NCBI GenBank assembly: GCA_963718525.1 | Contig: OY970355.1 | Span: forward strand, 224,001-288,000 | DNA from: Candidatus Dormiibacterota bacterium | GTDB taxonomy: Bacteria; Chloroflexota; Dormibacteria; Aeolococcales; Aeolococcaceae | Direction of reading: 5' to 3' | Length of the DNA: 64,000 nt | Shown: piece after piece, positions 1 through 64,000 of the stretch | Layout of the letters: each line of letters starts with the position of its first letter | How positions within the stretch are numbered: position 1 is the first letter of the stretch | Notes under the pieces: model-generated | Databases searched by the model: none | Told to the model about the DNA's origin: nothing | What the model saw: only the letters and a program-made list of their open reading frames with translations | Program-made: the position numbers and the translations under genes

Positions 1-323
1 TCGACGGCGGCGTGCGCTCCGTCGACAACGCCGACCTTGCCTCGGGTTATGCAAACGTCGTGGTGCTCTCGCCGCTGGGCGGACAGGGCGGGGCACCGCC
101 GGAAGGCCGGTTCGAGGGCCTGCGCAGATTTCCGGGCGCGGACCTGGGTACCCAGGTCGAGGGACTGCGCAAGCAGGGCAGCCGCGTCGAGGTGATCACG
201 CCGGACGCCGATTCTCGAACCGCAATGGGCACGAACCTGATGGATCTCGCGACCCGCATCCCCGCCGCGCGTGCCGGTTTCGCCCAAGGCAAGCAGGAAG
301 CGAGCCGCGTGACGTTGCTCTGA
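1..323 (+). CDS. Patatin-like phospholipase family protein, C-terminal part (5' truncated by window)
   Basis: Frame opens with DGGVRS (patatin DGG motif, nt 3-20), then NADLA...VVVLSP and a C-terminal AARAGFAQG typical of patatin-like proteins. Confidence 0.7.
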   Translation, partial: DGGVRSVDNADLASGYANVVVLSPLGGQGGAPPEGRFEGLRRFPGADLGTQVEGLRKQGSRVEVITPDADSRTAMGTNLMDLATRIPAARAGFAQGKQEASRVTLL

Positions 324-343
324 CGATTGCACAAGGAGGTGCT

Positions 344-712
344 ATGGCCAGCGTACTGCACGAAATCGTCGTCGACTGCCGCGATGCCGAAGCTCAGGCG
401 GGGTGGTGGTCCCGGGTCCTCGGCTGGCCTGCCGTCTATGACGAGAGCGGCTTCTGGTGGATGTCGTCGGACGGCACCGAAAACGCAACGCTGGCGCTGT
501 GCTTCATCCCCGTGCCCGAGGGCAAGACGGTGAAGAATCGCATCCACCTCGACCTCAATCCCTCGGGATGCGAGCAGGCCGAGGAGCTGGAAAGGCTGCT
601 GTCACTCGGCGCGCGCCACAAGGACATCGGTCAGGGCGCGGATGTCTCGTGGGTCGTGTTGGAGGACCCTGAGGGCAACGAGTTCTGCCTGCTGCGCACC
701 AGGAAGGATTAG
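344..712 (+). CDS. VOC/glyoxalase-like family protein
   Basis: AAGGAGG RBS; motifs KNRIHLDL and WVVLEDPEGNEFC. Confidence 0.9.
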   Translation: MASVLHEIVVDCRDAEAQAGWWSRVLGWPAVYDESGFWWMSSDGTENATLALCFIPVPEGKTVKNRIHLDLNPSGCEQAEELERLLSLGARHKDIGQGADVSWVVLEDPEGNEFCLLRTRKD

Positions 713-774
713 TCACACGCCTCGCTCAGGCTGGCGCCTCACCAGCACTCCGGGAACCTTACCGAGAACCGGCC

Positions 775-867
775 TGGCGGGAAGGGGGGGATTCGAACCC
801 CCGGAGGGACTTAAGATCCCTCACCCGCTTAGCAGGCGGGCGCTTTCAGCCTCTCAGCCACCTCCCC
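775..867 (-). tRNA. tRNA-Ser(GCT)
   Basis: Reverse complement GGGGAGG...CCCGC-CTGCTAA-GCGGG, long variable arm, GGTTCGAATCC T-arm, CCTTCCC-G-CCA end. Confidence 0.95.
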
Positions 868-937
868 AGGCCGGGGTCAGTATATGTCGTGTCGGTCTCG
901 CAACCATCTCAAAAATCGTCGCTCGTACAGTAGGCCC

Positions 938-1978
938 GTGGTCCACGCGCAGAGGGGGACCGCCGCCATCCTGGCCCTCGGGCTGGGTGCCGTTGCGCTT
1001 GCCATGACACCGGTTCCCGCGAACGCAGCGATGTACCGGCTTCCAGTCGGCACGCAGCGAATGCAGATGCCGCTGGACTGCGAGGCGACGTCGCTGACGA
1101 TCGCGCTCGGCTCGGTCGGCGTGCACACCACCCAGCAGTACGTCCAAGGTCACTTCCCAACGGACAGCCGTGCCCCGGTGCTCGGGGCCGACGGTCTCCC
1201 CGCGAAGTGGGGAGACCCATATGTCGATTTCGTTGGCCACGTGATGGGCTCGGAGCCCGGCAGCAACCCGCACTGGACCGCGTACGCAGGCTGGGGTGCG
1301 TATGCGCCAGTGGTTGCTCACGCCGCGCAATCGCTCGGCGTGCCGGTGGCGGCTCAGCTCACCGGCTGGAAGCCGCCGGCGCTCTATGCCGCGGTCGAAG
1401 CCGGTCACCCCGTGCTGGTCTGGACAACCGTCGATTACTCGTCCCAGACCGCACGTACCTGGGTCGGATGGGACGGCCGGACGGTGCCATGGACCGAGGC
1501 CGGCCATGTGGTCGTGCTCATGGGTGTGAACACGTCCGCGGGGACTCTCGAATTCAGCGACCCCCTGACCGGTTCGTACAACGGCACCACCATGGCACAG
1601 TTCGCTCGAACCTTCACCATCTACGGCGACATGGCAATCGTCATCGAGCGCACCGCGCACGCTGCCTCGGCAGCACCACACGCTAGCCGGCACATTGCTG
1701 CACCAGCTCATCCCACCGCGCGTGTCATTGCGGCGGCGACTGCGCGCCCAGTTCCCTGGTTCCCGATCCACCACGTCAGGGTGCCCAGCGGGTCGAATGT
1801 GGACAGCGCCGGCGTTGACACTCCCGCGAACGTCGGCGTCGTCACCAGCATCACCGCGACCTCCATGCAAGGCGCTGGTCTCAGTGCTCTTCTGCTCGCC
1901 GCCGGAGTGCTCGTTCCGGCAGCCGGCCTGCTGTTTGCCGTCCGGATGCGCAAGCGACGCCGTCAATGCGCTGGGTGA
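938..1978 (+). CDS. Secreted, membrane-anchored C39-like (papain-fold) peptidase
   Basis: Signal peptide ending PANA; QMPLDCEATSL (catalytic Cys), GHVVVLMG (His), FSDP (Asp); Ala/Pro/Thr linker; C-terminal TM plus basic tail. GTG start inferred from TACAGT -10 at 926-931. Confidence 0.75.
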   Translation: MVHAQRGTAAILALGLGAVALAMTPVPANAAMYRLPVGTQRMQMPLDCEATSLTIALGSVGVHTTQQYVQGHFPTDSRAPVLGADGLPAKWGDPYVDFVGHVMGSEPGSNPHWTAYAGWGAYAPVVAHAAQSLGVPVAAQLTGWKPPALYAAVEAGHPVLVWTTVDYSSQTARTWVGWDGRTVPWTEAGHVVVLMGVNTSAGTLEFSDPLTGSYNGTTMAQFARTFTIYGDMAIVIERTAHAASAAPHASRHIAAPAHPTARVIAAATARPVPWFPIHHVRVPSGSNVDSAGVDTPANVGVVTSITATSMQGAGLSALLLAAGVLVPAAGLLFAVRMRKRRRQCAG

Positions 1979-2898
1979 CCTTCGCTCCCTCGACGTCGTC
2001 CGGTGAACGCACCGGAATGCTGGTCGACGGACGCATCCATGCGTGCGAGCCGGGCATCACCCTGGTGAGCCTTCTCGGTGACGACGGCACGCGGCTTGCC
2101 GAGGCAGGTGAGGTCGCTCGCGCCAATCCACGTGACGTCTTCGAGCTCGACGACGTCAAGACGCTCGCGCCGATCCCCAGACCACCGACGGTGCGCGACT
2201 TCTATGCGTTCGAGCAGCACGTACGCACGGCGCGGCAGCGCCGTGGCCTCGAGATGGACCCGGATTGGTATGAGCTCCCGGTCTTCTATTTCAGCAATCC
2301 CTACGCGACGTCTGGCCCTGACGTCGACGTCGCCATCCCACCTGGCTGTGCGGAGATGGACTACGAGCTCGAGGTCGCTGCGATCGTCGGCGCAGGCGGC
2401 ACCGACCTCACTCCCGATGCAGCAGAGCGCAGCATCGCCGGTTATTGCGTGATGAACGATTGGAGTGCCAGGGATATCCAACGCCGGGAGATGAAACTCA
2501 GCCTGGGGCCTGCGAAGGGGAAGGATTTTGCGACCTCGATCGGGCCGGTCTTCGTGACGCCGGATGAGCTCGAGAACACGCGACGCAACACGAGCTTCGA
2601 CCTCGAGATGACGGCGACCGTGAACGGCGTCGAGTACTCGCGCGCGTCGCTCGCGGACATCTACTGGAGCTTCGGCGAGATGATCGCGTACGCATCTCGC
2701 GGCACGCGAGTCGAATCCGGAGATGTGATCGGTTCGGGTACCTGCGGCACCGGCTGTATCCTCGAGCTGTCCCTGGTGCACGGCACCGATCGGTACCCGT
2801 GGCTGCAGCCGGGCGATGTCGTCGAGCTGCGCGTCGACCGTCTTGGAGTGCTCCGCAACCGCGTTGTCACCGGCCCACCGTTGCGGGCCCTGCGATGA
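1966..2898 (+). CDS. Fumarylacetoacetate hydrolase family protein
   Basis: RDFYAFEQH, DYELEVA, NDWSARDIQ, KGKDFATSIGP, GSGTCGTGC motifs. Confidence 0.92.
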   Translation: MRWVTFAPSTSSGERTGMLVDGRIHACEPGITLVSLLGDDGTRLAEAGEVARANPRDVFELDDVKTLAPIPRPPTVRDFYAFEQHVRTARQRRGLEMDPDWYELPVFYFSNPYATSGPDVDVAIPPGCAEMDYELEVAAIVGAGGTDLTPDAAERSIAGYCVMNDWSARDIQRREMKLSLGPAKGKDFATSIGPVFVTPDELENTRRNTSFDLEMTATVNGVEYSRASLADIYWSFGEMIAYASRGTRVESGDVIGSGTCGTGCILELSLVHGTDRYPWLQPGDVVELRVDRLGVLRNRVVTGPPLRALR

Positions 2899-3392
2899 GC
2901 ATCCGGGACGATTATCTCGCGCGTCTCGACGCCGTCGAAGCACAACTCGCTGCGGCAGCCGCGAGCGAGCCGTCGCCCGGAGCGCTCACCGGAGCAGATC
3001 CGGAGAGCGGTGAGCGCTGGGATCGCGGCCAGGTGTGGGCGCATGTGTCCGAGTTCATCCCGTACTGGATCGCGCAGGCGGGGCCGGTGCTGCGCGGTCA
3101 GCCATCGGGCGAGCCCGTGCCGTTCGGCCGGACCAAAAGCGACCCCGAGCGTATCGGCGCGATCGAGCGGGACCGTCGCGAGCCGGTGTCAATGCTGTGG
3201 GGCGACACCCTTTCCGATGTCGCCGGCCTGCGCGAGTTCCTTGCGGGCGTGGAACCTGGTCAGTGGGATGCCCGTGGACTGCACCCCACCCTCGGTGCCA
3301 TGACCATTGACCAGCTGGTCGAGATGTTCCTCGTTGGCCACCTGGAACAGCACGCGGATCAACTCGAAGGGATGGGCCCAGCGGCCGCTTAG
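2895..3392 (+). CDS. DinB-like family protein
   Basis: ATGA overlap with FAH stop; W...AH near N-terminus, GLHPTLG, HLEQHADQL C-terminal His motif. Confidence 0.75.
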   Translation: MSIRDDYLARLDAVEAQLAAAAASEPSPGALTGADPESGERWDRGQVWAHVSEFIPYWIAQAGPVLRGQPSGEPVPFGRTKSDPERIGAIERDRREPVSMLWGDTLSDVAGLREFLAGVEPGQWDARGLHPTLGAMTIDQLVEMFLVGHLEQHADQLEGMGPAAA

Positions 3393-3781
3393 CGGTGCTT
3401 CTTGCGACGGTGGTGTCGCGGCGATACCACCGGAACCACCGGCTCCGGCAGGGCGTCGGAGGCATCGACGAGCCCTGCCTCCTCCATTGCGCCAGGCTCG
3501 TCCATCCAGCTTCGAGCTGTGACTCGCGGTTGGCGAAACAGACGGGTCAGGCGTCGATCAGCGTTGCGCCGAAACGTCTCCGCGTCACTGACGGCGAAGT
3601 TCGGGAGATATGGAGGGACATCCGCCCCTGGTCCCGTCGGCCCAAGACCGTCCGGGTAGGGTCGGTTGGTCCCAATCGCAGGGTCCTTGTTCGGCTCTCC
3701 ACGGAGGCCGTACCAGAAGAGCACTACCAGGAACGCAAAGATGCAGCCGACGAAGATCAGGAGGGCCAGCACATCGACCAT
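3389..3781 (-). CDS. Hypothetical protein with N-terminal TM helix
   Basis: ATG start, hydrophobic residues 3-24, fills the gap between DinB and the tRNA. Confidence 0.6.
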   Translation of the reverse strand: MVDVLALLIFVGCIFAFLVVLFWYGLRGEPNKDPAIGTNRPYPDGLGPTGPGADVPPYLPNFAVSDAETFRRNADRRLTRLFRQPRVTARSWMDEPGAMEEAGLVDASDALPEPVVPVVSPRHHRRKKHR

Positions 3782-3900
3782 CGTCGCGGTCTAGAGCTCG
3801 GACGTCAACGAGACGGCTCTGCTGTGCGTGCGTCGGGATCGCGCCGGAATTGGCGCGGGGACTTTGTTCGGCAGTCCCTTAAACTGAGCGGAACCCACGC

Positions 3901-3987
3901 GGAGGGATGCCGGAGCGGTTGAACGGAGCGGTCTTGAAAACCGCAGGGGCCGCCAAGCCCCCGGGGGTTCGAATCCCTCTCCCTCCG
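3901..3987 (+). tRNA. tRNA-Ser(TGA)
   Basis: GGAGGGA acceptor, GCGGT-CTTGAAA-ACCGC anticodon arm, long variable arm, GGTTCGAATCC, TCCCTCC-G. Followed by CCCA, so no in-register CCA. Confidence 0.93.
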
Positions 3988-4190
3988 CCCACGATGGGTC
4001 AACACATTGCCGTCGGTGACGAGTTGACGTATCTCGGAGCGTACGCGCGCGAGACTCCTGCTGACACACCCCGGCTCGCGCAATGGTGTCGCACCCGTCA
4101 AGGGTTGTCTTCTGCGCTGAACCGGTCACGATCTCGGCACCGTCCACGGATGGCATGCGCCCTCCGTCCCGACCTTGCTGAGAATAAGCG

Positions 4191-4403
4191 GTGGTCATAA
4201 AAGTCTGCTGCCCGACGTGCTGGAAATGGTCGGAATTGGGGACGGTGATGTCGTGCAAGCGTTGCGGCACGCCGCTGATCCTTCCCGATGGTCGTCGCGC
4301 TGATGAGGTTGCTGCGATGCCACCCGCCACTGAGGTCATGGCGCCGCCCGAGCCTCCGCCGCTGGAACTCGAACCAGTGGGATGGTCGATCCGCGCTCGC
4401 TGA
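4191..4403 (+). CDS. Small Zn-ribbon protein (CCPTC...CKRC), 70 aa
   Basis: Two CxxC pairs; N-terminal ~35 aa paralogous to the next gene with mostly synonymous nucleotide differences. Confidence 0.7.
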   Translation: MVIKVCCPTCWKWSELGTVMSCKRCGTPLILPDGRRADEVAAMPPATEVMAPPEPPPLELEPVGWSIRAR

Positions 4404-4485
4404 CGCATGCAGCGATAACGTCACGGACGTGGCACCGTCCGAGAACGGCGCCCGACCTCGGAGTGACCGCTGCAGAGAATGAGCG

Positions 4486-5193
4486 GTGGCCGCCACCGCA
4501 CCTCAAGCCGTCTGCTGCCCCACCTGCTGGAAGTGGTCGGAGCTGAAGAGCTCGACCATATGTAAGCGTTGCGGCTCGCCGCTCGTGCTGCCCGACGGCC
4601 GTCGGCTCGACCAGGCGCGGGACGGCACGGCCCCTATCGCGATTGCGATGAATGCCCCGACCGTGTCGCTCGCACCGCTCACGGTGGGAACCGATTGGGT
4701 CGCCATCGCCCGCTGGATCACCTTCGTCTATGCCGCGCTGCAGATCCTCGCCATCTTTGCGATCGGATTGCTCATTCCGAGCATCACCGTCCCGGTGCAG
4801 GATCCGAGCACCGGAACGATCGTCGATCAGACCCTGAACATTCGCCCGTTTCTCGCGCTTGTCGCGTTCATTGCGATCATCTTCTACGCGGTCATCGTGT
4901 GGCTCATCAAGTACGGCATTGCGCGCGCTATCGTCCTGGTGGTCGTGCTGCTGCAGGCGCTTGCTGCCGTAACGCGCCTGAACGCCGAGACGTCGGCCGG
5001 GGTGGTCGCGACGATCGTCGATCTGCTCTGCGATGCGGGCTACGCCTACGTGCTGGTCATGTCATTTGTATCGCGTCCTCGCCCCGCGCCGATCAACAGC
5101 GGAGCCGTAGCAACGCTGCCGATGGCAGTCGCCCCGCCGCCGCCGCCACCTCCCGCTCCGCCGCCGCTTGTCCCGCTTCCGCCCCCTACCTGA
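4486..5193 (+). CDS. Zn-ribbon plus ~4-TM membrane protein with poly-Pro tail
   Basis: CCPTCWKWSEL..CKRCGSPL, four hydrophobic segments, C-terminal PPPPPPPAPPPLVPLPPPT. Confidence 0.8.
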   Translation: MAATAPQAVCCPTCWKWSELKSSTICKRCGSPLVLPDGRRLDQARDGTAPIAIAMNAPTVSLAPLTVGTDWVAIARWITFVYAALQILAIFAIGLLIPSITVPVQDPSTGTIVDQTLNIRPFLALVAFIAIIFYAVIVWLIKYGIARAIVLVVVLLQALAAVTRLNAETSAGVVATIVDLLCDAGYAYVLVMSFVSRPRPAPINSGAVATLPMAVAPPPPPPPAPPPLVPLPPPT

Positions 5194-5365
5194 ACCCTGT
5201 CACTGACCACAATCGAGCTGCCGGCGACTGGACATCTCGGCGTCACCATCGCTCAATCAGGCGGTGCACTCGCCCTCCGCCGACGGAGGGCAGAGATGAC
5301 GGGGTGGGGCGCGATGAGCCGGGCGTCCGCAGCGCGGTGCCCGGCTCATCGCAGGCCGAGGCGAG

Positions 5366-7009
5366 CTACCCGACCGCGACCTCGAGGACGCGGGTTCCCC
5401 AGTTGCTGAGCCCATCGGGGGTCTGGCTCGACTTCGGCGGGACGTACTCGGTGGCAAGCCACACTGCCTGAGCCGATGGGTCGATCACCGCCCACGAATA
5501 GTCGCCCCACCGCGTCGACGTCTTGGCATAGGGACCGGTCCCCGCCGCCGCGATGTGGATCGCGCCGAAGCTGGACTGTCCAGCACCGAGTGCCGCGTAC
5601 GCTGCGCTCGGATAGTGGCCCGCGCCGGTCACAGTGAACACCATCGCACCGTCTCCTGAGGACAGCGTCTGGAGCGCCGGGTAGATCACGTTGTTGCCTG
5701 CCGCGACAACGTAGCCCTGGTGCACGATGACGGACGCGCCGATGTGCGTTCCGCTCAACGTTGGACGGACGTTGAACCATGCTGCGCCGGCGCGCGGGGT
5801 CGAGTCGTGAGCAATCGTCACGACGCTGGTCAGTTCGCCCCAGATCGTTCCGTTGATGTACTGGGTTTGCTGCATACGATCGTCACCGGAATCGATGGTG
5901 CTCGTCGAACCCTTCTGGGCCGCGGCCGGGGGAAGTCCGTATGCCTCTGACGTGATCACCGTGCTCGATAGTGTGGGCAGCTTGCCGCTCTGCACCGCCG
6001 TGCGATTGGTCATCGCCCAGACACCGAGACGGGTGTCACCGGTGCCGTTGGGATCGAGTGAGTTGAGGAAGAACTCGGCATTCGGCGCACCGGTACTGAT
6101 TGCCGGCTGCACGGAGGTCGCGACATTGCCGCCGATCGTGAGGTTCGCGAAGTGCGCGAAGTGGACCGGTGCGCCGGCCACCAGGTCCTTCTTGGAGAAC
6201 GCGTAGACCTGGGCACCGCTGAATGCTGACCCCAGAATGGAGAACTCGTTGGTGGTGACGTACAGGTTGTCCTGATCGATGCCGAGCGTCGGCTGGTCAC
6301 CGAAGCATGGGCATCCGTTGCCTGTCGCGTCGGTGGTGTCGATCTGGTACTGGGTCCAGATGTTCTCCGGGTTGCCCGACGCGTTCACCGCGATGTCGAG
6401 CTGGGAGGACTTTCCATCGGGAACCTCACCGCCGCTTAGGAACAGGATGGTTGCGAACCACGTGTTGGTGGTCGGGTCGTAGTAGCAGCGAGGATCGCTG
6501 GTGAACTGCGTGGACCCCTGGTCGAAGAGGTCGTTGACATTGCTCGGGCCAATCAGTGTGTGGCCGGTGGTCTTGAAGATCCGGAAGGCCGAGTTCACGG
6601 GCTCGAGTACGTAGCCGTTCCCGACGCACAGTCCCTGATCGGGCGGCTCGAATTGCTGGTTGAAATTGGTACGACGGCTGTCGTTGCTGCTGGTGCCATT
6701 GAAGTTCTGCAGCAGTGAGCTCGTCACCGATGCGGTCGCGGCAGCGGCCGTGGGCGCACTGACCTGGGACGACGCGGCTCCATGGGTCCGCGGCGTTATG
6801 CGGACGCCTCGCTGAGCATGCGTTGCCGCTGGGCTCGCGGCGGCGGGCACTTGGTGCGAGGGTGCGACGAGGCCCACGGTTCCACTCGCATAGGTCGTCG
6901 CGGTCGATGCCGCCGCCACGTCTGGTTTGGAGAATGGGGCGGCCAGGGCGATGCCCGTGGCACCGATGACCGCTCCCAGGAAGACTCGACGCACGTTGTT
7001 GTCGCCCAT
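5366..7009 (-). CDS. Secreted hypothetical protein, probable Tat substrate, beta-rich
   Basis: GAGGTGG RBS before ATG 7009; VRRVFLG twin-Arg motif, AAA cleavage site, Ala/Ser/Thr linker, motifs PPDQGLCVG, SDPRCYYD, GDQP, RWGDYS. Confidence 0.8.
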   Translation of the reverse strand: MGDNNVRRVFLGAVIGATGIALAAPFSKPDVAAASTATTYASGTVGLVAPSHQVPAAASPAATHAQRGVRITPRTHGAASSQVSAPTAAAATASVTSSLLQNFNGTSSNDSRRTNFNQQFEPPDQGLCVGNGYVLEPVNSAFRIFKTTGHTLIGPSNVNDLFDQGSTQFTSDPRCYYDPTTNTWFATILFLSGGEVPDGKSSQLDIAVNASGNPENIWTQYQIDTTDATGNGCPCFGDQPTLGIDQDNLYVTTNEFSILGSAFSGAQVYAFSKKDLVAGAPVHFAHFANLTIGGNVATSVQPAISTGAPNAEFFLNSLDPNGTGDTRLGVWAMTNRTAVQSGKLPTLSSTVITSEAYGLPPAAAQKGSTSTIDSGDDRMQQTQYINGTIWGELTSVVTIAHDSTPRAGAAWFNVRPTLSGTHIGASVIVHQGYVVAAGNNVIYPALQTLSSGDGAMVFTVTGAGHYPSAAYAALGAGQSSFGAIHIAAAGTGPYAKTSTRWGDYSWAVIDPSAQAVWLATEYVPPKSSQTPDGLSNWGTRVLEVAVG

Positions 7010-7178
7010 TTCCACCACCTCTGCTCTTGGTCCTACCCTGGCCAGATCGCGGGGCGACCCAACACCCGGGATGATAAGCACACGCCCCACCCCTCCGCTG
7101 GAGCTCAGTCGCTGCGAGATCGCTCGCCGTGACGGTCGCTGACTGGAACCAGGCGACCCGCGACGCCGTTCGCAGCGG

Positions 7179-9059
7179 CTACGGCGTCCGCAGGAACGTC
7201 TTGAGATCGATCAGCCAGAGGTGCAGAGCAACCGACCCCGACTGTAGGACTCCCGCGTGCACCAGCACCGGCTGGTACGCCTGCAGCGAGCTGAGCGCGG
7301 CCGTGAACCCCTCACCGTTGAGGCTCATCAGAAGTATCTGCGCCGGGTGTCGCTGCTCGAAGAACACCTTGTCGAGCGGTGTGAGGTTACCGAGCTCGCT
7401 GGGCATCGAGTCGAAGAAGGCATGGAAGATGCCGATCGGCTCGCGCAGCTCCTTGAGCTGTTCCGCGTTCCACCACATCAGCAGCTGCTCGCCGGAGTAC
7501 GCGGCAGGACCGACAAATGTCTCCATCCCCGTCGTGTCCGCATACAGATCCACCCACGTCGAGTTGTTGCCCCAGGCGGGATCGTTGCCACCGAGTGTGT
7601 ACGCGTAGTCGGGGAACGTGTCGACGACCGTGCCGCGTTCGTGCTTGTGCTGAGTTGGCGTCACGGTGAGCACCAGCAGACCGGCAACGATTGCGGTGAG
7701 AGCACCACCCACCATGAGCCGCGAGCGCACGATGTCGTGCGACCCCGCCTCGCGCCTGGCCACCCAGGCGAGCAGCACGATCGCAACCACGATCAGGAGC
7801 CCGACAGGCATCCAGCCGAACTGCGGCACGCTGGGGGTTATTTCGAAGACCAGCGGCACTGCGACGAGCACAACCGGGACGAGCCACCGGTAGCGAGCGT
7901 GCTCGAGGATCGGCGCGCCCAGCTCGGCGATGGTGATTGCGAGGGTCAACAGCACCGATCCCCAAAGCAGCGACGAGAAGTAATGCACCTCGAGCACCTG
8001 CGTGCTGCCGATGAACTGCAGGATCGCGTAGATCACGATCTGGAATGCGCACGCCACGCTGACGATGAGCTGAGCGGTCGGAATCGAACCGAGGCGGCGC
8101 CCGATCCGCGCAAAACGGTCCCTGGCCAGGAAATCCTTGAGCCGGCCTCCAAATGCTGCATAGCACGCGAGGCCCACGGCGGGCGGCACCAGCAGATAGG
8201 TGATGTACGGGGCCCAGAGCGGTGACCGGGAGTGGTTGACGATTGTTTGCGCCGGCTCCGCCAGGTAGATCAGCGACTGGATCGTGGTCAGGATGTAATC
8301 CCACGGCCCGATCAGCGCCGCCGACGCAATCATGAGCAGGCCGGTGACCGCCAGGGCCACCACGACCATGACCGACAGGTCTCGCAGCAGCTTCTGCCGG
8401 TCGCGCTTGCGCCGGACGAGCCAGTACGCGATGACCGTTGCAATGACCAGGGGCGCAGACGATGCCAACGCCCAGACCGCCAGCGTGAACAGCACTGCCG
8501 CGCCGATCAGCCAGCCGATACGGCGCCGCTGCGACGGCATCGCCAGGCAGGCAAGGCCGCCGATCAGGTAGGAGACACCGGCCGAATCGGGGAAGTCGGT
8601 GCCCCAGGCCAGGATGATGACCGGGCAGCTGAGAATGACGATGACGGCGATGACGCCGGCGACACGGTTGTACAACCGCTTCAGCAGCAGGTACGCCGGC
8701 ACCACCGCGATGAGTGCCAGGACGTAGCGGAACACGACGAACCCTGGAAGACCGCCGAACAACAGGTAGGCGATGCGACCGGGCACCAGGAAGCCCACCC
8801 GCGCACCCTCACGCAACCGTTCGGTCGGCTGGAACACCGCTGCATAGCGGAAAAAGATGTCGTGCGGGTCGATGATGAACGTCGTGTGCATCGCCGGATC
8901 GTTCAGATCCGGCGGCGCCATCAACGTGAGTTGGAGCCCGAAGAACGCAGCCGCCGGGCTGAGGATGAGGAGCAATGCCTCGGCGCAGACACGCCAGAGC
9001 GAGCGATGCTGCCCCGGCGCAGCGTCACCGAGCCGATCCTGGGGAGCTCGCACGGGCAC
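7179..9059 (-). CDS. Multi-TM membrane protein, probable GT-C fold glycosyltransferase (ArnT/PMT-like)
   Basis: About 13 TM segments, acidic PDLNDP loop after TM1, TDFPDS motif, soluble C-terminal domain. Confidence 0.6.
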   Translation of the reverse strand: MPVRAPQDRLGDAAPGQHRSLWRVCAEALLLILSPAAAFFGLQLTLMAPPDLNDPAMHTTFIIDPHDIFFRYAAVFQPTERLREGARVGFLVPGRIAYLLFGGLPGFVVFRYVLALIAVVPAYLLLKRLYNRVAGVIAVIVILSCPVIILAWGTDFPDSAGVSYLIGGLACLAMPSQRRRIGWLIGAAVLFTLAVWALASSAPLVIATVIAYWLVRRKRDRQKLLRDLSVMVVVALAVTGLLMIASAALIGPWDYILTTIQSLIYLAEPAQTIVNHSRSPLWAPYITYLLVPPAVGLACYAAFGGRLKDFLARDRFARIGRRLGSIPTAQLIVSVACAFQIVIYAILQFIGSTQVLEVHYFSSLLWGSVLLTLAITIAELGAPILEHARYRWLVPVVLVAVPLVFEITPSVPQFGWMPVGLLIVVAIVLLAWVARREAGSHDIVRSRLMVGGALTAIVAGLLVLTVTPTQHKHERGTVVDTFPDYAYTLGGNDPAWGNNSTWVDLYADTTGMETFVGPAAYSGEQLLMWWNAEQLKELREPIGIFHAFFDSMPSELGNLTPLDKVFFEQRHPAQILLMSLNGEGFTAALSSLQAYQPVLVHAGVLQSGSVALHLWLIDLKTFLRTP

Positions 9060-9119
9060 AGGATAGGGACTCGGCGGGAGCTGGCGATCTCAGCATCACC
9101 GGCGGGCCGGCCGTGGCCG

Positions 9120-10091
9120 TCACCGCACGTGCTGGGCGCCGCTCCACTGGTCGATGTCGGTGATGAAGTCGATCAGTCCCCGGAAGTAGGTCACCTGGTC
9201 GTCATACATGGCCATGTGACTACCTTTTCGGCAGAGCAGGAACCGACCGTGGGGAATGCGGCCCGCCACCATCTCCATGTGGGCAGGATCCATGGTGTCG
9301 TGGGTCGCGCCGATCACGAGGGTGGGTGCGTTGATGCTCTCCAGGTCGCTGGTCCTGTCCCAGTCCGCGAGGATCCCGCTGGCACCGAGCTCGCTCGGTC
9401 CCTGCATCGGCACGTAAATCGAGCGGTTGATGTGAGCGAATGAGCGGTTGACGGGTTCGGGCCATTCCTCTGCCGGGAGGCGCAGCACATGGTCCATGTA
9501 GTGCGGGTTGAGCAGCTCCATGTACCGAGGCGTTTCCGTGTCTCCCGATGCCTCGAGCCGCTTGATCTCCGCAACCACGTCCTGGTCCATCGCCGGCATG
9601 AGCACGGAGCGCGCGTACTCGTTGTACGCGGGAATGCTCATCATCATGTTGGAGATCACCAGTCCCTTGAGGTGCTGCTGATGGCGCAGCGCGTACTCGG
9701 TGGCGAGAATGCCGCCCCAGGAGTGGCCGAGCAGAAAGAAGTTGCGGGCATCCAGGCCGAGCGCGATGCGTACCTGCTCGACCTCGTCGACGAACCGGTC
9801 CACCTGCCAGAGCTCGGGTTCGTCAGGCTGGTCGCTGTATGTCGAACCGAGCTGGTCGTAGTAGTAGTACTCGATGTTCGCCGCCGGAAGGTAGCTGTCG
9901 CAGGCTTCGAAGTACTCGTGGGTCGCCCCCGGTCCTCCGTGCAGGAGCAGGAGCTTGGCGGTGGGATTGTTGCCGAAGCGCTTGGTCCAGACGCGGAACC
10001 GCCCCTTGGGGGTCGTGATCGGAATCATCCTCGCGCCGCCCCCGAGGATATCGTCCCGACCAGTGTTGTCCAGGTACTCCTCGGCGTTCAT
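9120..10091 (-). CDS. Proline iminopeptidase family alpha/beta hydrolase
   Basis: LLHGGPG, YDQLG, GHSWGG nucleophile motif, GPSE, GSH. Confidence 0.92.
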   Translation of the reverse strand: MNAEEYLDNTGRDDILGGGARMIPITTPKGRFRVWTKRFGNNPTAKLLLLHGGPGATHEYFEACDSYLPAANIEYYYYDQLGSTYSDQPDEPELWQVDRFVDEVEQVRIALGLDARNFFLLGHSWGGILATEYALRHQQHLKGLVISNMMMSIPAYNEYARSVLMPAMDQDVVAEIKRLEASGDTETPRYMELLNPHYMDHVLRLPAEEWPEPVNRSFAHINRSIYVPMQGPSELGASGILADWDRTSDLESINAPTLVIGATHDTMDPAHMEMVAGRIPHGRFLLCRKGSHMAMYDDQVTYFRGLIDFITDIDQWSGAQHVR

Positions 10092-10182
10092 CGACTCTCC
10101 TGTTGGGGGTCTGCGTTGTCAGTCGTTCGGAGGCGACAGCGTATCCAACAGGACCGACTGCCTACCGGGCGAGACCGACGGC

Positions 10183-10881
10183 CTACCGGGTCGGAGGGCC
10201 ACCTCTGCCGCGGAACTCGGCCACTGCTCTGGCGATGCTCTCCTGCAGGTAGCGATAGAAGAGCTGGCGCTGCGCGACGTCGATGGCGACGTCAACATCG
10301 TCACCCATCCGGCGGCGGGCGATCCAGGGCGGGATGCCATCGGCGACCATCTCGCTGCCGACGTTGATGCGCACCAGCGAGTCGTTCTCCTCAGACACGT
10401 TGACGCTCACCTTGAGCACCAGGCCGGTGTGCTCCACGAGCCGCCAGCTTCGTTCCCAGCGAAGGTGGCGGCTCTGGTCGCGGGACAGGCGGACGGCATC
10501 GTCCGCGACAACCGATTCGCCCTCGCGAGCCGCTGCTTGCAGCTGCGTCCGGATGTGCTGGTCCAGCTCGCGCGAGATCCAGTTCACCAGCGATGGCGTG
10601 CGGTCGTTCAGGTCGGGGCGACCGTTGGGATCGCTTGCGAGGGGTCCGATCGCGCGGACCGTGCTCGCATGGCGGCGGCAGTACGGGACTCCCTCGATCA
10701 GGTCGCCATGCTGTGCGCAGAAGGCGACCTGGCACATGTGGCCCCTTCGATCGCGGTACTCGCAGGTGAGCGCGTTGTCGTTCAGGCACCCGGGCACGCT
10801 GCATTGGACGCCGGTGGGCGGGGGCTCGGGCGGCGGCGGCTCCGAGGGTTCCGGGCGCCGGCGCCGGAAAAAACTGGTCAT
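10183..10881 (-). CDS. Hypothetical protein with N-terminal Cys/His Zn-finger
   Basis: CSVPGC-x6-C...CQVAFCAQH...YCRRH; GC-rich codon pattern. Confidence 0.75.
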   Translation of the reverse strand: MTSFFRRRRPEPSEPPPPEPPPTGVQCSVPGCLNDNALTCEYRDRRGHMCQVAFCAQHGDLIEGVPYCRRHASTVRAIGPLASDPNGRPDLNDRTPSLVNWISRELDQHIRTQLQAAAREGESVVADDAVRLSRDQSRHLRWERSWRLVEHTGLVLKVSVNVSEENDSLVRINVGSEMVADGIPPWIARRRMGDDVDVAIDVAQRQLFYRYLQESIARAVAEFRGRGGPPTR

Positions 10882-10931
10882 CGACGGAACTCCACGGAGC
10901 CCCCATCCTAACCCGCAACACCGCGCAGAAA

Positions 10932-11618
10932 CTACCCGAGGTCCTCGAGCCCGCCTGTCTCGGCGAAGATCAATTCCTCGGCGATATTCGTCACCCGATC
11001 ACCGATCCGCTCGAGGTAGTGAGCGACGAAGACAAGTCCGGTCGCCCGCGGCGCAAGACTCCCGTCGGCTGTCATCTGGTCGACGTACAGGGAGAATATC
11101 TGTCGATACTTCATGTCGACCATGCTGTCGCGGCGCGCGATGTCGCGCGCAGCGAGGGTATCGTGCGCCTCAAAAGCCGCGAGAATGTCGCGCACCTGTG
11201 TTTCGGCCTGCTCCGCGAGCGCTCCCAGCGGTTCCGATGACGGTACGTCCGGCAGCTCGGTCATCGACCTGCCGATCCTGGCGATGGACACGCAATGGTC
11301 TGCCATCCGCTCCAACTCCGAAGCCATGTGATCGAAGCCATGAATGTCGCGCAGGTCGCGCGCCACAGGAGCCTGGGTAAGGATCACGTGAAAGCAGGCA
11401 TCGCGGATCTTTCGGTGTTGCTCGTTGATAGCGGCGTCGCCCTCGATGACCGCTGTGCAGATATCAGGGTTGCGTTCACGCAGACCCCAGACGGCCCGTT
11501 CGATGGCGACCTCAACTTGCTTGGTGAGCTCGACGATCGCTGTGCGGATTGCGTCAAGCTCCGCCTGAAGGACGGGCCGATGGGTGGCCGGCGTGCTCGC
11601 TGGAGTTGTCTGGCTCAT
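10932..11618 (-). CDS. phoU: Phosphate signalling complex protein PhoU
   Basis: QAPVARDLR, ELERMADH, YLERIGDRVTNIAE; last gene of the pst operon. Confidence 0.95.
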   Translation of the reverse strand: MSQTTPASTPATHRPVLQAELDAIRTAIVELTKQVEVAIERAVWGLRERNPDICTAVIEGDAAINEQHRKIRDACFHVILTQAPVARDLRDIHGFDHMASELERMADHCVSIARIGRSMTELPDVPSSEPLGALAEQAETQVRDILAAFEAHDTLAARDIARRDSMVDMKYRQIFSLYVDQMTADGSLAPRATGLVFVAHYLERIGDRVTNIAEELIFAETGGLEDLG

Positions 11619-12472
11619 CCGAACCTCCCCGTGATGTAGTCCTCAGTGCGCTTGTCCACGGGGTCGCTGAACATCTCATCGGTTTTCCCGAGCTCAACCA
11701 GTTCTCCCGCGCGTCCCTCGCCCATGAGCATGAATGCTGTGTAGTCGCTGACCCGCGCCGCCTGTTGCAAATTGTGGGTCACGATGATGATCGTCACCGT
11801 CCCGCGCAGCTCCCGCATCAACTCTTCGATCCGGAGCGTCGAGATAGGATCAAGTGCGGCGCATGGCTCATCCATGAGGATCACATCGCTCCCCGCAGCC
11901 AAGGTTCGGGCCAGACACAGGCGCTGCTGTTGTCCGCCCGAGAGCCCGGTGGCTGCCGATCTGAGACGGTCCTTCACCTCCTCCCACAGCCCCGTTTGTC
12001 GGAGACCGCGCTCGACGGCATCATCGAGCGTCGTCTTGGATTGGCGACCGTCGAGACGGAGGCTGTAGATGACGTTGTCGTAGATGCTCATTGGGAACGG
12101 CGCGGGACGCTGGAACAGCATGCCAACGCGCCGACGCAAACTCGCGACATCGACGTCCGACGCATAGATGTTCTGATCGCCGACCAGGACCTCACCCTCG
12201 AGGGTGAACGAAGGGATCAGGTCGTTGATCCGGTTAAGGCTTCGCAGCAGGGTCGACTTCCCGCAGCCGGACGGCCCGATGATCGCGGTGATCTCACCGT
12301 GCGGTGCCGAGATGGAGACGTTGCGAAGCGCAAGGAATGACCCGTAGTGCGCATTGACGTTTCGGGTACTCACGGCAGGGTCATCCACCTGCACGATGCT
12401 TGGTCGCGCGGGACGTCCCTTCCCGCGCTCGGATTCGTCCAACCGCCCCAGGATGCTCAACTCACTCGCCAT
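11615..12472 (-). CDS. pstB: Phosphate ABC transporter ATPase PstB (copy 2)
   Basis: GPSGCGKST, LSGGQQQRLCLAR, DEPCAALDP, TEDYITGRFG. Confidence 0.95.
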   Translation of the reverse strand: MASELSILGRLDESERGKGRPARPSIVQVDDPAVSTRNVNAHYGSFLALRNVSISAPHGEITAIIGPSGCGKSTLLRSLNRINDLIPSFTLEGEVLVGDQNIYASDVDVASLRRRVGMLFQRPAPFPMSIYDNVIYSLRLDGRQSKTTLDDAVERGLRQTGLWEEVKDRLRSAATGLSGGQQQRLCLARTLAAGSDVILMDEPCAALDPISTLRIEELMRELRGTVTIIIVTHNLQQAARVSDYTAFMLMGEGRAGELVELGKTDEMFSDPVDKRTEDYITGRFG

Positions 12473-12473
12473 C

Positions 12474-13322
12474 TCAACCCACCCTACCACTCACATATGC
12501 ATCGGTCGCGGCCTCAACTGGGGATCCAAATATCTGATCGGTTGCGCCGAATTCAACCATCCGACCTGGCTCGCCGGCGTGTTCAATCGTCATGAAGCCT
12601 GTGAATTGCGATACCCGCGTTGCTTGCTGCATGTTATGCGTCACGATGATCACGGTGTACTGATCGGCGATCTCGCGAATGAGTTCTTCGATCTTGAAGG
12701 TCGCGATAGGGTCCAGCGCGGAGCACGGCTCATCCATGAGCAGGAGCGCTGGATCGACCGCGACAGCGCGCGCGATGCAGAGCCGCTGTTGCTGCCCTCC
12801 CGACAGGCTAACGGCCGGCTTGCCAAGCCGGTCCTTGACCTCGTCCCACAGTTGTGCTCGGCGCAGCGCGCTCTCTGCGATGTCATCCAGTTTTCGATCC
12901 CCCGCGGACTTGGCAAGTCTGACGCCGATGATCGCGTTCTCAAAGATCGACTTGGTGGGAAATGGGTTCGGCCGCTGGAACACCATGCCGATCTCGCTGC
13001 GCACCGAGCCCGGGTCGATATCCGGATCGTAGACATTCTGTCCACCGAACATGACCCGGCCTTCAGCTCGGGCACCGGGCACGATCTCGTGCATGCGATT
13101 CACGCACCGCAGGAGCGTGCTCTTGCCGCAACCGGAGGGACCGATCAGGGCGGTCACCCGATGGGCCGGAGCCCTCAAGTTGACGTCGGCCACCACGTGG
13201 TGCTTGCCGAACCATGCGTTGAGGTCGGAGATCGACAAGCCTTCTTCATACGTCTCTGCGGTGGTCATCGTCTCGTCCACCTTCGCCATCGTAGGGGCAG
13301 GTTCTGTGGACACGTCAGTCAT
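12474..13322 (-). CDS. pstB: Phosphate ABC transporter ATPase PstB (copy 1)
   Basis: GPSGCGKST, FQRPNPFP, LSGGQQQRLCIAR, YVSGRVG. Confidence 0.95.
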   Translation of the reverse strand: MTDVSTEPAPTMAKVDETMTTAETYEEGLSISDLNAWFGKHHVVADVNLRAPAHRVTALIGPSGCGKSTLLRCVNRMHEIVPGARAEGRVMFGGQNVYDPDIDPGSVRSEIGMVFQRPNPFPTKSIFENAIIGVRLAKSAGDRKLDDIAESALRRAQLWDEVKDRLGKPAVSLSGGQQQRLCIARAVAVDPALLLMDEPCSALDPIATFKIEELIREIADQYTVIIVTHNMQQATRVSQFTGFMTIEHAGEPGRMVEFGATDQIFGSPVEAATDAYVSGRVG

Positions 13323-14202
13323 TCGACGTGCGTACTCGGCGGCCGAAGAGGCGAGCGACGAAGGTGAAAATGAGCACGATGGCTATGAGCGTGAGCGCGC
13401 CCGCCCACGCCCGTCCTTGACCTTCCTGAAACCCCGTGACCGCGTTGTCGAAGATCTGCAGGGAGAGGGTCGACATGCGCTTGGCCGGGTTGTACTCGGT
13501 GAACAGGTCATTGCCCAGCGCAGTCAGGAGCAGAGGGGCGGTCTCCCCCATCGCACGGGCGACGGCCAACATGGCTCCGGTGATGATGCCCGGTAGTGCG
13601 GTGGGAATACAAACACGCATCACCGTCTGACTCCGAGTGGCTCCGAGCGCCAGACTGCCTTCCCGAAGCTCATTCGGCACCAGCCGTAGCATCTCCTCCG
13701 TCGTCCGCGTCACCAGCGGTAGCATGACGATGGCGAGCGCCAGTGATCCGGCGAAACCGGAAAAGCCGAACCTGGTGACCCAGATCGCATAGATGAATGC
13801 GCCGGTGACAATGGTCGGAACGCCGATCAGCACGTCGTTGAAGAAGCGGATCGTGTCGGCGATTCGCCCTCGCCCGTACTCGACCAGGTAGATCGCCGCG
13901 CCGATTCCCAGTGGGATCCCGATCAACGCTGCGATACCGACAATGATGAGGCTGCCGACGATGCCGTTATAGAACCCACCACCGGCAACGGCTGGGTTGC
14001 CAGGCGGGGTTTGCGTGAGGAAACCAAGGTTCAAGGCACCCAGGCCCTGGATGGCCACGTAGATGAGCACCCAGGCGAGCACGCCGACCGCCACCACCAG
14101 CGCCGCGATGAGCAGGCCGACCAGCGCCGCACTCTTCGCGCGTCGACGGCGCAGCGCTGGACGATTGCGGAAGCCAGGCGTACCGACCGCGAGCTGGGTC
14201 AC
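13315..14202 (-). CDS. pstA: Phosphate ABC transporter permease PstA
   Basis: GTG start overlapping the pstC stop; GVPTIVTG, LREGSLALGA, ARAMGETAPLL. Confidence 0.95.
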   Translation of the reverse strand: MTQLAVGTPGFRNRPALRRRRAKSAALVGLLIAALVVAVGVLAWVLIYVAIQGLGALNLGFLTQTPPGNPAVAGGGFYNGIVGSLIIVGIAALIGIPLGIGAAIYLVEYGRGRIADTIRFFNDVLIGVPTIVTGAFIYAIWVTRFGFSGFAGSLALAIVMLPLVTRTTEEMLRLVPNELREGSLALGATRSQTVMRVCIPTALPGIITGAMLAVARAMGETAPLLLTALGNDLFTEYNPAKRMSTLSLQIFDNAVTGFQEGQGRAWAGALTLIAIVLIFTFVARLFGRRVRTSND

Positions 14203-15218
14203 AGCGCCACCCCACGGCGCGCAATCAGGCGCGCAAGGATGTTCACCACCAACGCGACGATCAAGAGCCAGAATCCGACGACGAACAGTGCCGACAGATG
14301 AAAGGGCTCGGTCGCCTCGGTGAACTCGTTGGCGATGACGCTGGACATCGTCGCCCCTTGCGAGAAGATGCTCCCGTTGATGTGCAGCACGGCATTGCCG
14401 ATCACCATGGTCACCGCGATGGTCTCGCCCAGAGCGCGACCGAGACCGAGCAGCGACGCCCCGACGATCCCCGAACGTGCCCGCGGAAGCACCGCAATAC
14501 GGATCATCTCCCATCGCGTGGCTCCCAGAGCCAGCGCGGCCTCCTTCTCGTTCCGCGGCGTGCTCCGGAAGACCTCTCGGCAGACCGCCGCAATGATGGG
14601 CAAGACCATGATCGCGAGCACCAGCCCCGCGCTGAAATACGACACACCGAAAAATGGACCCTGGAACGCAACACCGATCACCGGGACCGTTCCGAGCGTC
14701 GCGGTCAGGAAATTCACCACCGGCTTGATCGCCGGTATTAGCGCGAAGATCCCCCAAAAGCCATAGACGACGCTGGGTACTGCTGCCAGCAGATCCACGA
14801 GCCCAGAGAGCGGACCCTTGATGCGCTGCGGTGCCACCTCCGTGATGACGAGCGCCGCCCCGACAGCGAGAGGGATCGCGATGATCATTCCGATGATCGA
14901 GGTGAGCATCGTGCCGTAGATGAACTGCAAGATCCCGTACGGATTGGGATGAGATACGTTGGGGAAAGCGGTGGACGGGGTCCATCGCGACGCCGTGATG
15001 AACGAGAAGAAGCCATAGTGCTGCATGGCTGGAAGGCCCTCCAGCACCAGGAAGACGACCATCCCGACGATGACGACAAGCACGATCCCGCCCATGACCG
15101 AAACGCTGGTTCCGAAGATCCGGTCAGCGATGCGGGGCCGACCGCGCTTCAAGAGAATCGGCGCCACCCGACTGGTAGAGGCGGCGATGCCGCCGCCCAC
15201 ACCAGCTGGCGGCGGCAT
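14199..15218 (-). CDS. pstC: Phosphate ABC transporter permease PstC
   Basis: LLAAVPSVVYGFWG, EAALALGATRWE, LGRALGETIAV. Confidence 0.95.
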   Translation of the reverse strand: MPPPAGVGGGIAASTSRVAPILLKRGRPRIADRIFGTSVSVMGGIVLVVIVGMVVFLVLEGLPAMQHYGFFSFITASRWTPSTAFPNVSHPNPYGILQFIYGTMLTSIIGMIIAIPLAVGAALVITEVAPQRIKGPLSGLVDLLAAVPSVVYGFWGIFALIPAIKPVVNFLTATLGTVPVIGVAFQGPFFGVSYFSAGLVLAIMVLPIIAAVCREVFRSTPRNEKEAALALGATRWEMIRIAVLPRARSGIVGASLLGLGRALGETIAVTMVIGNAVLHINGSIFSQGATMSSVIANEFTEATEPFHLSALFVVGFWLLIVALVVNILARLIARRGVAL

Positions 15219-15251
15219 CAGATACCCACCACGGTCAATATGGTTGCCGGC

Positions 15252-16478
15252 TCACGGCGAGACAGGGGTACCGTTGACCGTGATCTTCTTGAGTTGGGCA
15301 ATACACAGTGCCTGCAGCGTTGGTCCCAATGGTGTGTAGTTGACCGAACCCGTCAGGTCCTGACCCTTGGTCAACACCCAAGAGAAGAAGTTGACGAGGG
15401 CAGCCGCCGTCGCGGCCTTGGTCTGGTTCTGGTAGACAAGTGCCCATGTCAATCCGGTGATCGGGTATGCCTGCGGATTCGACGACTGGTTGACAATGTC
15501 AACCCGGAGATCGGATGGGTAACTGGTGATCCCCACCGTTGCATTGGCTGCGGTCTGCTCGCACGGCTCGATGAAGTTACCTGCCTTGTTCTTGACGTCG
15601 GCGTAGGTCTGGTGCTGCGCGATGGCGTAGTCGAGCTCGATATACCCAATGCCACCTGGGGTTTGGCTGATGACGGCAGATACACCCTCGTTGCCCTTGC
15701 CGCCGATCCCAACCGGCCACGCCACCGTCTTGCCAACGCTGGTGGTCGATCCGCCGAGGGCGGTCACCCAGGCAGGGCTCGTCTGAGTCAGGAAGTCGGT
15801 GAAGATGGCCGTCGTTCCCGACCCGTCCGAACGGTGGGCGACGGCGATGGGGGTACTCGGCAAGGTGATCCCCGGGTTCAGGGCCTTGATCGCCGGGTCA
15901 TTCCAGGCTGTGATGCCCCCGGAGAAGATCTTGCCGATCGTGTCGCCGTCGAGCTTGAGACCACTTGCAACGCCGGGGAGGTTGTACGCAACCACGACCG
16001 GCGCCTGCACCAGTGGGATCTGCACCACGGGACCCTTTGCCTTTGCGATGTCGGAATCCTTCATGAACGCATCCGAGTCGCCGAAGTCGACGGTATTCGC
16101 CTGAAGCTGAGCGATACCAGCGCCGGAGCCCACCGACTGGTATGCGACCTGCACCCCATTAGACGTTGCGTATGCCTTCGTCCAGACGGACATCATGGGC
16201 GCAACAAACGTCGAGCCCGCCCCACTCAGGGTAGTCGCCTGACCAGAGACGGTAGCGAGCCCGTTCGTATAGCCAGGGTTGGCGGTGGTACCAGTGCAGA
16301 CGGGAGTGGGTGTCGCGCTCGGAGCCGCCGTCCCAGGGGAGCTGGTGGATCCGCAGGCCGCAAGGACCGAGCCCCCCAGCAGCAGCGTCAACGCCCCCCG
16401 CACGCCCGCGCCTCGACGCCAGAATGGGCGCTTGCAACTCAGCGATGTTTCGATCTCAACGATCATCTCGGCCCTCAA
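15252..16478 (-). CDS. pstS: Phosphate-binding lipoprotein PstS (start uncertain)
   Basis: LAAC lipobox, GAGSTF, YQSVGSGAG, DFGDSD, HRSDGSGTT, AYPI. Confidence 0.95.
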   Translation of the reverse strand: MRAEMIVEIETSLSCKRPFWRRGAGVRGALTLLLGGSVLAACGSTSSPGTAAPSATPTPVCTGTTANPGYTNGLATVSGQATTLSGAGSTFVAPMMSVWTKAYATSNGVQVAYQSVGSGAGIAQLQANTVDFGDSDAFMKDSDIAKAKGPVVQIPLVQAPVVVAYNLPGVASGLKLDGDTIGKIFSGGITAWNDPAIKALNPGITLPSTPIAVAHRSDGSGTTAIFTDFLTQTSPAWVTALGGSTTSVGKTVAWPVGIGGKGNEGVSAVISQTPGGIGYIELDYAIAQHQTYADVKNKAGNFIEPCEQTAANATVGITSYPSDLRVDIVNQSSNPQAYPITGLTWALVYQNQTKAATAAALVNFFSWVLTKGQDLTGSVNYTPLGPTLQALCIAQLKKITVNGTPVSP

Positions 16479-16535
16479 ATACCCCGTTTCATCCGCCGTC
16501 CGGCGACTGCACGGCCCTATCCTGCCGATCGACTC

Positions 16536-16576
16536 GTTAACGGCGACACATCCAGCGGGTTAAGGAGCGCTTAACG
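16536..16576 (-). promoter_or_regulatory. Candidate PHO-box-like direct repeats upstream of pstS
   Basis: TTAA cores at 16537, 16560 and 16571 (23 and 11 bp apart) in GC-rich context. Confidence 0.45.
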
Positions 16577-16616
16577 GTTGTCGCCCGTCCGTGGTCCGGG
16601 TTGAGGCACGTGTTGG

Positions 16617-18306
<1,690 letters not shown>

Positions 18307-18310
<4 letters not shown>

Positions 18311-19425
18311 GCCCCCACCTCGACGGTCCTGCGGAATCGCGCGGGTGACCATGGCCGGGTGGCCGCCGGCCACGCGCTCCCGGCCAGCGCACTCGCGACG
18401 GCGTCCGCCGTGGCAGGGGCAAGGAGATACCCGTTCCGATAGTGACCCGTGGCGAGGATGAGGCCGGGCGTGGTGGCCTCACCAACCAGCGGCATATTGT
18501 CGGGAGACCCTGGGCGCAGGCCTGCAGACGCCTCCACAAGCTCCAGTTCGGCGACGTCCGGGAGGAGGGCTCGCGCCTCACGGAGCAGCTCATACACGGC
18601 GCCCGCGGTGACCGACGTGTCGAAGCCACGTTCCTCGACGGTACCGCCGATCACGACGCGGCCATCGCCTCTCGGCAGTATGTACACCGAGGCGCCGCGA
18701 ACAGTCCGCGCGATCATCTCGGGCGCACCGCGGAGCCGGAGGATCTGGCCCTTCACCGGGCGCACGGGCGGGACGTCCTCTTTTGGAATCCCAGACACCA
18801 CCCCGGACCAGCATCCCGCGGCGAGCACGACCCACGACGCATCGAGGCGTTCGCCTCCATCGAGATTCACCCCGGTCGCGCGACCGGCCTCGACGACCAG
18901 CGCGGCTCTGGAACGGTGGATCTGCACGCCGAGCCGGTTGCAGGCCTGCAGCAAGGTCGGGACCATGGCCCTGGGGTCGACCTGGTGGTCCGACTCCACA
19001 AGCATGCCGCCCCGAATCGAGGGCGCAAGCCCGGGCTCGAGATCACGAGTCTCGCGGGATGTCAGGCGCTCCACGGGGAGCCCGAGTTCCTGGCGGTGGC
19101 GGAGCTGGCGCTCCAGCGCGGACTGCTCGTCGGCATCGACCGCCACGTGAAGGGTCCCCGTCTGGCGATAGCCGGCAGTCCGGCCGGCGTCGAGCTCGAG
19201 CTCCGCGATGAAGGAGGGGTATCGAGCGGCGGAGTCCCGGTTGAGTGCGACGACGGCCTCCTCACCGTATTCGGCTTCGCCCACCGGAGCGAGCATTCCC
19301 GCAGCGAAATGAGATGCGCCCGACCCCGGCTCCGGATCCACGACCGCCACGCTCATGCCGGCTCGAGCAGCGCGCCAGGCCACCGATAGACCGATGACAC
19401 CTCCGCCGATGACCACTGCGTCCAC
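18307..19425 (-). CDS. thiO: Glycine oxidase ThiO
   Basis: GGAGGA RBS; IGGGVIG FAD motif, AAGMLAP, PVKGQ, ATGHYRNG. Confidence 0.93.
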
Positions 19426-19451
19426 GCGTCTCCTCCGATGCTGGTCCGAGT

Positions 19452-20177
19452 TTACGGGGCGCGGTCGATTGCGCCGATCCGGTCCAGGCGGTACCCGACG
19501 CCGAAGACGGTGGTGATGCGGAAGGGGATCTGGGCGAATGGCTCGAACTTCTCGCGGAGCCATCTGACATGCACGTCGACGGTCTTGGGATCCCCATAGA
19601 AGCGGTTGCCCCACACCGCCGCGATGATCGCCTGACGCGACAGCACCCGACCGTGGTTGCGCAGCAGCAACGAGAGGAGGTCGAATTCCTTCGGTGCGAG
19701 CCGGAGCTCGACGCTCTCGACGTGGATCGTGCGGGCCGCGCGGTCGATTTTGAAGCCCTCGAACTCCTCGATCTCGGGTGCGCCGGTCGGCCGTGCGCTC
19801 ATCTCCGAACGGCGAAGCAGGGCGGTGACCCGTGCAAGCAGCTCGTTGAAGGAAAAGGGTTTGGTCACGTAGTCATCGGCGCCGAGCTGCAGGCCCACGA
19901 CCTTGTCGACCTCGGATCCCTTGGCGGTGAGCATGAGGATCGGCGTCGACGATTCCTGGCGCAGCACCCGGCACACCTCCAGGCCGCTCAGGCCCGGAAG
20001 CATCACGTCGAGGAGGATCAGGTCCGGCCGCTCTGCTCGCGCGAGGCTCAGCGCGTCAGGTCCGGTCGCAGCCTCGAGGACCTGGTAGCCCTCGCGGGCG
20101 AGGTTGTAGCGCAGCGTCTCGCGTATGGCATCCTCGTCCTCGACCACGAGGATGCGTTTGGCGACGGTGGGCGCCAT
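19452..20177 (-). CDS. OmpR/PhoB-family response regulator (PhoP/RegX3-like)
   Basis: VVEDE, LLDVMLPG, LTAK, GADDYVTKPF, TVDVHVRWLREK winged helix. Confidence 0.93.
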   Translation of the reverse strand: MAPTVAKRILVVEDEDAIRETLRYNLAREGYQVLEAATGPDALSLARAERPDLILLDVMLPGLSGLEVCRVLRQESSTPILMLTAKGSEVDKVVGLQLGADDYVTKPFSFNELLARVTALLRRSEMSARPTGAPEIEEFEGFKIDRAARTIHVESVELRLAPKEFDLLSLLLRNHGRVLSRQAIIAAVWGNRFYGDPKTVDVHVRWLREKFEPFAQIPFRITTVFGVGYRLDRIGAIDRAP

Positions 20178-20236
20178 CGAACGAGCTTAGCTGTTCGCTT
20201 CGATGCGCGCCTTGGCACGAGCCTATACTCGCCAGG

Positions 20237-21304
20237 GTGGAGGTGTCGAGCGTCGTCGAACTGCTCTCCGGTTCCGGCAGCATCGACGTTCTGCGCGCCG
20301 TCGGAGTGCTGCTCGACCCCGGAATCGTCGGCCTGGATGCGGATGGACGCGTGCTGCTCGCCAACGAGCCCGCTCGCCGATTGCTCGGACTTGCGTTGGT
20401 CGAAGGCTCCGACTTCGTCGCAGGTGAGGTCGACTACCGTCTCATCCGGTTGCTGGATGCCGCACGCCAGAGCGGGCAGGTCGAGGAGCGTGCGATCACG
20501 CTGCATGACCGGGACTTCAACGCCCGGGCGATCGCACTCAACGGTGAGGTGTCGACCGTCCTGATGGTGCGCGACGAGACCCGCGTGCACCATCTCGAGC
20601 GAGTTCGGCGCGACTTTGTCAGTAACGTCTCGCACGAGTTGCGCACGCCGATCACCGCCGTCCAGCTGATCGCCGAGACGCTGGCCAATGGCGGGCTCGA
20701 GGATCCTGATGCGGCCGCCGATTTCGTGCGACGCATCGGGCAGGAGGCGTCGCACATGGCGCAGATGGTCGAGGAGCTGCTGGAGCTGAGCACCATCGAG
20801 TCGGGGCTGCGCCCGATGGCGAGCGAGCGCGTCGCCATCGCCAGTCTGATGAGCAGCATGGACCGTCTCCGCCCGCTCGCCGAAAGCAAGGGCGTCACAC
20901 TCGAGGTCAGCGTCGCACCAGGGACGCCGGATCTGATCGGCGACGCTTCTCACCTCGGCCAGGTGCTTCGCAACCTCGCTCACAACGCGATCAAATTCAC
21001 GCCGTCCGGCGGCCGGATCACCATCAGCGCCAGCCCAGGGGGTGCCGGCCAGGTGGTGCTGAGCTGCCGCGACACCGGCGTCGGGATCACACCTGCGGAC
21101 CTGCCACGGATCTACGAGCGTTTCTGGAAGGCCGACAGCTCGCGGCAGCGCGACGGCGAGGGTTCAGGGCTGGGGCTCGCCATCGTCCGCCACGTCGTCG
21201 AGGCGCATGGAGGTACGGTGTCGGTCACCTCCGAGCCTCGCCGCGGGACGGAGTTCCAGGTGATCCTTCCGGCGGAGGTCGAGGGTCGGCGCGGGAGCGA
21301 TTGA
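20237..21304 (+). CDS. PhoR-like sensor histidine kinase, no TM segments
   Basis: PAS-like region, RRDFVSNVSHELRTP H-box, NAIKFT, DTGVG, GSGLGLAI. Confidence 0.92.
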   Translation: MEVSSVVELLSGSGSIDVLRAVGVLLDPGIVGLDADGRVLLANEPARRLLGLALVEGSDFVAGEVDYRLIRLLDAARQSGQVEERAITLHDRDFNARAIALNGEVSTVLMVRDETRVHHLERVRRDFVSNVSHELRTPITAVQLIAETLANGGLEDPDAAADFVRRIGQEASHMAQMVEELLELSTIESGLRPMASERVAIASLMSSMDRLRPLAESKGVTLEVSVAPGTPDLIGDASHLGQVLRNLAHNAIKFTPSGGRITISASPGGAGQVVLSCRDTGVGITPADLPRIYERFWKADSSRQRDGEGSGLGLAIVRHVVEAHGGTVSVTSEPRRGTEFQVILPAEVEGRRGSD

Positions 21305-21385
21305 CCGGCTTGCCGTCGCAGAAGGCAGTTGGTTACTATTCGGCGATAGTTACGACGTAGAAAGCTTCCTTGCAGGGGGAGGCCC

Positions 21386-22432
21386 ATGGCGGAACGCGTT
21401 CTCGACATCGATTCGTCGCCCCCGATCGAAGCGCACCCGGCACTTCTCGACCGGCATGCCGGCCTACTCGATGCCGGGCTTCGCAAGTCTGCCCCGCGGA
21501 CACGCGGTCTGCTCCGGCAGATGTCCGCATACCATCTCGGCTGGACTGACGCGCACGGACATCCGGCGAACGACCCGGCTGGAAAGCGCATCCGGCCCGC
21601 GCTCGCCCTTTGGGCCTGCGAATCGCTCGGAGGTGAGGCGGCCTGGGCGCTGCCGGCGGCGGTTGCCGTCGAGCTGATCCACAACTTCACGCTGATCCAC
21701 GACGACATCCAGGACGGCGACCAGCTCCGCCGCCACCGGCCAACGGTCTGGACCATCTGGGGCGCGGAGCAGGGCATCAACGCCGGGGACGGCATGTTCG
21801 CCAATGCTCTGAGCGGCCTGCTTGCCCCGGGACCTCGCCCCGGCCGCCGAATGCGTGCTGCTCATCTGCTGAGCTCGGCGGTGGTGCAGGTGGTCGAAGG
21901 CCAGTGTCTCGACCTTTCGCTCGAAGGACGTGCCGGCGCACCGCAGGCGACCTATCTGCGGCTGGTGACCATGAAGACCGGAGCGCTCCTGGGTGCCGCG
22001 ATGGCTGCAGGAGCCGTGCTGGCGGGCGCACCGCGCGCGGTCGCCCAGCGGTTCGACGCCGCCGGCAGGTTGCTCGGGCTGGCGTTCCAGGTGCGCGACG
22101 ACTGGCTGGGCACATGGGGCGATCCCCAGGTCACCGGCAAAGGGCGGAGCGGGGATCTCCGCCGCCGCAAGCTCACCTACCCTGTGGTGGCGGCCTACGA
22201 GGTGGCCACTCCCGTCCGGCGTCGCGAGCTGCGCCGGCTCTTCCGTGATCGTGAGCCGGGTGGCGAGTTTCGGTTGCGCGCGCTGCTCGACGAGCTGGGC
22301 GGGCCGGCGCTGACCGCGGGGGTCCCCATGGTGCTCGCGCGCGACTCCATCGCCGCGCTGACGGGCTTGCCGGACGAGGCACTCACCGACTTTGCGGATC
22401 TGGCGATCCATGTCGCTGAACGCAACCGTTAA
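21386..22432 (+). CDS. Polyprenyl (FPP/GGPP) diphosphate synthase
   Basis: GKRIRP, HDDIQDGD..RR, GQCLDL, KTGALL, FQVRDD. Confidence 0.93.
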   Translation: MAERVLDIDSSPPIEAHPALLDRHAGLLDAGLRKSAPRTRGLLRQMSAYHLGWTDAHGHPANDPAGKRIRPALALWACESLGGEAAWALPAAVAVELIHNFTLIHDDIQDGDQLRRHRPTVWTIWGAEQGINAGDGMFANALSGLLAPGPRPGRRMRAAHLLSSAVVQVVEGQCLDLSLEGRAGAPQATYLRLVTMKTGALLGAAMAAGAVLAGAPRAVAQRFDAAGRLLGLAFQVRDDWLGTWGDPQVTGKGRSGDLRRRKLTYPVVAAYEVATPVRRRELRRLFRDREPGGEFRLRALLDELGGPALTAGVPMVLARDSIAALTGLPDEALTDFADLAIHVAERNR

Positions 22433-23495
22433 CTCGAGCACTGACGCGAACACCGGATCGCGCACGGCGTCGCGCAAGGACGAGCACCTGCGCATCAACA
22501 TCGACGAGGACGTCGCTGCCAAGGGAGTGGCAACCGGCTTCGATGAGTGGCGGTTCGTGCACCAGGCGCTCCCCGAGATCGACCTCCGCGACGTGGCGCT
22601 CGGCACACACCTGCTCGGCCGGCACGTCGGCGCCCCGCTGCTGATCTCGTGCATGACCGGCGGGACCGATCAGGCCCGAGTCATCAATGAGCGGCTCGCC
22701 GTCGCCGCGCAGGCCCACGGCCTGGCGATGGGCCTCGGGTCCTGCCGTGTCCTCCTCGAACAACCCGAGGTGCTGCCGACGTTCGATGTCCGCGGGCTCG
22801 CACCCGACGTCCCGCTGCTGGCGAATCTCGGTGCCGTGCAGCTCAACCTCGGTGTCGGCATCGATGACTGCCGCCACCTGCTTCGAACCCTGCGCGCAGA
22901 CGCCCTGGTGCTGCACGTGAACCCGCTGCAGGAGGCGCTGCAGCCGTCGGGCAACACCGATTTCTCAGGGCTGCTCGCGCGCATCGCTTCGGTGTGTGCC
23001 GGGCTTGGTGCGCCGGTCATCGTCAAGGAGGTCGGCTGGGGCATCGCCGACGACCTGGTCAAGCGTCTCTTCGAAGCCGGAGTTGCTGCCGTCGACGTCG
23101 CCGGTGCGGGTGGCACGTCGTGGAGCGAGGTCGAGCGTCATCGCATGCGCGACGCGGTACAGGCACGCGTTGCCGCAGCCTTCGCCGGATGGGGTATCCC
23201 GACGGCTGACGCCTTGATCCGGGCACGCAGCGCTGTGCCGACCGGTGTGCTGATTGCGAGTGGCGGTATCCGCAACGGGATTGACATCGCCAAGGCGTTG
23301 ACCTTTGGTGCCGATTCCGTCGGGATCGCCGGGCCGCTCGTGCGTGCAGCGGCGGCCGGTGATGAGGCGCTCGACGAGACCGTCACGGTGATCCTCGAGG
23401 AGCTGCGACTTGCCATGTTCTGCGTGGGTGCGACGCGAGTCGGCGACCTGAGGAGCGACGCGCGTCTCGTGCGCTGCGATGGACGGGCACCCTGA
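22410..23495 (+). CDS. fni: Type 2 isopentenyl-diphosphate isomerase
   Basis: RKDEHL, MTGG, NPLQE, VKEVGWG, AGAGGTSW, SGGIRNG. Confidence 0.95.
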   Translation: MSLNATVNSSTDANTGSRTASRKDEHLRINIDEDVAAKGVATGFDEWRFVHQALPEIDLRDVALGTHLLGRHVGAPLLISCMTGGTDQARVINERLAVAAQAHGLAMGLGSCRVLLEQPEVLPTFDVRGLAPDVPLLANLGAVQLNLGVGIDDCRHLLRTLRADALVLHVNPLQEALQPSGNTDFSGLLARIASVCAGLGAPVIVKEVGWGIADDLVKRLFEAGVAAVDVAGAGGTSWSEVERHRMRDAVQARVAAAFAGWGIPTADALIRARSAVPTGVLIASGGIRNGIDIAKALTFGADSVGIAGPLVRAAAAGDEALDETVTVILEELRLAMFCVGATRVGDLRSDARLVRCDGRAP

Positions 23496-24373
23496 TGGCA
23501 CAGGCAACCATGTCGCTCGAAGCGGCCGATGCGTACTGCAGGAGCCTGGTCCGGCACTACGAGAATTTCACCGTCGCGTCGCGGCTCTCACCGCGGTCGC
23601 TGCGCCGCGATCTGACCAGGGTGTACGCCTTCTGCAGGTTCACCGATGATCTCGGCGACGAGAGTGGCGACCGCGCTGTTGCGATGCGGCGTCTGCGCCG
23701 CTGGCGCGACGAGACTCGCGAGAGCTTCGACCACGATGAGCGCACCCACCCGGTCCTTGTCGCACTCGCCGAGACCGTTCACGGGTTCCGTCTCGAGGCA
23801 CAGCCGTTCGTCGACCTGATCGACGCCAATGTGCAGGACCAACGCGTCGACACCTACGAGGATTGGGCAGAGCTCCGCGGATACTGCATGCACTCGGCAG
23901 CACCAGTGGGGCGCATCGTGCTCCGCCTCTTCGACATCCGCGATTCCGCAGCCGTTCCGCTGAGCGACGACGTCTGCATCGGGCTCCAGCTTGCCAACTT
24001 CGCCCAGGACGTCTCCATCGACAGACGGCTCGGCCGGACCTACCTGCTGCAGAGCGAGATCCGCGAACACGGCGTCGACGGCGCCACTCGTTTGATGTGC
24101 GAGCGAGCTCGCACGATGCTCGACGCGAGCCTGGCGCTCGAGGCGCTCGCACCGCCGCGCCTGCGCGTTCAGCTCGCCCTCTACCGCCTCGGTGGTCAGG
24201 CAATTCTCGACGCCATCGCCGCCGCCGGCTATCGCACCAGTGGATTTCGCCCTGCCGTCGACCGGGCCGCGCGAGTGCGAATCGTTGCTGCCGCGCTCTC
24301 GGCGGGCGTCCATCGCAATGGGGCACGGGCCGTCGCGCTGCCGGCACGTCCGGCAGGAGACCGCCGTGCTTGA
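23495..24373 (+). CDS. hpnC: Squalene synthase component HpnC
   Basis: HYENFTVAS, DDLGDE, SAAPVGR, LQLANFAQD. Confidence 0.93.
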   Translation: MAQATMSLEAADAYCRSLVRHYENFTVASRLSPRSLRRDLTRVYAFCRFTDDLGDESGDRAVAMRRLRRWRDETRESFDHDERTHPVLVALAETVHGFRLEAQPFVDLIDANVQDQRVDTYEDWAELRGYCMHSAAPVGRIVLRLFDIRDSAAVPLSDDVCIGLQLANFAQDVSIDRRLGRTYLLQSEIREHGVDGATRLMCERARTMLDASLALEALAPPRLRVQLALYRLGGQAILDAIAAAGYRTSGFRPAVDRAARVRIVAAALSAGVHRNGARAVALPARPAGDRRA

Positions 24374-25229
24374 CACGCCCACCCTCCCCGGCGTTCGCGC
24401 GCTGGAGCGCTACTGCGAGGACATGGCCCGCCGCGAGGCGGCCAACTTCTATTGGGGGTTCATCGCACTGCCACGCCAGCAGCGCACGTCGATCTACGCG
24501 CTGTACGACTTCGCACGCCAGGTCGACGATGACGCCGACCTCGACGGACGCACGTCGCGCGAGGACCGGCTCGAGCACCACCGACGCAGGCTTCGCGATA
24601 CCAGACCCGGGGACAGCACCGACCCGGTCATGGGGCTCCTCGCAATCGCGATGCGACGCCACGCGATCCCGATCTCCGAGCTGGACATGCTCATCGATGG
24701 CGTCGCCATTGACCTGACCACGACCCGGTATCAGACGTGGGACGAGCTGAGCGCGTATGCCAACCTGGTTGCGTCGGTCGTGGGACGGATGTGCGTGCGC
24801 ATCTTCGGCTTCCGCGATCCGATCGCGCTGGAACGCGCCGATGAGCTGGGCGTCGCGCTGCAGCTGATCAACATCCTGCGCGACGTGCAGGAGGACGCGA
24901 CGCGCGGTCGCATCTATCTGCCACTCGACGAGCTCGCCGAATTCGGTATCACCGAAGCCGACATCCTCGACGGCCGCGTCGCGCGCGGCTGGCCTGCGTT
25001 CATGGCCATGCAGATCGGACGCGCGCGAAAGCTGCATGCCTCCGGAATTCGGGTCACCGAGTCGATCCCGAAGCAACCCGCTGTCTGTGTACGCACCATG
25101 GCGGGGATCTACCTCGGCATCCTCGATCGGATCGAGGCCGCGCCTGAGCTGCCGCTTCGCGGACGTGCGCGCCTTTCCAAGGCGGCGAAGCTCGGCGTGA
25201 TGGCCCGCTCGTGGCTGGCAGCCGTATGA
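24366..25229 (+). CDS. hpnD: Presqualene diphosphate synthase HpnD
   Basis: ANFYWGF, VDDDAD, VASVVG, LQLINILRDVQED, GRIYLP; lies between hpnC and hpnE. Confidence 0.92.
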   Translation: MLDTPTLPGVRALERYCEDMARREAANFYWGFIALPRQQRTSIYALYDFARQVDDDADLDGRTSREDRLEHHRRRLRDTRPGDSTDPVMGLLAIAMRRHAIPISELDMLIDGVAIDLTTTRYQTWDELSAYANLVASVVGRMCVRIFGFRDPIALERADELGVALQLINILRDVQEDATRGRIYLPLDELAEFGITEADILDGRVARGWPAFMAMQIGRARKLHASGIRVTESIPKQPAVCVRTMAGIYLGILDRIEAAPELPLRGRARLSKAAKLGVMARSWLAAV

Positions 25230-26563
25230 CCCGGCAGCCGCGAGTGGCCGTCGTGGGAGCGGGGCTTGCCGGCCTCACCGCAGGGCTCGCGCTTGCCAAG
25301 CGGGGCTGGCGCGTCGACCTCTACGAGCGTTCCCGGCTGCTCGGCGGCAAGACCACCTCATTCGAGGTGGACGGGCATGAGGTCGACTGCGGCCAGCACG
25401 TGGTCCTGGCCTGTTGCACTGCGACACTCGAGCTCATCGAGGAGCTCGGCCTCACGGATTCGCTGTACATCCAGCCGCGCTTCGAGGCCACCGTGCTCTC
25501 GCGCAGACGCCGCCCCGCCACCCTGCGGGCGTCCAACCTGCCGCCACCCCTGCACCTTCTGGCGGGATTCGCGCGCTATCCCCACCTCACCACGCTCGAC
25601 CGGCTCCTGGTCGGACGCGCGCTGCTCGCGGCGCGCACCGACGGGGCGCCCAACGGCACCATGGCCGCCTGGCTGCGCCGGCATCACCAGACCGTGCGCG
25701 CGCTGCGAGCATTCTGGGAGCCGTTCCTGGTGCCGGCGCTCAACGCTCCGCTCGATCGCGTTGCAGCGGAGATGGGCCTGTTTGTCATCCAGACAGCGTT
25801 CCTCGGTGACCGCGACGCAGCGCGCATCGCATATCTGAAGGTTCCTCTCGCGAGGCTCGCAGAGGCCGCTGCAGCGCGTCTGGACGGTGTGCATCTCCGC
25901 CAATCGGTTGTCGGGCTGCATCGCCAAGGTGACCGCGTCACCGGGGTGAAGCTGAGCGGCGGCGCAGGCGCCGCATGCGATGCCTGCGTCATCGCCGTGC
26001 CACCCGCTCGTCTCCAATCGATCCTCGGAGACGCACCGGCGGCGGGCGTTGATGGTCTGGAGGCATTCGAGGCCATGCCCATCGTCGATGTGCACCTCTG
26101 GTACGACCGCCCGGTCCTCGGATGCGACTTCGCGGCGCTCCTCGACTCGCCGGTGCAGTGGGTGTTCGAGAAGTCGCCCGGCTACGTCTGCTGCAGCCTG
26201 AGCGCCGCCGATGACCTGGTGCAGCGCCCGGAACGGGAGCTCGTCGACCTGGGTCGCAGTGAGCTTGCCGCCGTGCTGCCTCAGGCCGCTCGCGCCCGGT
26301 TGCTCAGCGGGGCCGCGACGCGGGACCCTGAAGCCACGTTCATTCCCGCTCCGGACGTGCGCCGCCCGGGGGCCGCCACTGCACTGTCCAACCTCGTCAT
26401 CGCGGGCGCATGGACGGATACCGGTTGGCCCGCAACCATTGAGTTGGCGGTGCGGAGCGGGCGAACCGCGGCGCTCACCCTCTACAGCAACGTTGCCGGG
26501 TGGACGTCAGCACAGAACACTCGGGTCGCGGGCGCGCCGCTGGAGGTTGCGCATGCAGTCTGA
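25226..26563 (+). CDS. hpnE: Hydroxysqualene dehydroxylase HpnE
   Basis: GAGLAG FAD motif, DCGQHV, AGAWTDTGWPAT..AVRSG. Confidence 0.92.
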   Translation: MTRQPRVAVVGAGLAGLTAGLALAKRGWRVDLYERSRLLGGKTTSFEVDGHEVDCGQHVVLACCTATLELIEELGLTDSLYIQPRFEATVLSRRRRPATLRASNLPPPLHLLAGFARYPHLTTLDRLLVGRALLAARTDGAPNGTMAAWLRRHHQTVRALRAFWEPFLVPALNAPLDRVAAEMGLFVIQTAFLGDRDAARIAYLKVPLARLAEAAAARLDGVHLRQSVVGLHRQGDRVTGVKLSGGAGAACDACVIAVPPARLQSILGDAPAAGVDGLEAFEAMPIVDVHLWYDRPVLGCDFAALLDSPVQWVFEKSPGYVCCSLSAADDLVQRPERELVDLGRSELAAVLPQAARARLLSGAATRDPEATFIPAPDVRRPGAATALSNLVIAGAWTDTGWPATIELAVRSGRTAALTLYSNVAGWTSAQNTRVAGAPLEVAHAV

Positions 26564-28427
26564 GGCGCTGCGCTCTGCGGTCGACTGGCTGTTCGAGCAC
26601 CAGGACACCGACGGCTGGTGGAGCGGCGAGCTCGAGACCAACGTCACCATGACGGCTGAGCACGTCCTCCTGCTCCGTTTCCTCGGCGTGCCCCACGACG
26701 AGATTCGTGATGGAGCAATCCGCCACATCCTCGGCGCGCAGCGACAGGACGGGACCTGGGCGAACTACCACGACGGTCCAGGCGACCTGAGCACGACCAT
26801 CGAGGCGTATGTCGCGCTCCGCGTCCTCGGCGTCGATGCGACCCAACCGCAGCTCCGCAAGGCGCTGCGCATGATCCTCGACCAGGGTGGGCTCGTCGAG
26901 GCGCGCGTCTTCACCAAGATCTGGCTTGCCCTCTTCGGCATCTATCCGTGGGATGGAGTGCCGAGCATGCCACCGGAGCTCGTGCAACTCCCCTCGTGGG
27001 CACCGCTCAACCTCTACGACTTCGCGTGCTGGGCTCGGGGCACCATCGCGCCGCTGCTGATCGTGATCTCGCACCGTCCGGTGCGCGACCTCGGAGTCAA
27101 CGTCGACGAAGTCGTTGCCCGTGGGAGCGAACCGCGGATGCGTCGCGTTCCGGGTTCCGGCGTGTTCCTGTGGCTCGACCACGCGCTCAAGCTGTACGAG
27201 CGGCTCCCGCGCCAGCCGGGACGCGCCTCATCGCGCGCCAGGCTCGTCGAGTGGATCACACAGCGCCAGGAAGCCGACGGCGGGTGGGGCGGCATTCAAC
27301 CGCCATGGGTATATTCGTTGATCGCCCTCAACCTCGAGGGCATGTCCATCGACCACGCGGTGATGCGCCGCGGCCTCGACGGATTCCGACGATTCAGCAT
27401 CGACGACAAGGACGGGTGGCGTCTCCAGGCGTGCATGTCGCCGGTCTGGGACACGGCGTGGGCGATGCTCGCGCTGCGCAGGGCCGGCGTCGCTCGCGAA
27501 CACCCGGCGCTGCGACGCGCGGTGGACTGGTTGCTCGCCGAGCAGATCGCAGGCGGTGGCGACTGGCAGGTCAAGGTGCCGCTCGACACCTGCGGCGGGT
27601 GGGCGTTCGAGTTCGACAATGACGTCTATCCCGACATCGATGACACGGCCGTGGTGGTGCTTGCGCTACTGGAGGCCGGAGACCCGGCGCTCGTGTCCAA
27701 GCCGGTTGCCGAGGCGGTGCGCTGGTGCAGGGCAATGCGTTCGCGCAACGGCGCATGGGGGGCGTTCGACAAGGACAACACGCGCAACGTGGTGTACAAG
27801 TTGCCGTTCGCCGACTTCGGCGCCATGCTCGATCCTCCCTCTGAAGACGTGACTGCGCATGTCATCGAGATGCTCGCGGCTGTGGGCTGCAGCCCTGACG
27901 ACGTCGACATTCCGCCGGCACTGGCATATCTGCGCAAGACACAGCGGCCATGGGGGTCGTGGTACGGCCGGTGGGGCGTGAACCACATCTACGGCACCTG
28001 GTGCGTTGTCAGTGCGCTGGTCGCGCTGCACACCGGGGACGACATGGTCCGCGCTGCCGCCGCGTGGATTCGCCGTGTGCAGAACCCGGACGGCGGCTGG
28101 GGTGAGAGCTGTCACTCCTACGTCGATGAGTCGTTCGCCGGCGTCGGCACGAGCACGCCGTCGCAGACGGCGTGGGCGATGCTCACCCTGCAACTGGCGG
28201 GCTCGGGCGACGATCTCGCGTGTGCGCGCGGCCGGGCGTTCCTCCTGGAGCGTCAGCGCGACGGCACGTGGGATGAGCCTCAGCACACGGGGACGGGGTT
28301 CCCCGGCGACTTCTACATCAATTACCACCTGTACCGGCACGTGTTCCCGACCCTGGCGCTCGCCGGCGGCGAGCCCGCAGGCACCGGACAACGTGCAACC
28401 GAGCGCGAGCTCGTCGCCCCCAGATAA
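26553..28427 (+). CDS. shc: Squalene-hopene cyclase
   Basis: QW repeats, SPVWDT, YPDIDDTA catalytic DxDD, HTGTGFPGDFYINYHLY. Confidence 0.97.
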   Translation: MQSEALRSAVDWLFEHQDTDGWWSGELETNVTMTAEHVLLLRFLGVPHDEIRDGAIRHILGAQRQDGTWANYHDGPGDLSTTIEAYVALRVLGVDATQPQLRKALRMILDQGGLVEARVFTKIWLALFGIYPWDGVPSMPPELVQLPSWAPLNLYDFACWARGTIAPLLIVISHRPVRDLGVNVDEVVARGSEPRMRRVPGSGVFLWLDHALKLYERLPRQPGRASSRARLVEWITQRQEADGGWGGIQPPWVYSLIALNLEGMSIDHAVMRRGLDGFRRFSIDDKDGWRLQACMSPVWDTAWAMLALRRAGVAREHPALRRAVDWLLAEQIAGGGDWQVKVPLDTCGGWAFEFDNDVYPDIDDTAVVVLALLEAGDPALVSKPVAEAVRWCRAMRSRNGAWGAFDKDNTRNVVYKLPFADFGAMLDPPSEDVTAHVIEMLAAVGCSPDDVDIPPALAYLRKTQRPWGSWYGRWGVNHIYGTWCVVSALVALHTGDDMVRAAAAWIRRVQNPDGGWGESCHSYVDESFAGVGTSTPSQTAWAMLTLQLAGSGDDLACARGRAFLLERQRDGTWDEPQHTGTGFPGDFYINYHLYRHVFPTLALAGGEPAGTGQRATERELVAPR

Positions 28428-28448
28428 GTCAAAGAAAAGGAGACAGCC

Positions 28449-29486
28449 ATGGCGGTGCCACTGCGACAGGCGATTCGAGTTGGAAGCTACGTGGCGCGTC
28501 AACGGCTGCGCCGCAATGAGAAGTTCGCGCTGGTCCTGCAACTCGAACCGTTGTATCAATGCAACCTGGCGTGCGCGGGATGCGGGAAGATCCAGCACGA
28601 GGACGCGATCCTCCAGCGACGCCTGACGGTGCAGCAGTGCATCGACGCCGTCGAGGAGTGTGAGGCGCCGATGGTGTCGATCGCGGGCGGGGAACCGCTG
28701 GTGCACAAGGAGATCGATCAGATCGTCGCCGCGCTCGTCGCACGCAAGCGCTACGTCTACCTGTGCACGAATGCGCTCCTCCTCGAGAAGAAGCTGCATC
28801 TCTTCACACCGTCGCCGTACTTCTCGTTCTCGGTGCATATCGACGGGCTCCGGGAGCGCCACGACGAGTCGGTGTGCCGCACCGGCGTCTTCGACAAGGC
28901 GATCGCCGCCATCGCCGCAGCCAAGGCGCGCGGATTCCGGGTCACCACCAACACGACCTTCTTCGACCAGGACGACGCGCGGTCGATTCGTGGCGTGCTC
29001 GACTTCCTCAACGATGAGGTGCAGGTCGACAGCATGCAGATCTCCCCCGGCTACGCATACGAGAAGGCGCCCGACCAGGACCACTGGCTCAACGTCGAGC
29101 GCACGCATGCGATCTTCCGCGACGCGTTCTCGGATGGACGGCGCAAGAAGTGGCGGCTCAATCACTCGCCGCTGTTCCTCGATTTCCTCGAGGGCAAGGT
29201 GGACTTCAGCTGCACCGCATGGGGCATCCCGAGCTATTCGGTGCTCGGCTGGCAGCGTCCGTGCTACCTCATGTCCGATGGCTATGCGACCTCGTACCGC
29301 GAACTCCTCGACACGACTGCATGGGAGAAGTACGGACGGGGCCGCGACGAACGCTGCGGGAACTGCATGGCGCATTGCGGCTACGAGCCCACCGCTGTGG
29401 TCGCGACCTCAGCGTCGCTGCGCGAGTCGTTGCGTGCGGCGAGTGACAGCCTTCGTCCGCGCACAAGCAAGCCACATCTGAACTGA
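28449..29486 (+). CDS. hpnH: Adenosyl-hopene transferase HpnH (radical SAM)
   Basis: LEPLYQCNLACAGCGKI, GWQRPCYL, CGNCMAHCGYE. Confidence 0.96.
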   Translation: MAVPLRQAIRVGSYVARQRLRRNEKFALVLQLEPLYQCNLACAGCGKIQHEDAILQRRLTVQQCIDAVEECEAPMVSIAGGEPLVHKEIDQIVAALVARKRYVYLCTNALLLEKKLHLFTPSPYFSFSVHIDGLRERHDESVCRTGVFDKAIAAIAAAKARGFRVTTNTTFFDQDDARSIRGVLDFLNDEVQVDSMQISPGYAYEKAPDQDHWLNVERTHAIFRDAFSDGRRKKWRLNHSPLFLDFLEGKVDFSCTAWGIPSYSVLGWQRPCYLMSDGYATSYRELLDTTAWEKYGRGRDERCGNCMAHCGYEPTAVVATSASLRESLRAASDSLRPRTSKPHLN

Positions 29487-29487
29487 C

Positions 29488-30483
29488 GTGAACCCGACGC
29501 AGCGAGCGCCCGGTGCGGGTGAGGTCTTTCTCACCGGTGCGTCGGGTTTCGTGGGCGCGCACGTGCTCAGCGCGTTGCTCGCGCGTGGCTATCGCGTGCG
29601 CGCTCTGGTGCGAGGTGGCTGGGACGCGCCGGCCGGTGCCGTCGCGGTGCACGGGGATCTCCGCTCGCCCGGCGCCCTGATCACGGCGCTGCGCGGATGT
29701 GACGCCGTCGTCCACACGGCCGCCCTGTACTCGTTCGCTCCGAGCGACCGGGCAACGATCGCGGCGGTGAATGTTCGCGGCACAGCGGGAATCCTCGAGG
29801 CCGCGCGCATCGCGGGCGTCGGGCGCTGCGTCGTCACGTCGAGCTCCGCCGCGCTCGCGCCGGCGACCGCCTCGCGCCCGGCGACGGAGACCGACTGGGC
29901 CACCGCCGACCACCGAACGTGGTCGTACCACGCCTCCAAGCTCGCGGGGGAACGCGCGGCGCTGCGCGCGCCGATACCGGTGATCACCGTGTTGCCGACG
30001 GCACCGGTTGGTCCAGGCGATCGCCGGCCGACCCCCACCGGCAAGATCGTCGTCGACCTGCTTCGTGGACGCATGCCGGCAACGCTGGGCGGGGGCATGA
30101 ACATAGTGCCGGTCGAGGACGTCGCAGCGGCGCACGTTCTGGCACTCGAGCGTGGACGCCCGGGTGAACGCTATATCGCGGGCGGTGTCAACCTGACCCT
30201 GGCGGAATTGTGGCGGCTCATCTCTCGAGCGGCAGGCAGGCCGGAGCGGACGGTGCGGCTCCCCTATGCGATCGCCGCAGCCGCTGCGCGCCTCGATGCG
30301 GCTCGCGTCCGCCTGACCGGCGGGGTGCCCGCGATCCCGCTCGAAGGAGTGCGCATGGGCCGGCTCGAGATGTATTCATCGAGCGCGAAAGCCGGTGAGG
30401 AGCTTGGATACCGGCCGTCGAGCGCCGATGCGGCAATCGAGCGGGCGGTGCGCTGGTATCGCGAGAACGGCTATGCCGCCTGA
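29488..30483 (+). CDS. hpnA: Hopanoid-associated NAD-dependent epimerase/dehydratase HpnA
   Basis: TGASGFVG, YHASK, PTAPVGPGD..PTPTG. Confidence 0.88.
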   Translation: MNPTQRAPGAGEVFLTGASGFVGAHVLSALLARGYRVRALVRGGWDAPAGAVAVHGDLRSPGALITALRGCDAVVHTAALYSFAPSDRATIAAVNVRGTAGILEAARIAGVGRCVVTSSSAALAPATASRPATETDWATADHRTWSYHASKLAGERAALRAPIPVITVLPTAPVGPGDRRPTPTGKIVVDLLRGRMPATLGGGMNIVPVEDVAAAHVLALERGRPGERYIAGGVNLTLAELWRLISRAAGRPERTVRLPYAIAAAAARLDAARVRLTGGVPAIPLEGVRMGRLEMYSSSAKAGEELGYRPSSADAAIERAVRWYRENGYAA

Positions 30484-31090
30484 GGCGCAGGTGTCTGCCG
30501 TCTGCGCGATGGGCATCGAGGCATGGGGCGTGCGGCGGCGGGCACGAGATCTCCGCGTCGTCCAGATCGGCATCGGCGGCAGGCCACCAGCCGCGCTGCC
30601 GGGAATCGTGATCAGCGCTGGGCTCTGCGGCGGCCTGCTCCCCGAGCAGACCCCGGGCACGGTGGTCATTCCCAGTCAGGTTGTCGATGAGCAGGGTGTG
30701 ATCCACCCGTGTGACCCCGGCGTTGTTGCGGCGCTCGAGCGAGCGGCACGCTACCTCCGGCTGCCTGTGGCGGGCGGGTCGCTCATCTCGACCTCGGGCA
30801 TGGTGACCGGTGCCGCCCGTGCGACATGGGCAGAACGAGGTCATGTCGCGGTGGACATGGAATCGGCCGCAGCCGCCGCATCATCGAACCGCTTCGGTGT
30901 GCTTCGGGTGATCCTCGACACGCCGTCTCGCGAACTCTCGGATGCGTGGGCCGCACCGGCTCGCGCCATCCGGCAGCCCTCCAACTGGAGCGAGGCCGTC
31001 TGGCTCGGCATCAACGCGCCGCGTTTCGCGCTCCGGGTTGGCGCGATCCTAGAGGCGGCCTTCCTCGGCAATATCCACCCCGAGGTATAG
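30473..31090 (+). CDS. hpnG: HpnG-like nucleoside phosphorylase
   Basis: SAGLCGGL, AVDMESAA, LRVILD; located in the hpn cluster. Confidence 0.75.
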   Translation: MPPEAQVSAVCAMGIEAWGVRRRARDLRVVQIGIGGRPPAALPGIVISAGLCGGLLPEQTPGTVVIPSQVVDEQGVIHPCDPGVVAALERAARYLRLPVAGGSLISTSGMVTGAARATWAERGHVAVDMESAAAAASSNRFGVLRVILDTPSRELSDAWAAPARAIRQPSNWSEAVWLGINAPRFALRVGAILEAAFLGNIHPEV

Positions 31091-31555
31091 CTGCACCGCT
31101 CCGCGCAGCAGCTGCGCGACCCCTGGCATATCGAAGTCATCGGCCATCTGGTGCAGCGCGGCACGCTGGGCGTGCAGCGCCGCCTCGACCACCCGGCAAC
31201 CGGCCTCGGTCAGCCCCACGCGAACCATGCGCCGGTCGGGTGCCGCGCGAAGCGTCCGCACCAGCCCGCGTGCGTTCAGCTCGTGAACCATCAGCGACAC
31301 GCGTGCCTCCGGCGCTTGGATGAGATCCGCGAGGTCACCCTGGACACATCCTTCGGTTCCGGCGGCGCCCGCCTCGAGAAGAAGGTGATACTGCAGCGGG
31401 CTCAGATCGTGCTGCGCGAGGGATCGATTGATCTGGATCATCGCCTGCCGGAACCCGCGCCGAAAGACCGCCGCGAGCCGGAGATCGTCGATCGTGGCGT
31501 CCTGGAAGAATTCGGTGGTCCGAGCCTCGGGTTGAAGTTTTGCTGCCAGCGTCAC
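31049..31555 (-). CDS. MarR-family transcriptional regulator
   Basis: LSPLQYHLL, winged helix, DRR.V.V.LTEAG. Confidence 0.88.
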   Translation of the reverse strand: MTLAAKLQPEARTTEFFQDATIDDLRLAAVFRRGFRQAMIQINRSLAQHDLSPLQYHLLLEAGAAGTEGCVQGDLADLIQAPEARVSLMVHELNARGLVRTLRAAPDRRMVRVGLTEAGCRVVEAALHAQRAALHQMADDFDMPGVAQLLRGAVQLYLGVDIAEEGRL

Positions 31556-31689
31556 GCCTTCGACTTTACAAGGTGGGGAAGGGTCAGCCGGCTGCCAATG
31601 GGCGGTCTATAGCAAATGTTTATTAACAGACGGTAAAAAACGGTGAAGCTCTCGCAAGGCAGTTCCATCTACTCAGCACGGCGTTGTCA

Positions 31690-31812
31690 GGATGCTCGCC
31701 CAGGGGCCACATCTGAGGGGGGATGCCAGCCAGGGGGATGGTGCCTAGGGGGCGGGCCCACCGGATGGGAGCGCAGCCCGCGTCGAGCGGGCTACGCCTC
31801 TCTCCCACCCTC
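31690..31812 (+). repeat. Four AGGGG(GG) units at ~15-nt period followed by a long hairpin; possible ncRNA
   Basis: G-runs at 31703, 31717, 31733 and 31748; hairpin GCGCAGCCCGC/GCGGGCTACGC at 31771-31797. Confidence 0.45.
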
Positions 31813-31836
31813 CGACAGCAGGCTGGCTCGCTGGGC

Positions 31837-32460
31837 TTACGCCGGGGTCCGGTCGGGGATGGTGCGGCCGAGCGCGCGGAGCGCCCGAATGTACTTGGGG
31901 GTGCTCTCCGGCTCGCCGGAGCCGGCCGCTGCAAGTCGAGTCATTACGGCATCGATCAGGGCGTCATCGGCAGCGAAGAGTTCCATCTCGACCTCGCGGA
32001 AGGTCTCCACCACGCTGTCGCCGGAGTACACCGACACCCGATCGTCTGCCACCTCGGCACGCCGCTCGCGCTGCGCAACGAGATCGACTGTGTGGCGGTC
32101 GGTGACGAGGCGCGCGATCGGACGAAGCACGACGTCGCCAACCACCGGGCGGATCACGTCGAGGACCGACTGAGGTGGCATGTCGGGGGGCCCTGTGAAA
32201 TCGGACTCCTCGCGGGACACGGCGTGGCCCACCATCCGGCTGCCGGCCTTGAGGGTCCATTTGCCGGGCTCGCCGGGCGCGCTGCGGTGGCGCAGGCCCA
32301 AGCCGGCGCGGAGCAACGTCAGGTCGTCGGTGTCCCAATACGTTGCCGACAGCTCGACGGTGCCGCGATCCACCGCGTGCGTCCCCTCCACCACCCCGTC
32401 GAGGTCGGGAAGCACGAAGTCAGGGCCGACCGGGATCTTGATCTCGCGTTCTTCTGGCAT
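31837..32460 (-). CDS. CYTH domain protein
   Basis: EREIK (ExExK), YWDT, LRHR, WTLK, EVEME, PKY. Confidence 0.88.
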   Translation of the reverse strand: MPEEREIKIPVGPDFVLPDLDGVVEGTHAVDRGTVELSATYWDTDDLTLLRAGLGLRHRSAPGEPGKWTLKAGSRMVGHAVSREESDFTGPPDMPPQSVLDVIRPVVGDVVLRPIARLVTDRHTVDLVAQRERRAEVADDRVSVYSGDSVVETFREVEMELFAADDALIDAVMTRLAAAGSGEPESTPKYIRALRALGRTIPDRTPA

Positions 32461-32520
32461 GGCCGATGACTCTAACCCGCCGCGCCTGGCGCCGAAGCGA
32501 CCAACGGCACGCCGGTGCCA

Positions 32521-33000
32521 TCAGAGAAATTCCTCGAAGCCCGGCCATGCCGACACCATCTGGCGGCGCAACTCATCCGAGAGCGGGAGGTACGTCCCGG
32601 TGGCCTCAGCAACCGCGCTGCCGTCGGGGAGGAGGACACGCCCCTCGGTGTGGAGCGCGCGGCGCATCAGACGGTTGATACGACCTTCGACACGAAGCTC
32701 GGTGCCGAGCGGCGCAGCCCGCCGGAAGCGCACCTCGAGTCGACCGGTGACCACCCAGTGTCGATGCAGCGCCGAGCATCGCCCCATCGCGTCATCGAGC
32801 ACTGCGCTGATGATGCCCCCATGGGCAAATCCCGGGAACCCGGCATGATCATCGCCCGGCGTCCAGCGGGTGAACACGAGGTTGCCCTCCAGCTCGTACT
32901 GCAGGTGCAGTCCCGAAGGGTTGCGCAGACCGTGCACCCAGTTCTGCTGGAACTCACTGCGATCGTTGAGCCACGCCGGGTCGATGTCGTGGTTGATCAC
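32521..33000 (-). CDS. PaaI-family thioesterase
   Basis: GFAHGGIISAVLDDAMG hotdog-fold motif. Confidence 0.9.
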   Translation of the reverse strand: MINHDIDPAWLNDRSEFQQNWVHGLRNPSGLHLQYELEGNLVFTRWTPGDDHAGFPGFAHGGIISAVLDDAMGRCSALHRHWVVTGRLEVRFRRAAPLGTELRVEGRINRLMRRALHTEGRVLLPDGSAVAEATGTYLPLSDELRRQMVSAWPGFEEFL

Positions 33001-34253
33001 GCTGGTGACAAGCGGTCGAGCCCACCGAGATACGCGCGCAGTGGTTCCGGGATGACGACACTCCCGTCAGCCTGCTGGTAGGTCTCGAGCAGCGCATCGA
33101 ATGTGCGCGGCACGCCGAGCGCGCTGCCGTTCAGCGTGTGCACGTGACGCGGCTTCTCTCCAGGCGAGGGACGGTAGCGAATGTGGGCGCGTCGCGCCTG
33201 GAAATCTGCGAACACCGAGCACGACGACACCTCGAGCCATTGCCGCATCCCGGGCGCCCAGACCTCGACGTCGTACTTCTTCCACTGCGCGAAGCCAAGG
33301 TCACCGCTGCACATGAGCAGGACCCGGTAGTGGAGGTCGAGCCGTTGCAGCACCTGCTCGGCGTGCGAGGTGATCAGCTCGAGCTCCTCCAGCGAAGCTT
33401 CGGGCGTGGTGAAGCGCACCATCTCGACCTTCTCGAACTGGTGCAGGCGGATGTACCCGCGCGTGTCCTTTCCCGCAGCGCCGGCCTCCCGCCGCCAGCA
33501 CGGGGTGAGCGCCACGTGCGCGATCGGCAGCTGCGCTCCCTCGAGAATCTCACCCGAATAGAGATTCGTGACCGGGACCTCTGCCGTGGGGATGAGAAAG
33601 AGCCCGTCGTCCACGTGATATGCCTCGTCCTCGAACTTCGGCAGCTGCGCGGTCCCGACCATCGCCTCACGGCGCACCAGGAATGGTGGTGCGATCTCGG
33701 TGTAGCCGTGCTCGCGGGCGACGTCGAGCATGAACGAGGTCAACGCACGCTGGAGCCGCGCACCGTCGCCGCGCAGCACCACGAAGCGCGAGCCGCTGAT
33801 CTTCACGGCTCGCTCGAAGTCGAACACGCCGAGACGCTCGCCGATGTCGTAATGCGGCAGCGGCTCGAATGCGAAGCTCGATGCATCGCCCCACGTGCGC
33901 GCGACTACATTGTCCTCGGGACCGCCGCCATCGGGAACACTCTCGTGCGGCGGATTCGGCACCTCCAGCAACAGTGCATCGAGGCGCTGGTCGAGCTCGG
34001 TGAGACGTGCCTCGCCGTCCTGGATGCGCTGCTTGAGCGCCGTCAGTGACGCACGCTGCTCGTCGGACGGCTTGCCTCGCAGAGCAGCCGACGCCGCGCG
34101 CTGCTCGGCGCGCGCCTGCTCGACGCTGGTGCGCAGAGTGCGGACCTCGGCGTCGAGAGCCAGGAGCTCGTCGATCGGCGCGGCCTCCCCTTTCCGGCGG
34201 GCGCCCTCGCGAACCGAGTCCGGGTCGTCGCGGATGCGCTGCAGCGACAGCAT
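32997..34253 (-). CDS. serS: Serine-tRNA ligase
   Basis: LIPTAEVP, RREAG, RLHQFEKVE, EVSSCS, HTLNGS. Confidence 0.97.
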   Translation of the reverse strand: MLSLQRIRDDPDSVREGARRKGEAAPIDELLALDAEVRTLRTSVEQARAEQRAASAALRGKPSDEQRASLTALKQRIQDGEARLTELDQRLDALLLEVPNPPHESVPDGGGPEDNVVARTWGDASSFAFEPLPHYDIGERLGVFDFERAVKISGSRFVVLRGDGARLQRALTSFMLDVAREHGYTEIAPPFLVRREAMVGTAQLPKFEDEAYHVDDGLFLIPTAEVPVTNLYSGEILEGAQLPIAHVALTPCWRREAGAAGKDTRGYIRLHQFEKVEMVRFTTPEASLEELELITSHAEQVLQRLDLHYRVLLMCSGDLGFAQWKKYDVEVWAPGMRQWLEVSSCSVFADFQARRAHIRYRPSPGEKPRHVHTLNGSALGVPRTFDALLETYQQADGSVVIPEPLRAYLGGLDRLSPA

Positions 34254-35794
34254 CAGCTGTCGCCGCGGTGCTGCGGGCGCATGGTGGGGAACAGCAACAC
34301 GTCGCGGATTGTCGCCGAGTTGGTGAGCACCATCACCAGCCGGTCGACGCCGACACCAAGCCCACCGGCAGGGGGCATGCCCACCTCGATCGCCTCGAGG
34401 AAGTCCTCATCGATGGGCGGGATCTCCGAGTCGCCGGCGGCCCGGAGGCGCGCCTGCTCTTCGAATCGTGCGCGCTGATCGATCGGATCGTTGAGCTCGC
34501 TGAAGGCGTTGGCCATCTCTCGTCCGGCAATGATCAGCTCGAATCGCTCGACGAAACGTGGATCCGCGCGATGACGCCGGGCGAGCGGGCTCACCTCGGC
34601 CGGGTAGTCGAGCACGAAGGTCGGATCCCACAGCTCGGCTTCGACGCGCTGCTCATAGATCTCGAGCAACACCGCGCCGGAACCGAGGTCGGGCGCAACC
34701 TCGACGCCGATCTCCGCGGCAACCTCGTGCATTCGGTCCCACGATGCACGCGCGTCGACGCCGGTATATTCGCGGACGAGGTCGACCATGGTCGCGGCTC
34801 GATACGGTGGCCGAAGATCGAGCGACCGTCCGAACACGGTGCGCAGCAAGGGGTCTTCGCACGGTGCGCTGCCACCCACTTCGGCTTCGGCCACCTGGGG
34901 TCCCGCAGCATTGGCGGCCGCCACGATCAGCGACTCGGTGAGCTCACGCATATCGTCGTAGGTGGCGTACGCCTGATACGCCTCGAGCATGGTGAACTCC
35001 GGGTTGTGCCGGGGTGAGAGTCCTTCGTTGCGAAAGACGCGACCGACCTCGTAGACGCGCGCGTAACCGCCGACGATCAGACGCTTGAGGTGCAGCTCGA
35101 TGGCGATGCGCAGGTACACGTCGGTGTGCAGTGCGTTCCAGTGGGTCTCGAAGGGCAGCGCATGACCGCCGCCAGGGATCGGCTGCAGGATGGGCGTCTC
35201 GACTTCGAGAAAGCCTCGCTGGTCAAGGGTTGCGCGCAGGGCGCGAATGACGCGCGTTCGGGTCGCGAAGTGCCTGCGCTGCGCGGCATTGCTGAGCAGG
35301 TCGAGGTAGCGCTTGCGGTACCGCGTCTCCTGGTCCTGGAGACCGTGAAACTTCTCCGGTGGCGCGTGCAGCGCCTTGACGAGCAAGGTGACCGTGTCGA
35401 CGAGCACGCTCGGTTCACCCCGTCGCGTGCGCGTGATCGGTCCCGTGATCCCGACGATGTCGCCGAGGTCGAGCATCTCCACCATCGCGTGGGCACCGCC
35501 GGGGCGATCAGCGCGAAACCACATCTGCAGGCGGCCGGTCTCGTCCTCGACGTGGGCGAATGCGGCACCGCCCAGGTCGCGCAGCTGCATGATCCGGCCG
35601 GCCACCGCCACAACGGGGCGGTCCGGTGCATCGACATCGGCGTCGGGGTGATCGGACTCATACGCAACCAGCAACCGGCGCGCCTCGTCCATGGTCGCGT
35701 TCGGCGCGAAGTCGACGCCGTAGGCCGGAATCCCGCGCGCGGCGAGCTCATCGACCTTGCGCCGGCGCTCCGCGGAGTGGTCGTCGGATGGCAT
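34253..35794 (-). CDS. lysS: Lysine-tRNA ligase (class II)
   Basis: RYRKRYLDL, LRIAIELHLKRL, FRNEG...HNPEFT, GMPPAGGLGVGVDRL. Confidence 0.97.
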   Translation of the reverse strand: MPSDDHSAERRRKVDELAARGIPAYGVDFAPNATMDEARRLLVAYESDHPDADVDAPDRPVVAVAGRIMQLRDLGGAAFAHVEDETGRLQMWFRADRPGGAHAMVEMLDLGDIVGITGPITRTRRGEPSVLVDTVTLLVKALHAPPEKFHGLQDQETRYRKRYLDLLSNAAQRRHFATRTRVIRALRATLDQRGFLEVETPILQPIPGGGHALPFETHWNALHTDVYLRIAIELHLKRLIVGGYARVYEVGRVFRNEGLSPRHNPEFTMLEAYQAYATYDDMRELTESLIVAAANAAGPQVAEAEVGGSAPCEDPLLRTVFGRSLDLRPPYRAATMVDLVREYTGVDARASWDRMHEVAAEIGVEVAPDLGSGAVLLEIYEQRVEAELWDPTFVLDYPAEVSPLARRHRADPRFVERFELIIAGREMANAFSELNDPIDQRARFEEQARLRAAGDSEIPPIDEDFLEAIEVGMPPAGGLGVGVDRLVMVLTNSATIRDVLLFPTMRPQHRGDS

Positions 35795-35851
35795 GCGGCC
35801 TATCTTCCCCGCCGGGGCGCGGTGCGTGCGCTTGACGCGCCCCGCACGACG

Positions 35852-36313
35852 CTAGTTGATCTTGACGATCTTGATCTGTCGCGATCCACCGGGGCTGACC
35901 ACGTCGACCGTGTCGCCCACGCTGTGACCGAGCAACGCCTTGCCGACCGGCAACTCCATCGAGATCCGCCCCTCGGCAACATCAACCTCCGCGGGGCCGA
36001 CAATCGTGAGCGTCTGTTTCCCGAAGTCATCCTTCACGTCGACGGTGGTGCCGACGCTCACGATGCCGCTCTCACTGCCCTCTTCGATGATCACGGCATT
36101 GCGGAGCATGTTCTCAATCACGAGGATGCGACCCTCGAGCATTCCCTGCTCGTTCTTCGCCTCGTCGTATTCGGCATTCTCCGAGATATCGCCGAAGTCC
36201 TTGGCGTACTTGATGCGCTCGGCCACCTCGGAGCGACGAACCGTGCGCAATTCCTCCAATTCGTGTTCAAGCTTCACGAGACCGTCTCGCGTCAGCAATA
36301 CAGGTTTGTCCAT
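35852..36313 (-). CDS. greA: Transcription elongation factor GreA
   Basis: GDISENAEYDEAK, IVGPAE, PVGKALLG. Confidence 0.96.
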   Translation of the reverse strand: MDKPVLLTRDGLVKLEHELEELRTVRRSEVAERIKYAKDFGDISENAEYDEAKNEQGMLEGRILVIENMLRNAVIIEEGSESGIVSVGTTVDVKDDFGKQTLTIVGPAEVDVAEGRISMELPVGKALLGHSVGDTVDVVSPGGSRQIKIVKIN

Positions 36314-36425
36314 TCAATTCCCTGGGTAATGCAAAGTTGGCGGAGTATTCGGCGGCCTCCGCTCTGCGGAGCCCGGAGTATAGGCGAGCCACTTACAACG
36401 CTGCGTAACAACTTGTCGTTATTCC

Positions 36426-36454
36426 TTGACGGAATTGGCTCTGGTTCATATGAT
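36426..36454 (+). promoter_or_regulatory. Near-consensus sigma70/sigmaA promoter with no downstream sense ORF
   Basis: TTGACG (36426-31), 17-bp spacer, TATGAT (36449-54). Confidence 0.7.
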
Positions 36455-36459
36455 CCGCA

Positions 36460-36538
36460 GCGAGGTCGCGGCGGGACCTCTTTTACTGCCCCCCCTCTCG
36501 GGGCGTCTCTGGTTTCCAGAGGCGCCCTTCTTCTTTTC
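36460..36538 (+). ncRNA. Candidate ~80-nt small RNA with C-rich single-stranded segment
   Basis: Promoter directly upstream; 5' hairpin GAGGTC/GACCTC; TTTTACTGCCCCCCCTCTC; terminal hairpin plus T-rich tail. Confidence 0.55.
36501..36538 (+). terminator. Intrinsic terminator
   Basis: GGGCGTCTCTGG-TTT-CCAGAGGCGCCC followed by TTCTTCTTTT. Confidence 0.75.
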
Positions 36539-36542
36539 CCGT

Positions 36543-37583
36543 CTAACCCTCGCCGCTGACGAACAGGGGGCGGAACCAACCTTCGGGATGCGGTCCCGCC
36601 GCAAGCGCGCGGCCGAGCAGCGCGTCGAGCAACTCCCGCGTGTCCATCGTCTGGACCTCGGCGCGAAGCCGCGCGGCCCCCGCGCATCCGCGGATCGTCC
36701 AGGCGACATATTTGCGGCCGATGCGCAGCGCACGCGGTTCGCCGTGGTACGCGCAGAGCATGTCGAGGTGGCGTCGAGCCAGCGCGACGCGTTCGGGAAA
36801 CTCGAGGTCGGGCAGGATCGTGCCGGTCGCGAGTCGATGGACCGCCTGGCGGACGAACCAGAAGTTGCCGAGCATGCCGCGAGCGATCACCACCCCGTCG
36901 ACCATTCCCAACTCGATGCGCCGGGCAAGGGTGTCCACGTCCTCGACATCACCGCTGCCGAACACAGGGACGCCCACCGCCTCCTTCACCCGCGCGATCT
37001 GCGCCCAGTCGGCTGCTCCCTCGTACTTCTGACAGCGGGTCCGGCCGTGCACGGTCACCGCAGCGGCCCCAACGTCCTCGAGCGCGCGGGCGAGCTCGGG
37101 GGCATTGATCGTGGACGCGTCCCAGCCTATGCGCATCTTCACGGTGACGGGGACCGGGACCGCCTCCACCATCGCCGCGACCACCCTCGAGGTCGCCCGC
37201 ACGTCGCGGGCGAGGGCGGCGCCGCTTCCCCGGCTCACCACCTTCGGGACCGGGCACCCGAGGTTGATGTCGACGAGCACCGCCCCGCGCTCGACGCAGA
37301 CCTGAGCCGCATCCGCCATCACGGCGGGATCGGATCCGACCAGCTGGGCTGCCACCGGCGAGACCCCGGCGGGGAAGTCGAGGAGATGGAGGGCTGCCTC
37401 GGTACTTCGAACCACCGCCTCGGCGGCGACCATCTCCGTGGAAACCAGCCCCGCGCCGAACTCGCGGCACAACTCCCGGCACGGGGCGTCGGTGATCCCC
37501 ACCATCGGCGCCACCAGGATCGGTGACGAGAGTTCGAGGCCGCCGATCTCGAGGGGACGGAGCGCAGTCGCAGCGAGAGCCAT
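36543..37583 (-). CDS. dusB: tRNA-dihydrouridine synthase DusB-like
   Basis: APMVGITD, DINLGCP, VTVKMRIGW, VHGRTR. Confidence 0.9.
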   Translation of the reverse strand: MALAATALRPLEIGGLELSSPILVAPMVGITDAPCRELCREFGAGLVSTEMVAAEAVVRSTEAALHLLDFPAGVSPVAAQLVGSDPAVMADAAQVCVERGAVLVDINLGCPVPKVVSRGSGAALARDVRATSRVVAAMVEAVPVPVTVKMRIGWDASTINAPELARALEDVGAAAVTVHGRTRCQKYEGAADWAQIARVKEAVGVPVFGSGDVEDVDTLARRIELGMVDGVVIARGMLGNFWFVRQAVHRLATGTILPDLEFPERVALARRHLDMLCAYHGEPRALRIGRKYVAWTIRGCAGAARLRAEVQTMDTRELLDALLGRALAAGPHPEGWFRPLFVSGEG

Positions 37584-37614
37584 CGCCCCATGGTACGGGG
37601 AGGGCCGGCTCGCC

Positions 37615-38379
37615 TCAGCGATTCTGCTCGTGGATCAGACGGAGCCCGTGGAGTGTGAGCCGCTCGTCGACGACGTCGATTGCGGGGATGAGCCGTGCGA
37701 GCGCGGGTGCCAGTCCACCGGTGGCGATCACCTTGGGCTGACCCTCCATCTCCCGACGGAACCGCCCCACCAGGCCTTCGACGAGGCCGACGTAGCCGAA
37801 GACGATGCCGGACTGCATGCTCGCGGTGGTCGAGTGGCCGATCGCTTCAACTGGAGCGACAAGCTCGACCCGGATGAGCATCGCGGCATGGCTCACCAGG
37901 GCGTCGTGACTGAGCTGGATCCCGGGGGCGATCGCGCCTCCCATGTAGTCCCCCTTCGCATCGATTGCATCGAAGGTCGTTGCCGTGCCGAAGTCCACCA
38001 GGATGCAGGGACCGCCGTAGAGGTCGTGGGCCGCGATCGCGTTGGCGATCCTGTCGGCCCCGACCCGGCGAGGGTCGTCGTACTGGATGCGGATGCCAGT
38101 CCGGGTGCCAGGCCCGACCACCATCGGCGCCGTATCGAAGTAGGTGTGGGAAAGTTCGTCGATGCTCCGCGCGAGCGTGGGAACCACGCTGCTGACCACG
38201 ACGGCGGTGACCTGCGCTGCAGCCAGGTCGCGGCGTCCGAGGAGGTCCACGAGAACAAGACCCAGCTCATCCCCGGTGAACCGGTCGTCGGTGTGGATCC
38301 GGAAGTCGGTGATCAGCGTGTCGCCGTCGAAAACCCCCACGACGATGTTGGTATTCCCGACGTCGATCGCGAGCAGCAT
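37615..38379 (-). CDS. coaX: Type III pantothenate kinase
   Basis: IDVGNTN, VGADR, VDFGTATTFD, GGAIAPG, IATGG. Confidence 0.96.
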   Translation of the reverse strand: MLLAIDVGNTNIVVGVFDGDTLITDFRIHTDDRFTGDELGLVLVDLLGRRDLAAAQVTAVVVSSVVPTLARSIDELSHTYFDTAPMVVGPGTRTGIRIQYDDPRRVGADRIANAIAAHDLYGGPCILVDFGTATTFDAIDAKGDYMGGAIAPGIQLSHDALVSHAAMLIRVELVAPVEAIGHSTTASMQSGIVFGYVGLVEGLVGRFRREMEGQPKVIATGGLAPALARLIPAIDVVDERLTLHGLRLIHEQNR

Positions 38380-38406
38380 GGCGGCGAGTGTAGGCATCAT
38401 CGCGCC

Positions 38407-39270
38407 GTGATCGCGCTCCTCGACATCGGAGGCACCAAGATCGCGGCCGCCGCAGGTCGCGGCACCGCCATCGGGATGGTCCGGCGCATCGCGACTCCCA
38501 TCGACTCGCCGCTCACGACGCTGCGGAGCCTTGTCGAGGGGGTGATGGGCGGCGTTCTCCCGGAAGCGATCGCGATCTCGGCACCCGGCCCGTTCGACCG
38601 CGCCTCGGGCGCGCTCCGCAACCCGCCGGGCATGCCCGCGTCATGGCACGGCCTCGAGATGGCGTACCTCCTCGGTCAGCGCTTCGACTGCCCGGTGGTC
38701 GTGGAGAACGATGCGAATTGCGCCGCGATCGCAGAGGCGCGAATCGGCGCCGGGGCCGGACATCCCACCGTTGTGTACTGGACCGTCTCGACGGGCATCG
38801 GATGCGGCGTCGTGCGCGACGGGCGGCTCGTCGTGGGACGGCACGACACCGAGGGCGGCCACATCGTGCTGTGGCCGTCGTGGCTCGGCGGTCCACCCTG
38901 CCACTGTGGCGGTGCGGGGTGCCTCGAGGCGCTGGCGAGTGGACGGGCGATCGCCCGGCGCTACGGAGTTGCCGCGGAGCATCTCAACGACCCGGAAGCA
39001 TGGGCCGAGATCGGCCGCTGGCTGGGGCTCGCGACAGTGAACGTCACGGCCCTCCATGACCCCGATGTGGTGATCTTCGGTGGCGGGGTGTGCGCGAGTT
39101 GGAGCCGGCTCTCGCCCGCTCTCTTCGAGACCGTGGAGCGCTCCCTGCGCCTCCAGACGCCGCCTGAGATCACTCGCGGCTCGCTGGGTGAGGACCGATC
39201 ACTGCTGGGTGCGCTGCTGATCGCCGAGGACAGCGGTGAGGATCCGGCGAGACTGCTGACGGCGCGGTAG
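38407..39270 (+). CDS. ROK family sugar kinase
   Basis: DIGGTKI, ENDANCAA, STGIGCG, EGGH, CHCG..GCLE. Confidence 0.92.
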   Translation: MIALLDIGGTKIAAAAGRGTAIGMVRRIATPIDSPLTTLRSLVEGVMGGVLPEAIAISAPGPFDRASGALRNPPGMPASWHGLEMAYLLGQRFDCPVVVENDANCAAIAEARIGAGAGHPTVVYWTVSTGIGCGVVRDGRLVVGRHDTEGGHIVLWPSWLGGPPCHCGGAGCLEALASGRAIARRYGVAAEHLNDPEAWAEIGRWLGLATVNVTALHDPDVVIFGGGVCASWSRLSPALFETVERSLRLQTPPEITRGSLGEDRSLLGALLIAEDSGEDPARLLTAR

Positions 39271-39279
39271 GCTGCGCCG

Positions 39280-40128
39280 ATGCCATCGGTCCACCTGGTG
39301 TGCGACAGCACCGCCGACCTTGACCCCGCGTTTCGCGACGCGCACACGGTCCGAGTGGTGCCGCTCAAGGTGATCTTCGGTGATCAGACCTACGCGGACG
39401 GTGTGGACATCACCGCCGGAGAGTTCTACGCCCGTCTGGCCGCGCCCGGCCCGTTTCCGCGGACCTCCCAGCCGACGCCCTCCGAGTTCGAGGAGGTCTT
39501 CCGGGAACTGGGGGCCGACGGCGTCCCCATCGTCTGCACGACCATCTCCGCCGACCTCAGCGGCACGTACGCCTCGGCAACCCAGGCACGCGCCGCGCTC
39601 CCTGAGCTCGACATCCGCGTGATCGATACCCGCAGCGTCGCGGTCGGCCATTACGCGCCCGTTCGGGAAGCGGTGCGGGTGATCGAGGCCGGCGGTGACG
39701 CCGACGCCGTCGAGGCAGCCGTCAGCGCGGTGCTCAGCACCGACAGGGTGCTCTTCACCGTCGAGACCCTCGAGTTCCTGCGCCGCGGCGGGCGCATCGG
39801 CGGCGCGCGTGCGTTGCTCGGCTCGATGCTCGATATCAAGCCGATCCTCGAGATCCGCGAGGGCGCGATCGAGGCGGTCGGGCGGGTCCGGACCTACCCG
39901 CGGGCGATCGACCGGGTCGTCGAGGAATGCAGACGAGCCGCCGACGCCTGGGGTGGCGCCGAGCTCGTCATCGCCCACGCCGACCGGCCGTCGATCGCCG
40001 CGGAGCTGGTCGAGCGGATGCGCCCGCTGGTGTCGGGCGAGCCGGCCCTGACGGTGGTCGGCCCGGTGGTCGGCTGCCACAGCGGACCTGGCGCGATCGG
40101 CGTTGGGTTCCACAAACCACTGACCTGA
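39280..40128 (+). CDS. DegV family fatty-acid-binding protein
   Basis: DSTADL, TSQP, LSGTY, LRRGGRIG, HSGPGAIG. Confidence 0.95.
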   Translation: MPSVHLVCDSTADLDPAFRDAHTVRVVPLKVIFGDQTYADGVDITAGEFYARLAAPGPFPRTSQPTPSEFEEVFRELGADGVPIVCTTISADLSGTYASATQARAALPELDIRVIDTRSVAVGHYAPVREAVRVIEAGGDADAVEAAVSAVLSTDRVLFTVETLEFLRRGGRIGGARALLGSMLDIKPILEIREGAIEAVGRVRTYPRAIDRVVEECRRAADAWGGAELVIAHADRPSIAAELVERMRPLVSGEPALTVVGPVVGCHSGPGAIGVGFHKPLT

Positions 40129-40196
40129 GCCAGTGGCCGTTCCAGATTCTCTCAATTGCGGCCCGCCGGGGTAGCATTGCCGCTCAGGTTGAACGC

Positions 40197-40901
40197 GTGA
40201 GAGAGATCGCCACTGTGATTGCAACGACCGATCGAGAAGCGGTCCAGGGCGCAGACCTCGACGAAGCCGGACGGAGGGTCCAGATCGTCCGCGCTGCCGC
40301 CGCGGTGCTCGGCCGCCAGGGCTATGCAGAGACGTCACTCAAAGACGTTGCTCGCGCGGCCGGGGTGGCGCCCGGACTCCTCCACTACTACTTCAACTCC
40401 AAGGAGGACCTGCTCCTGGAGGTGGTGGTGGTCACCGAGCGCGAGATGCTCGCCAACTGGAAGGCGGTGGTCGAGGCGGTCGAGGATCCCCTCGAACGCA
40501 TCGTCACCGGACTCGACCACGCCGAAGCGCGCTGCGCCGATCAGCCGGAGTTCTTCCGCCTGCTCCTCGATCTCTACACGGTCAGCCTCAGCAGCCCCGC
40601 ATTGAGGGTTCGGTGCGCGGCGCTCCGAACCCATCTCATCGACGAGGTCGAGATCGAGGTTCGGCAGGTGTTCGGGCGCTTGCCAGCGTATTCGCTGGTC
40701 TCCCCTCGCGAGCTCGCCGGCGCGATCCTGAGCGCCATCGACGGGATCGCGCTCTCGGGCCTGGTGGTCCAGCAGCCGGCCGCCGCCCCCTTCCATGCCC
40801 TGAAGGTGCTGCTCCTCTCGCTGGTGGTCACCGCGTACGTCACCTCCGGGCAGGAGCCCCCAATCGCGCGCCTCGGAGAGATGCTCAGCCGCCACCCCTG
40901 A
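40197..40901 (+). CDS. TetR/AcrR-family regulator (start uncertain)
   Basis: GYAETSLKDVARAAGVAPGLLHYYFNSKEDLL helix-turn-helix. Confidence 0.9.
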   Translation: MREIATVIATTDREAVQGADLDEAGRRVQIVRAAAAVLGRQGYAETSLKDVARAAGVAPGLLHYYFNSKEDLLLEVVVVTEREMLANWKAVVEAVEDPLERIVTGLDHAEARCADQPEFFRLLLDLYTVSLSSPALRVRCAALRTHLIDEVEIEVRQVFGRLPAYSLVSPRELAGAILSAIDGIALSGLVVQQPAAAPFHALKVLLLSLVVTAYVTSGQEPPIARLGEMLSRHP

Positions 40902-40913
40902 GGCAGGCGGCGA

Positions 40914-41693
40914 TCAACTTGCGCCGACCTGGAGTGGAGGGAGCAGTGCCACGGTCGCGCCGATCGGGCCCGGCTCCTCGCCCTCGGCGCGGCCCCAGAA
41001 GCGCGAGAAGCGACCGTCGTAGCCGACCGCGAGACCTCCGTGAAACGCGATGGGCGCCTCATCCCAATGCGGGGTATGTCCATGAACGACCCGTCGAACG
41101 CCGAAGTGCTCGAGGTAGCGCTGCAGGCGTGCGGGGTCGTCGAAGCCGTGCCGTCCGATCGTGTAGCGAAGCGACTGAAAGGCCCCGCCGCGGGTCGCGA
41201 GCCAGGCACGGACCGCGGCATTGACCTCTGCGACGGTGGCGCCGATCTCCGCATAGCGGTCGTCGTCGGTGTGCTGCGCAAGGGTCCCGTCATCGATCTC
41301 GACGAGGAAGGGGAGCGCCCGCAGCCATGCCTCCAGTTCGGCATCCGACACCACCGCGTCGAGGTCCGCCCAGTCGCCGCGGCGGCTCAGCCAGAGATCC
41401 TCGATGCTCAGCCCGTCGCGGGTGCGCCAGGCTCCGAGCTGGTCGGGACCCCGCGAGCGCTCGACCATGACGAGCAGGAAGAGATCGTGGTTGCCGAGCA
41501 CCGAGCGTGCGTTGCGGCGCTCCATGGCGAGCTTCGCGGCGGCCGCTCCGCCGCCTGCCCCGGGCTCGCCGCCCTGAAAGAAGTCACCGAGGAAGACGGT
41601 GTCGACCTGGTCCTCGGGGAAGGGCTGGAGCGCCTCTCGGAGCCGGTCGACGTCGCCCTGGACGTCGCCGACGATCAGGGTGGGCCGGGTCAC
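40914..41693 (-). CDS. Calcineurin-like metallophosphoesterase
   Basis: GDVQG, LGDFFQGG, LGNHD, VHGHTP. Confidence 0.82.
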   Translation of the reverse strand: MTRPTLIVGDVQGDVDRLREALQPFPEDQVDTVFLGDFFQGGEPGAGGGAAAAKLAMERRNARSVLGNHDLFLLVMVERSRGPDQLGAWRTRDGLSIEDLWLSRRGDWADLDAVVSDAELEAWLRALPFLVEIDDGTLAQHTDDDRYAEIGATVAEVNAAVRAWLATRGGAFQSLRYTIGRHGFDDPARLQRYLEHFGVRRVVHGHTPHWDEAPIAFHGGLAVGYDGRFSRFWGRAEGEEPGPIGATVALLPPLQVGAS

Positions 41694-41720
41694 CCCATCA
41701 GGATACGAGCGCGCACGCGC

Positions 41721-43160
41721 TCAACCGCCAGCGGCCGCCTTGCGCGTGCGAGCCACGAGCGCGCGTGCTCTGGCGAGCTGTCTGGTCACCGACCTGGGTC
41801 CCGGCCCGCCGGGCACATCGCGGCGGCGGAGCGCCGCATCGGCATCGAAGAGATCGACCACGTCCGGGCCGAAGCGATTCGACACCGAGCGCCACTCGCT
41901 GATGTCGAGGTCAGCGAGCGTGCGGCCCTCGGCCAGTGTCCGCGCGACCACCTCCCCGACGAGGGTATGGGCTTCCCTAAAAGGCACTCCGTTGGCGACG
42001 AGGTGCTCCGCGATGTCGGTGGCCTGGAGCGCTGGATCCGATGCTGCCCGGCGCATCGCCTCCACATCGAAGTGCACGACCGTGATGACCTCGGTGAGCA
42101 ACCGCAGCGTGGCGGCCGTGGTGTCCACCGCGTCGAACAACGGCTCCTTGTCCTCCTGGAGGTCGCGGTTGTACGTGAGCGGCAAACCCTTGAGCACCGT
42201 GAGCAGTGCGACCACATCACCGATGACGCGCCCGCTTCTGCCCCGCGCAAGCTCGGCGACGTCGGCGTTCTTCTTCTGAGGCATCAGCGACGAGCCGGTA
42301 GCATGACTGTCGGGGAGGCTGACGAACCCGAACTCGACACTCGACCAGAGCACGAGCTCCTCACCGAGCCGTGAGCAGTGGACCATCGTGAGCGCGCAGG
42401 CGGATGCGATCTCGACCGCGAAATCCCTGTCGGCGACGGCGTCCATGCTGTTGGCGGCAATCCGCCCGAAGCCGAGCTCACCGGCCACGCGGTCACGGTC
42501 AAGTGGCAGCGTGGACCCCGCCAGTGCCCCGCTCCCCAGGGGAAGCTCGTCGCAGGCCAGGCGCGCCGCGCCAAGACGAAGCGCGTCGCGAGCGAACATC
42601 TCGACGTACGCCAGCAGGTGATGCGCCAGCGACACGACCTGGGCGCGCTGCAGGTGGGTATACCCCGGCATCGGTGCTGTGCGGTGCTCGGCCGCGCGTG
42701 CCGCGAGTGCCTCCTGCAGCCCGGCGAGCGCAACCAGGAGGTCCGTGCACGCGCGGCGAGCCCACATGCGCAGGTCGGTTGCAACCTGGTCATTTCGACT
42801 GCGCCCGGTGTGGAGCATTCCCGCCACGGGACCGGCGAGCTCGAAGAGCCGGCGCTCGACCGCCGTGTGGATGTCCTCGTCACCGGGCGACACCGCGAAG
42901 CCATCGCTCGACAGCTCCGCGGCGATGGCGCGCAGTCCCGCATCGATGGCGCGATGCTGCGCAGCGGTGAGCACGCCGATGCTGCGGAGCATGCGCGCGT
43001 GCGCGCGCGAGCCGGCGACGTCATCGGCGCCGAGACGGCGGTCGACGGCGAGGCTCGACGTGTACGCCTCGACCCGTTCGGACGTCGGGCCGCTCAGCCG
43101 GCCTGCCCAGACCTTGGGTTCGCGCGCTTCGCGGCGCGCCCGCCGATCAGACGTCGCCAC
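41721..43160 (-). CDS. argH: Argininosuccinate lyase
   Basis: WAGR, HTGRSRNDQ, MPGYTHLQRAQ, GSSLMPQKKN, YNRDLQEDKE. Confidence 0.97.
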   Translation of the reverse strand: MATSDRRARREAREPKVWAGRLSGPTSERVEAYTSSLAVDRRLGADDVAGSRAHARMLRSIGVLTAAQHRAIDAGLRAIAAELSSDGFAVSPGDEDIHTAVERRLFELAGPVAGMLHTGRSRNDQVATDLRMWARRACTDLLVALAGLQEALAARAAEHRTAPMPGYTHLQRAQVVSLAHHLLAYVEMFARDALRLGAARLACDELPLGSGALAGSTLPLDRDRVAGELGFGRIAANSMDAVADRDFAVEIASACALTMVHCSRLGEELVLWSSVEFGFVSLPDSHATGSSLMPQKKNADVAELARGRSGRVIGDVVALLTVLKGLPLTYNRDLQEDKEPLFDAVDTTAATLRLLTEVITVVHFDVEAMRRAASDPALQATDIAEHLVANGVPFREAHTLVGEVVARTLAEGRTLADLDISEWRSVSNRFGPDVVDLFDADAALRRRDVPGGPGPRSVTRQLARARALVARTRKAAAGG

Positions 43161-44397
43161 GCCGTTGGGTGCGCCGTTCGACGTGGAGAGGGGCCGTGTC
43201 CTCGAGCGCTCCCTGCACGCGGGTCTGGGTACGGAGCGGCAGGCCGAACAGTTCGATGAACCCACGCGCCGCTGCGTGGTCGAACGTGTCGCCGGCACGA
43301 TCGTAGGTCGCGAGGTCGTTGCTGTAGAGCGATCGCTCCGCTCGCCTGCCGATGACCTGCGCAGCGCCGTCCTGCAGACGCATCCGCACCACACCGGTCA
43401 CGTGCACCTGGGTCTCCTGCACGAACGCATCGAGCGCGGTGCGCAGCGCGGAGAACCAGAGACCGTCGTACACGAGACGCGCCCACTCGTCACCGACGAT
43501 GCGCTTGAAACGCGCGACGTCTCGCGGAATCGTGAGGCTTTCGAGCGCGTCATGGGCGGCGTGGAGCGCGACCGCCGCGGGTGCTTCATACACCTCGCGG
43601 GACTTGATGCCGACCAGACGGTTCTCCACGTGGTCGATGCGTCCGATGCCGCGTGCCCCCGCGAGGGTGTTGAGCTCCCCCACCAGCCGCTCCCCTTCGA
43701 GCCGGCGACCGTCGAGGGATACCGGAACCCCGCGCTCGAAGCCGATCTCGACGACAGCGTCTGGAGCATGGTCGTGAGCGGTCCACGCGTAGACATCGTC
43801 CGGCGGTTCGATCCAGGGGTCTTCGAGCACGCCCGTCTCGATGCTTCGTCCCCAGAGGTTCGCATCCACCGAGTACGGTGACGCCTTGGTCACCGCCACC
43901 TCGATGCCGTGCGCGGCTGCGTACTCGAGCTCCTCCGAGCGCCCCATCGCCCAATCGCGCACCGGCGCGACCACACGAAGCTCCGGGGCGAGGGCGCCGA
44001 CGGCGACGTCGAAGCGGACCTGGTCGTTGCCCTTGCCGGTGCATCCGTGCGCGACCGCACTGGCTCCTTCCTCGCGGGCCACGTCGACGAGCAGCTTGGC
44101 GATGAGCGGACGCCCCAGCGCGGTGGCAAGCGGATACACGCCCTCATAGAGCGCCCCTGCCGCAAGCGTCGGGAAACAGAAGGCGTCGACAAATACCCGG
44201 CGCGCGTCGGCGACGTGCGCGCTGAGCGCACCGGTGCGCAACGCCTTGGTCGCAACCGCATCGACATCCTTTGACTCACCGAGATCTGCGGTGAGCGTGA
44301 TCACGTCGTATCCGAGCTCTTCCTGGAGCCACCGGATGGCCACCGACGTGTCCAGGCCGCCGCTGTATGCGAGCACGCAGCGTTCGCGGGCGCTCAA
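43147..44397 (-). CDS. argG: Argininosuccinate synthase
   Basis: LAYSGGLDTS, HGCTGKGNDQVRF, ENRLVGIKSREVYE. Confidence 0.97.
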   Translation of the reverse strand: MSARERCVLAYSGGLDTSVAIRWLQEELGYDVITLTADLGESKDVDAVATKALRTGALSAHVADARRVFVDAFCFPTLAAGALYEGVYPLATALGRPLIAKLLVDVAREEGASAVAHGCTGKGNDQVRFDVAVGALAPELRVVAPVRDWAMGRSEELEYAAAHGIEVAVTKASPYSVDANLWGRSIETGVLEDPWIEPPDDVYAWTAHDHAPDAVVEIGFERGVPVSLDGRRLEGERLVGELNTLAGARGIGRIDHVENRLVGIKSREVYEAPAAVALHAAHDALESLTIPRDVARFKRIVGDEWARLVYDGLWFSALRTALDAFVQETQVHVTGVVRMRLQDGAAQVIGRRAERSLYSNDLATYDRAGDTFDHAAARGFIELFGLPLRTQTRVQGALEDTAPLHVERRTQRRGDV

Positions 44398-44891
44398 CGC
44401 ATGTCATCCGACATTGCGTTGAGGCGAAGGAGGAGGCGCTGTGCCGCCGGTCGTGACCTCGCGATCACCAGCACCGTGTCATCGCCGGCGATGGTGCCGG
44501 CAACCTCCTCGAATCGGGACGCATCGAGGGCGCCGCCCACCAGCGGCGCGCATCCCGGGGCGGTGTGCACGATGCCGAACAGGTCGACGAACTCGATGGC
44601 CTGGACGTGCTCCCGGATCGCATTGCGGAGTCGCTGCATGGTCTGCTCAACGTCGAGCTCGGCGACCGGCGCCATGTAGCGTGCCCCGGCATCATCGTGG
44701 ACACGGAGCAGACCGAGCTCGCGGATGTCACGGCTCACTGTCGCCTGCGTGACCGGGAACCGTCTGCGATGCAGCTCGGCGACGAGATCCTCCTGGGTGC
44801 GGATGACACCGCCGCGCACCAGTGCGAGGATGGCGCGGTGACGCGCGGGTTTCGCGGCCGGCCCGATCACCCGGGTCGCGCTCGCGCTCAT
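44394..44891 (-). CDS. argR: Arginine repressor
   Basis: VTQATVSRDIRELG, GTIAGDDT. Confidence 0.96.
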   Translation of the reverse strand: MSASATRVIGPAAKPARHRAILALVRGGVIRTQEDLVAELHRRRFPVTQATVSRDIRELGLLRVHDDAGARYMAPVAELDVEQTMQRLRNAIREHVQAIEFVDLFGIVHTAPGCAPLVGGALDASRFEEVAGTIAGDDTVLVIARSRPAAQRLLLRLNAMSDDMR

Positions 44892-46114
44892 ACGTCGCGG
44901 GTCGATGCTGCGACAGCATCGAACGCCCTGCCGAGGCGCAGCACGGCCTCGTCGACCTCGTCGCGGGTGATGATCAATGGCGGCACCAGCCGGAGCGTGC
45001 GTTCGCCGACCGCGTTGACGATCAATCCCTCGTTCAGCGCGGCGGCGGCAACATCACGAGCAACGTCTCTGCTCAGCGCGACGCCCAGCATGAGCCCGCG
45101 CCCCCGCACACCCGCGATCGGCGCGCCATGCTCCCCGAGTGCGTGGAGCAACTCGGCGAGGTAGTCACCGACCTCCGCCGCGTGCGCCACCAATCCCTCG
45201 CGCTGCACGGCGCGCATCACTGCAACGGCGGCTGCACATGCCAGCGGGCCACCACCGAACGTGGAACCGTGGTCACCGGGTTCGAAGACATCCGCACGCG
45301 GCGCCGCCAGGATGGCGCCGATCGGCACGCCGCCTCCGAGCGCCTTGGCGACCGTCATCACGTCCGGGGCCGCGTCCTCATGCTGGTGCGCCCACCACCT
45401 GCCGGTCCGCCCCATCCCTGTCTGGACCTCGTCAAGGATGAGCAGCACATCGCGTTCGTCGCACAGGCGGCGAATCGCCGCGAGCCTCCCCGGAGCGAGG
45501 GCGACCACACCACTCTCTCCCTCGATCGGCTCGAGCATCACCGCGCAGGTCGCGCTGTCGATCGACTGTTCGAGAGCGCCGAGGTCGTCGTACGGGACGT
45601 GGACGAAGCCCTTCGGCAGGGGTTCGAACTGCTTGCGATAGCGAGGGTTCGCGGTTGCCGCGAGCGCCCCCATGGTGCGTCCATGGAATGCGCCCTGCGC
45701 ACAGATGATCACGTGTGCGCCATCACGATGCAGCTTGCCCCACTTGCGCGCCAGCTTGATGGCACCCTCATTCGCCTCCGCACCACTGTTGCAGAAGAAC
45801 ACCCGCGAAGGGAACGCTGATGCGACCAACAGCTCGGCGAGCTCCAGCTGCGGCTCGGTGTAGTAGAGATTGCTCGTGTGCATCAGCGTTGCCGCCTGGT
45901 CGGCGATCGCCTGGCGCAACGCCGGATGGTTGTGACCGAGAACGTTCACCGCGATCCCGGCGACGAGGTCGAGAAATTCACGTCCGTCGGCATCGGTGAG
46001 CCAGACGCCGTGGCCGCTGCGCAGCGCCACCGGCTGGCGCTGATATGTGTCCATGAGCGCAGCCTTGGCGCGCGCTGCGAACGTGGTTCCCGCGGTCGTG
46101 CTGCCGGCCGTCAC
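44888..46114 (-). CDS. argD: Acetylornithine aminotransferase
   Basis: NSGAEANEGAIK, FHGRT, DEVQTGMGRTG, AKALGGG, HGSTFGG. Confidence 0.95.
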   Translation of the reverse strand: MTAGSTTAGTTFAARAKAALMDTYQRQPVALRSGHGVWLTDADGREFLDLVAGIAVNVLGHNHPALRQAIADQAATLMHTSNLYYTEPQLELAELLVASAFPSRVFFCNSGAEANEGAIKLARKWGKLHRDGAHVIICAQGAFHGRTMGALAATANPRYRKQFEPLPKGFVHVPYDDLGALEQSIDSATCAVMLEPIEGESGVVALAPGRLAAIRRLCDERDVLLILDEVQTGMGRTGRWWAHQHEDAAPDVMTVAKALGGGVPIGAILAAPRADVFEPGDHGSTFGGGPLACAAAVAVMRAVQREGLVAHAAEVGDYLAELLHALGEHGAPIAGVRGRGLMLGVALSRDVARDVAAAALNEGLIVNAVGERTLRLVPPLIITRDEVDEAVLRLGRAFDAVAASTRDV

Positions 46115-46986
46115 ACGGACTCCGAGTGGGTGAGCATGGTGCCGACGCCGCGCTCGGTGAGCAGCTCGAGGAGCAGTGCGTGCGGGACCCGCGCGTCGAT
46201 GATGTGCGTGGCGCAGCCGCCGTCGGTGGCTCTGATCGCCGCCTCGACCTTGGGGATCATGCCGTCGTGGATCACGCCGGAGGCGAGCAGCTCTCGTCCG
46301 CGCACCGCGTCAAGTTCGCTGATCAAGTCGCCGGCGCCGTCGCGAACACCTTCGACGTCGGTCATGAGGATGAGCTTGCTGGCGTCCAGCGCGACGGCGA
46401 GCTCTGCGGCGACGGTGTCGGCATTGACGTTGTACGCCTGACCGTCGTAGCCGAGACCGATCGATGCCATCACGGGGATGCGCCCCTGGTCGAGGATGGC
46501 CAGGATCGGTTCAGCGTTCACCTGCGCCACGTCACCGACGAAGCCCAGGTCGGCTCCGCTCGTATCCGACCGCGGACGCACCAGCAGCGTCGGTCCGTCC
46601 TCGCCGGAGATCCCGATCGCGCCGGCGCCGAGCGTGTGGATGCGCGCGACGATGTCGGGCCCGATCTTGCCGGTGAGGACCATCTTCGCGATCTCCATCG
46701 TCGGCGCGTCGGTGACCCGGAGCCCGTTGACGAACCGGGTCTCGATGCCCATCCGCTGCTGCCACGCGCTGATCTCCGAGCCGCCGCCGTGCACGATCAC
46801 CGGTCGCATCCCGACGAAGCGGAGGAGGACCACGTCCTCGAGCACGGCATCGAGATCCGCCACCGCGCTCGCCGCGCCCCCGACCTTGATGACGAGGATG
46901 TGACCCGCGAACCGCTTGATGTATGGCAGTGCCTCGATGAGCACCTCAGCACGATGGATCCGTTCGTCGATGGTCTGTTCAGGCAT
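46111..46986 (-). CDS. argB: Acetylglutamate kinase
   Basis: EALPYI, VHGGG, GLRVTD, NVNAD, GMIPKV. Confidence 0.96.
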   Translation of the reverse strand: MPEQTIDERIHRAEVLIEALPYIKRFAGHILVIKVGGAASAVADLDAVLEDVVLLRFVGMRPVIVHGGGSEISAWQQRMGIETRFVNGLRVTDAPTMEIAKMVLTGKIGPDIVARIHTLGAGAIGISGEDGPTLLVRPRSDTSGADLGFVGDVAQVNAEPILAILDQGRIPVMASIGLGYDGQAYNVNADTVAAELAVALDASKLILMTDVEGVRDGAGDLISELDAVRGRELLASGVIHDGMIPKVEAAIRATDGGCATHIIDARVPHALLLELLTERGVGTMLTHSESV

Positions 46987-47009
46987 GGTGGTTGTGGTGG
47001 TGCTCCGTA

Positions 47010-48239
47010 TCAGGTGGTGTAGTCGGCATTGATGCGCACGTAGTCCGCTGAGAGGTCGCAGCCCCACGCATGACCCTCGCCATCGCCCGCGCCGAGGTCG
47101 ATGTCGATGTCGAGACGTGGCAGCGAGAGCGCGGCGCGAATCCGTTCCGCTTCAACTCGCTCGGGGGCACCGCGGTCGAACACGACCAGGCCCCCGATGG
47201 CGACGCGGCAGCGGTCCAGGGTGAATGACGCACCGCTCCGGCCGAGGGCGGCCACGACGCGACCCCAGTTGGGATCGCCACCGTGGATCGCTGCCTTGAC
47301 CAGCGAGCTCTGCGCGACGACGCGCGCAGCGATGCGCGCCTGATCCGTGCCCACGGCGCGGTGCACCGCGACGCGGAAATGACGCGTTGCACCCTCGGCA
47401 TCGGCAACGAGCTGCTCCGCAAGCGAGTCACAGACCTCGAGCAGCGAACCCTCGAAGGCGGCCGCCGCACTCGATCCTTCGACGAACATCGCGCCACCCG
47501 CCGCGCCGTTGGCGAGCAGGATGCACGAGTCGTTGGTGGACGTGTCGCCGTCGACCGTGACGCAGTTGAACGTGCTGTCGGTGACGCGACGCAGTGCCCC
47601 CTGGAGCAGCGTCGATTCCACAGGTGCGTCGGTGGTGATGAACGCGAGCAGGGTCGCCATATCCGGGTGGAGCATCCCGGCACCCTTTGCGGTAGCCCCC
47701 ACGGTGTAGGTCACACCGTTACCGATGAACGTGGCCTCCGCAACCTTGGCGACCGTGTCGGTGGTCATGATCGCGCGCGCAACGTCGCCGCCCGCGTCCG
47801 GAGACATGGACAGCGCCGCAGCCCGGATGCCACGCACCACACGATCCATCGGCATCGGCCGCCCGATCACGCCGGTGCTGCACACGAGCACATCGCTTGG
47901 GTCGAGGTCGAGGCTGTCGCCGGCGGTCGTGCACATGACAAGTGCGTCGCGAAATCCCTGGCCGCCGGTGCACGCGTTGGCGTTGCCGGCGTTGACGACC
48001 ACGGCGGAGATCGGCGTGCCGCGCCGCAGTGTCAGCTGCGAGATGACCACCGGTGCCGCCTTGACGGTGTTCCGCGTGAAGACCCCCGCCGCGGTGGCGG
48101 GGGTATCGGAGCGGATCACCGCAACGTCGGTGCGCGTCTCGTCACCGTCGCCACGAATCCCCGCGGCAGCCACACCGCCGCGAAATCCGCGTGGAGCGCA
48201 GACCCCAGCTCGGGTGTGCTGCATCGCCGGTGCGCTCAC
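47010..48239 (-). CDS. argJ: Ornithine acetyltransferase ArgJ
   Basis: GNANACTG, KGAGMLHPDMAT, DGDTSTND, DPNWGR, INADYTT; GTGA overlap with the argC stop. Confidence 0.96.
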   Translation of the reverse strand: MSAPAMQHTRAGVCAPRGFRGGVAAAGIRGDGDETRTDVAVIRSDTPATAAGVFTRNTVKAAPVVISQLTLRRGTPISAVVVNAGNANACTGGQGFRDALVMCTTAGDSLDLDPSDVLVCSTGVIGRPMPMDRVVRGIRAAALSMSPDAGGDVARAIMTTDTVAKVAEATFIGNGVTYTVGATAKGAGMLHPDMATLLAFITTDAPVESTLLQGALRRVTDSTFNCVTVDGDTSTNDSCILLANGAAGGAMFVEGSSAAAAFEGSLLEVCDSLAEQLVADAEGATRHFRVAVHRAVGTDQARIAARVVAQSSLVKAAIHGGDPNWGRVVAALGRSGASFTLDRCRVAIGGLVVFDRGAPERVEAERIRAALSLPRLDIDIDLGAGDGEGHAWGCDLSADYVRINADYTT

Positions 48240-49261
48240 GGCCACAGGAAGCGTGACTCCAGGCCCGCGGTCTCGTCGAACCCGAATCGGATGTTCATCG
48301 CGTGCACCGCCTGGCCGCCACCGCCCTTGCCGAGATTGTCGATGGCGACGGTGACGACCGCCATACCGTCCTGCCAACCGGAGTTGATCGACGCGCGGTT
48401 GGTTCCGGTCATGCCCTTGGTCGGTGGCGGCGTCTCGACGTGATCGAGGAACGGGCTCGTGGCGCAAAACTCTGCGTACAGCTCATTGAAGTGCGCGTGC
48501 GTGACACCGGGAAGCGGGCGGAGATATGCGGTGACCAGGATGCCGCGCGTCATTGGGATCAGATGGGGCACGAACGTGAGCCGCACCTCACCTTCCGCGG
48601 CGAGACGCAGCTGCTCCAGCATCTCGGACTTGTGGCGATGCCCGGCAACACCATAGGCGTGCACCGACTCATTGACTTCTGCGAAGAGATTGGCAACCTT
48701 CGCCTCGCGCCCTGCGCCGCTGACGCCGCTCTTGGCATCGACCACGATGTCAGGCTCGATCAAGCCCTCGCGCAGCGCAGGGACGCATGCCAGCAGGGTG
48801 GCAGTCGGATAGCAGCCGGGCACCGAGATGAGATTCGCGCCAGGCAGACGCTCGCGCTCGAGCTCGACCATCGCGTACACCGCCTCCCCGAGCAGACCCG
48901 GCGAGGGATGCTCGATGCCATACCACTGCTGATACGCGGTGGCATCGCGGAGCCGGAAATCGGCCGAGCAGTCGATGACGGTGGCGCCGCCGGCGAGCCA
49001 CCCGGGCGCGAGCGACGCCGCGACGGTGTGGGGCAGCGCCGCCATCACCACATCCGCCGAGCCGGGGTCGAGGCCGTCCTCGATGATCAGATCGACGGAG
49101 CTCCCGGGGACCACGTCGGAGTAGCGTTTGCCGGCGCTCGTGTGCCCGAGCACGCGCGTGAGCTCCACGTCGGGATGCCCGGCGAGCAGCGCCGTGCATT
49201 GCATGCCGATGTATCCGGTGGAGCCGAAGACTGCGGCGCGGATCCGTGTCGCCTGGGCCAT
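48236..49261 (-). CDS. argC: N-acetyl-gamma-glutamyl-phosphate reductase
   Basis: GSTGYIG, SADFRL, PGCYPT, SGVSGAG, IDNLGKG. Confidence 0.96.
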   Translation of the reverse strand: MAQATRIRAAVFGSTGYIGMQCTALLAGHPDVELTRVLGHTSAGKRYSDVVPGSSVDLIIEDGLDPGSADVVMAALPHTVAASLAPGWLAGGATVIDCSADFRLRDATAYQQWYGIEHPSPGLLGEAVYAMVELERERLPGANLISVPGCYPTATLLACVPALREGLIEPDIVVDAKSGVSGAGREAKVANLFAEVNESVHAYGVAGHRHKSEMLEQLRLAAEGEVRLTFVPHLIPMTRGILVTAYLRPLPGVTHAHFNELYAEFCATSPFLDHVETPPPTKGMTGTNRASINSGWQDGMAVVTVAIDNLGKGGGGQAVHAMNIRFGFDETAGLESRFLWP

Positions 49262-49283
49262 GACCGAGGAGTATACGGCCTAG

Positions 49284-49301
49284 CCTGCATACTTATGCAT
49301 T
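49284..49301. promoter_or_regulatory. ARG box (ArgR operator) over the argC promoter
   Basis: Palindrome TGCAT-ACTT-ATGCA at 49286-49299; minus-strand -10 TATACT at 49270-49275. Confidence 0.8.
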
Positions 49302-51229
49302 CAGGTGCGTTGCGGCGCGCGGCGCTTGCGCAGTCCCTTCACGCCCAGCTCGCGCCGGCGAGCCCGCTCCAGGTTCACGGCTGCACCGACCAGTGCGAGG
49401 TGCGTGAATGCCTGCGGGAAGTTCCCCAGCAGCTGCCCGGTGCGCACGTCCACCTCCTCGGAGAACAGCCCGAGTGGCGAGCTGAAGTGGAGGAGCCGCT
49501 CGAAGCGGCGCTCCGCCTGCTCGAGGTCGCCGCAGTGGGCGAGCGCGTCCACCAGCCAGAACGAGGTCAGAAAGAACGCACCCTCATCACCCCGGAGGCC
49601 GTCCTCGCTCTCGTCCATCAGGTAGCGCTTGACGAGCACACCCTCGCCGAGGTGTTGCGCGATGGCGCGCACCGTCGAAAGAATGCGCGGATCCTTGTCG
49701 GCGAGAAAGCGCACCTGGCTCATGCGCAGGATCGCTGCATCGAGCGCGTCGTTGTCGAACTCCTGGGTGAATGAGTGGCGGTGCTCCGAGTACCCACGCG
49801 TCGTGATCGCGCGATGCATGCGCAGACGCGCGCGTCGCCACGCGTCCTTGCCGTAGGGGAGGTTGTAGCGGTCGGCGATCCGGATGCCGCGATCGACGGC
49901 CACCCAGCACATCAGCTTGCTGTAGACGTACTGCTTGCGCTCGCTCCGGACCTCCCATATCGACGAGTTGGGCTCCTCCCAGCGACTGATGGCCATCTCG
50001 ACGATGTTGCGGAGCTCCTCCCACAGCGTCGTGCTGACCACGCCGCCGAACCGTGCGTAGACGTAGGCGCTGTCGAGCACCTCGCCATACACGTCGAGCT
50101 GCAGTTGATTCATGGCGGCGTTGCCGACGCGCACCGGTCTCGATCCGCGGTAGCCCTCGAGGTGATCGAGGGTGTGCTCGGTTGCGTGGGCGTGCCCGCT
50201 CAGGTCGAAGAGGTTGGGGATGTCGGTGGTTTTGCGATCGGCGAGGTGCCGGTGGGTCAGCCAGTCGAAGTACGCAGTCGCCTCGGCGGAGAGGCCGAGT
50301 TGAAAGAAGGCGTAGAGCGTGAACGCCGCGTCGCGCAGCCAGGTGAATCGATAGTCCCAGTTGCGCTCACCGCCGATGTCCTCGGGAAGGCTCGTCGTCG
50401 GCGCCGCGATGATCGCGCCCGTCGGCGCATAGGTCATCAGCTTCAAGGCGAGTGCCGATCGCCAGACGTGCACCTGGTACGGGCCGTGATAGTCGACCTG
50501 CCCGACCCAGCGCCACCAGTAGCGCTGGCTGTCACGGAGGGCTGTGCGCGCGCGCTCGACGCTCCACGGCCTCGCCCTGCAGTTTCCGGCCACGCCGGTG
50601 TGGAGGGCGAAGGCCACCGCATCGGTGGCCTGCATGTGAAAGCTATCGTCGGGGCCGTCCAGCTCGATGGTCGAGCTCAGACAGAGATGCAGCTTCTGCG
50701 CGTCGGCATGCAGCTGCCCGTCGTCGACGCTGAGCTCCACGGGCAATCGAGCAAACCCGGGCGCGGGGTCGAAGACGTGGTGCATGGTCACGGCCCCGGC
50801 GAGACACTCCACCAGACGGATCACGCGTGCATGGTTGTGCGGTTTGGCGTGCTGGACGACGCTGTGATCGTCGACCGGCATGAAATCGGTGACCACCACG
50901 ACGCCGGTCCCGGTGGAGAACACGGTGTCGAGAAGGTTGGTCCGGTCCCGATAGCGCTGGTGCACCTGATGCGGCTCATCCGGGTGGAGCTGCCAGCTCC
51001 CCCCTCGGGCCGAGTCAAGGACACGGCCAAACAGCGCGTCGTCGTCGAAACGGGGCAGGCAGAGCCAGTCGATGCTGCCGTCCACCCCGACCAGCGCCGC
51101 CGAGCGGCAGTCGCCGATCAGCCCGTACGCCCCGATTGGAAGGTACCCGTCGATCCGCTCGTGGGAGACGGTGCGACCCTTGGGATCCGCCGGGCTAGTA
51201 CTCGTCCTCGGGGCGGGAGTCATCGTCAT
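49301..51229 (-). CDS. Glycoside hydrolase family 15 (trehalase/glucoamylase-like)
   Basis: GSIDWLCLPRFD, AAPTTSLPE, RNWDYRFTWLRD, QLDVYGE, GNFPQAFTH. Confidence 0.95.
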   Translation of the reverse strand: MTMTPAPRTSTSPADPKGRTVSHERIDGYLPIGAYGLIGDCRSAALVGVDGSIDWLCLPRFDDDALFGRVLDSARGGSWQLHPDEPHQVHQRYRDRTNLLDTVFSTGTGVVVVTDFMPVDDHSVVQHAKPHNHARVIRLVECLAGAVTMHHVFDPAPGFARLPVELSVDDGQLHADAQKLHLCLSSTIELDGPDDSFHMQATDAVAFALHTGVAGNCRARPWSVERARTALRDSQRYWWRWVGQVDYHGPYQVHVWRSALALKLMTYAPTGAIIAAPTTSLPEDIGGERNWDYRFTWLRDAAFTLYAFFQLGLSAEATAYFDWLTHRHLADRKTTDIPNLFDLSGHAHATEHTLDHLEGYRGSRPVRVGNAAMNQLQLDVYGEVLDSAYVYARFGGVVSTTLWEELRNIVEMAISRWEEPNSSIWEVRSERKQYVYSKLMCWVAVDRGIRIADRYNLPYGKDAWRRARLRMHRAITTRGYSEHRHSFTQEFDNDALDAAILRMSQVRFLADKDPRILSTVRAIAQHLGEGVLVKRYLMDESEDGLRGDEGAFFLTSFWLVDALAHCGDLEQAERRFERLLHFSSPLGLFSEEVDVRTGQLLGNFPQAFTHLALVGAAVNLERARRRELGVKGLRKRRAPQRT

Positions 51230-52070
51230 CCTCGGTATCGGCTCCGGGCGGCGCCTCCTCGGCGTCGGACTGGAAGGTGCTCATCCCCAGCTCCCCGAGA
51301 TCGTCCTCGGATTCGTCGGTCGCCGGTCGTCCGATGATCTCCTCGCCGTCGTCGTCGAGCGGGCTCGAGTCGATCTCGCGGGATGACAGCAGCGAATCCT
51401 TGGCGTAGGGACGGAACTCCTCGCGGCGGCCACCCTTGGCCAGAGGGAAGGACGACTTGCGAGCGTTCTCGGCCGCCTGGTACGTCTCTCGGAGGATGAT
51501 CTCGACCCGCTCGTCCTCGAGCCTGGCCACGGCTGCCGAATATCGGTTCCCCGTCTCCATCAGCGGCACCAGCCGGCGAGCGATTTTGGTGTCGACCTCG
51601 CCGAGCGAGACACCGCGTGACGTCTGGGCCCGGAGCGTCGACCCCTCGCGATAGAGCTCGACCACGTCTCCCGGTGCAATCGCCACGGTGGCGGACTTCG
51701 AGGGTGCGCTCAGCACCGTGATGGCGCTCTTCCCGGGTTCCTCGGTGAACAGCTCGACGTCGATCGCCGCCGCCGAACCGGCGGCGGTGCTCTTGCTCTC
51801 GAGCATCGCGGTGAGCTTGCGGACGTTCTTCTGCGCGATCAGATTCAGCGGATTGAGCTGTAAGGAGCTCGAATACGACGCCAGCGCCTCCTCGCGCTGG
51901 CCCAGCTCGGTCAGCGCCTTGCCGATCCGGTTGAGCGTGTCCTCGTCGGTACCATGGCGCTCGACCAGCGCTTGATTCACGGCAAGCGCCTCCGCCCAGC
52001 GGCTCTCGAGCGCAAGCGCGATAGCCTCGTCGACGTAGAGGCTGCGCGGCTTCACACGTTCTTCAGACAC
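51195..52070 (-). CDS. TPR protein with HIRAN-like central domain and acidic tail
   Basis: N-terminal TPR (NRIGKALTELG...ALASY...LNPLN.IA), FTEEPGK motif, beta-rich middle domain, Asp/Glu-rich C-terminus. Confidence 0.75.
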   Translation of the reverse strand: MSEERVKPRSLYVDEAIALALESRWAEALAVNQALVERHGTDEDTLNRIGKALTELGQREEALASYSSSLQLNPLNLIAQKNVRKLTAMLESKSTAAGSAAAIDVELFTEEPGKSAITVLSAPSKSATVAIAPGDVVELYREGSTLRAQTSRGVSLGEVDTKIARRLVPLMETGNRYSAAVARLEDERVEIILRETYQAAENARKSSFPLAKGGRREEFRPYAKDSLLSSREIDSSPLDDDGEEIIGRPATDESEDDLGELGMSTFQSDAEEAPPGADTEDDDDSRPEDEY

Positions 52071-52219
52071 CAAATACCACTCCCGATTCAAGGGGGTCCA
52101 TGACCGCTGCACTGCACGTGCTCCCGACCCACGGCCGAGAGAGGCAATCGGGTTCGCTATGATACCTGCTCAGTGAGGCGCGTCCGTTCCCTTTGCGATC
52201 TCTTGACACCGCGCCGGGC

Positions 52220-53062
52220 ATGACGCGGATCATTTCGGTCGCTAATCAGAAAGGCGGTGTGGGCAAGACCACAACCGCGGTCAACCTGGCGGCAGCCATC
52301 GCGGAGGCAGGTCCGAAGGTCCTCGCGGTCGACCTCGATCCCCAGGGTCACCTGACCATCAACATGGGGTGCCGCCGGCCCGACGAGCTGGAGCGGACGA
52401 TCTACGACCTCCTCACCGACCATCGGGTCAGCGTCGCGGACGTCCTCCTCGTCTCGGAGGGCATGGGGCTCGACTTCATCCCGGCGAACATCGATCTCAG
52501 CGGCGCCGAGCTGCAGCTGGTCACCGAGTTCGGCCGGGAGTCGATTCTCAAGGAGAAGCTCGAGCCCATCGAAGGCCAGTACGACTACGTCGTCATCGAT
52601 TGCCCGCCGTCGCTCGGCCTCCTCTGCATCAACGCGCTCGTGGCGTCGACGGACGTGATCATCCCGCTGCAGTGCGAGTACTTCGGGATGAAAGGCATGC
52701 AGCAGCTGCAGCGCACCATCGATCGCGTGCGGGCAAAGCTCAACAGCCGTCTTCGTGTCGCGGGCATCCTGCCGACGCTCTACAAGTCGCGCACCCTGCA
52801 CAGCCAGGAGGTGCTCGACCTCGTGAAGAGCGCATACCCCGATCTCGTCTTCCCGATCACCGTCGACTCCTCGATCAGGTTCGCCGAGACACCGCTGGCG
52901 GGGCAGTCGATCCTCGAGTACGCCCCGAACTCGCCTGGGGCTCGCTCCTACCGGGCCCTCGCCAAGGCCGTTATCGCCCAGGATCGCGGCGATGGCGACA
53001 GCATCGAGGTCTCCGGGAGCGCGGAACGTCCACGCGAGCGGGTGCGCGCGGCCCGAGGGTGA
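52220..53062 (+). CDS. ParA/Soj-family ATPase (no adjacent parB)
   Basis: NQKGGVGKTTT, DLDPQG, IDCPPSLGLL, PLQCEYF. Confidence 0.93.
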   Translation: MTRIISVANQKGGVGKTTTAVNLAAAIAEAGPKVLAVDLDPQGHLTINMGCRRPDELERTIYDLLTDHRVSVADVLLVSEGMGLDFIPANIDLSGAELQLVTEFGRESILKEKLEPIEGQYDYVVIDCPPSLGLLCINALVASTDVIIPLQCEYFGMKGMQQLQRTIDRVRAKLNSRLRVAGILPTLYKSRTLHSQEVLDLVKSAYPDLVFPITVDSSIRFAETPLAGQSILEYAPNSPGARSYRALAKAVIAQDRGDGDSIEVSGSAERPRERVRAARG

Positions 53063-53355
53063 TGCGCGGATTTCGCCGCGCCCAGCTGCGCGGCAGCGAT
53101 GAGCTCTTCCGCTCCGCCGAGCCCGAGCAGCTCGACGCCCCGCTGTCGCCCGCCGAGAACAACGACGCCGTCCACCCCGTCCCGTCGGCCCCCGCCCACC
53201 ACATGCGCTCGGTCCGGTTGACGGACGACGAGCTGCGGATCCTCTCGGAAGCGGTTCAGCACCTCAAATTCCCCGCCAAGGCGCCGACGCGCCCTTCGGT
53301 GGACGACTTCGAGAAGCTGGAGGTCCTCCGCCAGAAACTGCTCGACGCGCTGTGA
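53062..53355 (+). CDS. Small hypothetical protein coupled to the ParA-like gene
   Basis: TGATG overlap with the ParA stop; RRAQLRGSDELFR N-terminus resembles partners of orphan ParA proteins. Confidence 0.7.
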   Translation: MRGFRRAQLRGSDELFRSAEPEQLDAPLSPAENNDAVHPVPSAPAHHMRSVRLTDDELRILSEAVQHLKFPAKAPTRPSVDDFEKLEVLRQKLLDAL

Positions 53356-53357
53356 GG

Positions 53358-53489
53358 GTCGGAGGGGACGGCATCGACTGCGGCGGGCCGTCTCGCAGCC
53401 GGGGCTACCCCCCCCGGCGAGAGCGAGGGGCGGAACGGCGAAGGCGTTCCGACCCCGTGCCCGCCGCAGTCGATGCCGTCCCCTCCGAC
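53358..53489. repeat. 31-bp perfect inverted repeat enclosing two internal hairpins
   Basis: GTCGGAGGGGACGGCATCGACTGCGGCGGGC (53358-53388) is the exact reverse complement of 53459-53489. Confidence 0.9.
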
Positions 53490-53502
53490 TAGCCGCCGGC
53501 AC

Positions 53503-53790
53503 GTGGTCATCGGTACGCTGACGGTCACCCTCCAGGTACCGGACAGCGAATCCCTCAAGGACAAGCGGCAGGTGGTCCGCTCGCTCACGGCCAAGCTCCG
53601 CAACACGTTCAACGTCGCGGTTGCAGAGGTGGCCGACCAGGATCTCTGGCAGTCGGCCGTCATCGGGGTGGCGTGCGTGAGCTCGGACAGCCGGCATGCG
53701 GACGAGATGTGCCAGAAGGTGTTGCGGTTCGTCGACGATCATGGCGAGGCGCTCGTCCTCGGCTCCCATTTCGAGTTGATCCACGTCTGA
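53503..53790 (+). CDS. DUF503 (YlxP-like) protein
   Basis: SLKDKRQVVRSL, FNVAVAEV..QDLWQ.A.IG. Confidence 0.92.
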   Translation: MVIGTLTVTLQVPDSESLKDKRQVVRSLTAKLRNTFNVAVAEVADQDLWQSAVIGVACVSSDSRHADEMCQKVLRFVDDHGEALVLGSHFELIHV

Positions 53791-53797
53791 TCAGGCT

Positions 53798-56212
53798 CTG
53801 CTGACGCGGGATCTCATCGAGGCCTACCAGGCGACGCTTCCATTCGAGCTCGACGACTTCCAGCGCGAGGCCATCGTCAAGCTCGAGGGATCCCGCGGCG
53901 TGCTGGTGAGTGCGCCCACGTCGAGCGGCAAGACGGTGGTTGCGGACTACGTGATCTGGCGCCGCCTCGACGCGCCGGCCGCACTCCGGCGGCCGATCAC
54001 AGATGCAGCCGACGTGGTCTACACGACACCTCTGAAAGCTCTGAGCAACCAGAAATATCACGATCTCTGCGAGCGATTCGGTGAGCACCGCATCGGCCTG
54101 ATCACCGGTGAGCACACGCTCAACGATGGCGCACCGATCCTGGTGATGACCACGGAGATCCTGCGCAATGTGCTCTACGACGAGCCTGCGCGTGTCGATC
54201 GAGTCGGCGATGTGGTGCTCGACGAGGTGCACTACATCGACGACTACCCGCGCGGCACGGTGTGGGAGGAGCTGATCATCGAGGCGCCTCGCCACATTCG
54301 CCTGATCGGCCTCTCCGCAACCATCAGCAACGTCGGCGAGGTCGCGACATGGATGTCGGGCCTGCGCGGCACGATCGAGACGGTCACGAAAACCGAACGA
54401 CCGGTGGCACTCGAGATGTGGCTGGCCATCGACAACAGGTTGCACCCGCTCTTCGACAAGGCGGGCAATGCGGCGCGCGGCACGCTCGAACTTGCGCAGG
54501 CGGATGCAGTGCAGCAACCACGATTTCGCGAGGCGCGACGCGCCCCCGACAACGACATGCTGCAGATCGTCGATGTCCTGCGGCAGCGCGCGATGCTCCC
54601 CGCCATCTACTTCATCTTCTCGCGACGGGGATGCCGCGAAGCGCTTCAGCGCTGTGGTGTGCACGGAGTCGACCTCACCAGCGATGAGGAGAAGGAGCGC
54701 ATCGACATCGCCATCACCGAGCGGATGGAGGCATTGAGCGATGCGGACGAGCGACAGTGCGTGCTCCTCGAGCTCGACAGGCGCCTGCTCCGGCGCGGCC
54801 TCGCCATGCACCACGCCGGTCTGCTCCCGTATGCGAAGGAGACCGTGGAGCGCCTGTTTCAGCAGGGGTTGATCAAGGTCGTCTTCGCGACGGAGACGCT
54901 CTCACTTGGTCTCAACATGCCGGCGCGCTCCTGCGTCATCTCTTCGTTCACGAAGTTCGACGGCGTGAGTTTCGCCTCACTCACCAGCGGCGAGCTGACG
55001 CAGCTCATGGGCCGCGCTGGCAGGCGCGGCATCGACACAGTCGGGCACGGGGTGATCCTCAAGGAGAGCGACGTCGACCTGCGCGATATCTACGACGCCG
55101 CGATCTCCGGTGAGTTCGCCGTGGATTCCAAGTTCTCGCCCACCTACACGATGGTGCTCAACCTGCTGCGCACGCGGTCCGCTGAGGCCGCCGAGATGCT
55201 CCTCGACAGCTCCTTCGGGCAATACCAGGCAGTCGAGCGGTCTGCACGGTGGGAGCATCGCAGGGCCAACCTCGAAGCCGAGCTGCATGATCTCCGGCTG
55301 CGGCGCTTTCAGCACCCTCGGGTCCCGTGCACCGAGCGCACCCTGACCTCGTTCCTCACCACCACGACGCAGCTGGGTGAGGCCCAGCTCGCGCTGCGGC
55401 GCGTCAAGCGCGGGCACTGGACCGATGCGCGTCGCGGCCGGTACGGCAAGGCGGGTTCCGATCCCGGCCAGCGCTATGAGGCGTTGCGCAGGACCACCCG
55501 CTCACTCCAGGACCGGCTCAACGAGTCGCCGTGCCGCAACTGTCCGTACTTCGGCGAGCATCGCGCTCACCACCACCGCATCGCCGACATCGAAACCACC
55601 CTCGCCGGTGCCGAGGAGGAGCTGGAGCGCTCGCAGCACCGCTTTCGGCGCGAGTTCCAGGCACACCGGGCGGTGTTGCGGGCCGGGGGCTTCCTCGACG
55701 GCGACGACCCGACCGACCTCGGCCGTCTCGCCGGCTCGCTGTACGGGGAGAGCTCGCTGCTCGTTGCCGACGCGATCGCGTCCGGGCTGCTCGACGGGCT
55801 CAAGCCCGAGGAGGTCGCCGCAACCCTGGTCAGCTTGGTCGCGGAGGATCGGGGTCGGGAGCGCCCGCAACCGTCGCGACGTCACTTTCCCACTCCCCGG
55901 ATCGAGGAACGGCATCGCCGCCTCCGAACCGCGATGCGGCGCTTCGTGGAGCTCGAACGCGAACATGGGCTGGAGACGATGCCGCCGCTCTCCCTCGAGT
56001 ACATTCGCCCGGCATACGAATGGGCGACGGGCGTCCCACTCGCCGACATCGAGCCCCCACCGGGCGCCGATACCGGAGACGTTGTCAAGGCGGTGAAGAG
56101 CCTCTACTCGCTGCTGCGCCAGATGGAGCAGGCACTGCGCGGGCATGCGCTGCACCCGGTGGTCGCGCTCACCCGCGAGCGGGTCGAGCGCGACCTCATC
56201 CGCAGGATCTGA
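53798..56212 (+). CDS. Ski2/HelY-like DExH-box RNA helicase (start uncertain, possibly CTG)
   Basis: PFELDDFQREA Q-motif upstream of the first GTG (53900), APTSSGKT, TPLKALSNQKY, DEVHY, LSAT, HHAGLLP, QLMGRAGRRG, DSHCT-like C-terminus. Confidence 0.92.
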   Translation: MLTRDLIEAYQATLPFELDDFQREAIVKLEGSRGVLVSAPTSSGKTVVADYVIWRRLDAPAALRRPITDAADVVYTTPLKALSNQKYHDLCERFGEHRIGLITGEHTLNDGAPILVMTTEILRNVLYDEPARVDRVGDVVLDEVHYIDDYPRGTVWEELIIEAPRHIRLIGLSATISNVGEVATWMSGLRGTIETVTKTERPVALEMWLAIDNRLHPLFDKAGNAARGTLELAQADAVQQPRFREARRAPDNDMLQIVDVLRQRAMLPAIYFIFSRRGCREALQRCGVHGVDLTSDEEKERIDIAITERMEALSDADERQCVLLELDRRLLRRGLAMHHAGLLPYAKETVERLFQQGLIKVVFATETLSLGLNMPARSCVISSFTKFDGVSFASLTSGELTQLMGRAGRRGIDTVGHGVILKESDVDLRDIYDAAISGEFAVDSKFSPTYTMVLNLLRTRSAEAAEMLLDSSFGQYQAVERSARWEHRRANLEAELHDLRLRRFQHPRVPCTERTLTSFLTTTTQLGEAQLALRRVKRGHWTDARRGRYGKAGSDPGQRYEALRRTTRSLQDRLNESPCRNCPYFGEHRAHHHRIADIETTLAGAEEELERSQHRFRREFQAHRAVLRAGGFLDGDDPTDLGRLAGSLYGESSLLVADAIASGLLDGLKPEEVAATLVSLVAEDRGRERPQPSRRHFPTPRIEERHRRLRTAMRRFVELEREHGLETMPPLSLEYIRPAYEWATGVPLADIEPPPGADTGDVVKAVKSLYSLLRQMEQALRGHALHPVVALTRERVERDLIRRI

Positions 56213-56284
56213 CCGAGACTTCGCGTTACGGTGCAAGCGCCGTGTTGCATCGAAGCTGGGTCACCGTGTTAGCATGCCCGCACT

Positions 56285-56347
56285 GTGCTGACACCAAGAG
56301 TCGTGCTCGCAACCATGATCATGCCCCGCGGAGGTTTCCGAACGTAG
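56285..56347 (+). CDS. Putative attenuator leader peptide MLTPRVVLATMIMPRGGFRT
   Basis: GTG 9 nt after TAGCAT -10 (56270-75); the stop codon lies inside the antiterminator 5' strand. Confidence 0.55.
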   Translation: MLTPRVVLATMIMPRGGFRT

Positions 56348-56403
56348 GGGCGTACGCGCCCACGTTGGAAACCTCCCGGACCACAAGCCCGGGAGGTTTT
56401 TTT
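56330..56403 (+). terminator. Mutually exclusive antiterminator/terminator upstream of thrC
   Basis: Terminator AAACCTCCCGG/CCGGGAGGTTT plus T7 (56369-56403); alternative GGAGGTTTCCGAACGT (56330-45) pairs with ACGTTGGAAACCTCC (56362-76). Confidence 0.8.
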
Positions 56404-56404
56404 C

Positions 56405-57691
56405 ATGTCCACCATCAGTCTGCTCGAACGCTACGGTCGAGCTCCCTCGGGGGCCCACGTCGGCTGTCTGGTCTGTCGCGCCTGCGGTCACGAGACCCCG
56501 GTCGAGGCGACCAACATCTGTGACCGGTGCTTCGGCCCGCTCGAGGTTCGATACGACTACGAAGAGGTGGCGCGGCGCGTCTCACGTGAGAGCATCGCCT
56601 CGGGTCCCGCGAGCATCTGGCGGTATCGCGATCTCCTGCCTGTCGACCTCGACGCGACCGAGCCGATCACGCTGGGCGAGGGCTTCACGCCGCTGATCCA
56701 CGCGCGCAACCTCGGCGCGGAACTCGGGCTGCGCAATCTCTACCTGAAGAACGACACGCAGAACCCGACGGGGTCCTTCAAGGATCGGGTGGTGAGCGTC
56801 GCGGCCACCTGGGCGCGCGAGCACGGGCTGACCACCATCGCCTGCGCCAGCACGGGCAATCTCGCCAACTCCGTGGCGGCGTATGCGGCGCACGCCGGAC
56901 TGCGCGCCGTCGTGGTGGTGCCCAGCGACCTCGAGTCCGCCAAGATGATCGGCACGTCGATCTTCCGGCCGACGATCATTGCTGTGGACGGTAGCTACGA
57001 CGATGTCAATCGTCTGTGCACCGAGCTCGCCGACTGCGTCGACTGGGGGTTCTGCAACCTCAACCTTCGCGCCTACTACAGCGAGGGCAGCAAGACGCTG
57101 ACCTTCGAGACGGCGGAGCAGCTCGGTTGGCGGCTTCCCGACGAGATCATCGTGCCGGTCGCGTCTGGATGCCAGTTCGTCAAGCACCGCAAGGCTGCCG
57201 GCGAGTTGATCGACCTCGGCCTGGTCCAGCCGGGATCGCGTCTGCCCCGGCTCACCGGCGCCCAGGCGCTCGGCTGCTCGCCGGTCGCAACGGCGTTCGC
57301 CGGCGGCGAGACGGCCGTCGTCCCCGTGCGGCCGCACACCATCGCCCGATCGATTGCGATCGGCAACCCCTCGGATGGGGCGGACGTCCTCCGGATCGCG
57401 CGCGAGACCGGGGGCGTGGTCGCGAGCGTCACCGAGGAGGAACTGGTGGAGGGCATCGAGCTGCTGGCCGCCAGCGAGGGGATCTTCGCCGAGACGGCCG
57501 GCGGGGTCACGGTCGCCGTGCTTCGCAAGCTCGCCAGAGCCGGGCGCTGGGAGGGGGACGAGACCGTCGTCGCCTACATCACCGGTGCGGGCTTGAAAAC
57601 GGCGGAGTGCGTCGCCTCCAGGGCTGAGACGCTCACGCCCGTGCCGGCGTCGCTCCGAGCAGTCCGGGAGCGATACGCCGGTCTGTTCTGA
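56405..57691 (+). CDS. thrC: Threonine synthase family PLP enzyme with N-terminal Zn-ribbon
   Basis: CRAC...CDRC, NPTGSFKDR, CASTGN, EGSKT, TGAGLKT. Confidence 0.88.
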   Translation: MSTISLLERYGRAPSGAHVGCLVCRACGHETPVEATNICDRCFGPLEVRYDYEEVARRVSRESIASGPASIWRYRDLLPVDLDATEPITLGEGFTPLIHARNLGAELGLRNLYLKNDTQNPTGSFKDRVVSVAATWAREHGLTTIACASTGNLANSVAAYAAHAGLRAVVVVPSDLESAKMIGTSIFRPTIIAVDGSYDDVNRLCTELADCVDWGFCNLNLRAYYSEGSKTLTFETAEQLGWRLPDEIIVPVASGCQFVKHRKAAGELIDLGLVQPGSRLPRLTGAQALGCSPVATAFAGGETAVVPVRPHTIARSIAIGNPSDGADVLRIARETGGVVASVTEEELVEGIELLAASEGIFAETAGGVTVAVLRKLARAGRWEGDETVVAYITGAGLKTAECVASRAETLTPVPASLRAVRERYAGLF

Positions 57692-57746
57692 GCTGACCCG
57701 TTGCCTGGCATGAACATCAGTTTGCCCCGGCATCTGCCGTGGCATA

Positions 57747-58667
57747 GTGAAAGCGATGTATCACCAGATTGCCCGGAACAAGCGCAAGAGCCTGATCGTG
57801 GTCGTGGCGTTCTTCATCATCTGGGCGGCGATCGGCTACGTGATCGGATATATCGCGTCGGGGGTCAGCGGCGGCATCTCGGGAATCATCATCGCGGCCA
57901 TCGTGGCGCTCCTCGTGGTGCTGTGGTCACTGACCCTCGGTCAGGCAACCGTCCTCGCCGTCTCGGGTGCGCAGCCGGTCACTCGGGAGCAGGCGCCGGT
58001 GCTGTACGACATCGTCTCGACGCTCGCGATCGGCGCGGGGTTGCCGATGCCGAAGATCTACATCATCGACGACCCGTCGCCGAATGCCTTCGCCACGGGC
58101 ACGAGCCCGCAGAAGGCGGCCGTCACGGCCACGACCGGGTTGCTCGCAATCATGGATCGCGAAGAGCTCGAGGGGGTGCTCGCCCACGAGATGAGCCACA
58201 TTCGCAACTACGACGTCCGCCTCGTGCTCATCGTGGCAACGTCGGTCGCACTCATCGGGCTGCTCGCCAGCCTGCTGTGGCGCTCGCTGTTCTTCACCCG
58301 CGGTGGCAACAATCGCGATGGTGGCTATCTGATCATCATCCTCATCGCCGCGGCGGCGCTGCTCTCCGTGGTTGCGGTCGTCGTCGGTCCGCTCATGCAG
58401 TTCGCGCTGTCACGCTCGCGCGAATCACTCGCCGATGCGAGCAGCGTCGAGCTCACTCGCAATCCAACGGGGCTGCTCCACGCGCTGCAGAAGCTCCAGC
58501 AGAACGACAAGCCGTTCGCGAAGATGACCCACGCAACCGCGGCGATGTGCATCGACGATCCGCTGCAGCATCACGGCGGCTTCATGCATCACCTCTTCGA
58601 CACGCATCCCCCGATTGAAGAACGCATCGCAGCGCTCCAGGCGATGCTGCAGGTCAAGGAAACTTAG
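57747..58667 (+). CDS. htpX: M48 family Zn metalloprotease HtpX-like
   Basis: PNAFATG, AHEMSH (HExxH), SRSRESLAD, THPP. Confidence 0.9.
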   Translation: MKAMYHQIARNKRKSLIVVVAFFIIWAAIGYVIGYIASGVSGGISGIIIAAIVALLVVLWSLTLGQATVLAVSGAQPVTREQAPVLYDIVSTLAIGAGLPMPKIYIIDDPSPNAFATGTSPQKAAVTATTGLLAIMDREELEGVLAHEMSHIRNYDVRLVLIVATSVALIGLLASLLWRSLFFTRGGNNRDGGYLIIILIAAAALLSVVAVVVGPLMQFALSRSRESLADASSVELTRNPTGLLHALQKLQQNDKPFAKMTHATAAMCIDDPLQHHGGFMHHLFDTHPPIEERIAALQAMLQVKET

Positions 58668-59272
58668 ACCGGAGGCGCTGCGGCCGGCGGCGGCGCGGCA
58701 GATGTGCCAGGCGTGAAGGACACCGTCGGCGCCTGCCGTTCAGCGTCCGCCACCTGGAAGAACGCGAACGGCTGGAAGTGCATGATCTGGCCGTAGATGT
58801 TGGTGGGGAACGTCTGGAGCGCGGTGTTGAAATCACGCACGTTGCCGTTGTAGAAGCGCCGTGAGAACTCCACCTTGTCCTCGGTGTTGGTGAGCTGCTC
58901 CTGCAGGTTCAGGAACAGATCGGACGCCTTCAGCTGCGGGTAGTTCTCCGCGACGGCGAGCAGCTGCCGCGTGGACCCGGTCAAGGCGTCCTCGGCGCCG
59001 GCCATCGCCGACGGATCGCCTGACTTTGACGCGGCGATCGCATTGGTGCGCGCTGCGGTGACCGCCTCGAACACGCCTCGCTCGTGGGCCGCATACCCCT
59101 GCACGGTGTTGACCAGGTTGGGTATGAGGTCGTACCGGCGCTTCAGCTCGACGTCGATATCGGACCACGCCTCCTGGGTTCGCGTCCTCAGGCGGATCAG
59201 TCGGTTGAACCGGTAGGCAACGTACAGGGCGACGATGACGACGACGATCAGTACGATGACGAGGGCGGTCAT
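58664..59272 (-). CDS. LemA family protein
   Basis: N-terminal TM, LKRRYDLIPNLV, ENYPQLKA, RRFYN, FPTN. Confidence 0.95.
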   Translation of the reverse strand: MTALVIVLIVVVIVALYVAYRFNRLIRLRTRTQEAWSDIDVELKRRYDLIPNLVNTVQGYAAHERGVFEAVTAARTNAIAASKSGDPSAMAGAEDALTGSTRQLLAVAENYPQLKASDLFLNLQEQLTNTEDKVEFSRRFYNGNVRDFNTALQTFPTNIYGQIMHFQPFAFFQVADAERQAPTVSFTPGTSAAPPPAAAPPV

Positions 59273-59284
59273 GACCTCAGTGTC

Positions 59285-59791
59285 TCATTCCTCGCGCAAC
59301 ATCGCTTCGGGGACACTGACCACCCGGTACGGCATATCGGTGATGTCGTAGTACCGGATCGGCTTCTTCAGGCGCTTCGCGATGCCGACCTGGACCTTGA
59401 CGCCAAGCGACGGGTTGCCGAACACCCACATCTGATCGCAGCGCACGATCAGGTTGTTGAAGGCCTCGCGCACGACATCCTTGGGCACCGTATGCACGAG
59501 GTAGTAGTCGAAGAGCATGAACGGGACGATCGGCACCTGTCCCTCGTCGAGCACGAACTTGGTGATGTGCTGGCGCCAGTAGAAATTCCGGTTGCTGAGC
59601 GCGCAGTAGATCAGCTGCTTGGGGCGGCGCAGCGCGCGCTCGGCCTGCTCCGCCGGACTGGCCTTCGGAGTCGGCGCGAAGATACGCTCGAGGATGTCCT
59701 CAGCGTTCTTGACGGCCGGTTCAGCGGGCGATGCGGCCTCGTCGCGAATCCGAGATGTGCTCTCACGACGCCGCATACCACGTGGGCGCAA
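59285..59791 (-). CDS. Hypothetical protein, nucleoside 2-deoxyribosyltransferase-like fold (start uncertain)
   Basis: LIYCA...PIVPF...RCDQMWVFG..SLGVKVQV..A....KPIRYY pattern. Confidence 0.55.
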   Translation of the reverse strand: MRPRGMRRRESTSRIRDEAASPAEPAVKNAEDILERIFAPTPKASPAEQAERALRRPKQLIYCALSNRNFYWRQHITKFVLDEGQVPIVPFMLFDYYLVHTVPKDVVREAFNNLIVRCDQMWVFGNPSLGVKVQVGIAKRLKKPIRYYDITDMPYRVVSVPEAMLREE

Positions 59792-59875
59792 CCTTTCTCC
59801 CCGTCACATCACTGCGTGCGAGAGCCGATGATAGCATCGGCAGGAGATCGCGAAAATCGTGCGAGCCCAATGAGC

Positions 59876-60532
59876 TCAGCCGTCCGGGTCAGCCCAGGCG
59901 ACCATCTGGCTCATGGTCACGAGCGCCCGATCGAGGAGCGCGATGCGCGCGGGATCATTGAGCCACCTGCTCTGACCCGATGGATGGGGCAGCGGCACAA
60001 GTACGGTCGACACCTCGGGCATGCCCGGGATCGGGAGCCCGTCACTGGTGAACGCGGCGCCGATCACGTCATCGAGGCGACGGCCCGGGAGAAAGCGTTG
60101 GAGTGCCAGCGAACCGATCGGAATGATCAGACGCGGTGCGAGCATCGAGATGACCCCGTCAAGCCATGGCGCGCACAGTGCGACCTCCGCCGCGCTCGGA
60201 CGCCTGTCGCCCGCTCCATCAGCACGCCGCCCAGGGAAGCACGTCGTCATGGCGGTCATGTAGATGCGATCACGCACGTCATCCTCGTCGCGAAAGCCGC
60301 CGCGAGTCAGCCAGCGCATCAGCTGGCGGCCTGCCCGTCCCGCGAACGGTCTGCTCTGGTCGTGTTCGACGGGCCCCGGTGCTTGCCCGACGAGCATGAT
60401 GTGCTGTCCTTGCCGGCCGCTGAACACCGGATGCGCACGAACGATGTATCCGGCATCCGCGCACCGCGTGCAGGCACGCTGCCTGCGCTGCAGCGATCTC
60501 AGTGAGCGACCGACGGCAGGTTCTCTGAACAC
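59876..60532 (-). CDS. Uracil-DNA glycosylase superfamily protein
   Basis: CTRC, VGQAPG, PFAGRAG, CFPG, DRRP, PLPHPSG. Confidence 0.88.
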   Translation of the reverse strand: MFREPAVGRSLRSLQRRQRACTRCADAGYIVRAHPVFSGRQGQHIMLVGQAPGPVEHDQSRPFAGRAGRQLMRWLTRGGFRDEDDVRDRIYMTAMTTCFPGRRADGAGDRRPSAAEVALCAPWLDGVISMLAPRLIIPIGSLALQRFLPGRRLDDVIGAAFTSDGLPIPGMPEVSTVLVPLPHPSGQSRWLNDPARIALLDRALVTMSQMVAWADPDG

Positions 60533-60659
60533 GACGACCCGACTTTGACTCGCCGAGGTGGCGGCGGCGAACCCCAGGCGATATCATCTCTTCACCGCTT
60601 GTCCTTCCCACGTCACAGTTGAGCGGCCGTCGTGGTCAGCCGTCGTACTTCGAGGCTCC

Positions 60660-61034
60660 ATGTCCGACGAGTCTTCTCGCTCCGCCCGGCCTTACGGCCA
60701 GCGACGTAACGACGGCGCCCCTACGTGGTGGGCGGCGCTCGAGCGAGCAGACCTCCCCGACAGCGAGCTCGTCCCGGCCGCGCATCGGCGCTGGTACGAG
60801 GACGCCCATCCCGTAGCTCCGATGGTGGAGATCGCGGGCCGCGCTGGGCGAACACCGAAGCGTCGAGGCTTGCTGATAGGCCTGCTCATTGCGCTGGCCA
60901 TCGCCGTGGTGCTGGCCAGCGCATGGGCCGTTGACATCTCGGACCTGGACGTCTTCTTCGTGACCCTCCTGATCGCGATCCCGGTTGGACTGGCCGCAAC
61001 CGTCACGATCATCATGGCCCGACGGAGCGGCTGA
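60660..61034 (+). CDS. Hypothetical 2-TM membrane protein
   Basis: GAGG before ATG; two C-terminal hydrophobic helices. Confidence 0.65.
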   Translation: MSDESSRSARPYGQRRNDGAPTWWAALERADLPDSELVPAAHRRWYEDAHPVAPMVEIAGRAGRTPKRRGLLIGLLIALAIAVVLASAWAVDISDLDVFFVTLLIAIPVGLAATVTIIMARRSG

Positions 61035-61062
61035 CCGCGCCCTCGGCACTGTCGGGAGTGGC

Positions 61063-61965
61063 GTGAGCGGAGACAGGCCAAAGCGCGGGAATCGTCCCGG
61101 GCGGCCGCGCCGACCGCATCTCGACCCGATACCGGGGCTCGCGCTGCCCGCCGAGGACGACGAAACGGCAGCAGCGCCGTCACTCCGGGCCCGATTCGAG
61201 GCGGCGATGGCACCCGGCCCCCTGGACGGCGTCGCCGCCAGGGACGCCGAGGTGGCCCGCGCGCTCGTCGAGGCACCCATCGAACGCATCGCCGAGGTCG
61301 TCTACGGCAGCAACGCGGTCTTCCTCATCGAGCTCGGCGCGCCGGACCCCGCGATCCCGACTGAGCCACTGCGTGCCGTGTACAAACCGGCTCGCGGTGA
61401 GCGGCCGCTGTGGGACTTCCCGCGCCGCACGCTGTATCTGCGCGAGGTCGCCGCGTACATCGTCGATGCCGCCCTCGGCCTGCACCGCGTCCCCGTGACC
61501 GTGCTTCGCGACGGACCGATCGGGCCTGGGTCGGTGCAGCGCTTCGTGCATGTCCTCGAGGAGCCGCTGACGCAGGAGCGGGCCGAGAAACTCGACTCCC
61601 AGCTCCGCGCCGTTGCGGTCCTCGACGTGCTCATCAACAACGCCGACCGCAAGCGGACCCACCTGCTCGTCGTCAACGGTCCGAGCGTCAAGGCCATCGA
61701 CAACGCCCTGAGCTTCCTCCCCTATCCACGCCAGCGCACCGCGCTCCTCTCACTCGGGGGCTCGCAGCTCAACCCGAGGCTCGCCAAGCGGGTGCAGGAT
61801 CTCGCCAACGACGAGATCCGCATGTCCGCGCTGCGAACCAGGCTGCGCCGCCTGCTCAGCGAGGCGGAGGTGGACGCGTTCGGCCATCGCGTGGCCGAGC
61901 TTGCCAAGGATCCGACCTATCCCGTCCTCGACGCCTGGGATGGCCGCCCCTTCGAGTGGTGGTGA
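61063..61965 (+). CDS. SCO1664-like PI3/PI4-kinase-fold protein
   Basis: GSN, AVYKPARGERPLWDFP, REVAAY, GPGSVQ, NNADRK, IDN. Confidence 0.82.
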   Translation: MSGDRPKRGNRPGRPRRPHLDPIPGLALPAEDDETAAAPSLRARFEAAMAPGPLDGVAARDAEVARALVEAPIERIAEVVYGSNAVFLIELGAPDPAIPTEPLRAVYKPARGERPLWDFPRRTLYLREVAAYIVDAALGLHRVPVTVLRDGPIGPGSVQRFVHVLEEPLTQERAEKLDSQLRAVAVLDVLINNADRKRTHLLVVNGPSVKAIDNALSFLPYPRQRTALLSLGGSQLNPRLAKRVQDLANDEIRMSALRTRLRRLLSEAEVDAFGHRVAELAKDPTYPVLDAWDGRPFEWW

Positions 61966-62020
61966 GGCGACCCGCCGAAACCGGCGGGCCGCCTTGAGGG
62001 GGGAGGAAGGAAGGGAGCGG

Positions 62021-62305
62021 TCAGCCCGTGGTGCTGGACGAGCCCATGTTCGGGCACATGGTCGTCGAGGGCGTCTTGGTCGCCGGCGCCGTCGTTGACG
62101 GACTCGCGGTGGTGGCCGTCAGGGTCGCACCGCTTGACGCCGTGGTGGATGAGGCTGCGTGCGCAATCACGAAGCTGCCGACTCCCGTTCCGGCGAGCAA
62201 ACCGACCGAGAGCAGCGCTGTCGCCGCGATCTTGCGCATTCCCGTCCTGCGCTGTGCCGGCTCTTCCGGTGGCGGGGGCGGTGGGATGAACTGGTCGCCG
62301 TCCAT
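62021..62305 (-). CDS. Small secreted or membrane Ser/Thr-rich protein
   Basis: AAGGAGG RBS; hydrophobic segment ending AHA; S/T-rich tail with CPNM. Confidence 0.7.
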   Translation of the reverse strand: MDGDQFIPPPPPPEEPAQRRTGMRKIAATALLSVGLLAGTGVGSFVIAHAASSTTASSGATLTATTASPSTTAPATKTPSTTMCPNMGSSSTTG

Positions 62306-62431
62306 GGTGTGTGTACCTCCTTGTTGGACTGACGTTGACGTCGATCAGCGTCGCGCCCGGCGATCGGAACGGCGTGGGGGTGTTCTGGGAGATTGCTCAG
62401 AGTTGTGGATGCCCGTGCGTCTGGCTGCCTT

Positions 62432-63382
62432 CTAGTCGCGCGCTTTGCGGGCCCGGCGTTTCCCCTCATGCATCGCTTGGACGCGCCCTATGGGGATGGC
62501 TCGGCCCTCTTCGATCAATGCCGCGCTGAGCGGCTGCGGCGCCGGCATTCGAGTCGCCCAGGGATCGCTGCTGCCGAGGCGCTGCGCCGCCGTGTGCACC
62601 GTGAAATCCGACGGCGAGACATGATCGAGCTCATCCCAGTCGAGAGGAAACGACACCGGCACGCCCGGTCGGATCCGCGGGCTGTACGCAGCCACAACCG
62701 TGGCGCCCCCCACCCGCGTCGCATCGACGAAGACCTTGCCGCCGCGTTCCTCTTTCATGAACGCGCTGGTCACGTTGTTCGGATCCAGCTCTTCGGCTCG
62801 AGCGGCGATTGCCCTCGTGGCCGCCGCGGCAGCCTCCATTGTCACGTCGCTCTCGATGGGCACGAACAGGTGCAGACCCTTTGCCCCACTCGTTTTGAGC
62901 GCAGCGGTCAGGCAGAGATCGAGCAGCACCTGTCGCACCGCGCGCGCCGCTCGCACAGCGTTGGGGAATGCGGATGCGCTGGGAGGATCGATGTCGAGCA
63001 CGAGGTGGGTCATGCGCTCCGGCAGGTCGATGCGCACGAGCGCCGGGTGATACTCGATCGATCGTTGATTCGCGAACCAGAGCAGCGTCCGGCGATCATT
63101 GCAGAGCGCATACGTCACGTCACGCTTCGACAACTCCGCCCAGAGCGTCACGCGGGGGATCCAGGGCGGCGCGTACGAGGGCAGGTTCTTCTGCATGAAG
63201 GCTTCATGGCCGCGGTGAGCGCGGATCACTGACAGGGGACGGTCCCGCAGGACGGGGACGATCCGATCGCCCACCATGTCCAGGTACTCGATGAGATCTC
63301 GTTTGGTTGCGCCGGCTGCGTCGAACAAGGGCTCATCAAGATTGGTGAGGGTCAGCCCCAGGGACTCAGCGTGTCCGGTCAT
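62432..63382 (-). CDS. Stand-alone LigD polymerase domain (AEP primase-polymerase)
   Basis: LTNLD, TKRDL, FMQKN, LDIDP, KTSGAKGLH, VAAYSPR, PVSFPL.WDEL. Confidence 0.9.
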   Translation of the reverse strand: MTGHAESLGLTLTNLDEPLFDAAGATKRDLIEYLDMVGDRIVPVLRDRPLSVIRAHRGHEAFMQKNLPSYAPPWIPRVTLWAELSKRDVTYALCNDRRTLLWFANQRSIEYHPALVRIDLPERMTHLVLDIDPPSASAFPNAVRAARAVRQVLLDLCLTAALKTSGAKGLHLFVPIESDVTMEAAAAATRAIAARAEELDPNNVTSAFMKEERGGKVFVDATRVGGATVVAAYSPRIRPGVPVSFPLDWDELDHVSPSDFTVHTAAQRLGSSDPWATRMPAPQPLSAALIEEGRAIPIGRVQAMHEGKRRARKARD

Positions 63383-63448
63383 GAACGGGGATAATGAGCC
63401 GTTGGACCGGAGGCGGTCATCACCCGCAAAGAGCTCTGACGTGGAGTG

Positions 63449-63524
<76 letters not shown>

Positions 63525-63564
63525 CCGTCGCGGCTCGCCGGGACAACCGTGGCCAGTATAAGGC

Positions 63565-63873
63565 TCAGTCCGAATCGTCCTCGGAGGTGAACATGAGGCT
63601 GTCCTGCACCTCGTAGAGGGCGTCCATCCATTCCGAGATCATCAGCTCATGGGGCGCACGGCCCACCAGGTGAGAGTCGTTGCTTACCAGTGCCACGGCT
63701 CTCCCAACCAGCTCGTACGGGACCTCGACCTCATCGGCGAGGTTGAGCTTCTCGAACTGGTCGATGAGCTCGTCGATATAGCGGATCTTCTGGCGCCGCG
63801 CATTGCGCGCTTCGCGCAGCGAAGTCCAGCGAGCTTCCAACTCGCCGATCTCCACGCAGGTCTCCTGGATCAT
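63565..63873 (-). CDS. Hypothetical acidic helical protein
   Basis: GAGGGTGG upstream of ATG; GC-rich codon pattern; no recognisable motif. Confidence 0.65.
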   Translation of the reverse strand: MIQETCVEIGELEARWTSLREARNARRQKIRYIDELIDQFEKLNLADEVEVPYELVGRAVALVSNDSHLVGRAPHELMISEWMDALYEVQDSLMFTSEDDSD

Positions 63874-64000
63874 CGAGACACCACCCTCACACCACTCACT
63901 ACCCCTGTATTACGTTCCATCGTATGTCGCAGCCTCGAGCGGGTCAAGAAGCGCGTTTTCCAGCCCTGCGCCTGATGCGCGTGGCCCGGACCCGCAGCAC

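Follow-up and report, generated by a model that had tools for sequence, protein, structure and literature searches.

A probable small RNA gene with an invariant C-rich tract between dusB and greA, conserved in Candidatus Dormibacterota

The intergenic region between greA and dusB in the window (the whole 64,000-nucleotide stretch of DNA analysed in this study) contains a short element on the strand opposite to both genes which, judging from comparative sequence analysis, is very probably a real, conserved and independently transcribed small RNA (sRNA) gene. The arrangement of its parts on this one strand is under stronger constraint than the neighbouring essential protein gene, greA. The element was recovered from 78 of 80 related loci with the positions of promoter and terminator kept and with compensatory changes in the 5' hairpin, which strongly supports the proposal of an unannotated, self-contained sRNA gene made earlier from the letters of the window. 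The full explanation preferred here, an sRNA gene whose C/U tract acts in trans by antisense pairing, is given an even chance of being correct.

The features of the element and of its surroundings are collected in Table 1. The sequence-only reading had claimed a promoter, a hairpin, a C-tract and a terminator at these places on the + strand, and all four were found there. It had also called the promoter the best in the window, and indeed this is the sole 10-of-12 site within the 64 kb by the scanner's rule on both strands; four sites pass that rule in total, the other three scoring 9. The putative promoter was assigned from its match to the consensus together with its conservation. The predicted transcript was taken to start 7 nt past the -10 box and to stop at the U-tract, and the covariance model match to the window copy covers 36461-36536 with a score of 88.1 bits.

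Table 1. Features of the putative sRNA element and its flanking genes in the window
Feature	Position	Strand	Sequence or remark
Whole element, promoter to U-tail	36426-36537	+	between greA and dusB
Motif upstream of the sRNA -35 box	36405-36411	+	GTAACAA, motif GT[AG]AC[AG]; conserved in homologues
Putative sigma-70-type promoter, -35 box	36426-36431	+	TTGACG; consensus match
Putative sigma-70-type promoter, -10 box	36449-36454	+	TATGAT; consensus match, 17-nt spacer
Predicted sRNA transcript	36461-36537	+	about 77 nt; both ends predicted
5' stem-loop	36462-36480	+	GAGGUC / GACCUC, 6 pairs; G-rich loop of 7 nt
Pyrimidine-rich linker	36481-36499	+	UUUUACUG-CCCCCCC-UCUC
C7 run	36489-36495	+
UCUC	36496-36499	+
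Proposed seed, invariant	G36488 to C36499	+	G-C7-UCUC; alignment columns
Terminator hairpin	36500-36528	+	13-bp GC-rich stem GGGGCGUCUCUGG / CCAGAGGCGCCCU; 3-nt loop
U-rich tail	36529-36537	+	UCUUCUUUU
greA, divergent neighbour	35852-36313	-	NCBIfam NF001263 GreA, 178.9 bits
dusB, convergent neighbour	36543-37583	-	NCBIfam TIGR00737 DusB, 346.8 bits
greA -10-like box	36377-36382	-	TATACT; back to back with the sRNA promoter
Sequence around the greA -10-like box	36375-36384	-	CCTATACTCC

The predicted structure is stable for its composition. An 81-nt RNA folds at -39 kcal/mol (z = -3.58), and none of 200 shuffled sequences was equally stable. Three terminator-like sites were found in 35500-37500, all of them on the + strand, compared with 1.1 +/- 1.0 in shuffled sequences. 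The terminator stem is followed on the + strand by TCTTCTTTTC; read on the - strand it is followed by the G-rich GAGAGGGGGGG and by no T-run, and no - strand terminator was detected between dusB and greA in the window.

The window belongs to a Candidatus Dormibacterota genome. The comparison set consisted of the best 80 of 169 GreA relatives, retrieved with the GreA of the window from species-representative genomes. Metagenome-assembled genomes account for 79 of the 80 loci, nearly all titled Candidatus Dormibacterota or Dormibacteria and a few bearing other phylum names; GreA in these 79 is 70-99% identical, and in the Brevibacillus locus (L079) it is 60% identical. The taxonomic labels of some loci (L015, L033, L035, L043, L056, L060, L065, L073 and L075), titled Saccharimonadales, Acidiferrales, Actinomycetes, Chloroflexi or Chloroflexia, look inconsistent: their GreA proteins are 70-98% identical to those of Dormibacterota, and they carry the same sRNA in the same synteny. 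Copies of the element were detected by blastn, by a motif search and by a covariance model, and all three agreed over the 80 loci. Homologue counts given below out of 79 comprise the window copy and the 78 element-bearing loci, and pairwise identities were taken over 75 sequences (2775 pairs).

The placement between dusB and greA, first noted in the window, held in 78 of the 80 GreA loci fetched, with one copy in each. The two misses are a locus cut short by the end of its contig 122 nt upstream of greA (L008) and the Brevibacillus locus. The element always lies on the strand opposite to greA, 140-200 nt upstream of the greA start (1167 nt in L063), and the gene order is coaX-dusB-[element]-greA-lysS, with dusB present in 78, lysS in 80 and coaX in 70 of the 80 loci. 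In the window the gap between greA and dusB measures 229 nt and the dusB stop codon is only 5 nt from the U-tail of the sRNA; the distance between dusB and the element ranges from these 5 nt to about 330-640 nt in one clade (L044-L062). The predicted sRNA transcript overlaps no coding sequence, and the only RNA that it would overlap is a hypothetical readthrough from dusB to greA. In members of the L044-L062 clade (e.g., L051 and L059), three more hairpins lie between the sRNA terminator and dusB; differences between loci preserve their pairs and a T-run is found on neither side, and they could represent another structured RNA or a repeat element.

Towards greA, the TATACT box is probably the -10 box of the greA promoter. 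Read on the sRNA-sense strand, GAGTATA occurs at this position in all 79 sequences, and no -35 box at canonical spacing was seen by eye in the window. The predicted 5' leader of greA carries a run of C6-C7 about 60 nt upstream of the gene in four loci (L060, L065, L072 and L075), which appears as a G-run next to GAGTATA on the sRNA-sense strand. As this run has the same polarity as the C-tract of the sRNA, it is not a target of the latter; it could be a site for a ligand shared with the sRNA.

A 10-of-12 promoter was found at the same place in 66 of the 79 homologues, and one more was seen on inspection in L058, outside the distance rule. The promoter spacer varies in sequence and measures 17 nt in 62 sequences, 18 nt in 13 and 16 nt in 4. 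Further upstream, GT[AG]AC[AG] is present at a fixed distance in 69 of 79 sequences: in 54 of these, 15-16 nt separate the 6-mer from the -35 box, and in the other 15 the separation is 22-23 nt. Because the spacing between the motif and the greA -10 box is variable, the motif seems to belong to the sRNA promoter, and it possibly represents a regulator-binding site or an upstream promoter element. One locus (L001, about 2900-2950) has an assembly gap of NN in place of the -35 region and the upstream motif.

The strongest conservation was observed in the 3' half of the RNA. The 40-nt core shows 94.7% pairwise identity (2775 pairs), compared with 87.9% for codon positions 1 and 2 of greA and 62.2% for position 3 in the same comparison; the 5' part of the sRNA stands at 41.2% (2775 pairs). 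From the start of the C-run to the end of the terminator stem, 31 of about 39 alignment columns are invariant among the 79 sequences. The C7-UCUC motif is intact in the window and in 76 loci, and C6 replaces C7 in the other two (L058 and L061). Loss of the promoter or of the C-tract in relatives, which the sequence-only reading had named as evidence against an sRNA gene, is thus not what the homologues show, given the 66 of 79 promoters and the near-universal C7-UCUC. Conservation of the core above the level of the non-synonymous positions in greA implies a partner which is likewise kept across the phylum.

The 5' hairpin shows the opposite behaviour in sequence, differing strongly between clades while its pairing is kept. 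In the model-fitted alignment, changes on both sides were observed in six of six pairs, 82% of the cells are paired, and 125 cells carry double changes, compared with 39.3 in shuffled alignments, none of 500 of which reached this value; slid controls were far lower. These counts lean towards structure, since the alignment was fitted to the covariance model; a MAFFT alignment had left this hairpin unaligned, and RNAalifold applied to it saw the terminator only. Folded alone, the 5' segment forms at least four pairs in 71 of 79 sequences with a modest median z of only -1.08, and, given the predicted start sites, 8 of 79, all from one clade, show little of the hairpin or lack it. The predicted length of the homologues is 63-97 nt, with a median of 76.

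In the terminator, 99.9% of stem cells are paired and 10 of the 13 pairs never vary. The remaining three vary on one side only, along a UA/UG/CG path, and no pair changed on both sides was found among the homologues, so the case for the terminator structure rests on thermodynamics and one-sided changes. Its loop differs in sequence among the homologues and is 3 to 6 nt long, and a T-rich tail, with at least five T in the first 9 nt past the stem, follows in 78 of 79. The sequence-only reading had described the C-tract between the two hairpins as unpaired. This stood by and large for the homologues, where the predicted unpaired probability has a median of 0.73 over the 79 sequences and exceeds 0.7 in 43, and did not stand for the window copy, where the predicted mean of 0.39 indicates a tract that is not fully single-stranded because the G-rich loop of the 5' hairpin competes for it. 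The same loop is predicted to sequester the C-tract partly in the window's own clade, and values below 0.4 were obtained for 14 of 79 sequences. A second run of at least four C lies directly upstream of the C-tract in 14 of 79.

Two other kinds of gene or element were considered and excluded. A peptide-coding gene had been discounted already in the sequence-only reading, rightly: no ATG, GTG or TTG lies within 36461-36537, no reading frame is conserved among the 79 sequences, 43 of which are without any start codon, and the loop lengths differ by non-multiples of three. A dispersed repeat was also excluded, since each locus has a single copy and the window has no other. When the window and the 80 loci (549,322 bases) were scanned with covariance model R1, no second full copy was found, and the side matches amounted to the stem, palindromic and so matched also in reverse (23.3 bits), and two weak hits (E = 0.34-0.75); one full match per source means that the element is not a repeat family. 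Elsewhere in the window, two arms of about 30 bp (53359-53388 and 53460-53489), about 70 nt apart, form a perfect inverted repeat with a C8 run at its centre (53409-53416). One ORF ends near 53355, just before the repeat, and another, at 53473, begins within it; no promoter-like or terminator-like site was called in this region.

The explanation favoured here may be set out as follows. Transcription from a housekeeping-type promoter would begin near 36461 and yield about 77 nt of RNA, and the 5' stem-loop, with its drifting sequence and kept pairing, may serve to protect the 5' end. The mostly single-stranded pyrimidine linker with G-C7-UCUC would act as the seed, and the GC-rich intrinsic terminator would end the RNA. 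The C/U tract would pair in trans with G-rich stretches of several mRNAs, such as Shine-Dalgarno regions of the GAGGGGG type, and this pairing might block the initiation of translation or alter mRNA decay. Pairs of G and C could make a chaperone unnecessary, as the account in PMC6486639 reports for the 6C sRNA. That pairing of the C-tract with G-rich mRNA sites is the mode of action is a tentative claim, held slightly short of even. A model with a seed only is insufficient because 10 of the 13 terminator pairs never vary, and the fixed sequence of this stem hints at an additional constraint, which could come from a protein partner or from extended pairing.

The search for targets returned many candidate sites and singled out none of them. 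The sequence-only reading had pointed to the ribosome-binding site AGGGGGAGG (21374-21382), which lies 3 nt ahead of the start codon (ATG at 21386) of a polyprenyl synthetase gene. This site turned out to be unremarkable: its duplex energy is -18.4 kcal/mol, 2.2% of 2844 random 45-nt windows pair at least as strongly, and it ranks outside the 40 best sites of the window. The surrounding isoprenoid cluster (20237-23495) comprises, in this order, a histidine kinase (HisKA/HATPase_c), the polyprenyl synthetase (PF00348) and a gene resembling FMN-dependent dehydrogenases. When the window, which is 67% GC, was scanned on both strands for duplexes with the linker, many G-rich sites scored -20 to -24.6 kcal/mol, and they showed no pattern at start codons; 12 G-runs of at least 6 nt are present in the window. 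At the starts of greA, lysS, dusB and coaX, no conserved complementarity was found in 68-78 loci each (median percentiles 0.57-0.84), and no seed-complementary 7-mer or G-rich site recurs at an orthologous place in the 6-kb loci.

Other explanations of the conserved element have to be weighed against trans pairing. It is very improbable that there is no RNA gene at all, the region being instead a conserved DNA site in the form of an imperfect palindrome to which a protein binds, or a dusB terminator beside a chance promoter. In favour of this reading, the stem is near-palindromic and gives a weak score of 23.3 bits on the opposite strand; the promoter boxes, the compensated 5' hairpin, the C-tract and the T-run are nevertheless all kept on a single strand, the single-stranded tract next to the stem is invariant although the loop is free to vary, and the - strand has no T-run. 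A hairpin acting solely as the terminator of dusB, an option already raised in the sequence-only reading, was excluded because that strand lacks a T-run and because the core persists where dusB lies hundreds of nt away. Rather improbable, too, is an action in cis on the dusB-greA unit, in which convergent transcription or the hairpin itself stops, processes or insulates dusB before greA. The geometry suits such an action, the transcript being perfectly antisense to any RNA reading through from dusB to greA, and so do the preserved order dusB-[element]-greA-lysS (dusB in 78 and lysS in 80 of 80 loci), the dusB stop codon 5 nt from the U-tail, and the fact that no - strand terminator was detected from dusB to greA. 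Against it, a cis-antisense RNA needs no conservation of sequence, yet the core is more conserved than codon positions 1 and 2 of greA; the core is unchanged in the L044-L062 clade, where dusB ends about 330-640 nt away, and downstream of the element an invariant -10-like box serves greA separately, as far as its sequence and place suggest.

A different possibility is that the RNA binds or titrates a protein, with C7-UCUC and the hairpin of fixed sequence forming a recognition site and having no part in mRNA pairing. Proteins that prefer C-rich single strands include Rho and those with KH or cold-shock domains, and these would be candidate partners. This is considered unlikely, and it has several points in its favour: the invariance runs through the terminator stem, which neither ordinary terminators nor pure seed models require; no mRNA target emerged from the window, the 6-kb loci or the four neighbouring genes; and the constant position beside greA, a transcription factor gene, is suggestive, if only that. 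For titration, the presence of one binding module per RNA is a difficulty, as many sites are the usual pattern in known titrating RNAs. The additional C-runs of 14 of 79 sequences fit protein-binding and mRNA-pairing models alike.

It is quite unlikely that the 40-nt module is more than a seed and a terminator and serves as the recognition element of a ribonucleoprotein or decoy with a housekeeping role throughout the phylum, for instance an RNA titrating a C-binding transcription or translation factor such as Rho. The RNA would then be a global regulator of the rank of 6S or CsrB-type RNAs with a new architecture, and its fixed position next to greA would be explained. Should the C-tract be a seed, as preferred here, chaperone-independent pairing driven by G and C would not be confined to Actinobacteria and Firmicutes. 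Permafrost, peat and desert soils are rich in Dormibacterota, and the element would be a first candidate riboregulator for this phylum. The promoter, the predicted ends, covariance model R1 and the 79 sequences are enough for searches of metatranscriptomes and for seeding an Rfam family.

The element appears to fall outside the families described so far. At the gathering score, Rfam returned three tRNAs and nothing else over the whole window, in agreement with the earlier description of the gene as unannotated; a search of the 401-nt region 36250-36650 up to E = 10 gave five noise-level matches, and 20 homologous loci gave none. A survey of titles and abstracts on sRNAs, non-coding RNAs or transcriptomes of Dormibacterota found nothing relevant to regulatory RNAs, and none of the matches listed for intergenic, divergent sRNAs linked to greA was relevant. 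A parallel by position is GraL of E. coli, an sRNA produced out of the leader of greA and encoded on the same strand as that gene. Both RNAs adjoin greA; the element differs in being on the opposite strand, in having its own promoter and in showing no overlap with the predicted greA transcript.

In layout, the cyanobacterial Yfr1 offers a parallel, being a phylum-wide RNA of about 60 nt in which a 5' hairpin and a terminator flank an unpaired, ultraconserved motif, although its motif and its lineage differ from those of the element. The best sub-threshold Rfam alignments were to CcsR1 (RF02791; 13.2 bits against a gathering score of 65.3, E = 1.4) and mmgR / suhB (RF00519; 11.7 bits against 41, E = 9.7), both at noise level in the 401-nt search. 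Like the element, CcsR1 and mmgR have a C/U-rich motif of anti-Shine-Dalgarno type and a terminator hairpin, and in mmgR the motif likewise sits between the 5' hairpin and the terminator; both, however, belong to the Alphaproteobacteria, another phylum than that of the element.

Several C-rich regions are carried by RoxS/RsaE of the Firmicutes, whereas the element usually has one. These C-rich regions are described as pairing with Shine-Dalgarno sequences in the accounts consulted (PMC5419742, PMC10433868). As presented in those accounts, RoxS/RsaE resembles the element in being an independent sRNA with a C-rich pairing region, with the difference that the element gave no Rfam match to it. The actinobacterial 6C sRNA is reported to pair with G-rich mRNA sites through C-runs in single-stranded regions, with no chaperone (PMC6486639). 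Going by that account, 6C (also known as B11) shares with the element a short, high-GC sequence, conservation over a whole phylum and single-stranded C-runs. The two differ in where these runs lie, since those of 6C are described there as lying in hairpin loops (PMC6486639) and the single C7 of the element is in the linker between two hairpins, the loops of which are G-rich (5' hairpin) or U-rich (terminator). The genomic contexts differ as well, and the 6C covariance model gave no match at the gathering score in the window, none up to E = 10 in 36250-36650, and none in the 20 homologous loci. The element is therefore rated here as a new sRNA family, belonging to none of 6C, RoxS/RsaE, CcsR, mmgR or Yfr1. 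By analogy, its action may be likened to that of the sRNAs with C-rich seeds (6C, RoxS/RsaE and CcsR), and its layout to that of mmgR.

Follow-up and report, generated by a model that had tools for sequence, protein, structure and literature searches.

The window, by which the whole 64-kb stretch of DNA analysed here is meant, belongs to the uncultured phylum Dormibacterota. On its forward strand a helicase gene is followed, after a gap of 192 nt, by the gene of a PLP enzyme, and the element described below, which consists of an extended -10, a short leader ORF and several overlapping hairpins, lies entirely inside this gap (Table 1).

The top database relatives of the enzyme are 69-95% identical to it, and those with names are Candidatus Dormibacteraeota/Dormibacteria or Chloroflexi MAG proteins; window-type relatives that reach 69% identity or more fall into at least 120 protein clusters. 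The homologue sample consisted of 80 loci kept among the matches listed, with few close relatives among these. Loci titled Dormibacterota or Dormibacter among the matches listed were L001, L003, L014 and L031, to which L002 can be added, being titled Solibacter and grouping with them. The leader was compared between the window and L001, a Dormibacterota MAG locus of 5.2 kb with an enzyme 72% identical to that of the window and the helicase upstream as in the window; these two sequences (n = 2) are related by descent, and such a pair yields no statistical covariation. Upstream of the gene in L002 and L003, whose enzymes (63-66% identical) are the nearest relatives after L001 among the matches listed, the leader is absent, and the gene itself starts 5-6 nt past a TAnnnT box. 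Further leaders were also sought as mis-called ORFs in the protein database, using a 48-aa antisense ORF and an alignment of the two leader peptides as queries, and no candidate was obtained.

Table 1. Features in and around the gap between the helicase and enzyme genes (window coordinates).
Feature	Coordinates	Strand	Description
Helicase gene, Ski2/HelY-like	53900-56212	+	DEAD, Helicase_C and DSHCT domains
Extended -10 TGTTAGCAT (TGnTAGCAT)	56267..56275	+	TAGCAT at 56270-75 with TGT before it; read from the sequence
Leader ORF, 20 codons plus TAG, MLTPRVVLATMIMPRGGFRT	56285..56347	+	GTG start without SD; stop at 56345-47
Putative sensing codons ATG ATC ATG (Met-Ile-Met)	56315..56323	+	M-x-M kept in L001
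Candidate 1:2 ('protector'/pause) hairpin	56321..56353	+	From the second Met codon to 6 nt past the stop; nascent-prefix folding
Antiterminator hairpin (2:3)	56326..56379	+	Folding; -38.1 kcal/mol
Intrinsic terminator (3:4)	56368..56403	+	12-bp stem, 9-nt loop, U7; folding; -21.0 kcal/mol
SD GGAGG of the enzyme gene	56392..56396	+	Within the terminator 3' arm, 8 nt before the ATG at 56405
PLP enzyme gene, 428 aa	56405..57691	+	N-terminal 4-Cys Zn ribbon; Pfam PALP; HMM name threonine synthase

Promoter and leader ORF

The extended -10 recurs in L001 as TGCTAGCAT, with 8/9 positions identical to the window, whereas its flanks are only 60-65% identical and contain indels. No -35 element was matched by the consensus scanner, and over 55000-58500 the same promoter and terminator scanner returned 0 promoter-like and 0 terminator-like sites. 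Its rules demand a two-hexamer match for a promoter and a loop of 3-8 nt for a terminator (that of the element has 9), and as these loop and hexamer rules exclude the element, folding was relied on instead.

The GTG of the leader ORF lies 9 nt past the -10, and the transcript, counted from its putative start, would be leaderless or carry a leader of about 3 nt. The counterpart ORF in L001 has 21 codons (MHANAVARTASMLMRRGGFRT) and an ATG 7 nt past its own -10. The reading frame is open in both sequences (20 vs 21 codons) despite the indels and ends at the same stop codon; by itself, a 20-codon open frame is not significant at 67% G+C, as estimated from base composition. Across the window, a TAnnnT box starting 12-14 nt before the start codon (a gap of 6-8 nt) was found at 7/46 ORFs vs 0.88 expected from other offsets, which suggests that leaderless starts are frequent in this organism. 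Such messages have been described elsewhere: leaderless mRNAs, with AUG or GUG as their first codon, make up a quarter of the total in mycobacteria (10.1101/834739), and the transcripts of the S. lividans amino-acid leader peptides are reported as leaderless (PMC8079986). The leader ORF of the window is presumably translated in this manner, as a leaderless or near-leaderless message.

Two Met codons occur in the leader ORF, as an M-x-M pair. Met accounts for 1.7% of the residues in the 46 ORFs of the window, and M-x-M for 4 occurrences in their 15,536 residues. In L001 the corresponding codons are ATG TTG ATG (peptide ...TASMLMRRGGFRT), at the same distance from the antiterminator as in the window. 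From the first Met codon (Met1) to the stop codon 30/33 nt are identical, and the 3 differences are confined to two codons, the one that separates the Mets (ATC/TTG) and the one that follows them (CCC/CGC); the codon before Met1 differs too, being ACC in the window and TCG in L001. M-x-M is thus present in 2/2 leaders with changed neighbours, which at n = 2 is thin support. The earlier note had suggested that the Thr-Met-Ile-Met cluster could sense three aspartate-family end products, and had named a conserved T/M/I codon cluster with covarying stems in relatives as the check. In the alignment with L001, the only relative available for it, the M-x-M pair and the stems did persist, whereas the Thr codon is replaced by Ser and the Ile codon by Leu; the triple sensor is therefore unsupported and a Met sensor supported.

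Hairpins, conservation and ribosome position

The arms of the terminator are GAAACCTCCCGG (56368-79) and CCGGGAGGTTTT (56389-56400), followed by 7 T's. This hairpin has a z-score of -4.25, with 0/200 shuffles as good, and its L001 counterpart reaches -23.4 kcal/mol (z -4.42). The antiterminator exceeds its shuffles further (z -6.4, 0/200 as good; L001: -39.6 kcal/mol, z -4.9). Its 3' strand includes the terminator 5' arm and its 5' strand holds the last six sense codons of the ORF together with the stop, the pairs of the competing stem being 56330-39/56367-76, 56341-45/56362-66 and 56348-52/56357-61. When pairing of the upstream leader with the terminator 5' arm was evaluated separately, -23.9 kcal/mol was obtained for the window vs a shuffle mean of -10.0, and -22.5 kcal/mol for L001, with 0/2000 shuffles as good in either case. 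A terminator thus stands between ORF and gene, and the last part of the ORF overlaps an antiterminator mutually exclusive with it. A single copy of the 18-nt 5'-arm block is present in the window (0.02 expected), and further copies of the motif were found neither in the window nor in the other 79 loci.

A candidate 1:2 hairpin, which encloses the antiterminator 5' strand, is the MFE structure of nascent prefixes ending at 56354-56366, and its L001 counterpart that of prefixes ending at 2894-2912. It is weakly better than shuffles in the window (-16.5 kcal/mol, z -2.1, 3/200 as good); in L001 the values are -16.7 kcal/mol, z -1.5 and 20/200, and the register differs from that of the window. The resemblance to classical attenuators, in which such a hairpin covers the regulatory codons, is only suggestive in these models.

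Much of this anatomy had been read in the earlier note. The -10 TAGCAT, the 20-codon ORF, the terminator and the competing stem were all recovered at the same positions, with hairpins that beat their shuffles; the near-leaderless start recurs behind the conserved extended -10 of L001; the GGAGG that it saw buried does lie in the terminator 3' arm; and its analogy to classical attenuation agrees with the mutually exclusive folds and the overlapping ORF end, to which the candidate 1:2 hairpin can now be added.

Conservation between the window and L001 is confined to the promoter, the M-x-M codon pair, the stop codon and the stems. The terminator 5' arm is identical at 10/12 positions, and its 3' arm with the T run at 16/16 window bases. 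Divergence is seen in the terminator loop (3/9), over the part of the ORF that precedes Met1 (65%, with indels) and at the beginning of the enzyme CDS (60% over its first 60 nt). Such patchiness is the pattern that a functional switch would predict. The AUG of the second Met codon (Met2) belongs to the candidate 1:2 helix in the window, so that it may have been conserved in part for structural reasons. RNA pairing explains why the 5' strand, encoding RGGFRT and the stop, is identical, and this identity is uninformative on translation.

Known RNA families were searched as well, as the earlier note had advised for SAM, T-box and Thr-leader models. Between 55900 and 56800 the only Rfam match at E<=1 was SorX, sub-threshold at E 0.96 and lying on the terminator shape, and a gathering-threshold scan of the whole window gave 3 tRNAs and nothing else. 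With a SorX look-alike and tRNAs as the sole matches, SAM riboswitches, T-boxes and the Thr leader are excluded at that sensitivity. The identity of the element as a known riboswitch, T-box or Thr_leader was accordingly rejected, there being no covariance-model match at E<=1.

It could also be argued that the ORF is fortuitous and that the hairpins serve as expression platform in a riboswitch not yet described, with SAM, Met or homocysteine as examples of its ligand, or else as a site recognised by an sRNA or an RNA-binding protein. Homologues of the enzyme gene do have a SAM riboswitch at the same place, the open frame is of a length that its base composition could give by chance, and the 5' strand is perfectly conserved in nucleotides. 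Against this, no Rfam family matches at E<=1, all SAM classes of that database included, and only about 45 nt separate the likely start of transcription from the antiterminator. Aptamers are normally the most conserved part of a riboswitch, whereas this stretch is the least conserved one, its indels shifting the register of a shared GCTCGCA block; moreover, a promoter stands immediately before the start codon in both sequences. A riboswitch or binding platform of this kind is considered quite unlikely, and the peptide-based reading is followed below.

The terminator and antiterminator folds lie within about 3 kcal/mol of each other in both sequences. As they are nearly isoenergetic, the outcome would be kinetic and could be set by folding order and ribosome position. 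In nascent-prefix folding the 1:2 hairpin appears first, followed by the antiterminator once 56367-79 has been made, before the terminator 3' arm exists. When the window was folded with a ribosome mask to +8, P(terminator) was 0.03 with the A site on Met1 and 0.45 with the A site on Met2, positions at which the main helix can form; it was 0.86 one codon past Met2 and 1.00 at the stop codon. M-x-M are the last codons that leave the main antiterminator helix (from 56330) outside this mask, Met2 being 9 nt away from it. Footprint-sized masks (+11 to +14) on a Met-stalled ribosome favoured the terminator at equilibrium, with P 0.65-0.95 in the window. The ribosome-free MFE of the window is the antiterminator, with P(terminator) 0.05, and in L001 the terminator fold is the full-length MFE whether a ribosome is placed on it or not. 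Since L001 prefers the terminator in every state, the direction of regulation is argued from kinetic reasoning, not from calculation, and equilibrium folding with ribosome masks neither proves nor disproves it.

These folds also bear on an attenuator coupled to translation without amino-acid specificity, in which any translation of the ORF would melt the antiterminator and lead to termination, and slow or absent translation to readthrough. What would then be reported is general translational capacity or leaderless initiation, not methionine. This is compatible with the ribosome-free antiterminator of the window and its P(terminator) of 0.05, with the lack of any stable structure upstream of Met1 that would force termination on an early stall or when no ribosome is present, and with the fact that the Met codons are two only and follow codons that are not conserved. 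It does not account for both ATG codons being kept while three neighbouring codons change, nor for the rarity of M-x-M (4 in 15,536 residues). In addition, the SAM control of homologous genes leads one to expect a Met-related signal, and the 1:2 hairpin, together with the terminator-favouring equilibrium of L001, would terminate transcription without translation. Attenuation that ignores the amino acid is therefore regarded as unlikely, and the two Met codons continue to be treated as the putative sensor.

The downstream PLP enzyme

The Zn-ribbon residues C24, C27, C39 and C42 of the enzyme are invariant. Its score with TIGR00260 (thrC) is 264.6 bits vs a cut-off of 167.1 and hence above it, and that with NF006050 is 298.3 vs 303, below. 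Homologues linked to metO are also annotated as threonine synthase, so these two models probably do not separate MetM from ThrC. For instance, a metO-linked homologue in M. aeruginosa is annotated thrC (PMC12172450), and a table on S. lividans places a SAM riboswitch before 'threonine biosynthesis' genes (PMC8079986).

A maximum-likelihood tree was built from 76 homologues, the partial or truncated L019, L031, L032, L041 and L060 being left out. The window and L001 (SH-aLRT 97) join L002 and L003 (100) inside a 28-row clade (99), and in the other 24 rows of that clade SAM-I stands directly upstream. L002, L003 and most of the 24 SAM-I rows have a ThiS-family gene immediately downstream. The SAM-I scan took in 40/80 loci, the remaining 40 being mostly archaeal, and SAM-I (RF00162) was found directly upstream in 17/20 and 9/20 of these (26/40); in the Dormibacter locus L014 it precedes the homologue and is accompanied by a terminator. 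By tblastn with the MetO-like protein of L003 as query, a ThiS-family gene ending in ...AVAGG was located after the enzyme gene in 31/80 loci, all of them in this clade or its archaeal sister. The same search found no metO-like gene in the 64-kb window, the 5.2 kb of L001, L014 or L026; a copy could lie elsewhere in the genome of the window.

The motif AIGNPxDG of the clade is common to the window and L001, and more distant homologues without an adjacent metO have mostly RIGNPxxW-like motifs. When the 106 columns in which 30 or more of the 31 other clade members agree were examined, exactly two were changed in both the window and L001, namely E26A, in the Zn ribbon, and Y327D. These positions co-vary in 28 Dormibacterota-type database relatives: A or G at 26 goes with D or E at 327 in 22 and E with Y in 4, and of the remaining 2/28, one has S with F and one is misaligned there. 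The co-variation and the absent metO together imply that the enzyme may work without MetO, or differently.

The metM-metO unit with its SAM riboswitch has been published (PMC13759103 Table 2; PMC12172450; PMC8079986 for the SAM riboswitch), and S. albulus metM is likewise described with a SAM riboswitch upstream (PMC12172450). With MetM the window enzyme shares the ThrC fold of PLP enzymes and membership of a clade with a SAM riboswitch before the gene and a ThiS-family carrier gene after it; it differs in the lack of a carrier gene beside it, both in the window (64 kb) and in L001, and in the changes E26A and Y327D at otherwise clade-invariant positions. MetM and MetO reportedly form a route to homocysteine from O-phospho-L-homoserine, as set out by Hasebe et al. 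2024. Judged by clade, motif and context, with the S. albulus MetM sequence lying outside the comparison, the gene is probably that of a MetM-like homocysteine synthase, and the name thrC, under which the earlier note discussed it, is probably a mis-annotation inherited from HMM names. The suspicion of that note that this Zn-ribbon 'ThrC' serves Met or sulfur metabolism fares better, as clade members carry SAM-I and/or an adjacent metO-like gene of the ThiS family. In view of E26A, Y327D and the missing neighbour, the enzyme may not be an orthodox MetM.

The window enzyme could still be a true ThrC. Under the corresponding reading of the leader, T-M-I-M would respond to Thr, Met and Ile together, and the gene behind it would encode either a true threonine synthase or a ThrC drawing on O-phosphohomoserine in competition with a separate MetM. 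The TIGR00260 score above cut-off agrees with it, as do the absence of metO nearby and the two co-varying, otherwise invariant positions at which window-type proteins differ from metO-linked ones. The leader argues otherwise, since L001 has Ser for Thr and Leu for Ile and neither Thr or Ile runs nor a Thr_leader match were seen, and so does the protein, which nests in the SAM-riboswitch/metO clade with AIGNPxDG instead of a RIGNPxxW-like motif. Furthermore, induction of ThrC on Met starvation would drain the shared precursor, which, reasoning by analogy with plants, is the wrong direction. A threonine-synthase leader sensing three amino acids is thus held to be very improbable, and the MetM-like assignment is retained in what follows.

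Proposed mechanism and known systems

The evidence tips modestly towards a leaderless leader-peptide transcription attenuator tuned to methionine, which stands before a MetM-like homocysteine-synthase gene and replaces a SAM riboswitch. Transcription would start a few bases past the extended -10, and on that account the 20-codon ORF is proposed to be translated from a message with little or no leader ahead of it. With Met-tRNA in good supply, the ribosome would pass the codons of the antiterminator 5' strand and arrive at the stop inside it, so that the antiterminator is blocked; the terminator would then form and bury the SD, and transcription would stop immediately ahead of the start codon. 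In a shortage of Met-tRNA, the ribosome would stall on M-x-M and block the candidate 1:2 hairpin while the main helix (from 56330) stays free, and the freed antiterminator would capture the terminator 5' arm, allowing the polymerase to read on with the SD exposed. Because the terminator 3' arm contains the SD, a readthrough transcript would also have to be in the antiterminator fold for its translation to be unmasked. Readthrough on Met starvation is the classical expectation and would fit the pathway context.

In enterobacterial attenuators such as trpL, thrL and hisL, the regulatory codons sit at the 5' edge of the first hairpin, the stop codon lies where a ribosome terminating on it keeps the antiterminator from forming, and antiterminator and terminator are mutually exclusive; in trpL two regulatory codons suffice. 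The window element shares with these systems the short ORF, the stop in the antiterminator, the mutual exclusion of antiterminator and terminator and, as in trpL, the number of two putative regulatory codons; with the candidate 1:2 hairpin it would also have their four-segment layout. It differs from them in having no sequence or covariance-model similarity, in its Met codons instead of Thr, Ile, Trp or His codons, in an ORF that has no SD and would lie at or within about 3 nt of the transcript 5' end, in a terminator 3' arm that is also the SD of the gene, and in its host, the uncultured Dormibacterota.

Among described systems, the leaderless leader peptides of Actinobacteria come closest. 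In S. lividans those reported are trpL1, leuL1/2, ilvL and a predicted metL before metNIQ (PMC8079986). These are leaderless short ORFs (12-29 codons, enriched in cognate codons) with hairpins after them (PMC8079986); the presumably leaderless ORF of the window resembles them in this and shares no sequence similarity with them. The metL peptide (…CMCRRMCAF) is proposed to be Met-responsive, mixes Met and Cys, and was predicted from one genome (PMC8079986). It is described without a clear intrinsic terminator and before a transporter gene (PMC8079986), whereas a terminator/antiterminator pair and a biosynthetic gene are found here. The leaderless polycysteine ORFs of mycobacteria (the 'Cys ribulon') have been tested experimentally (10.1101/834739), and, as is proposed for the window, they are leaderless sensory ORFs in which a ribosome stalled at sulfur amino acid codons keeps an RNA structure from sequestering the RBS downstream (10.1101/834739). 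They act on translation, through RBS sequestration only, and use runs of Cys codons (10.1101/834739), whereas the window has two Met codons and its sequestering helix is also an intrinsic terminator.

The comparison with SAM-I (RF00162) before metM-metO is one of position and output. The window element occupies the same genomic position and presumably has the same output (off when Met or SAM supply is good), but it has no aptamer, and a ribosome would be reading charged tRNA where in SAM-I the RNA itself reads SAM. As judged from genomic context, it may fill the role that a SAM-I riboswitch has ahead of the homologue in Actinomycetota and, within Dormibacterota, in one further genome. A Met-reading leader at a place where relatives carry a SAM sensor fits a Met-pathway role of the enzyme.

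In textbooks, the control of methionine genes belongs to SAM riboswitches, T-boxes and protein repressors. Among the papers searched for Met-codon attenuators a sole case came up, the predicted S. lividans metL (PMC8079986). The replacement of a riboswitch or T-box by a leader peptide at orthologous genes has been documented (PMC2965389). A more far-reaching, doubtful possibility is that this lineage swapped its SAM riboswitch for a Met-reading leader peptide and also uncoupled the enzyme from the MetO carrier. It draws on the lack of an adjacent metO and on the change of E26/Y327 to A/G26 with D/E327, and would make the enzyme a MetM variant with a different sulfur donor. Should this swap be true, a complete terminator/antiterminator switch would for the first time be seen in a leader-peptide attenuator specific for Met.

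If the proposed attenuator is confirmed, it would follow that ribosome-mediated attenuation is able to read Met and to stand in for a SAM riboswitch when the gene is orthologous, and that an uncultured phylum makes use of leaderless sensory ORFs. In Dormibacterota and Actinomycetota, many proteins annotated as 'threonine synthases' resemble homocysteine synthases of the MetM type, and regulatory context of the kind described here helps to correct their annotation. Such a change of annotation alters the reconstruction of both the Met and the Thr pathways in these MAGs.

Co-varying residues of the enzyme

In the metO/SAM-linked clade, whose members carry a SAM-I riboswitch upstream and/or an adjacent ThiS-family gene downstream, two residues are otherwise invariant among the enzyme homologues of loci L001-L035, namely E26, which lies in the CRECG segment of the Zn ribbon, and Y327, which lies in DGxY. 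The window enzyme (gene 56405-57691) and its window-type Dormibacterota relatives, drawn from the database proteins P0001-P0117, have A or G at position 26 and D or E at position 327. The two positions co-vary across the Dormibacterota-type relatives, with A/G plus D/E in 22 of 28 and E plus Y in 4 of 28. Among the matches listed, this change goes together with the missing adjacent gene for the sulfur carrier MetO. The altered pair may point to a carrier-binding contact.

Gene neighbourhood and labels of the homologue loci

At the Dormibacterota-like loci without the leader, a ThiS-family gene lies downstream of the metM-like gene, with a stand-alone NIL-domain gene of ~80 aa after it. No NIL-like match was found in Actinomycetota loci among the matches listed. 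The metM-like frame of one further homologue locus, L019, is broken by a stop after 287 aa. L002 is labelled Candidatus Solibacter, yet its enzyme and context group with Dormibacterota; likewise, L016 is labelled Acidobacteria, yet its enzyme and context group with Acidimicrobiia. These mismatches suggest binning or label problems.

Other features of the window

TAnnnT boxes lie 6-8 nt 5' of the start codon, with no SD, at seven window genes, and this arrangement suggests leaderless mRNAs at ~15% of the window genes. The window also holds a hopanoid-type cluster and an arginine biosynthesis cluster with the gene of the repressor ArgR inside it. In addition, the ThiG ORF encodes ~74 additional residues at its N-terminus, to which no Pfam match was found at 1e-5; either the start is mis-called or a small domain is fused to ThiG, as two possible explanations.

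Coordinates of the features in the window and at the homologue loci
Feature	Locus	Coordinates	Strand	Genes or source
Hopanoid-type cluster	window	21386-30483	+	polyprenyl synthase; squalene/phytoene synthase; amine-oxidase-like flavoprotein; squalene-hopene cyclase; radical-SAM/DUF3463 protein; epimerase
Arginine cluster	window	41721-49261	-	argininosuccinate lyase; argininosuccinate synthase; ArgR; acetylornithine aminotransferase-like; amino-acid kinase; semialdehyde dehydrogenase
ThiG ORF	window	17269-18291	-	
Genes with TAnnnT-box start regions	window	19452-20177, 31837-32460, 36543-37583, 40914-41693, 48236-49261	-	
Genes with TAnnnT-box start regions	window	20237-21304, 39280-40128	+	
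ThiS-family and NIL-domain genes after the metM-like gene	L002	4293-4812		
ThiS-family and NIL-domain genes after the metM-like gene	L003	4216-4750		
ThiS-family and NIL-domain genes after the metM-like gene	L031	669-1281		
SAM-I riboswitch and intrinsic terminator, 5' of enzyme homologue	L014	2822-3000		Dormibacter sp.

Regulatory variety within Dormibacterota

Among the matches listed, the SAM-I riboswitch is retained in one Dormibacterota genome, that of Dormibacter sp. (L014), where no adjacent metO was found. Therefore, the phylum has SAM-riboswitch, putative leader-peptide and leaderless/unregulated versions.
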